From a virus (lineage: Duplodnaviria > Caudoviricetes), in IMG/VR virus record IMGVR_UViG_3300025097_000039, positions 1 to 28,084 of that record: a stretch of 28,084 nucleotides of DNA. One strand, given 5' to 3'. The position numbers and the translations under genes were made by a program. This document shows positions 1-28,084 of this stretch, piece by piece; within the stretch, counting starts at the first letter, position 1, and every line of letters starts with the position of its first letter. The notes beneath the pieces are model-generated. The model searched no databases. It had not been told where the DNA came from and was given only the letters and a program-made list of their open reading frames with translations.

Positions 1-12
1 TTTATATGCCAT
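1..12 (-). CDS. 5' end of a divergent gene, probably head completion protein gp4 (runs off the window)
   Basis: Reverse complement of 1-12 is ATG GCA TAT AAA (MAYK), the typical start of T4-like gp4 (MAYKGK...). gp4 usually lies head-to-head with the gp48/gp53 cluster. Only 4 codons are visible. Confidence 0.5.
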
Positions 13-13
13 A

Positions 14-33
14 TAGAAATATATATATGGGAG
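14..33. promoter_or_regulatory. Candidate divergent T4-type late promoter(s) plus RBS
   Basis: TAGAAATA (14-21) and palindromic TATATATA (20-27) are each one mismatch from TATAAATA. GGAG at 30-33 precedes the ATG at 43. Confidence 0.4.
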
Positions 34-42
34 ATTTAATAT

Positions 43-840
43 ATGACCAAATATCAGTACCCAATATCTTATACTAAAGATGAAGTCCCAAGGTGGGTGA
101 ATCTTAAAAACCGTGCATATGCAGGAGTCGCAACACTGCGGGGAAAGGACGATGGCATTGGTCCGGTTAATGAAGAGTTGGAGATAAACATAAATCTCCC
201 CAAAGAATTTACCTTTAACGATAGATCGCAATATCAATATGGGTATACCCAGTTAATGAATCCGTTACGGAATCTTATGGGGAATGTAGTCGAATCGAGT
301 GATTGGCTTGACGGCCTTGTAACGATATTAAAAAGATCGGCGAGTGCTGCGGTTGGTTGGGTGGATGTGCAGGCCGGGGATAGTGTTTTTCAGGGCGCTG
401 ATATTAGAAAATTTCATTTTAATTTTGATATGGTCCCTAAAACTATTAAAGAAGCCGAATCTATAAGTAAAATGTGTCATTCACTTCGAAAACAGGTGTA
501 TCCAACTGGTACAGTTGGTTCCGACCTTTTTGGTGCCATTCATCCCAGTCTATGGGATATTGAAATTGTAAAAAGTCCCGGCGGAGAAAAAGATCCCGAA
601 TGGGATTTAAATTTTCAACTTGCCGTTTTGGCTGAATGTATTATTGATAAAATGCCGGAAGGACCACGGGCAATAAGTAATCAAGATGCTTCTAAATTCA
701 GTCCGTCTGCTACAAAATTAACATTAGTATTTTTTGAATTAGAGCCCAATTACTTCGACGAGGACACTAAAGAGGCTGTAGCAAGATCAAAATTGGGTGT
801 GTTTGCACAATTATTTGATAAAGCAGCAAAGGTGGGATAA
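43..840 (+). CDS. gp48: Baseplate tail-tube cap protein, T4 gp48-like
   Basis: Motifs VFQGADIRKFHFNFDMVPKTIKEAESI, HPSLWDIEI and TKLTLVFFELE match the gp48/gp54 tube-fold family as I recall it. It lies directly upstream of gp53. Confidence 0.8.
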   Translation: MTKYQYPISYTKDEVPRWVNLKNRAYAGVATLRGKDDGIGPVNEELEININLPKEFTFNDRSQYQYGYTQLMNPLRNLMGNVVESSDWLDGLVTILKRSASAAVGWVDVQAGDSVFQGADIRKFHFNFDMVPKTIKEAESISKMCHSLRKQVYPTGTVGSDLFGAIHPSLWDIEIVKSPGGEKDPEWDLNFQLAVLAECIIDKMPEGPRAISNQDASKFSPSATKLTLVFFELEPNYFDEDTKEAVARSKLGVFAQLFDKAAKVG

Positions 841-854
841 AGCAGCAAAGGTGG
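817..854 (+). repeat. Exact 19-bp tandem duplication GATAAAGCAGCAAAGGTGG x2
   Basis: Copies at 817-835 and 836-854, read directly. The second copy supplies the gp48 stop codon (TAA 838-840). Confidence 0.95.
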
Positions 855-867
855 ATGGCCATCCACC
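850..867. repeat. Perfect 18-bp palindrome GGTGGATGGCCATCCACC (hairpin)
   Basis: The sequence equals its own reverse complement and is GC-rich in an AT-rich context, between gp48 and gp53. There is no U-tract on the + strand. Confidence 0.9.
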
Positions 868-886
868 CCCATGAATAGGAATTAAA

Positions 887-1843
887 ATGTTTTTAGAATT
901 GTTTCCAAAAATTTTCAATTATGATTTAACCGGAACCACGGGTGGTATGTTGGTAGATCTTGGTAATGTGTTTCAACGAGTTCGTTTCTCGAAAACGACC
1001 CTCTCAAATCACAGAATATATATCGATTATACAATAAAAGACGGAGAATCTCCCGAGGATGTGGCTATAGATTTTTATGGAAGTTCTCGATGGTTCTGGT
1101 TAGTTTTAATGTCTAATGACATTATTGACCCACTAGAAGAATGGCCAAAAAGTTCTTCCCAACTTCAAAGACAACTAAATAGTGTTCTTTATTTTGGAGG
1201 GAAATCATATTTTATAAATGACATTAAAGATTTTAAAGTAAATGATGTTATCGCCCAATCTGAGGGATGTACAATGGGCGAACCAGGATGCCCAGACGGA
1301 GTAACATCAAGCATGGAAAACTATGCAATAGTTGATGACTGGGATTCTAATTTTTTTAGAATAGATTCTTCCAGAATCGTTGGCTCTTTAAACGAAGACG
1401 ATTATATTACAATATTCCGAGAAAATGATTCGGGAAAAATAGATATGATTTCTGGTAGTACTGCATGTACAAGTAACATATTTCAATCCCAAATAAAAAA
1501 ATCAATTGATACAAAAGAATCTATATCGGCCTTTTATCAAGATGGATTTATCGTAAATCCATATGGAAGCACAGGGAACATAAATGATATCAATTACCCA
1601 AATGGAGACACTGGAGGATTGTGCGATTCTTCTGATTCTGTTTTATATCATTATATAAATGGATTGGATTATTCTCCAGTGGATTCTGAAACAATTGAAA
1701 ATAAATTGTTAGCAGAAAACGACTCGAAAAGGCAAATAAAATTAATTCATCCCCACTTTAAAGAAAAAATATTCAAAGAAATAAAAAATTTAATACAAAC
1801 ACCTGGTCAGAGAGGAAAAACTGTTTTTGTTGAAATAGGATAA
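887..1843 (+). CDS. gp53: Baseplate wedge subunit gp53 (LysM-like fold)
   Basis: YTIKDGESPEDVAIDFYGSSRWFWLVLMSNDIIDPLEEWP and C-terminal ENDSKRQIKLIHP are gp53 hallmarks. Confidence 0.9.
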   Translation: MFLELFPKIFNYDLTGTTGGMLVDLGNVFQRVRFSKTTLSNHRIYIDYTIKDGESPEDVAIDFYGSSRWFWLVLMSNDIIDPLEEWPKSSSQLQRQLNSVLYFGGKSYFINDIKDFKVNDVIAQSEGCTMGEPGCPDGVTSSMENYAIVDDWDSNFFRIDSSRIVGSLNEDDYITIFRENDSGKIDMISGSTACTSNIFQSQIKKSIDTKESISAFYQDGFIVNPYGSTGNINDINYPNGDTGGLCDSSDSVLYHYINGLDYSPVDSETIENKLLAENDSKRQIKLIHPHFKEKIFKEIKNLIQTPGQRGKTVFVEIG

Positions 1844-1850
1844 TTTTATT

Positions 1851-3803
1851 ATGGCAAATGAATATACAAGAGATGGCGATATTACAATAAATGAAATTAT
1901 TATTTCAAAATATGACTATGATTCCAAATCCATTAAAAACTCATTATCGATAGTCCCATCCGAAACTCAAAATATATTAGCAGCATTGGTTTTAGAAGAA
2001 AGTCTTTTTTCTCCTTTTGTTCGTGGTTCTTTAATAATAAAAGAAACTGGATTAATTTTTGATGAATTCAATTTTACCGGTGAAGAAGTTATTTCTATTA
2101 AAGTAGAAACTCCATCTGTGGAGAATTCTACCATTGAACTTGTGTTGTGCGCATATTCTGCCCAAACAATAGGAGATATAAATTCTATTCATGAGAAAAT
2201 TAAATTTCCAACAACCACTACTGGAATTTTTATATTAATCGAATTTGTTTCTTGTGAATATAATATATTAAGCAATTCGGAGATTGAACTAACTGATGTA
2301 GAATTTATAGGGAAAATATCTTCCGATAAAGAATCGGGATTAGTACAAACCATTCAAAGAAAATATTTTTCCGACGAAGAATTTGATGCAGAAAATACTG
2401 AAAATGCTGTTTGGTTTAAGAAAAATACAAAATCATATCCTTGGGGCAAACCAGAAGAGTATGATCAAACAGTTATTCAAACTTTAATTAATCTTTCTGA
2501 AAATTCTGTTCCCGAAGACAATTCATATGCTCCTAATTATTTATTTTGGAGGGACTTGAAACAATGGAGATTTAGATCTATTGAGAGTTTGTTGGGGGAA
2601 GATACCGTTAAAACATACAACACAATCGGGTCGAAGGAGGGTATATTAGAATATACAACCAAGATAATATCGTTTGTTGCCGAGGAAGATAATAACACAT
2701 TAAAATTGTTTGACATTGGTGCTTTTAATTCACATTATGATTATATAAAACCGAATTACGCAAATCCTTATCTTGATTATATTGATGTTCAAGATTCTAT
2801 CCTTCAAGAAAGAATAGAATTTAACTATTCGGATGAATTTGGAAAGTGGAAAACAGTAGAAGAAAATCCCCTGGTACAAGACGAATATACTAAAACTTAC
2901 AACAAGAAAATTAAACTGGGGGATAACATCTATGGTTATTTCTCTCCCAAATTTAACAGATTGTACCCAGTGCCAACCGACCGTTACGAAGATAAATCTG
3001 GCGAGGCAGAAGAAAAACAATGGCAATGTATATTTGACCAAACCGACTTAGACTATGAAAAATTAAAAACAATAAGAAATGATATTAAAGGTCCGGTTGA
3101 AGAATTAAAAGAAGAATATAGAAAAAAAATAAATCTAAAAACAAAATGGGACATTTATGAAAACCGAATCTGCTGTGCGAAAAAACCCATAATAAAAGAT
3201 CACTTCTTGGCCGTTATCGAGGAATCGAAATTTATTCCTGTCGAAGAATTAAACGAAACTCGCGGGGGAATTTATGAATATAAGTGGAGAGAAGTTGAAA
3301 TTTGGCCTAAAAGTTTTGTTGAGGGATATGAGGATGATATCGAAACTTTCAGTTCTGATAATTCGCCATTGGTGGTTGTTAGTGTTCCCGAGGGACTGTC
3401 CGGATCGTATCAGGAAGAGGGGGACATAGAATGGTCAAGACCTGCCTATAACATTAACGAATTAATGAACACCAGACCAGAGGGAGCAACTGCTGATGAT
3501 ATATTTGTTGGACCTGGGGTTAATGTTGCGAGTGAGAAACTAAACCAATATCCCAAAGGACATCAAATGATGCCTATTGGTGGTTATTTTAAAGTCGAAG
3601 ACAATCCATGTGATATAGATCACGAAAACATAGAAGTTAATTTTCATGGGCATGTCGTACAGATGTATAGAATGCCAAGTTATATTTTAAATTCCATCCA
3701 TCCGCAAAAAGAAGACGAAGACTCTCCTGATCCGTTAATTCCAAAGGATATATATTTCTTTGATGTGGTGAACGCTCATGATGGATTATGCAGGTGTAAA
3801 TAA
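1851..3803 (+). CDS. Baseplate hub (gp27-like) N-terminal part, followed by a helical stalk and an extra C-terminal domain ending NAHDGLCRCK
   Basis: LEESLFSPFVRGSLIIKET...FTGEEVISI, IEFVSCE and YLFWRDLKQWRFRSIESLL match the hub-like protein that follows gp53 in marine T4-like phages. The expected C-terminal G-x-[YW]-L-I-x-x-I-x-H motif is absent from this ORF. Confidence 0.65.
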   Translation: MANEYTRDGDITINEIIISKYDYDSKSIKNSLSIVPSETQNILAALVLEESLFSPFVRGSLIIKETGLIFDEFNFTGEEVISIKVETPSVENSTIELVLCAYSAQTIGDINSIHEKIKFPTTTTGIFILIEFVSCEYNILSNSEIELTDVEFIGKISSDKESGLVQTIQRKYFSDEEFDAENTENAVWFKKNTKSYPWGKPEEYDQTVIQTLINLSENSVPEDNSYAPNYLFWRDLKQWRFRSIESLLGEDTVKTYNTIGSKEGILEYTTKIISFVAEEDNNTLKLFDIGAFNSHYDYIKPNYANPYLDYIDVQDSILQERIEFNYSDEFGKWKTVEENPLVQDEYTKTYNKKIKLGDNIYGYFSPKFNRLYPVPTDRYEDKSGEAEEKQWQCIFDQTDLDYEKLKTIRNDIKGPVEELKEEYRKKINLKTKWDIYENRICCAKKPIIKDHFLAVIEESKFIPVEELNETRGGIYEYKWREVEIWPKSFVEGYEDDIETFSSDNSPLVVVSVPEGLSGSYQEEGDIEWSRPAYNINELMNTRPEGATADDIFVGPGVNVASEKLNQYPKGHQMMPIGGYFKVEDNPCDIDHENIEVNFHGHVVQMYRMPSYILNSIHPQKEDEDSPDPLIPKDIYFFDVVNAHDGLCRCK

Positions 3804-6589
3804 TGACTTCATATAATGGTTGTTGCTGTGATTGCTACAAAGAACCCTCGGCTTATATTACCTTTAATGTGCCGACAAAGATGTCAAACCCGTCAATTTA
3901 TGAATATGGTCCCGGACTTCATCTTTTAAATGAGTACCATTTTCACCATCCCAGCAACACAACGTGTAATGATTGCCCTACTTATGAGGACATATACGTC
4001 CCACAATATAAAGAATATCTCTTTTGGATGTCAGAGCACACTCCCTGGTGTTTATTAGACGAAGACATAATACACCCAAAAGTAAAAGCAGAAACATATC
4101 AAATAGATAATCAATATGTTGATTCGGAAACAGGATTAGTTAGAATTGGATTTGAATGTGTTGTTGATTTTCAATGGAATTTATATGATATTGACGTTGC
4201 ATGCGAAAATAAAGATGAAATCCAACGTTATGATTTGAATTCTTATTGCGGTGCTCATCCAGAAAGAGGAGCACAACAATCTAATTGTGTTCGAGGTTGC
4301 GTTAGCCCCCTTAATCCAGATGCGCTATATGATACTGAAGATTGTGATTTTACAGAGCCAGGAAATGTTTGTTTAAATTACCAATGGGCATCAGATTGTG
4401 AAAGTACATGTTCTAGTTTTTTCCCAGAATTTAATGGTGGGTGTGTATACAATCCTCCGGATTGTTACGACTTACCGTTTTTAAAGTTTGATACGACCAA
4501 CCACGACATTTGTGAAGGATTACCAAACTTAAGTAAACCCGGAAAAAATATAGATTCATTAACAGAAACTGTAAATAATGTTTATGGTTCTCTCATAGAA
4601 CGATTTGGCCCTCAAATTTTAGAAGATGGAGAAATGAATCCATATCCCCAGAATATTATTTTCATTTCTGGTGTTGAAGACACTTCGAGATATCACAAAT
4701 TGTGGAGATGGGATTCTTGGAATGATCCCGGTTATACTGGACCCAAAGATTGTTATGGAAATGAATGGGAATTACATAATGTAATTCCCATGTTAGACAG
4801 TACTACTCCTTATCATGCCTTCCCTGGATATGAAGACCACTCTGATTTTAATAATGATCCAAGGGGTCTAAACCCATTCCCCGAACAAGTTTCGGCTTTA
4901 TTGGGTGAACATATATTTTACTATAAATTAAAAAACAAATTTATAGAAGAGTGGGGAGAAGAAGTTGCAAATTACAAATTTAATGCCTGTCCTATAGGTG
5001 TAAATGAGGAAAATTGCTTTGGTCATTCGTGTTTAGAATCGTATGGGGGAAAAACTGGATGCTATACAACAATATCATCTCCTGATGATCCAGTTCCACA
5101 AAATGTCAGTGTAGATAAATTCTTTAATCAATATAACCATTGGCCTCATTTTGATGCCGACAAACCCGCAGAACACCCCGGAGACCCGTGGGAAGATTAT
5201 TATTGTAGTCTGGTTGAATGTGGCGATGATCTTCTTGGTGGTGAATTTTTGAATTTTAGAACTTGTGCTCGCGGATTTCCGTGGAATGACTCAACTTTTG
5301 GTGGTTATGCTTGGTCGGCGCAATACTCACCTTCTGATGGAATACAACGTGATCCATGTCGCGTTCCAATTCCGTGGGTAAATCCACACACATGGGAATT
5401 GGAACCTGCTCCGGGAAATTACAGAGAAAATGATACTCTTGTTCGTGGTACGGCAGACAGGGATAATATCCTATTAGTAGATGTAAATGAAACAACAAAA
5501 TATATGAAAAATTTCACAGAAATTTTCAAAACAAAACACCGTAGTCCCTGCTATCACACAAATATAATAGAAGACGAAGACGTAAATATATGTCCATGTG
5601 ATGAAGAAAAATTATATCAGGCAAATTCCTTTTTTATAGAAAAAATTAGTCCTGCAACATATCCACATTGTGCTGTGTCGTGCGAAGAACTAAATATAAA
5701 TTTATTTATTGGAGGCACAGGACCAAACGATTTTAATATTCCTCCGAATTGGGAATGTGACCCATTGTATTATGGCTATAATGTGATGGATTATTGTAGT
5801 GGGATGGCAGGCGGTCCAATACCTGCAAATGAACTTGGAGATGATTTTAGGCCAGATTACACAGCATATTCTACTGGAAACACCGATGATATTAGAGGTA
5901 AGGTATCTGCTGGTATAAACGTTAATGATCACTTTGTTACCTTTCCTTTAGTTTGCGACCAAACAGGATTTCCAGAGTATAAATTACCAACTCGCTACAG
6001 AAACATATACACCCACACTGGTCGTTGCTATTGTATAGACCCCGCATGTACAGACGATGATTTTGATGATGATTTTTGTTGCAACGAACCAGATAATTGG
6101 CACTGGGATTCTGAATTCTTTTCTGAATTGATGGATAGTTGTAGATCCCCGTTTCTTGCAACACAATCCATTCTGTGGGGTTACTTTTTCTCCCTTGGTA
6201 GTACTCAATATTATAATGATCATTATCTTGAATATATTAGTTCAGCACACCATTGTATAGACCGTTTTGGAGAAGATATATCAGCAACTGATGCATTCCC
6301 TGAATATTGGTGGGAACCCGGAATGGATTTATCTTCTGGAAATTATCCACTCACACCACATGATTTTATGTCATTTGACCAATGTGGCCGATGGACCAAC
6401 GCAGGCCAACCCCCCGTCCCATTGGATGACACAAATGTTCCAAATGAAAATTGTTCAGATCTAGATTGTTGGTGGATAAGTGGTGCTGACACATATGAGG
6501 ATAAAGGAACTCTCGTTTTTGATGAGTGTGGTTGCTGCTCTTCGACTCATGAAAACACAGATCTTTCAGAAAATTGTAGTTATTTCTAA
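3803..6589 (+). CDS. 928-aa acidic, Cys/Trp/Tyr/Pro-rich hypothetical protein, probably virion-associated, with N-terminal CCCxC
   Basis: Long ORF coupled to the upstream gene by a TAATG overlap. Starts MTSYNGCCCDC and ends DECGCCS...NCSYF. No family recognised. Confidence 0.85.
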   Translation: MTSYNGCCCDCYKEPSAYITFNVPTKMSNPSIYEYGPGLHLLNEYHFHHPSNTTCNDCPTYEDIYVPQYKEYLFWMSEHTPWCLLDEDIIHPKVKAETYQIDNQYVDSETGLVRIGFECVVDFQWNLYDIDVACENKDEIQRYDLNSYCGAHPERGAQQSNCVRGCVSPLNPDALYDTEDCDFTEPGNVCLNYQWASDCESTCSSFFPEFNGGCVYNPPDCYDLPFLKFDTTNHDICEGLPNLSKPGKNIDSLTETVNNVYGSLIERFGPQILEDGEMNPYPQNIIFISGVEDTSRYHKLWRWDSWNDPGYTGPKDCYGNEWELHNVIPMLDSTTPYHAFPGYEDHSDFNNDPRGLNPFPEQVSALLGEHIFYYKLKNKFIEEWGEEVANYKFNACPIGVNEENCFGHSCLESYGGKTGCYTTISSPDDPVPQNVSVDKFFNQYNHWPHFDADKPAEHPGDPWEDYYCSLVECGDDLLGGEFLNFRTCARGFPWNDSTFGGYAWSAQYSPSDGIQRDPCRVPIPWVNPHTWELEPAPGNYRENDTLVRGTADRDNILLVDVNETTKYMKNFTEIFKTKHRSPCYHTNIIEDEDVNICPCDEEKLYQANSFFIEKISPATYPHCAVSCEELNINLFIGGTGPNDFNIPPNWECDPLYYGYNVMDYCSGMAGGPIPANELGDDFRPDYTAYSTGNTDDIRGKVSAGINVNDHFVTFPLVCDQTGFPEYKLPTRYRNIYTHTGRCYCIDPACTDDDFDDDFCCNEPDNWHWDSEFFSELMDSCRSPFLATQSILWGYFFSLGSTQYYNDHYLEYISSAHHCIDRFGEDISATDAFPEYWWEPGMDLSSGNYPLTPHDFMSFDQCGRWTNAGQPPVPLDDTNVPNENCSDLDCWWISGADTYEDKGTLVFDECGCCSSTHENTDLSENCSYF

Positions 6590-6605
6590 ATATAGAATAA
6601 AGGAT
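6586..6605 (+). promoter_or_regulatory. Candidate late promoter (CTAAATA) overlapping a stop codon, plus AAGGA RBS
   Basis: TAAATA at 6587-6592 and AAGGA just upstream of the ATG at 6611. Confidence 0.5.
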
Positions 6606-6610
6606 TTACA

Positions 6611-7456
6611 ATGGTTCCAGACTTTTTTATACAACTTTCATCTTTTGCCAACAATACATGGCCATCAATGAGAATTGGCCATTCTACCTACGGTTATGAT
6701 GAAACTGCTAGATGTTCAAATCCAGAGGATTTTGTAGACAACAGTGAATGCTCAGAAGATGAACCATACTGCAATTGTCCGTGTCAAGATCTAATACCCA
6801 GAAAAGAAACTGTGTTTTTTGATGAATCTGATAATATAACAGACGGAAATCGGTATAAAGTTTTAAGTGAAGGCGGAGATGAAGTTAAATCATTTAACAA
6901 TCCAAATGATGCTCATGATTGGATAAAAAGTAATGGGGAAATGGATCCCAGACCCACAGACGAAGAATTAAAAGAATTAAGGGAATCGATAGACGAATGT
7001 TCTTTAATTGAAAGCAATCTGGGGTCCGAGTGGTTGGGATGTGATTGGAATAATCCGGAATCAGAGTTAAATTGTTCGTGTCCATGTATTAATTCAAAAT
7101 TTAAAGATTATTTAGAATATAATAGAACATATGCGATGTATTGGAATACCCCCAAACATACCCCGTTATATCGAAATATGTTGATGAGCACCATTATGTC
7201 CAAAAAATCTATATTAACGGCGAATGGAGATTTCTCACTACGACCTGGAAATGTTATTAAAATTGAAGATAATTTCAAATTTAAATCTTCTCTTCCTGAA
7301 AGAAAACACAACGGAAAATGGTTAATTTCAACAATAGAACATATTATCATTGGCACCACAAATCATACTATGAACATTTCTCTCCTTCGGGACACAAATC
7401 GATTTGATTCCTTAGACTCCCACTTTAAAGAAATAGATGTAGAAATTGAAAATTAA
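6611..7456 (+). CDS. Cys-rich N-terminal region fused to the C-terminal part of the gp27-like hub
   Basis: C-terminal ILTANGDFSLRPGNVIKI...HNGKWLISTIEHII...HTMNISLLRD matches the terminal motif of gp27/Mu-gp44/GpD-type hubs. The N-terminal part has CNCPC and CSCPC. Confidence 0.7.
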   Translation: MVPDFFIQLSSFANNTWPSMRIGHSTYGYDETARCSNPEDFVDNSECSEDEPYCNCPCQDLIPRKETVFFDESDNITDGNRYKVLSEGGDEVKSFNNPNDAHDWIKSNGEMDPRPTDEELKELRESIDECSLIESNLGSEWLGCDWNNPESELNCSCPCINSKFKDYLEYNRTYAMYWNTPKHTPLYRNMLMSTIMSKKSILTANGDFSLRPGNVIKIEDNFKFKSSLPERKHNGKWLISTIEHIIIGTTNHTMNISLLRDTNRFDSLDSHFKEIDVEIEN

Positions 7457-7459
7457 TCT

Positions 7460-7467
7460 TATAAATA
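7460..7467 (+). promoter_or_regulatory. T4-type late promoter TATAAATA
   Basis: Exact gp55-sigma consensus in the intergenic gap upstream of gp25. Confidence 0.8.
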
Positions 7468-7485
7468 TTCTAAAAAGGTTTTTAC

Positions 7486-7890
7486 ATGCCTGAAAAAATA
7501 AAATATTCCGATGTTGATTTTTCGTTCTCTAAAAATAGTTTTAGTGATGATGTTAACATTAAAACAAATGAAAATTCGATAAAACAATCTATTAAGAATA
7601 TCATATTAACCCATAAGCAAGAACGACCATTTAAATCTCGAATGGGGTCCAACCTCGCTGATATATTATTCGAATTATATGATCAAGGATCTCACTATTC
7701 TTTAAATAGTGAAATTAGGGACCAATTAGAGATATTTGAACCTAGAGTATTGTTACAAAAAGTTCGTATTGACGATTCACTTATCGACCAACACATTTTA
7801 AGTTTTGAAATTATTTTTAAGTATATTATAGGCAACCCAAAAGAACCAGTTCAAGATTCATTAGTCCTTTCAATAGAGAGAGTAAGATAA
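7486..7890 (+). CDS. gp25: Baseplate wedge subunit gp25
   Basis: YSDVDFSF...SIKQSIKNIILT...ERPF...GSNLADILFE...FEPRV...SIERVR; 134 aa; directly upstream of gp6. Confidence 0.95.
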   Translation: MPEKIKYSDVDFSFSKNSFSDDVNIKTNENSIKQSIKNIILTHKQERPFKSRMGSNLADILFELYDQGSHYSLNSEIRDQLEIFEPRVLLQKVRIDDSLIDQHILSFEIIFKYIIGNPKEPVQDSLVLSIERVR

Positions 7891-9654
7891 ATGGTAGCAG
7901 GAAACAGAATAAACATAGGAAATTTAGGATTTGAAGATATACGAAATAGTATTATTAATTTTCTTCAAACCGAAAAGGTGGGTGCTGCTTCATATTTAAA
8001 CGACTATACGTATGACGGTTCTGCTATGTCTACCTTGATTGATCTCTTATCCTATAATACCTTATATTATGCTTTTTATACGAACATGATTGCTAACGAA
8101 ATGTTTTTAGATAGTGCTCAAAAAGAAGAATCTCTAATATCACTAACAAAACCTCTTGGGTATGCAGTTCCGGGATATAACAGTGCCGTTGCTACTGTTT
8201 CTATGACCAAGGGGGGAGAGGGTAATGTGATAAAAAAATTAGAACATAAATTTAAAGGAACCGGTAGCGACGAATCTTTTGTGTTTGTTGCATATCAAGA
8301 CTATACACTAGACAGTCAGGGGAAACATCCGTCTATAGAATTATATGAAGCCAAAAATATAATTTTTGATCAGGTGTTTGTCGTTGAAATAGAATCACAA
8401 AGTATATCATTAGATGCTTATCCAAACATTGATATTTCTTCATTAATTGTTGAAGTAAGTGATGATGGGGGATCAACATGGGACGAATATGTTCTTAGTT
8501 CGAACATAGCACTTAATGTGGGCGAAGATCAAAAATTATATTGGCTAGAAAGAGATTCAAAAGGATTTAAAATTATATTCGGTGGACTGGAAGAAGAATT
8601 AAAAAATATATCTGTTGGTAGAAAAATAGAAACAAACGATAAAGTTCAGTTGTCTTTTGTTTTAAGCAGTGGCACTGATGGCAATGAAGTGTTTTCTTTC
8701 GAAACAGATGATGTCATAAAAGGTTCTGATGCTGATGCTCTTTCTGGGAATAATGAAATAACAACATTATCATCTTCTTCTGGTGGAAGTAATGGACCAA
8801 ATTTAGACAGTATACGTTTTTATGCTCCTCGCTGGTTTGCAGCCCAAGATAGGGCAGTAACAAAAGATGACTGTATTAGTCTATTGCAAGAAAAATCATA
8901 TAATAATTTTTCTCTCTGGGGCGGAGACGAAGCATCTCCGCCACAGTATGGAAAAGTTTTAATGTCTTTTGATAATGACGGAGAATGTGTAGATGCTTCT
9001 TCTTTTCTTGACACTAAACTACCCGTTACTATATTTTCTGAATGTATTCCCTCAGAATCATTTTCACTTATAGTAAACGTAAATGGTTTTTATAATCCAA
9101 ACGACACTCCCAGATCCCAAGACGAACTGAATGCTATAGTAGAATCCGCAGTCAATTCTCTTTATGAAACTGAAGAATTTAACACTGTGTTTGATAAAAC
9201 TCAAATCAACGAGGAACTAAAAAAGAAAGATAAAGCATTAACAATTTCTGATTCTGGTATATCATTAAAAATGAAAAACACACAACCAACTTCTACCGAT
9301 AAAAGAAAAATTAAATTCTTAACTACACTTGTTAGAGGTTCATTTGCCGGTGATACAATTTCATCTTCACAAATAACAACATCAACGTTGTCGAATGAAC
9401 CTTTTTGGTTACAAGACAATCCAAGCACCAACAATATAATTGCATTTAATTATATCAATGGGGTTAAAAATATCATTTCAGAAACAGCCGGAACTGTTGA
9501 TTATATCACGGGTCTGGTGGAAATTAATGCTGGTGTTTCAGTTAATTCCTTTTCAATAACGACAATTCTTCCACAAGAAGAATTAGTGTTTACTGCAAAG
9601 GAAAATATAAAAATTAATGTGATTACCACTGCATCTATAGAACCCCGAGGTTAA
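7891..9654 (+). CDS. gp6: Baseplate wedge subunit gp6
   Basis: LGFEDIRNSI...DYTYDGSAMSTLIDLLSYNT...NEMFLDSAQ...LGY; SIRFYAPRWFAAQDRAVT; WGGDEASPPQYGKV; GTVDYITG. Confidence 0.95.
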   Translation: MVAGNRINIGNLGFEDIRNSIINFLQTEKVGAASYLNDYTYDGSAMSTLIDLLSYNTLYYAFYTNMIANEMFLDSAQKEESLISLTKPLGYAVPGYNSAVATVSMTKGGEGNVIKKLEHKFKGTGSDESFVFVAYQDYTLDSQGKHPSIELYEAKNIIFDQVFVVEIESQSISLDAYPNIDISSLIVEVSDDGGSTWDEYVLSSNIALNVGEDQKLYWLERDSKGFKIIFGGLEEELKNISVGRKIETNDKVQLSFVLSSGTDGNEVFSFETDDVIKGSDADALSGNNEITTLSSSSGGSNGPNLDSIRFYAPRWFAAQDRAVTKDDCISLLQEKSYNNFSLWGGDEASPPQYGKVLMSFDNDGECVDASSFLDTKLPVTIFSECIPSESFSLIVNVNGFYNPNDTPRSQDELNAIVESAVNSLYETEEFNTVFDKTQINEELKKKDKALTISDSGISLKMKNTQPTSTDKRKIKFLTTLVRGSFAGDTISSSQITTSTLSNEPFWLQDNPSTNNIIAFNYINGVKNIISETAGTVDYITGLVEINAGVSVNSFSITTILPQEELVFTAKENIKINVITTASIEPRG

Positions 9655-9655
9655 A

Positions 9656-10744
9656 ATGTTTCCGTATTATAACAAATCTAAAAAAAATGAAGAATATAAG
9701 CACAGAAAACGACAAGAAACAATAAATTCTTTGTTTGGGAAATCTTCTGCTATGGTCGATTCCTCCTTTCGAGATGTTAGAGACCAAATACCAAAATGGA
9801 TACACAACGAATTTGGTTCAAACGAATCCATTTTCATAAATTTTTTCCAAGCATATTATGATTGGTTATATTCGTCCAAAGGATCTGGTTATAATTTAGA
9901 ATTGGGTGGATTTTTAAATTATCTCGACCTCGATACGACCCCAGAAATTCTACTAAAAAAATATTCGAAAACATTCTTGCCTTCATTTCCAGAACATTTA
10001 ATTGGTGGTGATTCTTTATTCGGTGTTCCTATTGAAAAATTAAGAAGTTTTATAAAAAATGTAAAAACTTCTCTATATCACAAAAAAGGATCCGAAGAAT
10101 CCTATCAATATTTTTTAAGAAATCTATTCGGTATTACAGCCGATTTTGATTATCCAGGAAGGCTGGTTTTTCATTTAAATCGGGGGAAAACAGACGACGA
10201 CATTTATCCTAAATACGGAAGCCATTTAAACGAAAACCCACTAACGGACGGAGACTGGTTTCAGCCATTCACATACATCATAAATGCTGTTATTGATCCA
10301 GATGATCCATTTTTTGATGATATATTCCCAAACGGAGATGGTGTGCCGGTATATAAGGATGCAATCAAATCTGTATTGCATCCTGTCGGAACAAAAATAT
10401 TATTTGAAACTTCTCTTGAAGATTGGGAAGGTCCAACCGGACCTGATGATATTGAAATATTTTGTGAATTCCCAATATTAGGAAATTATTTACCATATAC
10501 TCTAAATACAGATGAAACCATCAATTCTTGTACCGGGTGTACTCTGCCTTATTATAACTCCAACGCTGATAGCGACCCATTAAATGATGTAGCATACCCA
10601 ACACATGTTCTTCCCGATTGGGACGAACCTATTGGCGGGGGTGGCAATTTTGGTGATATAAATATAGGAGACTTGTATGAAATGTGTAATTTATCGGTAA
10701 GTCCGAATATTGGTTTAACTTCTTGCACGGAACTAGGATGCTAA
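9656..10744 (+). CDS. gp7: Baseplate wedge initiator, gp7-like (short form)
   Basis: QIPKWI...FINFFQAYYDWL...DLDTTP...LYHKKGSEESYQYFLRNLFG...YP, and YKDAIKSVLHPVGTKIL. Lies between gp6 and gp8. Confidence 0.8.
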   Translation: MFPYYNKSKKNEEYKHRKRQETINSLFGKSSAMVDSSFRDVRDQIPKWIHNEFGSNESIFINFFQAYYDWLYSSKGSGYNLELGGFLNYLDLDTTPEILLKKYSKTFLPSFPEHLIGGDSLFGVPIEKLRSFIKNVKTSLYHKKGSEESYQYFLRNLFGITADFDYPGRLVFHLNRGKTDDDIYPKYGSHLNENPLTDGDWFQPFTYIINAVIDPDDPFFDDIFPNGDGVPVYKDAIKSVLHPVGTKILFETSLEDWEGPTGPDDIEIFCEFPILGNYLPYTLNTDETINSCTGCTLPYYNSNADSDPLNDVAYPTHVLPDWDEPIGGGGNFGDINIGDLYEMCNLSVSPNIGLTSCTELGC

Positions 10745-10745
10745 A

Positions 10746-12542
10746 ATGACTTCAAATAATTTTTCCAGACAAATTGGGGTTCAGAATGCCAAAATGATTT
10801 ACAATAATTTTGGCACCAATGTGAACGGCATTCCTAATTTCTATACTTTCTTTATGGGTGGCGTTCAAAATCCAATTAACGTTGGAAAAAATTCTAGTAT
10901 AGGTGGTAATAACTTTTTCGAGGATGCTAATGTTTTAAATTCAATTTGTTTTCATAAGACATTAAACAAGAAAGATATTGCACTTGTTATCCCTAGAATT
11001 GATTGGTCTCGGGAAACATCATATCATCCCTACAGATCGGCTGGACAAGAATCTGGTGCTGAATCTTTTTATGCATATAATAAAAATAACAGAATAGTTT
11101 ATATGTGTGTTTCTGATAACGAACACAATCGTTACGATTTAAGACACACAAGCGGGTCTAGTGTCGAACCAACCCACACGACAGGTATTCAAAAATACTC
11201 AGATGGGTATTCGTGGCTTCCTTTATATAAAATCGACTGGAAACTACAATCATTTTTGACCGGAAAATGGTTACCAGTTCCTTCATTGGATGAATTTACA
11301 GAAATAACAAAGGCCGGAACATTTTCCTCAAGTGCAACTGAAATGTGTGGCTCTAACAGCACTACATGTGGTTCGTGTTGTCTTTACCATGAAAATTATT
11401 TTTATGATTCGGTCGGAGACGCATATTATGAACCCGGTCAACTTTATAAAACAATAACAAATATAAAATGCTATGAGTGCCTCGAAATTTCAAGACGTTT
11501 GGGGATGGAAGCATTATTTACTGAAAGCACCGAGGGAACTAATAGTTGCTTGTCTTGTGTGGATACTCCATGCTCATGTTCAAAAGAAACTAAAACCCAA
11601 GTAGAAAAAATCAATTCTTCCACCATCCCTTCACAGAACAATGAAAAATTTCAATCAGCAACAGAAACAGAATCTTCTGGTAACGATGGACGAATTATCT
11701 CTGTGTTTTTTGATGCTGCGAATCTTAGCATTTCGGATCTTACTGTTGATGATTCAAACCCAGAAATAGAAATAGATAGTTCCACTGGCTCTGGGGCGGT
11801 TTTAAGATTTAAAACATATAAAGACATTTATAAAACCAACATAATTCATGGAATCGAAGTCGTTTCATCTGGATCAGGATATAAAGATATTCAAATTATT
11901 AGTGCGCAGGGCTTTGAAAGCAGAATTGAAATTAATATTGATAAAGTTGATGGAATAGCAGTCAATCCTATAGAACTATTAAGTGCTTGTAATATTATGT
12001 ACAATATTCAAATTAGATCTTCTGAAATATCCGATAATGTTGGCACAACTCAACAATCTTTTAAATTTTATGGAATAGCCAGAAACATTGAACTCAAATC
12101 ATCTGATAATACTAAAATATTAGGATCTGATAAACAAGAAAAAGAAGCAACAACATTCTACAGAGCAACAGACAAATATAGAATATTAACAACAGACATG
12201 AGCAGTTTTGAAGAAGCAGAATTTGCTCGTTTTGTGGATAATGAAAATGTATCCGCAGGTCAAATGCAATCTGTTTCTCTGGATGACACTACACCCACAA
12301 ATAAAGAGTTGGAAGTTTTTATCAATCCTTCAACAGCCGAATCCGACAGAACATCTGCGTCAAGTCTTGTGAATTCATCTGATACTGGTACTTATTATAG
12401 TATAGTTAGTCGTGATCTCAGTGATGTTGTTCCCGGAAGCGGAAGTGTGGTTTATACAAAAACAAGCACTTCCATATCTTTACCTTCTGTGGGAGAACCC
12501 ACTCAACTATTAACCTTTAGAATTGTTAAATCGTACTGCTAG
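10746..12542 (+). CDS. gp8: Baseplate wedge subunit gp8 with a Cys-rich insertion
   Basis: DIALVIPRIDW...Y, FYAYN...VYMCVSDN, SSVEPTHT...DGYSWLPLYKI...WLPVP; later IEVVSSGSGY and NPIELL. Confidence 0.9.
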   Translation: MTSNNFSRQIGVQNAKMIYNNFGTNVNGIPNFYTFFMGGVQNPINVGKNSSIGGNNFFEDANVLNSICFHKTLNKKDIALVIPRIDWSRETSYHPYRSAGQESGAESFYAYNKNNRIVYMCVSDNEHNRYDLRHTSGSSVEPTHTTGIQKYSDGYSWLPLYKIDWKLQSFLTGKWLPVPSLDEFTEITKAGTFSSSATEMCGSNSTTCGSCCLYHENYFYDSVGDAYYEPGQLYKTITNIKCYECLEISRRLGMEALFTESTEGTNSCLSCVDTPCSCSKETKTQVEKINSSTIPSQNNEKFQSATETESSGNDGRIISVFFDAANLSISDLTVDDSNPEIEIDSSTGSGAVLRFKTYKDIYKTNIIHGIEVVSSGSGYKDIQIISAQGFESRIEINIDKVDGIAVNPIELLSACNIMYNIQIRSSEISDNVGTTQQSFKFYGIARNIELKSSDNTKILGSDKQEKEATTFYRATDKYRILTTDMSSFEEAEFARFVDNENVSAGQMQSVSLDDTTPTNKELEVFINPSTAESDRTSASSLVNSSDTGTYYSIVSRDLSDVVPGSGSVVYTKTSTSISLPSVGEPTQLLTFRIVKSYC

Positions 12543-12553
12543 GAGTTTAGACT

Positions 12554-13357
12554 ATGTCATTCGAACCATTTGGACCTGATACATTTTACTTAGATCAATC
12601 ACCGTATTTTAGTCGTGTTAATTTACATGAAAATACTGGCAATGCTAATAATTATGTGATGGTTGCGTTTAAGCCGGGACAACCACTACAGGCTGCTGAA
12701 GTAAATGAAATTCAAGATCATTTTTATCGAATGTCATCCCTAACAACCCAAATGCAACATAACTGGTTGGGTGGTCCTGGTCTGTTGTGGGATAGTGATT
12801 ATAATGGGGGATCTGATGGTCTAATACACGAGGATACAATTGGAATTGGTCAAGATGATGGAACCGGTTTAGTTGTTCATGGTCCTGGGTGGTCTGGTAC
12901 TACTCCTCTCTATCCATTTAATAACCCATCTCTAACTTCAAATGCAAATACTAATTTAGTTAGTGTTGTTATTGGAACCAACAGCATAAGTGTTACTTGC
13001 AGAAAGGGTTGGTATTTGGTAGAATCGCCACTTGGCCGGTTTAAAGGTTTGAAAGTTTGGATGCATTTAAATGACGATATAACTAAAGGCGGATTACCAA
13101 AAACTGGTGGGGAATATTATGTCGGATTTGCGGTTAATGTTTCTCATGTAAATTCGTCTATTGACGAAACACTAGAAGACCAAACCGAACAAGGTAGCAG
13201 TATAACATCAGCCACCGCCGATAGAATTAAAATAAGTATAACTAGTTTAGATAATGGAGCGGTGGGCGGCACTACAGTTAGTCCAATAATAAAAGTTCTT
13301 TCTGGTTATAGGTCTGAAATTCGATATATGAATAATTTATTAATAAACAAGTGGTGA
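12554..13357 (+). CDS. Virion structural protein, short DUF4815/VrlC-like N-terminal module
   Basis: SPYF...YVMVAFKPGQPLQAAEVNEIQ and LED...ADRIKISI match the family usually found after gp8. GGAG RBS at about 12542. Confidence 0.7.
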   Translation: MSFEPFGPDTFYLDQSPYFSRVNLHENTGNANNYVMVAFKPGQPLQAAEVNEIQDHFYRMSSLTTQMQHNWLGGPGLLWDSDYNGGSDGLIHEDTIGIGQDDGTGLVVHGPGWSGTTPLYPFNNPSLTSNANTNLVSVVIGTNSISVTCRKGWYLVESPLGRFKGLKVWMHLNDDITKGGLPKTGGEYYVGFAVNVSHVNSSIDETLEDQTEQGSSITSATADRIKISITSLDNGAVGGTTVSPIIKVLSGYRSEIRYMNNLLINKW

Positions 13358-13363
13358 TGGTAT

Positions 13364-13371
13364 TATAAATA
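13364..13371 (+). promoter_or_regulatory. T4-type late promoter TATAAATA
   Basis: Exact consensus, intergenic, followed by a GAGG RBS before the ATG at 13395. Confidence 0.8.
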
Positions 13372-13394
13372 TAACAGTATTAAGAGGAATCTAA

Positions 13395-15644
13395 ATGGGC
13401 GTAGAAAATAACGATTACCAAATAAATCCATTGGCTGCTGCGGATACATTTTATGATTGGATAACCAAAGAAAACGATGAAATAATTGAAAAATTAAATC
13501 GTCTTCGAGTCTATGATGGTCTTTCCGGGGATGGTATTAATGTGTCTATTGATGCCTCTGGAGATGCCACATTTTCGCTAAACAACGAAGTGCCCAACGG
13601 AATAACATTTTTAGATAATGTCAAGATTGATGGCATTCTTGATTATGATATGGGAAATAGTCAAACATCTTCGATGAATTATCGAATTTATGGCTCTACT
13701 GCATCCGGAAGTTTTCCCGGACCAAGCGGCTGGACCCATGCTGGATTTTCTTTTGGTAATCCTATCGGGATGGGATCTTCTTCTGGCTATGATAATTTAT
13801 ACGTTTTTAAATCCCGAGCAAACACAAAAACCAATGCGGAAGCCATTGGTCTTGTTTCGGAAATAACAACCGATTATCTACAAATAACTCCGTTCGGACG
13901 AGTACAGGGCGATGATCTTTCCTCAATAGTCACCACGGGCGGAATTAGTGCCGGTTGTATTTTCTTTGTGGACGGAAATGATGCGGGAATGATGACTCCC
14001 GAAGAACCCGCAATCGAGGGATATGTTTCCAAACCTATGATGGTTGGTTTGAGTGCAGATGCCGGATTTGTGGTTCAATATAGGGGTGTATATCTCTCAG
14101 GATCTAGTGGATCTTCTGCATCAGCATATAATTACCTCAGTACACCGGTTGATTTGGGGGTCGGTGGACATGGATTTTCAAACGGTAAGATTGTTGGCTA
14201 TAAACCAGGCATTGATTTTACTGGCGACACACATGGAAGAAGTGCATATAATGACTGGTTCTGGTGTTCGAGTGATGATGGCGGTGTGGTTGAAACTGCT
14301 CATGATGCAGTTGGTGTTGTTATAAGCCAATTAACAAGTCAAATAATTGAAGTAGCAGTTACCGGATATATAAATCCCTTCCCGTCAACTAAAACAGGTC
14401 TTTTGTTCTTGGGGTCGGATGGCGAACTAGTATCCGACCGACCCGGAGACCTAGCAAAACCGTTTGCTAACGTCTGGGACAATGGCGGCGAAAAGGTAGG
14501 TGTTATATTAAATCAGGTGGCTGATGGTGCTCCTCGTCCCGGAGAAATGTCAACACTATTTAAAAGTCTATCCCCAAATGGCGTTAGTGGTGGAGGCGGT
14601 GGGGGCCACAATCTCCTAATAAACGGCGGGTTTGATGTTTGGCAAAGAGGAATAGGAATATCTCAATATGCCGGAACCGAAAGCACATATTTTGCTGACC
14701 GTTGGGTTCGTAATGATGGTGTCACCAGCGGAGCCGGAATAACTGCTAGTATCCAAAGAATGTCCTTTGCTTCAAATCAAACAGAAGTCGAAGGAAACCC
14801 GACTTATTATGTCCAAACACAACATATAATCGAAGGATCTACTGCTTCCGATAAAGTTTATATTGAAAACAGAATAGAAGATGTCACTTCCATTAGGAAT
14901 GATGATTTAACATTATCTTTCTATGGTAAAGCAGATGTTTCTGGTTCGACGCTGGGAATTGTATGGACTCAAAATTACGATGGTAATAGCGACTATACAG
15001 TAAATACCTTAGACGACAGTGTTATATTATCAAATAACTGGTCAAAGCATACTTTAGTGTTCCAAGCACCCGAAATTGCAAAAGCACCAAGTGGTGATTC
15101 ACATTATGTTGCTTTGGGGTTTGATATTTCGAACAATGAAAATGTTATTGATTTAGCACAGGTAAAAATAGAATATGGTTATTCTGCCACTCCGTTCGAG
15201 CCAACAAATCTCCACGATGAACTGCAAAAATGTAGTAGGTATTATCAAAGAACCTATTCATTAGATCAACAGAATATGTCGGAAACTATGGTAACAGAGT
15301 GTCTGCCTGACTATACTGTAATAGATTTCCCCATAACACAATCAGGTGATTATTATCACAGATTCCCTATAGAAATGAGAGAAGATCCAACGTTCCTTGT
15401 GTTCTCTCCAAAGAGTGGTCAGACAGGAGATGGTTTTAATAGAACCGCATGTCAAGACGTTAGATTAACTTCTGGTTCTAAGGGATTTAATGAAAGAATT
15501 AGAGTCAGCCCCGTTGGTCTTAATAGTATTGAAAATACTGTTAACAAGAAGGGTGCTAGAATTGCAGTTGTTAACGGAGCCGTTCTTTTAGATAACATTT
15601 CAATCCACTACGTTGCAGATGCTGATCTTAATGATAACCTATGA
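13395..15644 (+). CDS. Tail fibre/baseplate-associated protein with a C-terminal carbohydrate-binding-like domain
   Basis: N-terminal DTFYDWITKEN resembles the anchor motif of T4-like fibre proteins. C-terminal NLLINGGFDVWQRG...YFADRW...QVKIEYGYSATPFE...ELQKCSRYYQ is a common fibre beta-sandwich module. Confidence 0.7.
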   Translation: MGVENNDYQINPLAAADTFYDWITKENDEIIEKLNRLRVYDGLSGDGINVSIDASGDATFSLNNEVPNGITFLDNVKIDGILDYDMGNSQTSSMNYRIYGSTASGSFPGPSGWTHAGFSFGNPIGMGSSSGYDNLYVFKSRANTKTNAEAIGLVSEITTDYLQITPFGRVQGDDLSSIVTTGGISAGCIFFVDGNDAGMMTPEEPAIEGYVSKPMMVGLSADAGFVVQYRGVYLSGSSGSSASAYNYLSTPVDLGVGGHGFSNGKIVGYKPGIDFTGDTHGRSAYNDWFWCSSDDGGVVETAHDAVGVVISQLTSQIIEVAVTGYINPFPSTKTGLLFLGSDGELVSDRPGDLAKPFANVWDNGGEKVGVILNQVADGAPRPGEMSTLFKSLSPNGVSGGGGGGHNLLINGGFDVWQRGIGISQYAGTESTYFADRWVRNDGVTSGAGITASIQRMSFASNQTEVEGNPTYYVQTQHIIEGSTASDKVYIENRIEDVTSIRNDDLTLSFYGKADVSGSTLGIVWTQNYDGNSDYTVNTLDDSVILSNNWSKHTLVFQAPEIAKAPSGDSHYVALGFDISNNENVIDLAQVKIEYGYSATPFEPTNLHDELQKCSRYYQRTYSLDQQNMSETMVTECLPDYTVIDFPITQSGDYYHRFPIEMREDPTFLVFSPKSGQTGDGFNRTACQDVRLTSGSKGFNERIRVSPVGLNSIENTVNKKGARIAVVNGAVLLDNISIHYVADADLNDNL

Positions 15645-15654
15645 GGAAAATTAA

Positions 15655-16890
15655 ATGAATAGTTGTTCAAACACATCAAATATAACCCCCAATCTCTTAG
15701 TTCGTGATTTACAAATCAATTCGGGATCTCGGTTGTTTGTTACCATTAATGAGAGTGGATTTTCTGGTGGTTTTGATTCTTCATTGGGCGGAGTAACGGG
15801 TGGTGATGTTATCTTTTATGATGTTCGTAGCGGAAGTGTCAGTGAAAACAAATTTGCCAAGGCTAGAGCCGATTCTCCTGCGACTTCTGAAGTTTTTGGA
15901 ATAATCGAAACTGTCGATGACGACATAAATTATGCCAACGTGGTTATTTCGGGACTTATTGTGTATCCTTCAGAACAATTTAATTATGTGCCTGATGCGG
16001 ACGGTAATACTGGGGGGCTTGGTGGCGGGAATGATGTATTTTTCCTTAGTGGTATAACTGCTGGCGAACTAGAAAATCTTGCACCAACAACCCAAACATG
16101 GATTACAAAGCCTCTCCTTTCCAGGACTAGTATTGATGACTATAACGGTGTAGTTTTAAATTATATCGGTTATGAAGTTGGCGGAGCGGTAGCAGGAGAA
16201 GACTTATCTAGTCCTCCAGTGGGAAGTTTAATTTATGTCCCAACGGATCTGGTTGAAGAAATTACTTCTAAAAATGACACATGGGTGGATGCAAGAAGTT
16301 CTCATGAACTTTCTACTACAACTTATCAATCGTTATATTCTGTATATAAAGACTCTTCGGGTAAACCAAAATATGGTTATATTGAAGAAGTCGAACTTAC
16401 TTCGGAATATAATGCTAATTTGTCACACAAAAGTAAAAACATATCACAAGGAACAGGAACTTCTAAAACACAAGGAACAATTGAAAATGTTGATTTGGTT
16501 AATAACAAATATGAAATTAAAAAGAAATCAACTGAGGACAATTTCAGCAGTTCAAATTCTTTTATTACAATTCATAAATCAACATCTAAAGCAAAATCAA
16601 ACGGAATGACCAAATTTTTCACACCCCAATATAAATCAACAAGCGATAGTATAATTGATGTTTTTGGTTCTCCAACATCCATTCAGATGGTTCCCCTCCT
16701 ACGAATCAAGACAACACAAGCAGTCTATGTACCTAGTAAAGTTTCTGTAGAAGAATTAGAAGTTAGAGACATCTTAACAGCATCAACAACAAATACCTCT
16801 GCTACAACACCAACAATCGACGATATTGCTCTTGAAATTAGTAACTTGAAAGATGACGTTGCTCTTTTAAATTCAAGAGTGATTGGATAA
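15655..16890 (+). CDS. Tail fibre-associated protein with a degenerate tail-collar-like domain and C-terminal coiled coil
   Basis: PPVGSLIY...W...STTTYQSLYSVY...YG resembles the phage tail collar motif. The N-terminal domain is paralogous to part of the upstream gene. Ends IALEISNLKDDVALLNSRV. Confidence 0.55.
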   Translation: MNSCSNTSNITPNLLVRDLQINSGSRLFVTINESGFSGGFDSSLGGVTGGDVIFYDVRSGSVSENKFAKARADSPATSEVFGIIETVDDDINYANVVISGLIVYPSEQFNYVPDADGNTGGLGGGNDVFFLSGITAGELENLAPTTQTWITKPLLSRTSIDDYNGVVLNYIGYEVGGAVAGEDLSSPPVGSLIYVPTDLVEEITSKNDTWVDARSSHELSTTTYQSLYSVYKDSSGKPKYGYIEEVELTSEYNANLSHKSKNISQGTGTSKTQGTIENVDLVNNKYEIKKKSTEDNFSSSNSFITIHKSTSKAKSNGMTKFFTPQYKSTSDSIIDVFGSPTSIQMVPLLRIKTTQAVYVPSKVSVEELEVRDILTASTTNTSATTPTIDDIALEISNLKDDVALLNSRVIG

Positions 16891-16894
16891 TGTT

Positions 16895-19867
16895 ATGCCT
16901 ATATTCCATGGAAGTAGTTATTACCACATAGAAAAAGGCCGAACAGGACCAACAGGGCCAACAGGACCAACTGGTCCTGGAGGGATAATGGGATTTGATA
17001 TTGGATCCACTGGTTCCACCGGTCCTTCAATTGTTGGAATAACTTTAGATTCTAACCAAAGAGTATTAACAACATTCATAAATGCTGATGGTACTACTTT
17101 TGGTGTGACCACCAATAATGAAATTGTTGGTCCTCCCAACAATGAAGTTAAATTGTTTGTTGCTGGGGAAAATGTTTCTGGTGTTGCCGGGGCTACATTA
17201 TTTAAAGAGAGTGTCGATACAAATTCGTTAACACTAAGGGTACTTGGTTCATCGGGTGATGTCTCTCTCCACACAAACGAAGAAGGGATTGAAATTATTT
17301 TCGATAGGGGAACCTTTGGTTATGTTAATGTAACGGGGGGCGGAGAAACTGGAAATATAATTGGTGTTAATTCTTCTGGAATAATTACGGGAATTCCTCG
17401 AACAAGATATAATCCATCAGAAGAAAACACAAGAACACCATTAACTCTTGTTAATAAAAATTTTGCAGAATATTTTTCCCATAAAGAAAGAACAACTAAG
17501 AATCCAACAAACGAAGAAGGTTATTATGTTGAAGACAGAGAAAATTCAATAGATGGGTTGACTGCATTAAATGTAGAATTGTTTCCATCAGAAATTAAAA
17601 ATCATCATAATGTATATTTTGATATTCGTGGCTTAGATAATTCTGTGAGTTGGGGCATTTCTGCTTCTGATAAGTATGCAGCGTGTTTCTTTGATATACA
17701 ATCGCCTCCTGAACATCTCCGGACCCAAACCAATACATTTATGTTGGTTACTGATGGTGTTAGTGGATCGTCTCAAGTTGGATTTAGTCAAAATGTTATA
17801 TTCCCGTTTGAAAAGGAACCTTGTTTTAGTGGTGGGATTGATATTACAAACTTCTTTTCAAAAAATAACATTTGGTATGGGATACCCGTTTATAGAAACG
17901 GGGAATTCGACGAAGATTCTTTATTCTCTTGTAAACCAGTCTCGGCAAATGCTAGTAATTTAGGTAGTACTGGAGCATGCTGCCAAGGAATTGATGATTG
18001 TATTCATATCGAACAATCATTATGCGATGGGTATTTTTATGGTTCCGGAACTACATGTGGATATACAGGAAATAGTGGAAATACTGGAAACATTTGCTAT
18101 GGTCGAGGAGCCTGTTGTATACGAAAAGTTGGTTCTCAAGAAAAATTCATTTGCTATGATAATATTACAGCAAACGAATGTATAAATTTTGATTTGTTGG
18201 ATGAATATGTTGCTGTGTATAACGGCGATGGGGTTAAATGCACAGACACGGATTGTAAATTCACCGAGATTAAAATGGGATATTGTTGTGATGGTCTGGG
18301 ACACTGTGTCAATGGAATATTAGAAACTTGCATGGATCATGGATTCTTTTTTGGAGAAACCGGCACTCCTTGTCAAAGCAACGATTATGGCCTTTATAAG
18401 TGGGACACGAGCAACAAGGAAACCCCCTGTTCTTCTGGAACAGGAGGTTGTTGTATAGATAAAATTTGTTATGATAATTATTCATATACAGACTGCATGA
18501 AAGGTGGTGGTTTGTTTGCGGGTGCTGGATCTTCGTGTGATTATATTAGTTGTCCCTCCGTCAAAGGTAATTTAAGCCGAGAAGAATGTTCGTTTTTGGT
18601 TGATGGAATACCATTACAGACTGGCGATCTGTATGCTGGTGGTATGGTGGTTGGAATGTTTAAACCCGGTCAAAGTATGTGTTTTGGTGCCACTGCGTTT
18701 GGTGGAAGAAACACCGATTATAGATCACTCCTTAATGGGAGCAATGGGGTCAGTGGTGGTTTGTATGTTAATAAACACGATTATCACGGTTATGGATTCT
18801 CGTTGGACCAATCAGAATACTCTCAGGAAACCATAACAAATCCAGATTCATATCTAATGATTGTTTCGATGGAACCTATTGCAATAACGGGAGACCGTGA
18901 AGTTGTGACATACCCAGAATCTTCGGGTGCTACTACAGAATTCTATTGGAACAACAACGGAAGTTCTTGGGGACCATTATATAACCAATATGGTGAATAT
19001 GATGATATTTCGCTTGATTATCATAAAAGATTCTTAAATTATAAAGAGGGATTTTGGTACAATTATAAACAAGGACACCTCTCGTTGGAAGATGTGGTTT
19101 CTAATACCTTTACGAGTAAGAAAAAAGCACACGCTAACGGTGAATACCCATATGAAAAATTACTAACTCGACCTCTCCAAAATGCAAATGGTATGTGGCA
19201 CAGAAACTGGGGTCTTTATAATTCAATTCGAATGGTTTCAGCAGATAATATTCTCCATGAAGGATATACAGGAGAGTATTCATATTCCTCATCCGATTTT
19301 GGTCCTGGATTAACTTCAGATTATATCTCTGCAATTCGGGCCACTCGTCTATTAGATGATGGTTTAACATCTGACTCACAAGGAATAACAGGAAACCCAG
19401 AAAATGTTTCAGGGTGGTATATCCCCAGTTATGATGAACTTTCATTCTTAGCAGCACATTGCTTATTGGATGATGATAATCCACACGGATTTAACTTAAA
19501 TATAGAACTAATGAAAAATGATGGTATTCCTTTGGGGGGTTATCATTGGTCATCGACCGGTTCTTTTGATGAAAATAATATAAACATATTAACAAATGTG
19601 TTCCCAACACTTCCCCATGAGGGTTTGTTCACAAATGAAAACGATATGGTCGCCGGAAGCGTTGCTTGGAGTATGAATTTTGATCTAAACGGAATTTCAA
19701 ACAATTTCATAACCAAGAAAAAGAAAAGAACAGAAGAAACCTGTAAGGTTAGACCCATTCGTTTGATTCGTTGTGATACTAGATATTATGGAGCAACTGG
19801 CGATGGGAATACTTTATGGAATATTCCTCCTCTATTGAAGGACAAAAACAAAGAGATTAATCAATAA
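16895..19867 (+). CDS. Long fibre/adhesin 1: collagen-like repeat, 4 GxCC repeats, DUF1566/CLec-like C-terminus
   Basis: The ATG at 16895 (MPIFHGSS) is preferred over the TTG at 16883 because it aligns with the paralogue starts. Motifs: GPTGPTGPTGP; GACC, GACC, GYCC, GGCC; GWYIPSYDEL, YHWSST, AWSMNF, KVRPIR. Confidence 0.8.
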   Translation: MPIFHGSSYYHIEKGRTGPTGPTGPTGPGGIMGFDIGSTGSTGPSIVGITLDSNQRVLTTFINADGTTFGVTTNNEIVGPPNNEVKLFVAGENVSGVAGATLFKESVDTNSLTLRVLGSSGDVSLHTNEEGIEIIFDRGTFGYVNVTGGGETGNIIGVNSSGIITGIPRTRYNPSEENTRTPLTLVNKNFAEYFSHKERTTKNPTNEEGYYVEDRENSIDGLTALNVELFPSEIKNHHNVYFDIRGLDNSVSWGISASDKYAACFFDIQSPPEHLRTQTNTFMLVTDGVSGSSQVGFSQNVIFPFEKEPCFSGGIDITNFFSKNNIWYGIPVYRNGEFDEDSLFSCKPVSANASNLGSTGACCQGIDDCIHIEQSLCDGYFYGSGTTCGYTGNSGNTGNICYGRGACCIRKVGSQEKFICYDNITANECINFDLLDEYVAVYNGDGVKCTDTDCKFTEIKMGYCCDGLGHCVNGILETCMDHGFFFGETGTPCQSNDYGLYKWDTSNKETPCSSGTGGCCIDKICYDNYSYTDCMKGGGLFAGAGSSCDYISCPSVKGNLSREECSFLVDGIPLQTGDLYAGGMVVGMFKPGQSMCFGATAFGGRNTDYRSLLNGSNGVSGGLYVNKHDYHGYGFSLDQSEYSQETITNPDSYLMIVSMEPIAITGDREVVTYPESSGATTEFYWNNNGSSWGPLYNQYGEYDDISLDYHKRFLNYKEGFWYNYKQGHLSLEDVVSNTFTSKKKAHANGEYPYEKLLTRPLQNANGMWHRNWGLYNSIRMVSADNILHEGYTGEYSYSSSDFGPGLTSDYISAIRATRLLDDGLTSDSQGITGNPENVSGWYIPSYDELSFLAAHCLLDDDNPHGFNLNIELMKNDGIPLGGYHWSSTGSFDENNINILTNVFPTLPHEGLFTNENDMVAGSVAWSMNFDLNGISNNFITKKKKRTEETCKVRPIRLIRCDTRYYGATGDGNTLWNIPPLLKDKNKEINQ
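16937..17028 (+). repeat. Collagen-like G-x-T triplets (fibre 1)
   Basis: GRTGPTGPTGPTGP...GSTGSTGPS. Confidence 0.85.
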
Positions 19868-22800
19868 TGATAAACGGAAGTAGTACAATACCAACCATAG
19901 GAGCAATGGGACCAACCGGAAACACTGGTCCTGCTGGTCTTGTCGGAGCCACAGGTTATACTGGTACAACGGGTTCAGTGGGACCAAGGGGTATTGGTAT
20001 TATTGGTGCTACTAGTGAAGGTAACGATAAAGTTATCTTTGAATTGACAGATGGAACAACCATTGGAACTACTGGATTTCGGGGATTAACCGGAGATCCA
20101 AATGATGCCCTTATCGAAGTTTTAAGTACTAAAGAAGGAAGCACATATGGAATTGTAATTCAAGGAACATCTGGTTCAACTGCATATTTTCGGGGAATAT
20201 ATTCTTCTGGTGATTTAACAATCGATTCGTCCACAGACACTATTGTTATTCATGGTAATGAATACACATATGGTATAATTGGTAATACTGCAAACAATTT
20301 CTTGTATATGAACAGTGGGAACAGTGCTCAGGGAACAGACGAATATACTAAATTTGATCATTTGGGTTCTGGTTTCACATACGGAAATTTATATCATTTA
20401 GCAGGAGAATTTAGAGAAGACAGTTCAAGCGGAAATATCATTTCTGATCCCGCAGTACCACCAACAAATTCTCATGAAATCACAAATGACTTTACAGACA
20501 CCGAAAAATTTAGATCTATACCATTTTCACATTATGGAGACAACGGTAACACATATGGTATTAATTTAGGAGTTTCTGGTGGAAGTGAAGAAGTATATTA
20601 CTTCAAGAAGACTGAAAAAATAACAGATCCATTTCTAACACCATATTCTTATAATTTTGGTTCTTGTTGTTTATGTACTGATGATGATAACGAAGAAACT
20701 ATAGACCATCTCTGTCTTGATTATGTAACTGATGCATATTGTGATTCTGTTGGTGGTGTTTTTGATTTAAATTCTTGTTATAATAGACCAGAAGGACCGG
20801 ATTGTGTTTCGAGTGGTAGTTGTTGTTTGTGGGGACGTTGTTACCCAACAACAAAAAATAACTGTGACACTCTGAAGGGATCATTTGCATCAGTTCCGTG
20901 TGGTACATTCGAATGTCCTGATCCATGTAGTACAGAAAATAATGCTTGTTGTATCGAAGGAAGTTGCTTTAACTTTACACAAGAAATTTGTATTGGTGTT
21001 GGTGGTGTGTGGTATGATATGATTTGCAATGATGCCCTTTGCTGTTTTGGTGGACTTCAAACAGGTGCTTGTTGTCACAACGAAGTTCCTCCTTGTGATG
21101 ATGAAGGAAATTGCCCCACAACACCAGAAGGAATAAAAAGATGCATGCAAATGTCTCCGCCGATGTGCTCAGAGACGGGTGGGGCATTTTATGGTTTCAA
21201 TACTTTATGCTGCACACCAGACTATATGGATGCGGGATGTGTTGAATGCTGCTCCTTCCCAGGAGATACCCAAAAAAGAGCATGCTGTGTTCCTGATTCA
21301 GAAGGAGAAAATTATACCTGTGTTCATGTAACGGAGAATGAATGTTTTGTGCAAGGTGGTATTTTTAATTCTCAATTACCAACTTGTATTGGTTCTCCCT
21401 GCTCACAATATTCAGGCGGAAGTGGTGGTAGTAGGTCATCGAATCCATTCTCCTCAGAAACTCCAAATTGCAATCCTTGTTTAACAAACGAAAGACAAGA
21501 GAAAACTGTTCAGTATGTGCCGGGCAAATACTACGAAGAATTGGGTGGTTATTTTATCGGTTATGTTGGTCATGACGATACTTGTGATTATGGAGATGTG
21601 TTGGGTGACCATCGATATCCTCTTGCTAAAGGTCAAATTAAAAAACAAATCGAAAAACATTCTAGAGATACCATCAAATATCTCCCCGGAATGGAGTGGG
21701 AATCTTTAGACATCAATTCTGATAACCCCGGTCCAAAATTGTCTAATGGTAAAAATTATAAAAACTACTCCGACCTTTACAGCAAGACCCCAGAAGAACA
21801 AAATAAAGATATTAATTATGGTTGGAATCCGTATGAAAATCACATTGCCCCTGATGTAGTATATTCATACACACTAACTAATTCTGATCATGTTTCAAAT
21901 CTTTATTCTGAAGATTATGATATTTGTTCTTTTAAACCAGATTTTGATTCCCGTTGTGCTACTCCTTCGGGCGATAATCAATTCTTGTATAATGTTTACT
22001 ATCCATATCTTTATGGTTGTCCATATGGATATAACGTATCGCCCGGTGAAGGTTATTATCAAGATTTCTATGTTGAAACTCCATACAGTTCATATTGTAA
22101 TACACATAACAAATGGGATATAAATTCAAAGGGTGAACAGATATATCCTTCTTTAATGTCTCTATATGGTTGGACTGAAGGAACAAGAAACAACCCGATC
22201 CATCCACATAATCCTCATTATACGCACTTTGCAAATAAAATTTACGGAAAGGATAAACTACATCGCCGCTGGGCTCTAGTGTTATCTCCCGTTGATATCG
22301 TAAACCCCAATAAAATTGATTCTGATATCAATTATATGTTAAACTGGGGGACAATGCAGAATGCTAATATAAATGAAGATGGTTCGTTTGTTGGTGATAT
22401 AATTGAAACAACGGAATATGATGGTTTATTAAATACAAGAATGTTTGATGACACATCATATAAAGAAAATTTATGGTTCTTTGGAGATGGTAAAGATTAT
22501 GAAAGATGGAATGCTTCATTTTGGCCTGACTCCGTTTCTTCAACAGATATTAATAATTCTTCAGAACAATTTAAAGAATCGTATCAGGAATATTGGGAAA
22601 CGATTAACCAAAACAATTCCTGTTTGTGGAATGTCTCAAACATTAACAACACGGGAGTAATGAACGACGGAGAACGGTTTGATTATCAAACTAATTATTC
22701 GGATTGGTATATCCCAAGTCTCACAGAACTAAATTATGTTTATTGGGCTACGAAAAACACCAACTTAAATAATCAACTGATTGGTAATGGTCATAAACCT

Positions 22801-23346
22801 CTAGTAGAAGATACATATTGGTCTTCTACAAGTGCTGACCGATGGTACGTCAATCCGTTTAATGGAAGTCATGTTCGACCAACACATATGAAATTTAATT
22901 GGGATTGGGATTCGTTTGAGGGACATGACGGAAATATGGGTCCAAGTTATCATCACATTAATGATTTTGATTCCATTTGGAATTCGCTGCCCTCCGACGA
23001 TTCAAATATAGATAAAGATGAAATAAGAAGAAAGGCTGGGAATGCCCACAGGATGTCATGTCAAATATTTAATGGATATCCCCATCCCGGACTAAACCAT
23101 CATCATTGTGGATATGATTCCCAAAGCCTATGTGAAGGTATGACAATTACCCCACTTCGTGATGAGGAAGTTGCTGCACTAAGATTAGTTAGAAGAGTTT
23201 TAGTATATTCAGCAGACACAGATACATGGATAAACGATTATGATCCGGGAGATATTAGTATTTCCAGAAAACAATATAATAAAGAAAATTCATGGAAAAA
23301 CGACAATTCGATAGATGATGGTATGAGAGGCTGTCTAAATAATTAA
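19867..23346 (+). CDS. Long fibre/adhesin 2: collagen-like repeat, 5 CC repeats, DUF1566/CLec-like C-terminus
   Basis: TAATG-coupled to the upstream gene. MINGSS...GPTGNTGPAG; GSCC, GSCC, NACC, GACC, RACC; DWYIPSLTEL, TYWSST, LRLVRRV. Confidence 0.8.
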   Translation: MINGSSTIPTIGAMGPTGNTGPAGLVGATGYTGTTGSVGPRGIGIIGATSEGNDKVIFELTDGTTIGTTGFRGLTGDPNDALIEVLSTKEGSTYGIVIQGTSGSTAYFRGIYSSGDLTIDSSTDTIVIHGNEYTYGIIGNTANNFLYMNSGNSAQGTDEYTKFDHLGSGFTYGNLYHLAGEFREDSSSGNIISDPAVPPTNSHEITNDFTDTEKFRSIPFSHYGDNGNTYGINLGVSGGSEEVYYFKKTEKITDPFLTPYSYNFGSCCLCTDDDNEETIDHLCLDYVTDAYCDSVGGVFDLNSCYNRPEGPDCVSSGSCCLWGRCYPTTKNNCDTLKGSFASVPCGTFECPDPCSTENNACCIEGSCFNFTQEICIGVGGVWYDMICNDALCCFGGLQTGACCHNEVPPCDDEGNCPTTPEGIKRCMQMSPPMCSETGGAFYGFNTLCCTPDYMDAGCVECCSFPGDTQKRACCVPDSEGENYTCVHVTENECFVQGGIFNSQLPTCIGSPCSQYSGGSGGSRSSNPFSSETPNCNPCLTNERQEKTVQYVPGKYYEELGGYFIGYVGHDDTCDYGDVLGDHRYPLAKGQIKKQIEKHSRDTIKYLPGMEWESLDINSDNPGPKLSNGKNYKNYSDLYSKTPEEQNKDINYGWNPYENHIAPDVVYSYTLTNSDHVSNLYSEDYDICSFKPDFDSRCATPSGDNQFLYNVYYPYLYGCPYGYNVSPGEGYYQDFYVETPYSSYCNTHNKWDINSKGEQIYPSLMSLYGWTEGTRNNPIHPHNPHYTHFANKIYGKDKLHRRWALVLSPVDIVNPNKIDSDINYMLNWGTMQNANINEDGSFVGDIIETTEYDGLLNTRMFDDTSYKENLWFFGDGKDYERWNASFWPDSVSSTDINNSSEQFKESYQEYWETINQNNSCLWNVSNINNTGVMNDGERFDYQTNYSDWYIPSLTELNYVYWATKNTNLNNQLIGNGHKPLVEDTYWSSTSADRWYVNPFNGSHVRPTHMKFNWDWDSFEGHDGNMGPSYHHINDFDSIWNSLPSDDSNIDKDEIRRKAGNAHRMSCQIFNGYPHPGLNHHHCGYDSQSLCEGMTITPLRDEEVAALRLVRRVLVYSADTDTWINDYDPGDISISRKQYNKENSWKNDNSIDDGMRGCLNN
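19900..19992 (+). repeat. Collagen-like triplets (fibre 2)
   Basis: GAMGPTGNTGPAGLVGATGYTGTTGSVGPRG. Confidence 0.85.
23335..23341 (+). promoter_or_regulatory. Candidate late promoter CTAAATA
   Basis: TAAATA core about 25 nt upstream of the ATG at 23367, overlapping the end of the previous gene. Confidence 0.45.
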
Positions 23347-23366
23347 TAACATTTGGAATTCTATTT

Positions 23367-26300
23367 ATGGTTTATATTGGAAGTAGCCGCATCAATGCGA
23401 GGTCAGTTGATGGTCCAACCGGACCCACTGGTCCAATTGGACCTATAGGACCGACTGGACCTTATCTTGGTCCTTCTGGGGACACTGGACCCACTGGGCC
23501 TACTGGTTTTTATGTTATCGGCGGTGAAACTACAGAAAACTTATTAATTTTAGAACTGTCAAATGGTGTTACCTTTGGACTGTCCGGATTGACAGCAGAA
23601 AACATTTCCATATATGATGCGTATGGTATAACATTTGAAATCCCTTCGGGTAATACTGGTGCTGATATTTTTAAAGAAGCACTGATTGGAAGTTCTGGAA
23701 CCACATTTTATTTTAAGAGCATTACCGGAAGTGGTTCTATTGAAGTATTACAAGAAGACGATGCTATTATTATTGTGGGTAACAATGATGCTCAAAATTC
23801 AGCATATGGTACACTAGAAAACGAAAAGGTTATAATAACTTCTTCGACTGATGGTTCGTCCAATCAAGACGAAGCAATGACTTCTCTTCTTGATTATGAT
23901 TCTTCTAGTGGAGTCATGGATTTTGAATTTAATAATACATTAAACCCGTATGCACTAAATACACTATTAATCAATTCAATTGAAAAAACACAATGGGCTG
24001 GTATAACCGGGGGAGATTGTTTAGGTGGTCCTTGTGTTCGAGGCGAAGGAATTTTCCTAGACATTACCAACACCTCAATTATAAAAATCCAAACACCAAT
24101 TGGTATCCAAGGAGTTACTGGAGATTTTAGAAGTGATGAATATCTATCATTTACTGCACTAATAGATGGAAACGAAATTTGGGACACTCCTTCTGATTTT
24201 AAAATTGAAGAAAATACATCGTTAGGTTGTGGTTTAAATGTTCTTCATTTTACCAGAAAACCCAACGAAGATTGGGAAATTGTTCTAGTTTCTAAAAATC
24301 ACGAAAAAGAGAGTTGTGAAATCATAGAAGCCTCTATTGGTTCTTGTTGCTACACCGAATATGATGAACAATCACAGCAATATTTTGATGCTTGTGTTGA
24401 TTATGTGACATATGATTATTGTATTTCTGAATTGTTAAATCCAACATTTAATTTATTAAGTCCTTGCTCTTTGAGTTGTTTTGGTGATGATGGTGAAATA
24501 TTAAATGGAATTTGTTGTCTTGGTGGAGATTGTTTTGATGACATATTGAACACAAAATGTTATCAATTTGGTGGAACATTTTGGCCCGAAATCCCTTGTC
24601 CTACAAAGGGTTTGTGCTGCGCAAACGATGGTGTGTGTATTGGAGACGTAACTTCTTTTTATTGTGACAGTAGACCCGGTGTTTGGTTTGATTATGAATG
24701 GGGTCCAAATTGTAGTTGGTGTGATGTAACAAATCCCGGAATATGTTGTGTAGATCAAGAATGTATAGAAGTTCCAAATGAACACCATTGTGATATTCTT
24801 GGTGGTGTGTTTTATTCTGGGGAACAATGCGGCGGAGACATATGTGATTTAAATGCTATTGGTTCTTGTTGCTTAGATATTAATTCCACTAGTGATATAA
24901 CATGTAAAGATACTGATGATTCTGATAATTTGATGACCCGAGGAGAATGTTTAAGTTTAGGAGGAACATTTAAAAATAATGTTTCCTGTTCTGAATTTGA
25001 AAAATGTTCTGTGGGGGCGTGTTGCGACAAAACAAATACAGACTGTGAACACACATGCTCCGAAGAAACGGGATTTATATGTGACGGCGGTGGTAATTCG
25101 TTTTATAGCACCAGAGAGTGTAGTAGTTTATCCTACGATGAATGCAATACATCGTTAGGTTGTGGTTTTTGTTGTAAATATTCCTATGTGTGTCAAGATG
25201 GTGTCGGGATTTGTGATTGTGACCAAGTCATGCAGTGGTATGAATATAAAGCAGTAACGGATGAGACGGAAGGGTGCACCGGAGGCTCGATGGACCGGTA
25301 CTTCATAACATGTTACGAGCACAATCCTGAATATTCGTGTGATAATATCTCGAATTCGGCCTACGTACCCTGTGGAGCCTGTGACGATCCCAATGATTAT
25401 AAGAACCCGTGTACTTCGGGGGGGTGCGAGCCGGGCGATGTTTGTGGCTGCCGCTGCGGGTACTGCCAACCTGATGCGGATTGCCCCTGTGGTGAACCCT
25501 GCGACTGTAGGTCGTTTGCTCCAATTCCCGGCGACGAGACAAGCAATTGTATTGACTGCGATATAGTAGGAGAGGATTTCTGTTGTGACCCATGTGATGA
25601 ACAGGGTGCTTGTTGTGTAAATATAGAAACAGAAGATTCTCTTGAAGACGAGTATGTTTGCGTTCAGCCAACACTACAAGATGGAACGCCCCATGGATGT
25701 ATTAGTGAACTACAATGTCAACTCTTGGATGGAACGTGGATTCCTGGTGCCACTTGTGGTGTTGTTGATTGTTGTGATCATGTTCCCCTAGAGGGTGCTT
25801 GTTGTACATTATGGGGGAATATACAACAATACGAATGTATAATTTCAACCCAATACGAATGTGCTGGTATATTCATGGGACACGGTTCCGATTGTGATAA
25901 TGATTTGTTGTGCGGATGTGAGGAATTTGGTGCTTGTTGTTTGAATGAATTTAATTGCATAGAATCAAGCGGAACATATTGCTCTGAACAGGGCGGAATT
26001 TTTAATGTTAATAGGTCATGCTTTGATGTTGATTGTGAAGTACTATTTGCGTTAGGTGCATGCTGTGATGAATATTATGGAACATGTGAGGAAACAGAAG
26101 AAGAAGAATGTGTAGGAGAATATAAAACTTGGAAGGGCGGAGGAACGCCCTGTTCTTGTCCTTTCGGTGATAATGATTGCACATATAGTGCTGTTCAAAT
26201 AGAGGAAACTGGAGTTCCCGAAAACCCAATAACAGAAACATTCAGTATTTTATTGGACAACAGAGCAACCAACGAAACATATGACACTTCATTTTTACAA

Positions 26301-28084
26301 TATGATGGATGGCCTCAATTGTTGTATGCGGATTCTTCAAATCAAGAGGGATCGATATGCTTAAATCAAAATGAACCTGATAATATATTCCATTGTATGG
26401 ACTGTCATCCAGAAAATTACCCTCAATATTCTGTTAACTATGAATGTACATCTTGTGCTGAATTTGGTGAGTGTTATCTTCCTCCAAATGCACGCTGGGC
26501 ATCAACAATAAATAAACAATCACCATTGATTTTCTTTGATGGTATTGAAAATGACGTTAATTGGAACACAAGAAACACAACACCCGAATCGAATACCTAC
26601 ACAAGAGGTGCTTGTGAATTTATGATGGGTATTTTTAACCCACCAACCGCTCCTGACCTTGATAAAATTGTTTGTTGTACATCAACGCATGGAATTATTG
26701 AAACCGATAATTGGTATGATTGTGTCTCATATGATTATCTTTATAGTGGAAAATATGGTGTGCCACTTTCTCCAAGGTTTACTTCTATAAATGAAGTTCC
26801 TTTAGATATTATAAGCAATTTAGAATGTGGTGATATTTCTTCCGATGGATGTTGTTGTGTTCATACCAGAGGAAATTGTGATTCTGTTTGTGATATTTCG
26901 TGCTTTCCATATGACGAAACGACATGTTTAGTATATAACAATGACCCAAATAATGCAATATGGCATGCTGGTTTATCATGTGATGATAGCCCCTGCCACA
27001 AAGGAACGTATTGTTGTTCCGATGGTTCCTGTGAGGAATACACATATGCCAATTCGGGTGGGGGCTGTGATACTTGTGATCCTGTTAACCAAACGCCATC
27101 TCCTTCGAGCGCTTGTAGTGGAAATATGATATCAGAAAATGATGCTACATGTTGCAGTGATGGTTCTGTTGAATGTGATTTACCTATTTTCGACTGTTTG
27201 GTTGATGATCTTGGTACATGTTGTTGGGTTGAAGAGGGGGATGATATTGATTCTAAGTTAGATCCTACCAGAGGAACTTGTAGTTGTGGTGATCTCATGA
27301 CTATTGAAACTTGCATGGATCTACACCCTCATTTTGGAACCTCATGGCTAGATATAGGTTATTATGATGGTGGCGGTGGGGAGGATTGGGAACACACTGA
27401 TCAGAGGTGTAGTCGATATGGGGATATGATAAATACCGACGACATAGATTGCTTATCGTGTGCTGGTTGTACTGGTTGCTGTCAAATGACAGGAATATTT
27501 TATAATTCATTGCCTTGGGAGATTATGTACTTTGCCGGAGGGGGCTTGGCCACACCTTCTATTCCGTATGGTAGTATGCAGTTTGTTGATGAGAATTCAT
27601 TTTTACATAATTCAGAAGATGTAATACTCCAGCCTGAAAAACTTGAAACAAGTATTAATGAATTTTGCTTTTGGGATGATGCAGAAGTTGGTGATTGGAG
27701 AACCATACTGCATTCTTCGTTCTGGGCTGGTCCACCTATAGCAATATACCCAGCAAAAGATCAAAGTGGTCCCATGGATAATATAGGTCTTGGAAAATAT
27801 AGAAAACCAAAACCAATAGATTATGCACTTGGAGAATGCTGTCTAAATGGTAAATGTTATATGGAACATGGTTGGTGTTGTGGCAACAGTGGATCAAACG
27901 GTTTGGGCGTTCACGCAGACAAAGAAGTCTGTTCAGAACTTTCAGGTATTTATCCTAATATAGATGATTGGGCTTGTATTGATGATTGCGAGCCAATACT
28001 TTCTCAAACAAATTACGATGATGTCCCCAGCCGTTCATGCCGTTCATTTTTTACAAGGTCGTATTGTGAAGATGAAATTGGAGG
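23367..28084 (+). CDS. Long fibre/adhesin 3 (partial, >1570 aa): collagen-like repeat and at least 13 GxCC repeats
   Basis: Absent from the ORF track, presumably because it has no stop in the window. Hand translation runs [31 protein letters not shown]... and stays open through ...RSYCEDEIG at the window end. Confidence 0.9.
   Translation, partial: [1572 protein letters not shown]
23412..23507 (+). repeat. Collagen-like triplets (fibre 3)
   Basis: [32 protein letters not shown]. Confidence 0.85.
24213..25168 (+). repeat. Exact 23-bp direct repeat AATACATCGTTAGGTTGTGGTTT, copies at 24213-24235 and 25146-25168
   Basis: Read directly. Both copies are in the same frame (NTSLGCG) and 933 bp apart. 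Confidence 0.9.

Follow-up and report, generated by a model that had tools for sequence, protein, structure and literature searches.

Among described systems, the closest counterparts of the locus presented here are T4 gp27 and the compact PHROG 350 hubs ('tail protein', ~415-450 aa) of Kyanoviridae, phiN3, Ackermannviridae and similar T4-like phages, with which it shares the fold, the family and the position after gp48/gp53. These compact hubs are single chains that lack an insert, with ~30 residues at the point where the locus described below is broken and with gp5 as the next gene, and the present locus differs from them in these respects. Hubs whose domains are distributed over separate genes, with other genes in between, are already known from lambda (gpL, gpI and gpJ) and RcGTA (gp13, the Hub, and gp15, the Megatron), but these are cut at another site and belong to non-contractile tails; the cut falls inside the HDII insertion, past hub domain I, a Cys-rich domain (Fe-S, bound by four Cys) lies at the break, and the insert closes the tube in T5 and the GTA (PMC10721106; bioRxiv 10.1101/2022.09.20.507954). 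The spikes P2 gpV, Mu gp45 and T4 gp5 carry an HxH-Fe apex or a PAAR tip. In VgrG of the T6SS and in the eCIS spikes, hub, OB fold and β-helix form one chain, and the OB fold of VgrG comes after a complete hub. The likeness of VgrG to gp27-gp5 has been described (PMC3004832). Inter-subunit disulphides occur in the contractile tail and baseplate of Agrobacterium phage Milano, whose hub and spike are ordinary and whose hub is single-chain, making it a precedent for the chemistry only (PMC10811340). The 'split genes' reported for Campylobacter phage are inteins and introns in other genes. Among the papers that the literature searches listed, none deals with an arrangement like the present one.

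The window, that is, the whole 28,084-nucleotide stretch of viral DNA analysed (Caudoviricetes; IMG/VR record IMGVR_UViG_3300025097_000039), contains a T4-like baseplate cluster whose hub gene follows gp48 and gp53, and the features that matter here are as follows, with the basis of assignment in brackets.

1851-3803, + strand: ORF A, 650 aa, N-terminal hub half
1851-2885, + strand: ORF A residues 1-345, N-terminal part of a gp27-type baseplate hub (PHROG 350, hhalign, Foldseek, VIA)
3054-3176, + strand: ORF A residues 402-442, long helix ending in Cys-Cys (model; alignment)
3189-3803, + strand: ORF A residues 447-650, OB-fold-like domain with insertions (model, VIA, census)
3803-6589, + strand: ORF B, 928 aa with 50 Cys, the middle gene; acidic Cys-rich accessory protein with N-terminus MTSYNGCCCDC (hypervariable slot)
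6587-6604, + strand: TAAATA T4-late-promoter-like site and AGGA ribosome-binding site before ORF C (sequence)
6611-7456, + strand: ORF C, 281 aa, C-terminal hub half
6611-7150, + strand: ORF C residues 1-180, two Cys clusters around a helix (alignments; collinear fused ORFs)
7151-7396, + strand: ORF C residues 181-262, C-terminal hub helix and strands predicted to complete the second β-barrel (PHROG 350, hhalign)
7457-7890, + strand: 29-bp gap and gp25; the slot of gp5 in cultured T4-like phages, empty here (gp25 by Pfam, PHROG)

The first-pass annotation had proposed that the hub is split over 1851-3803 and 6611-7456, and this is borne out by PHROG 350, hhalign and VIA, which give complementary, non-overlapping coverage. 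On the PHROG 350 profile (436 positions), ORF A occupies 14-306 (E 5.5e-14) and ORF C 342-427 (E 4.4e-8), with zero overlap, and hhalign against 11 compact hubs places them at 4-302 (prob 99.9) and 334-419 (prob 99.5) of a 436-aa hub. ORF A resembles only the N-terminal ~70% of a T4 gp27-type hub: the top Foldseek matches of its model are T4 gp27 (E 1.6e-7 to 6e-7), and the VIA alignment with gp27 covers residues 4-288 only (Z 12.6, rmsd 5.0, 256 aligned). Its residues 1-345 comprise the first β-barrel, the second domain, the first strands of the second barrel and the start of the distal domain. Because the second barrel of T4 gp27 is made of residues 207-239 and 307-368 (PMC3004832), ORF A alone would be without half of the ring-forming barrel, which ORF C very probably completes by strand complementation. 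Neither ORF carries both β-barrels, as the hubs of 48 fused relatives do. The division seen in lambda and RcGTA, with domain I alone and domains II-IV on another gene, is not found either, as ORF A holds gp27 4-288, beyond domain I; the cut instead interrupts the second barrel within its loop domain, which spreads one barrel over two chains, in a sheathed phage with a gp25/gp6 wedge. Homology between the inserts of this lineage and those of lambda/RcGTA was not detected. The baseplate architecture had been called unrecognised at first pass, but split hubs as such have precedents in lambda and RcGTA, where the cut site is another one.

Both halves are under purifying selection, with dN/dS of 0.084 for ORF A and 0.048 for ORF C, comparable to gp6-gp8 (0.08-0.11); within ORF C, the value is 0.037 for residues 181-262 and 0.014-0.11 for residues 1-180. 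The C-terminal hub part is 44% conserved in split forms and 38% in fused forms. Mutual information between the N- and C-terminal hub parts, calculated from 85 paired rows with kinship ignored, is highest for N214/E217 of ORF A with 206-212 of ORF C (z up to 8), and a strand-pairing pattern is absent from these pairs. Searches by tblastn with ORF A and ORF C against cultured phages returned zero matches, PDB sequence searches with profiles of A, C, the terminal domain and the fused insert nothing significant, and scans of bacterial and archaeal genomes with ORF C and with the terminal domain nothing.

That related contigs show the same split, as the first-pass annotation had asked, is evident from a census of 95 distinct loci: 48 are fused, a single long polypeptide holding the hub together with a large insert where the break would be, 35 have the three-gene layout, 10 have A adjoining C without a middle gene, and 2 are broken. 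The insert is carried by relatives as one, two or three genes, sometimes four. The hub is cut inside a lineage-specific insert lying between the halves of the second β-barrel. The earlier suggestion of a two-chain hub displaying an added module at its break is supported by the complementary coverage and by conservation, but the insert in which the hub is broken runs without interruption in many relatives, within one chain, and B is dispensable, A adjoining C in 10 loci. In the hub tree, split and fused forms are interleaved and the supported branches force at least 3-4 changes; the tree, made by the quick search mode, has long branches, lacks a clade test, wrongly labels two related loci (L071 and L142) as split, and gives no order of events.

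The insert is bordered by helix-Cys-Cys at one edge and by Cys cluster-helix-Cys cluster at the opposite edge. The Cys-containing extensions already noticed facing the break carry motifs that are invariant or almost so. In ORF A, the model places a helix at 402-439, followed by C441 and C442, which are invariant in 49 sequences; this helix-Cys-Cys segment (402-442) is common to fused and split forms and is likely the outgoing arm of a stalk. The likely returning arm is formed by ORF C residues 1-180, which hold cluster 1 (C35, C47, CNCPC), a variable loop, an acidic helix (113-130) and cluster 2 (C130, C144, CSCPC), and fused ORFs have the same modules in the same place at the insert end. It is reasonably probable that the two helices form a Cys-stabilised stalk directed away from the tube.

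ORF A continues into a terminal domain of ~200 aa, which closes with NAHDGLCRCK. An HMM detects it in 44 of the 45 intact split loci and its motifs reveal it in the remaining one, whereas none of the 48 fused loci contains it. The best rows of a VIA search with its model (pLDDT 81.7, pTM 0.81) are P2 gpV (Z 4.3, rmsd 2.9, 71 residues aligned), PhiTE (Z 4.2) and Mu (Z 3.8), weak matches in a range (Z under 8) that can reflect a common arrangement, with ribosomal S12-type and other OB folds within 1 Z unit. Seven of the best 11 of 48,161 chains are phage or tailocin baseplate chains, with P2 gpV, Mu and the spike of R2 pyocin at the top, and from entry titles and ranges we take these seven to be spike OB domains; the OB domains of VgrG and eCIS reach Z 2.8-3.4. 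Foldseek against the PDB gave no match at E 0.001 or better, BFVD one weak full-length match (E 4.5e-3, TM 0.41), to an uncharacterised phage protein of 206 aa, and the Atlas viral hypothetical clusters of ~150 aa at 0.90. No clear stand-alone version was found by sequence search, and hhalign detected no similarity to the fused insert or to three gp5 N-domains. The domain shares a conserved His/Cys motif at the chain end with the gpV, gp45 and gp5 spikes, from which it differs in lacking a β-helix, HxH and sequence similarity to the gp5 N-domain; no triple β-helix follows it, as ORF A stops a few residues past the last strand. As in VgrG, an OB-like domain follows the hub, but here it comes after an incomplete hub and a long helix, with no β-helix, and the last hub strands are on a separate gene. 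The chance that this is a spike-type OB fold trimerising on the axis would be put a little below even.

Two points that were absent from the first-pass annotation probably matter more than those it raised: the OB-like domain occurs only in split forms, and gp5 is gone from its slot. In all 67 of 67 loci, gp25 lies directly 3' of C and the gp5 slot is empty, in a setting with contractile features (gp25, gp6 and gp53 in the window, a tail sheath in relative G001). In the annotated controls, gp5 directly follows the hub in two of three and lies ~0.8 kb after it in the third. It could be argued that A and C simply make one hub, that the insert and the OB-like domain are side decoration, and that another part of the genome encodes a gp5 spike, whether conventional or diverged. 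Every lineage record is indeed a fragment (12-70% complete, none ≥90%) and several are near-copies, which leaves room for a gp5 that is elsewhere or too diverged; the hub-gp5 module is movable, as P-RSM1 has it apart from gp25 and BUCT-ZZ01 next to the late sigma factor; and the OB assignment is weak. Against this, gp5 adjoins or nears the hub gene in all three controls, and the gp5 families that detect the cultured controls in 3/3 cases each match none of the lineage records searched (phrog_430, 0/42; phrog_694, 0/34; phrog_1922, 0/14). These records reach 157 kb, and in one of them, a 123-kb contig, the structural module is unbroken between ssDNA-binding protein and late sigma factor. Among 405 loci, a gp5 N-domain profile matched only the three control loci; Pfam Gp5_OB, searched without a positive control, and PAAR were each found in 0/5 records. 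This alternative as a whole appears unlikely, at about one chance in four.

The reading we prefer, by a modest preponderance, is that A and C are complementary parts of one gp27-type hub, likely an (A+C)3 ring, and that the insert likely closes the tube and bears a tip that replaces gp5. Since the fused forms are also without gp5, yet the terminal domain is undetectable there, the OB-like domain cannot be the first needle replacement. The C-terminus of a spike-type OB fold would run outward and not back to the hub, so that the chain could not continue beyond it; this is proposed as the reason why the terminal domain and the split always occur together. The late-promoter-like site of ORF C would keep A and C in step regardless of the length of B. 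A more tentative scenario, which we would hold with well under even confidence, is that a widespread uncultured T4-like lineage dropped the gp5/PAAR needle and made the hub insert its tip, and that in one type of branch a spike-like OB domain entered the insert, split the hub and became a Cys-linked socket for tips of 260-2600 aa, with no β-helical spike. If this is true, a contractile tail could open and recognise its host without a β-helical spike, and a sheathed, large aquatic lineage with no recognisable spike and a variable hub insert would widen the known modes of closing the tube and breaching the cell, hinting that the envelope of the hosts is unusual. The natural series from compact hub to small insert, large fused insert, two genes and three genes shows how a hub can be divided and given a new tip, and indicates which gene likely governs host range in these phages.

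Given that 10 of the 95 loci are without B and that the 33 middle genes range from 262 to 2604 aa, gene B is accessory and hypervariable. ORF B is 61% identical to its nearest relative, at a locus whose neighbouring genes are 81-89% identical, and has no Pfam family, one weak PHROG match of unknown kind and nothing usable in the Atlas; Pfam searches of 30 middle or insert proteins gave a VWA domain in one (the middle gene of a relative) and sub-threshold matches in two. ORF B is likely a tip or adhesin, which in the window lineage would make the tip a large variable protein, in contrast to those of gpV, gp45 and gp5. The chances are about equal that B docks, by its N-terminal Cys run and through disulphides or metal, onto the terminal C-x-C of A as an exchangeable host-contact tip. 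It would be a rather improbable alternative that the hub has two chains while B, a fibre-like or accessory gene unrelated to it, uses the A/C boundary for landing and its product stays unattached to the hub. Absence from 10 loci, the lack of homology among most middle genes from group to group, and the GACC-type Cys repeats that some share with downstream fibre genes agree with this; yet an N-terminal CC motif is kept in 30 of the 33 otherwise dissimilar genes (3 are without a Cys pair), opposite the conserved C-x-C of A, the start lies 0-22 nt from the A stop in 33 of 33, and in one two-gene subgroup a similar Cys-rich passenger sits inside the terminal domain of A itself.

It is very improbable that an intron, a split intein or read-through makes a single chain of A and C, post-transcriptionally or post-translationally. 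Fused relatives exist, and the terminal domain of A, placed after a Cys pair and with a His/Cys end, is loosely intein-like at that end; the top fold matches of this domain are, however, OB folds, and the stops and starts are kept down to ~30% identity. The ORF B start overlaps the ORF A stop, and with gaps between genes of 0 and 21 nt there is no room for an intron core; intein and intron families are absent from the matches listed in the Pfam, fold and Rfam searches, Rfam over 1-9000 gave no hit, and no RNA holder is among the matches listed. ORF C also has its own signals, as the first-pass annotation had it: TAAATA at 6587-6592, overlapping the ORF B stop, and AGGA at 6601-6604. Of the 35 three-gene loci, 23 have TAAATA no more than 60 nt before C, with the perfect TATAAATA in 12, and the motif precedes other genes less often (gp53, 2/28; hub A, 3/33; B, 4/34; gp25, 8/32; gp6, 1/32; gp7, 1/24), and the site is a putative late promoter, enriched in three-gene loci.

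Finally, an assembly error or a decaying gene, for which only L071 and L142 could speak, with irregular breaks within a fused-type insert and ambiguous bases in one of them, is refuted for the window and has a practically negligible probability: four other IMG/VR contigs are 99.97-100% identical and gap-free across 1801-7500, covering the junctions at 3803 and 6589-6611 flagged for checking, 35 distinct loci have the same layout, and dN/dS is <0.1 for A and C. In contigs from four further runs that carry no mark as possible sources, the A/B junction is bridged in 3/4 and the B/C junction in 4/4 among the matches listed, with zero indels.

The split hub lies in the window within a T4-like baseplate cluster, laid out as follows:

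43-840, gp48-like gene
887-1843, gp53
1851-7456, ORFs A (1851-3803, 650 aa), B (3803-6589, 928 aa) and C (6611-7456, 281 aa), between gp53 and gp25
downstream of ORF C, gp25, gp6, gp7-like, gp8-like and fibre genes

The split is a real, conserved form of the gp27-type hub. As the first-pass annotation had proposed, the hub gene is divided in two, with ORFs A and C matching separate, non-overlapping parts of PHROG 350 (14-306 and 342-427 of its 436 positions) and of a profile of 11 compact hubs (4-302 and 334-419), so that the break stands in place of about 30 residues of the latter. T4 gp27 is the top structural match to the AlphaFold model of ORF A (mean pLDDT 64), with residues 4-288 aligned (Z 12.6). 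According to the account in PMC3004832, the second β-barrel of gp27 comprises residues 207-239 and 307-368 and makes a pseudo-sixfold ring with the first; one half of this ring-forming barrel is thus missing from ORF A and is encoded by ORF C instead. The junctions, where misassembly had been considered, are supported by four other contigs with 99.97-100% identity to the split region and no gaps, and contigs from runs not among the possible sources bridge B/C (four of four runs) and A/B (three of the four, among the records listed) without indels. In a comparison with a relative of 85% identity, ORFs A and C show dN/dS values of 0.084 and 0.048, similar to gp6-gp8; ORF B is only 61% identical to that relative.

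Recurrence of the split in related contigs, also anticipated, is found in a census of every fetched locus in which both the N-part helix-Cys-Cys and the C-terminal strands of the hub are present (95 loci, near-copies dropped), whose proportions are not population frequencies because the scans took the best 80 hits per chosen query. Of the 95 loci, 35 have one or two middle genes between the N and C genes, 10 have the N gene adjoining the C gene with the middle gene absent, 48 carry a fused single-ORF hub (1499-2016 aa among those listed) whose insert of about 770-1330 aa has conserved motifs of its own, and 2 show irregular breaks within a fused-type insert. The Cys-bearing extensions noted on both sides of the break are common to all forms, as a frame of helix-Cys-Cys inward and Cys cluster-helix-Cys cluster outward. 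In remoter single-chain hubs (977 and 1240 aa), the same position is occupied by a smaller insert that contains Cys; compact hubs lack an insert altogether. Fused and split forms are intermixed in a quick hub-core tree, which suggests that the cassette has been repeatedly exchanged within the frame. A late-promoter-like TAAATA precedes the C gene in 23 of 35 three-gene loci (perfect TATAAATA in 12), compared with 1-8 of 24-34 at each of six genes nearby; in two-gene loci it is present in 4 of 10, none perfect.

An HMM detects the terminal domain of ORF A (residues 447-650) in 44 of the 45 split loci that are intact, and the 45th is recognised by its motifs; none of the 48 fused loci of the same census has a match. 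Modelled alone, it is confident (pLDDT 82, pTM 0.81), and when 48,161 chains were searched exhaustively by structure, most of the matches were OB folds. P2 gpV ranks first (Z 4.3, rmsd 2.9 over 71 aligned residues, chain 14-84), ahead of a baseplate chain of PhiTE (Z 4.2), Pa193 (3.9), Mu (3.8) and the R2 pyocin spike (3.8); ribosomal OB proteins score level with these. The model thus supports a predicted OB-like fold with large insertions. Given the low Z scores and no sequence similarity found to gp5 N-domains, kinship with spike OB domains is taken as a lead only.

ORF B is accessory and variable. Middle genes range from 262 to 2604 aa and are for the most part mutually dissimilar, yet each of the 33 begins within 0-22 nt of the N gene stop, 30 of the 33 have a Cys-Cys run within about 10 residues of their start, and the N gene mostly ends in a conserved NAHDGxCxC-type motif. 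One middle gene (L042:6919-11118) encodes a VWA domain (Pfam, E 2e-8), and two short ones (L035:7034-7918 and L040:7141-7935) have a MIDAS-like DxSxS identified by eye, a sign that the variable slot may house adhesin-like modules. A Cys-rich passenger is embedded in the terminal domain itself in one two-gene subgroup. The gene at the gp53 position is 585-625 aa, about twice the usual size (318 aa in the window), in the two-gene subgroup L234, L236, L238-L242, L244 and L246.

The slot for gp5, the spike partner of gp27, is empty. While gp5 lies directly 3' of the hub in phiN3 and BUCT-ZZ01 and 0.8 kb 3' of it in P-RSM1, gp25 directly follows the C-terminal hub part in 67 of 67 distinct loci. 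Searches with three gp5 families gave no match in 42, 34 and 14 lineage records (partial genomes of relatives), respectively, with all three controls matched each time, and gp5 is missing from fused and split forms alike in the records searched. No spike was found among the 72 of 117 ORFs scanned in a 123-kb relative, in which the structural module is unbroken. As the lineage records are 12-70% complete, genome-wide absence of gp5 is likely rather than established. In this phage and two relatives (L248:317-2708; L174:3-2958; L179:2246-4963), the margin of the structural module carries, beside the ssDNA-binding-protein gene, two conserved genes that have no PHROG match and could encode a tail component not yet recognised.

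Hubs are single chains in T4, T5, 80alpha and T6SS, whereas those of lambda (gpL/gpJ) and RcGTA (gp13/gp15) are split, the cut separating hub domain I from domain II and the break carrying a Cys/Fe-S domain, as outlined in PMC10721106. ORFs A and C resemble the latter in the division of the hub over genes but lack some of their defining features; likewise, the joining of the hub to an OB-like fold in ORF A recalls VgrG, some of whose defining features are absent. No description of the arrangement of ORFs A, B and C was found in full-text literature searches.

Complementary halves, a conserved frame, selection, an accessory and variable ORF B and an empty gp5 slot are established, and around them a mechanism can be sketched. 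Through strand complementation, ORFs A and C would build a trimeric hub, with a Cys-stabilised stalk, made up of the two framing helices, rising from the distal domain. The insert may seal the tube and bear the tip in the manner of the HDII insertions of T5 and RcGTA; in myophages, according to bioRxiv 10.1101/2022.09.20.507954, these tasks usually fall to the spike and OB domain of gp5. In split forms, the OB-like domain would sit on the axis, its outward end obliging the chain to stop, and ORF B could attach there via disulphides or a metal; the inter-subunit disulphides of the contractile Milano baseplate, as presented in PMC10811340, are a precedent for the chemistry. A spike-less tail with a hub socket and an exchangeable tip is a tentative reading, to which we give rather less than an even chance.

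All 20 sequencing runs holding the stretch are marine metagenomes (18 studies; 15 runs possible sources), and no direct match to ORF A or C was found among the cultured phages searched. The 123-kb relative, whose genome is estimated near 180 kb, has a tail sheath and a T4-like capsid that shares about 61% identity with those of Methylophilales phage Melnitz and cyanophages. The sheath gene is short in two relatives (L171:10001-11296, 432 aa; L177:361-1515, minus strand, 385 aa), suggesting a minimal sheath. At 817-867 of the window, a 19-bp exact tandem duplication across the gp48-like stop codon merges into a perfect 18-bp palindrome (850-867) shortly before gp53, unchanged in other assemblies. 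Planctomycetota proteins carry repeats that may resemble the Cys-rich G-x-C-C type found in three long fibre-like genes at 16883-28084 (present 3, 3 and 11 times, with as many as 146 Cys), which have a short collagen-like N-terminal stretch; several such genes, of up to 1922 aa, occur in relatives.

Follow-up and report, generated by a model that had tools for sequence, protein, structure and literature searches.

The window analysed here, a stretch of 28,084 nucleotides from a virus recorded in IMG/VR as IMGVR_UViG_3300025097_000039, contains a T4-like baseplate module, and all of the module features located below lie on the plus strand. A gp48-like baseplate tail tube cap (43..840; phrog_230, E 1.9e-12) and a gp53-like wedge protein (887..1843; PF11246 and phrog_232) are followed by ORFs of 650 aa (1851..3803), 928 aa (3803..6589) and 281 aa (6611..7456), and then by the gp25 wedge protein (7486..7890; PF04965), gp6, and further wedge and fibre genes. 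Profile matches to the hub family phrog_350 were divided between two of these ORFs, with residues 22-355 of the 650-aa product aligning to family positions 14-306 (E 5.5e-14) and residues 181-262 of the 281-aa product to positions 342-427 (E 4.4e-8). Complementary parts of phrog_350 are therefore carried on two genes, and the T4-like baseplate hub is split around the material between them: its N-terminal part and a linker are encoded at 1851..3170 and its C-terminal part, with a Cys-rich N-terminal extension of its own containing two CxCPC motifs, at 6611..7456. In all three reference phages (HTVC008M, phiM19 and Cba120) phrog_350 was intact as one gene. PMC3004832 gives the second barrel of T4 gp27 as residues 207-239 plus 307-368, and since that barrel is built from two segments the split plausibly falls, by analogy, before the last of them. 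Elsewhere in the window (16883-28082) three large tail proteins of 994, 1159 and more than 1572 aa each start with a collagen-like stretch and contain many GACC-type cysteine repeats, with no family recognised besides the collagen part. Short tail sheath proteins (376-432 aa) were seen in G001-G003 (e.g. L381:6947-8074), and G003 carries a long series of glycosyltransferase and nucleotide-sugar genes.

The material lying between the two hub parts consists of a domain, here called the dock domain (3171..3803), and a gene whose product begins with a cysteine tag. The domain forms the C-terminal end of the 650-aa ORF, whose sequence finishes ...YFFDVVNAHDGLCRCK; its terminus NAHDGLCRCK is encoded at 3771..3800, and the chain stops three residues past Cys647 (3789-3791), the proposed docking cysteine. 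A TAATG sequence (3801..3805) joins the two genes, such that the TAA of the 650-aa ORF shares one base (3803) with the ATG of the 928-aa ORF, which opens with the tag MTSYNGCCCDC (3803..3835); the overlap reported by the first-pass annotation was thereby confirmed. That annotation had also marked out a distinct C-terminal domain of about 210 aa, and the domain proved to be real: residues 441-650 (210 aa) were kept in 21 of 21 close relatives by alignment, and its AlphaFold2 model was mostly beta with a mean pLDDT of 86 and a pTM of 0.83. A wider search gave 43 matches, from which P0041, P0054 and P0061 were removed as unrelated. All 33 rows of the domain alignment (33 of 33) shared the N, G and C of its terminal motif, and in 79 of 80 T4-like loci the N-x-x-D-G-x-C motif was no more than 90 residues from the C-terminus, the remaining locus being truncated. 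In 76 of these 80 loci the domain was hub-fused, the other four being short ORFs near contig starts. With respect to known families, the domain had no match in Pfam, in PHROG or among the cultured phages of INPHARED, and sequence searches of the PDB gave nothing useful, with a single weak lectin match (E 0.008). A portal-like identity suggested by ESM Atlas matches (0.90, with low recognition) was rejected; for the stand-alone form described below, the Atlas returned unnamed viral clusters only. Two loci (L064 and L070, P0048) have a 69-aa Cys-rich extension fused past the terminal motif, possibly a fused mini-cargo; their contigs are short and showed no CCC gene.

The fold of the domain was examined with models of both the window domain and the stand-alone family (pLDDT 87). 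Foldseek with the domain model found no match in the PDB and, in BFVD, two uncharacterised phage proteins of 170-206 aa. When the models were compared with 48,161 chains, P2 gpV ranked first for each, at Z 4.6 (rmsd 3.2, 76 aligned residues) for the window domain and Z 5.5 (rmsd 3.5, 73 aligned residues) for the stand-alone form. Spike or baseplate entries filled the top seven rows of the former search and the top five of the latter, and several of the highest-ranked baseplate chains appear to be spikes. These Z scores are middling, under 8, and non-spike OB folds rank close in the stand-alone search, where a DNA ligase at Z 5.0 lies less than 1 unit below gpV and in effect ties with it. The top-50 lists of both models are dominated by what we take, from their fold names, to be OB-type barrels, and the dock domain is predicted to be, and likely is, an OB fold carrying insertions. 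The structural match ends at gpV residue 84, right before the N-x-x-D-G-x-C motif, which is where the gpV beta-helix presumably begins; the dock domain has no beta-helix.

Gene position agrees with that of a central spike. HTVC008M and phiM19 show the order gp48, gp53, intact hub and then gp5, and the place beside the hub and before gp25 is shared by their gp5 slot and the dock domain, the slot here being occupied only by the domain and the CCC gene. The ORF list of the window held no gp5 gene between the hub genes and gp25. A search with the Gp5_OB family matched no control, and phrog_430 was used for gp5 instead; it matched none of the three long contigs of the T4-like group (123, 119 and 146 kb; 68, 65 and 80% complete) as against both of two controls, and no gp5 family was found in the 158 ORFs scanned, a subset of the ORFs of those contigs. 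Conversely, five complete canonical T4-like genomes contained no dock domain and, with seven of eight in-frame matches read, no CCC-start ORF longer than 75 aa. Because of its rank in the fold comparison and its gene position, we infer that the dock domain descended from gp5/gpV. The earlier proposal of a domain grafted onto a T4-like hub should thus probably give way to one in which the OB base of the spike stands in place of gp5, rather than a foreign graft.

The association of the domain with CCC-start genes was scored in the best 80 of 131 IMG/VR loci of the T4-like type. The next gene after the domain was a CCC-start gene in 50 of these, the hub C-half in 29 and truncated in one; counted by distinct domain, the figures were 29, 25 and one. 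The hub C-part lay downstream in 38 of the 50 loci with a CCC gene next, and immediately next to the domain in the 29 others. The one-base overlap was present in only 5 of the 29 distinct adjoining pairs, the others having gaps of 2-21 nt, so that obligate translational coupling was rejected and the coupling read from the window is incidental. A whole-contig search of the 29 loci without an adjoining partner showed that six hold an unlinked long CCC-start gene, about 7-16 kb from the domain and representing about four lineages. By a hand count, the sequence upstream of the domain reaches 17 kb or more in precisely those six contigs, and amounts to some 12 kb at most in the remaining 23. The three long contigs each contained exactly one domain and one CCC-start gene, despite many Cys-rich genes. 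With unlinked and non-adjacent CCC genes in hand, a reading in which the pairing is facultative was dropped; adjacency is dispensable, and the partner can sit 0.6-2 kb or about 7-16 kb away.

Other features of these T4-like loci were recorded alongside. The Cys-rich N-terminal extension of the hub C-half, with CxCPC motifs, was seen in the window (6611-7150) and in L001-L051, and the CxCPC pattern was found in none of the group of loci with adjoining hub halves. In loci without an adjoining CCC gene (L052-L080, e.g. L052:4696-6492) gp53 was mostly about 600 aa, versus 310-350 aa, the insert resembling RCC1 repeats by eye. Four loci (L013, L028, L045 and L046) have a second very Cys-rich gene, with 16-18% Cys and CC near its start, placed after the CCC gene and ahead of the hub C-half.

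The tagged proteins themselves were highly diverse. The cargo in the window (3803..6589), with 50 Cys among its 928 aa, had no Pfam match and fell into a BLAST family of six with the cargos of L001, L005-L008 and L011. Altogether 87 cargos formed 32 BLAST families in which the tag was the only common element, although cargos that look unrelated may be Cys-rich homologues past the reach of BLAST. Only 6 of 15 domain pairs with at least 80% identity shared a cargo family, and domains 97-99% identical were paired with cargos lacking BLAST similarity, which bears out the suggestion that the cargo is variable and swapped. CCC was the sole invariant element in 32 aligned cargo N-termini, a set selected on CCC, and its first cysteine was residue 7 in 16 of the 19 distinct tags from T4-like loci; of the CCCxC tag as first described, the CCC stands and the full pattern does not. 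Pfam searches of 29 other cargos named only RCC1 repeats, in three of them, and no PAAR match was obtained in these or in the window cargo. One RCC1-type cargo occurs in both small and T4-like phages (E 1e-36 to 4e-51). Cysteines abound along the whole length of the cargos, a composition that would be expected of disulfide-bonded extracellular proteins, and the position and variability of the cargos suggest a possible part in receptor binding. A DYSGS motif in the cargo of L015 and L025 resembles a von Willebrand A metal-adhesion site, and Pfam gave no confirmation.

The domain was also found on its own. A DNA pattern linking the terminal motif to CCC gave 56 loci, from which 20 distinct stand-alone proteins of 155-295 aa were retained. 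Their profile aligned with that of the hub-fused form over 119 columns (HH probability 98.6, E 1e-15), a match that stems partly from selection on the motif, the upstream motifs not having been selected. The order of genes in the scanned neighbours was major tail protein, chaperone, tape measure, a protein of 260-340 aa without recognised family, the domain and the CCC gene. Searches with the protein preceding the domain, at 270-300 aa, gave no assignment. Two unrelated types of phage thus have the domain in their tail-tip gene modules. Six further loci (L470, L210, L496, L500, L501 and L505) have it at the C-terminus of proteins of 750-1250 aa, family not recognised, after the tape measure region. 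The domain is therefore portable, as had been surmised, occurring hub-fused, stand-alone and in other fusions, and with a homologous stand-alone family in existence the reading of the domain as an ordinary hub extension was rejected.

To score the stand-alone association independently of the tag, a pattern scan free of CCC was used, which gave at least 120 loci, with flanks for 80; a profile lacking the motif confirmed 87. Among the matches listed, 37 of the 43 confirmed loci with at least 1 kb downstream, found without using CCC, had a CCC-start gene on the same strand within 2.2 kb downstream, eight of them adjoining, as against none of 14 unconfirmed control loci, which are random viral contigs rather than Cys-rich relatives. 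Omission of the six loci that had trained the profile left 31 of 37 of the listed matches with a CCC gene, all downstream. Six stand-alone loci among the matches listed had more than 2 kb downstream and no CCC gene; in two of these six the tags were CWC or CC, with the first cysteine kept and the domain cysteine intact. The strong association proposed between domain and CCC-start gene accordingly extends beyond the T4-like loci, and neither of the outcomes that the first-pass annotation had named as refuting was obtained. In many of the small phages (L143, L151, L170 and L189) the domain and the CCC gene are separated by small membrane-like and lipoprotein-like genes, possibly for lysis.

With respect to host range, the stand-alone family was detected in 19 of 401 Phycisphaerae, 1 of 401 Planctomycetota and 0 of 401 Acidobacteriota genomes, where the class and phylum names are those of the centre genome of each set. 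Several of the matches adjoin tape-measure genes on contigs of 0.1-1.3 Mb. The T4-like profile, in contrast, matched none of the 401 Phycisphaerae genomes, and the Cys-rich tail stretch matched none of five genomes. The link to Planctomycetota that the first-pass annotation had mentioned holds for the stand-alone form, by way of Phycisphaerae. A pattern scan of GTDB gave mostly chance matches, with 2 of 120 confirmed; both were on short MAG contigs, so no host was inferred from them.

The 24 Phycisphaerae matches were tallied by hand as 16 Cys-ended domains, six Cys-less, one broken and one without downstream DNA. A CCC gene was present within 0.7 kb in 12 of the 16 Cys-ended cases, with four lacking CCC, and in none of the six Cys-less cases, where the next gene had a CC tag in five. 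At four loci the domain ends in NGVYEESA and the next gene reads IRQSRCCKC or LRRERCCKC. Both align in register with HRAGCCCGC, and in this clade an Arg thus appears to have taken the place of the first tag cysteine. A further locus of this clade, from a metagenome, again combined a Cys-less domain with R-C-C, and a viral locus ended too early to be read. The Cys-to-Arg change belongs to one clade, of 57-85% identity. Overall the terminal Cys was lost at seven loci in three lineages, and no partner there keeps CCC; counted by lineage the joint loss gave a Fisher p of 0.036, with about three lineages (one clade and two other losses).

On balance, we consider it probable that a spike-base OB domain without a needle docks variable cargo through the CCC tag, probably as a trimer and most likely by a disulfide. 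The domain would form the base of the spike at the tail axis, probably as a homotrimer, and the tagged protein would be physically bound and fixed at the point where a needle would otherwise begin. Once the virion meets oxidising conditions, the terminal cysteine of the domain could form a disulfide with the first cysteine of the tag, leaving the other two to bond within or between cargo chains. The cargo may then act in host recognition or envelope entry.

The same dock and cargo could instead be held together through a metal site (Zn, Fe or an Fe-S cluster) formed jointly by the terminal Cys and His of the domain and the cysteines of the tag, a reading we regard as unlikely. The hub-fused form does end with H and CxC, and three adjacent cysteines would suit a multi-ligand site, but the His and the second Cys are missing from most stand-alone forms. 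Precedents for metal at the tail tip exist, namely the iron-sulfur cluster that lambda gpL binds through four cysteines (PMC10721106) and the Fe held in the P2 spike apex (10.1101/2023.02.25.529910). The loss of the domain cysteine is nevertheless accompanied by the loss of one tag cysteine, and in one clade an Arg stands opposite a Glu-Glu end, a pattern better suited to a one-to-one bond; the cysteines found throughout the cargos likewise resemble those of disulfide-bonded extracellular proteins. The joint loss of cysteines and the change of the first Cys to Arg therefore favour a disulfide over a metal site.

Less probable still is that the domain is no more than what remains of a spike base and closes off the hub, its cysteines bonded intramolecularly, while the CCC protein attaches elsewhere, for instance to the CxCPC motifs of the hub, or to itself, and the two genes co-travel from one Cys-rich lineage. 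The tail of these phages is Cys-rich throughout, the partner may be unlinked, and CxCPC motifs occur in the hub C-half of most CCC-adjoining loci and, by pattern, in none where the hub halves adjoin; yet the pair persists in small phages without a T4-like hub, each long contig has a single CCC-start gene despite many Cys-rich genes, and loss of the domain cysteine tracks cysteine loss in the tag.

Docking of a tagged cargo onto a needle-less spike base, the reading favoured here, can be set against several known systems. Likeness to T4 gp5, P2 gpV and the spikes of R2 pyocin and phi92 lies in the predicted OB fold and the gene position beside the hub, and in T4, according to PMC3004832, the OB fold serves as the adapter that links gp27 to the beta-helix. 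Unlike these central spikes, the dock domain has no beta-helix, lysozyme or apex and ends a few residues past its last strand in a cysteine motif; it carries large insertions, shows no sequence match to gp5/gpV families (Pfam, PHROG or PDB sequence), and occurs also in tail modules where only the major tail protein, chaperone and tape measure are recognised. VgrG of type VI secretion, a gp27-gp5 fusion, likewise unites hub domains with an OB fold in a single polypeptide, whereas here the OB fold precedes the last hub part, encoded by a gene of its own, and the needle is absent. The OB fold is thus not preceded by an entire gp27-like hub, as it is in VgrG, phrog_350 positions 342-427 being on the downstream gene. 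PAAR proteins carry variable cargo and a metal site, and PAAR and T4 gp5.4 resemble the tagged proteins as separately encoded products that would cap the spike axis; the cargos described here, however, share only a tag of about 10 residues, with no folded PAAR domain and no beta-helix end to cap. The Fe-S domain of lambda gpL offers conserved cysteines in a tail-tip protein (PMC10721106), but its four cysteines are in one chain and those described here are split over two gene products, and the dock domain had no sequence match to gpL. No description of the pair was found in the CC-licensed PMC and bioRxiv literature searched. The dock domain and CCC gene are a real, widespread module, undescribed in those sources, that would work like a spike-plus-tip pair.

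A broader reading, which we put forward tentatively as a possibility, is that a needle-less spike base and a CCC tag of about 10 residues form a covalent plug-and-socket by which any of dozens of unrelated cargos (120 to more than 2,600 residues) can be mounted at the tail tip, common to contractile phages of the T4-like type and the small phages of Phycisphaerae, the contractile lineage infecting without a gp5 needle, lysozyme or PAAR. The pair is small, with a 120-residue domain, a 10-residue tag and a natural compensated mutant, and may serve as a covalent protein-coupling tag. It also allows phages of Phycisphaerae, a group in which few phages are known to have been studied, to be recognised by sequence. 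Contractile tails are regarded as having an invariable beta-helix needle; if the broader reading is true, a T4-like lineage that retains the spike base only, with variable proteins attached through a short cysteine tag, would have a different tip architecture, and the module would represent a new way of swapping tip proteins that is common to unrelated tail types.
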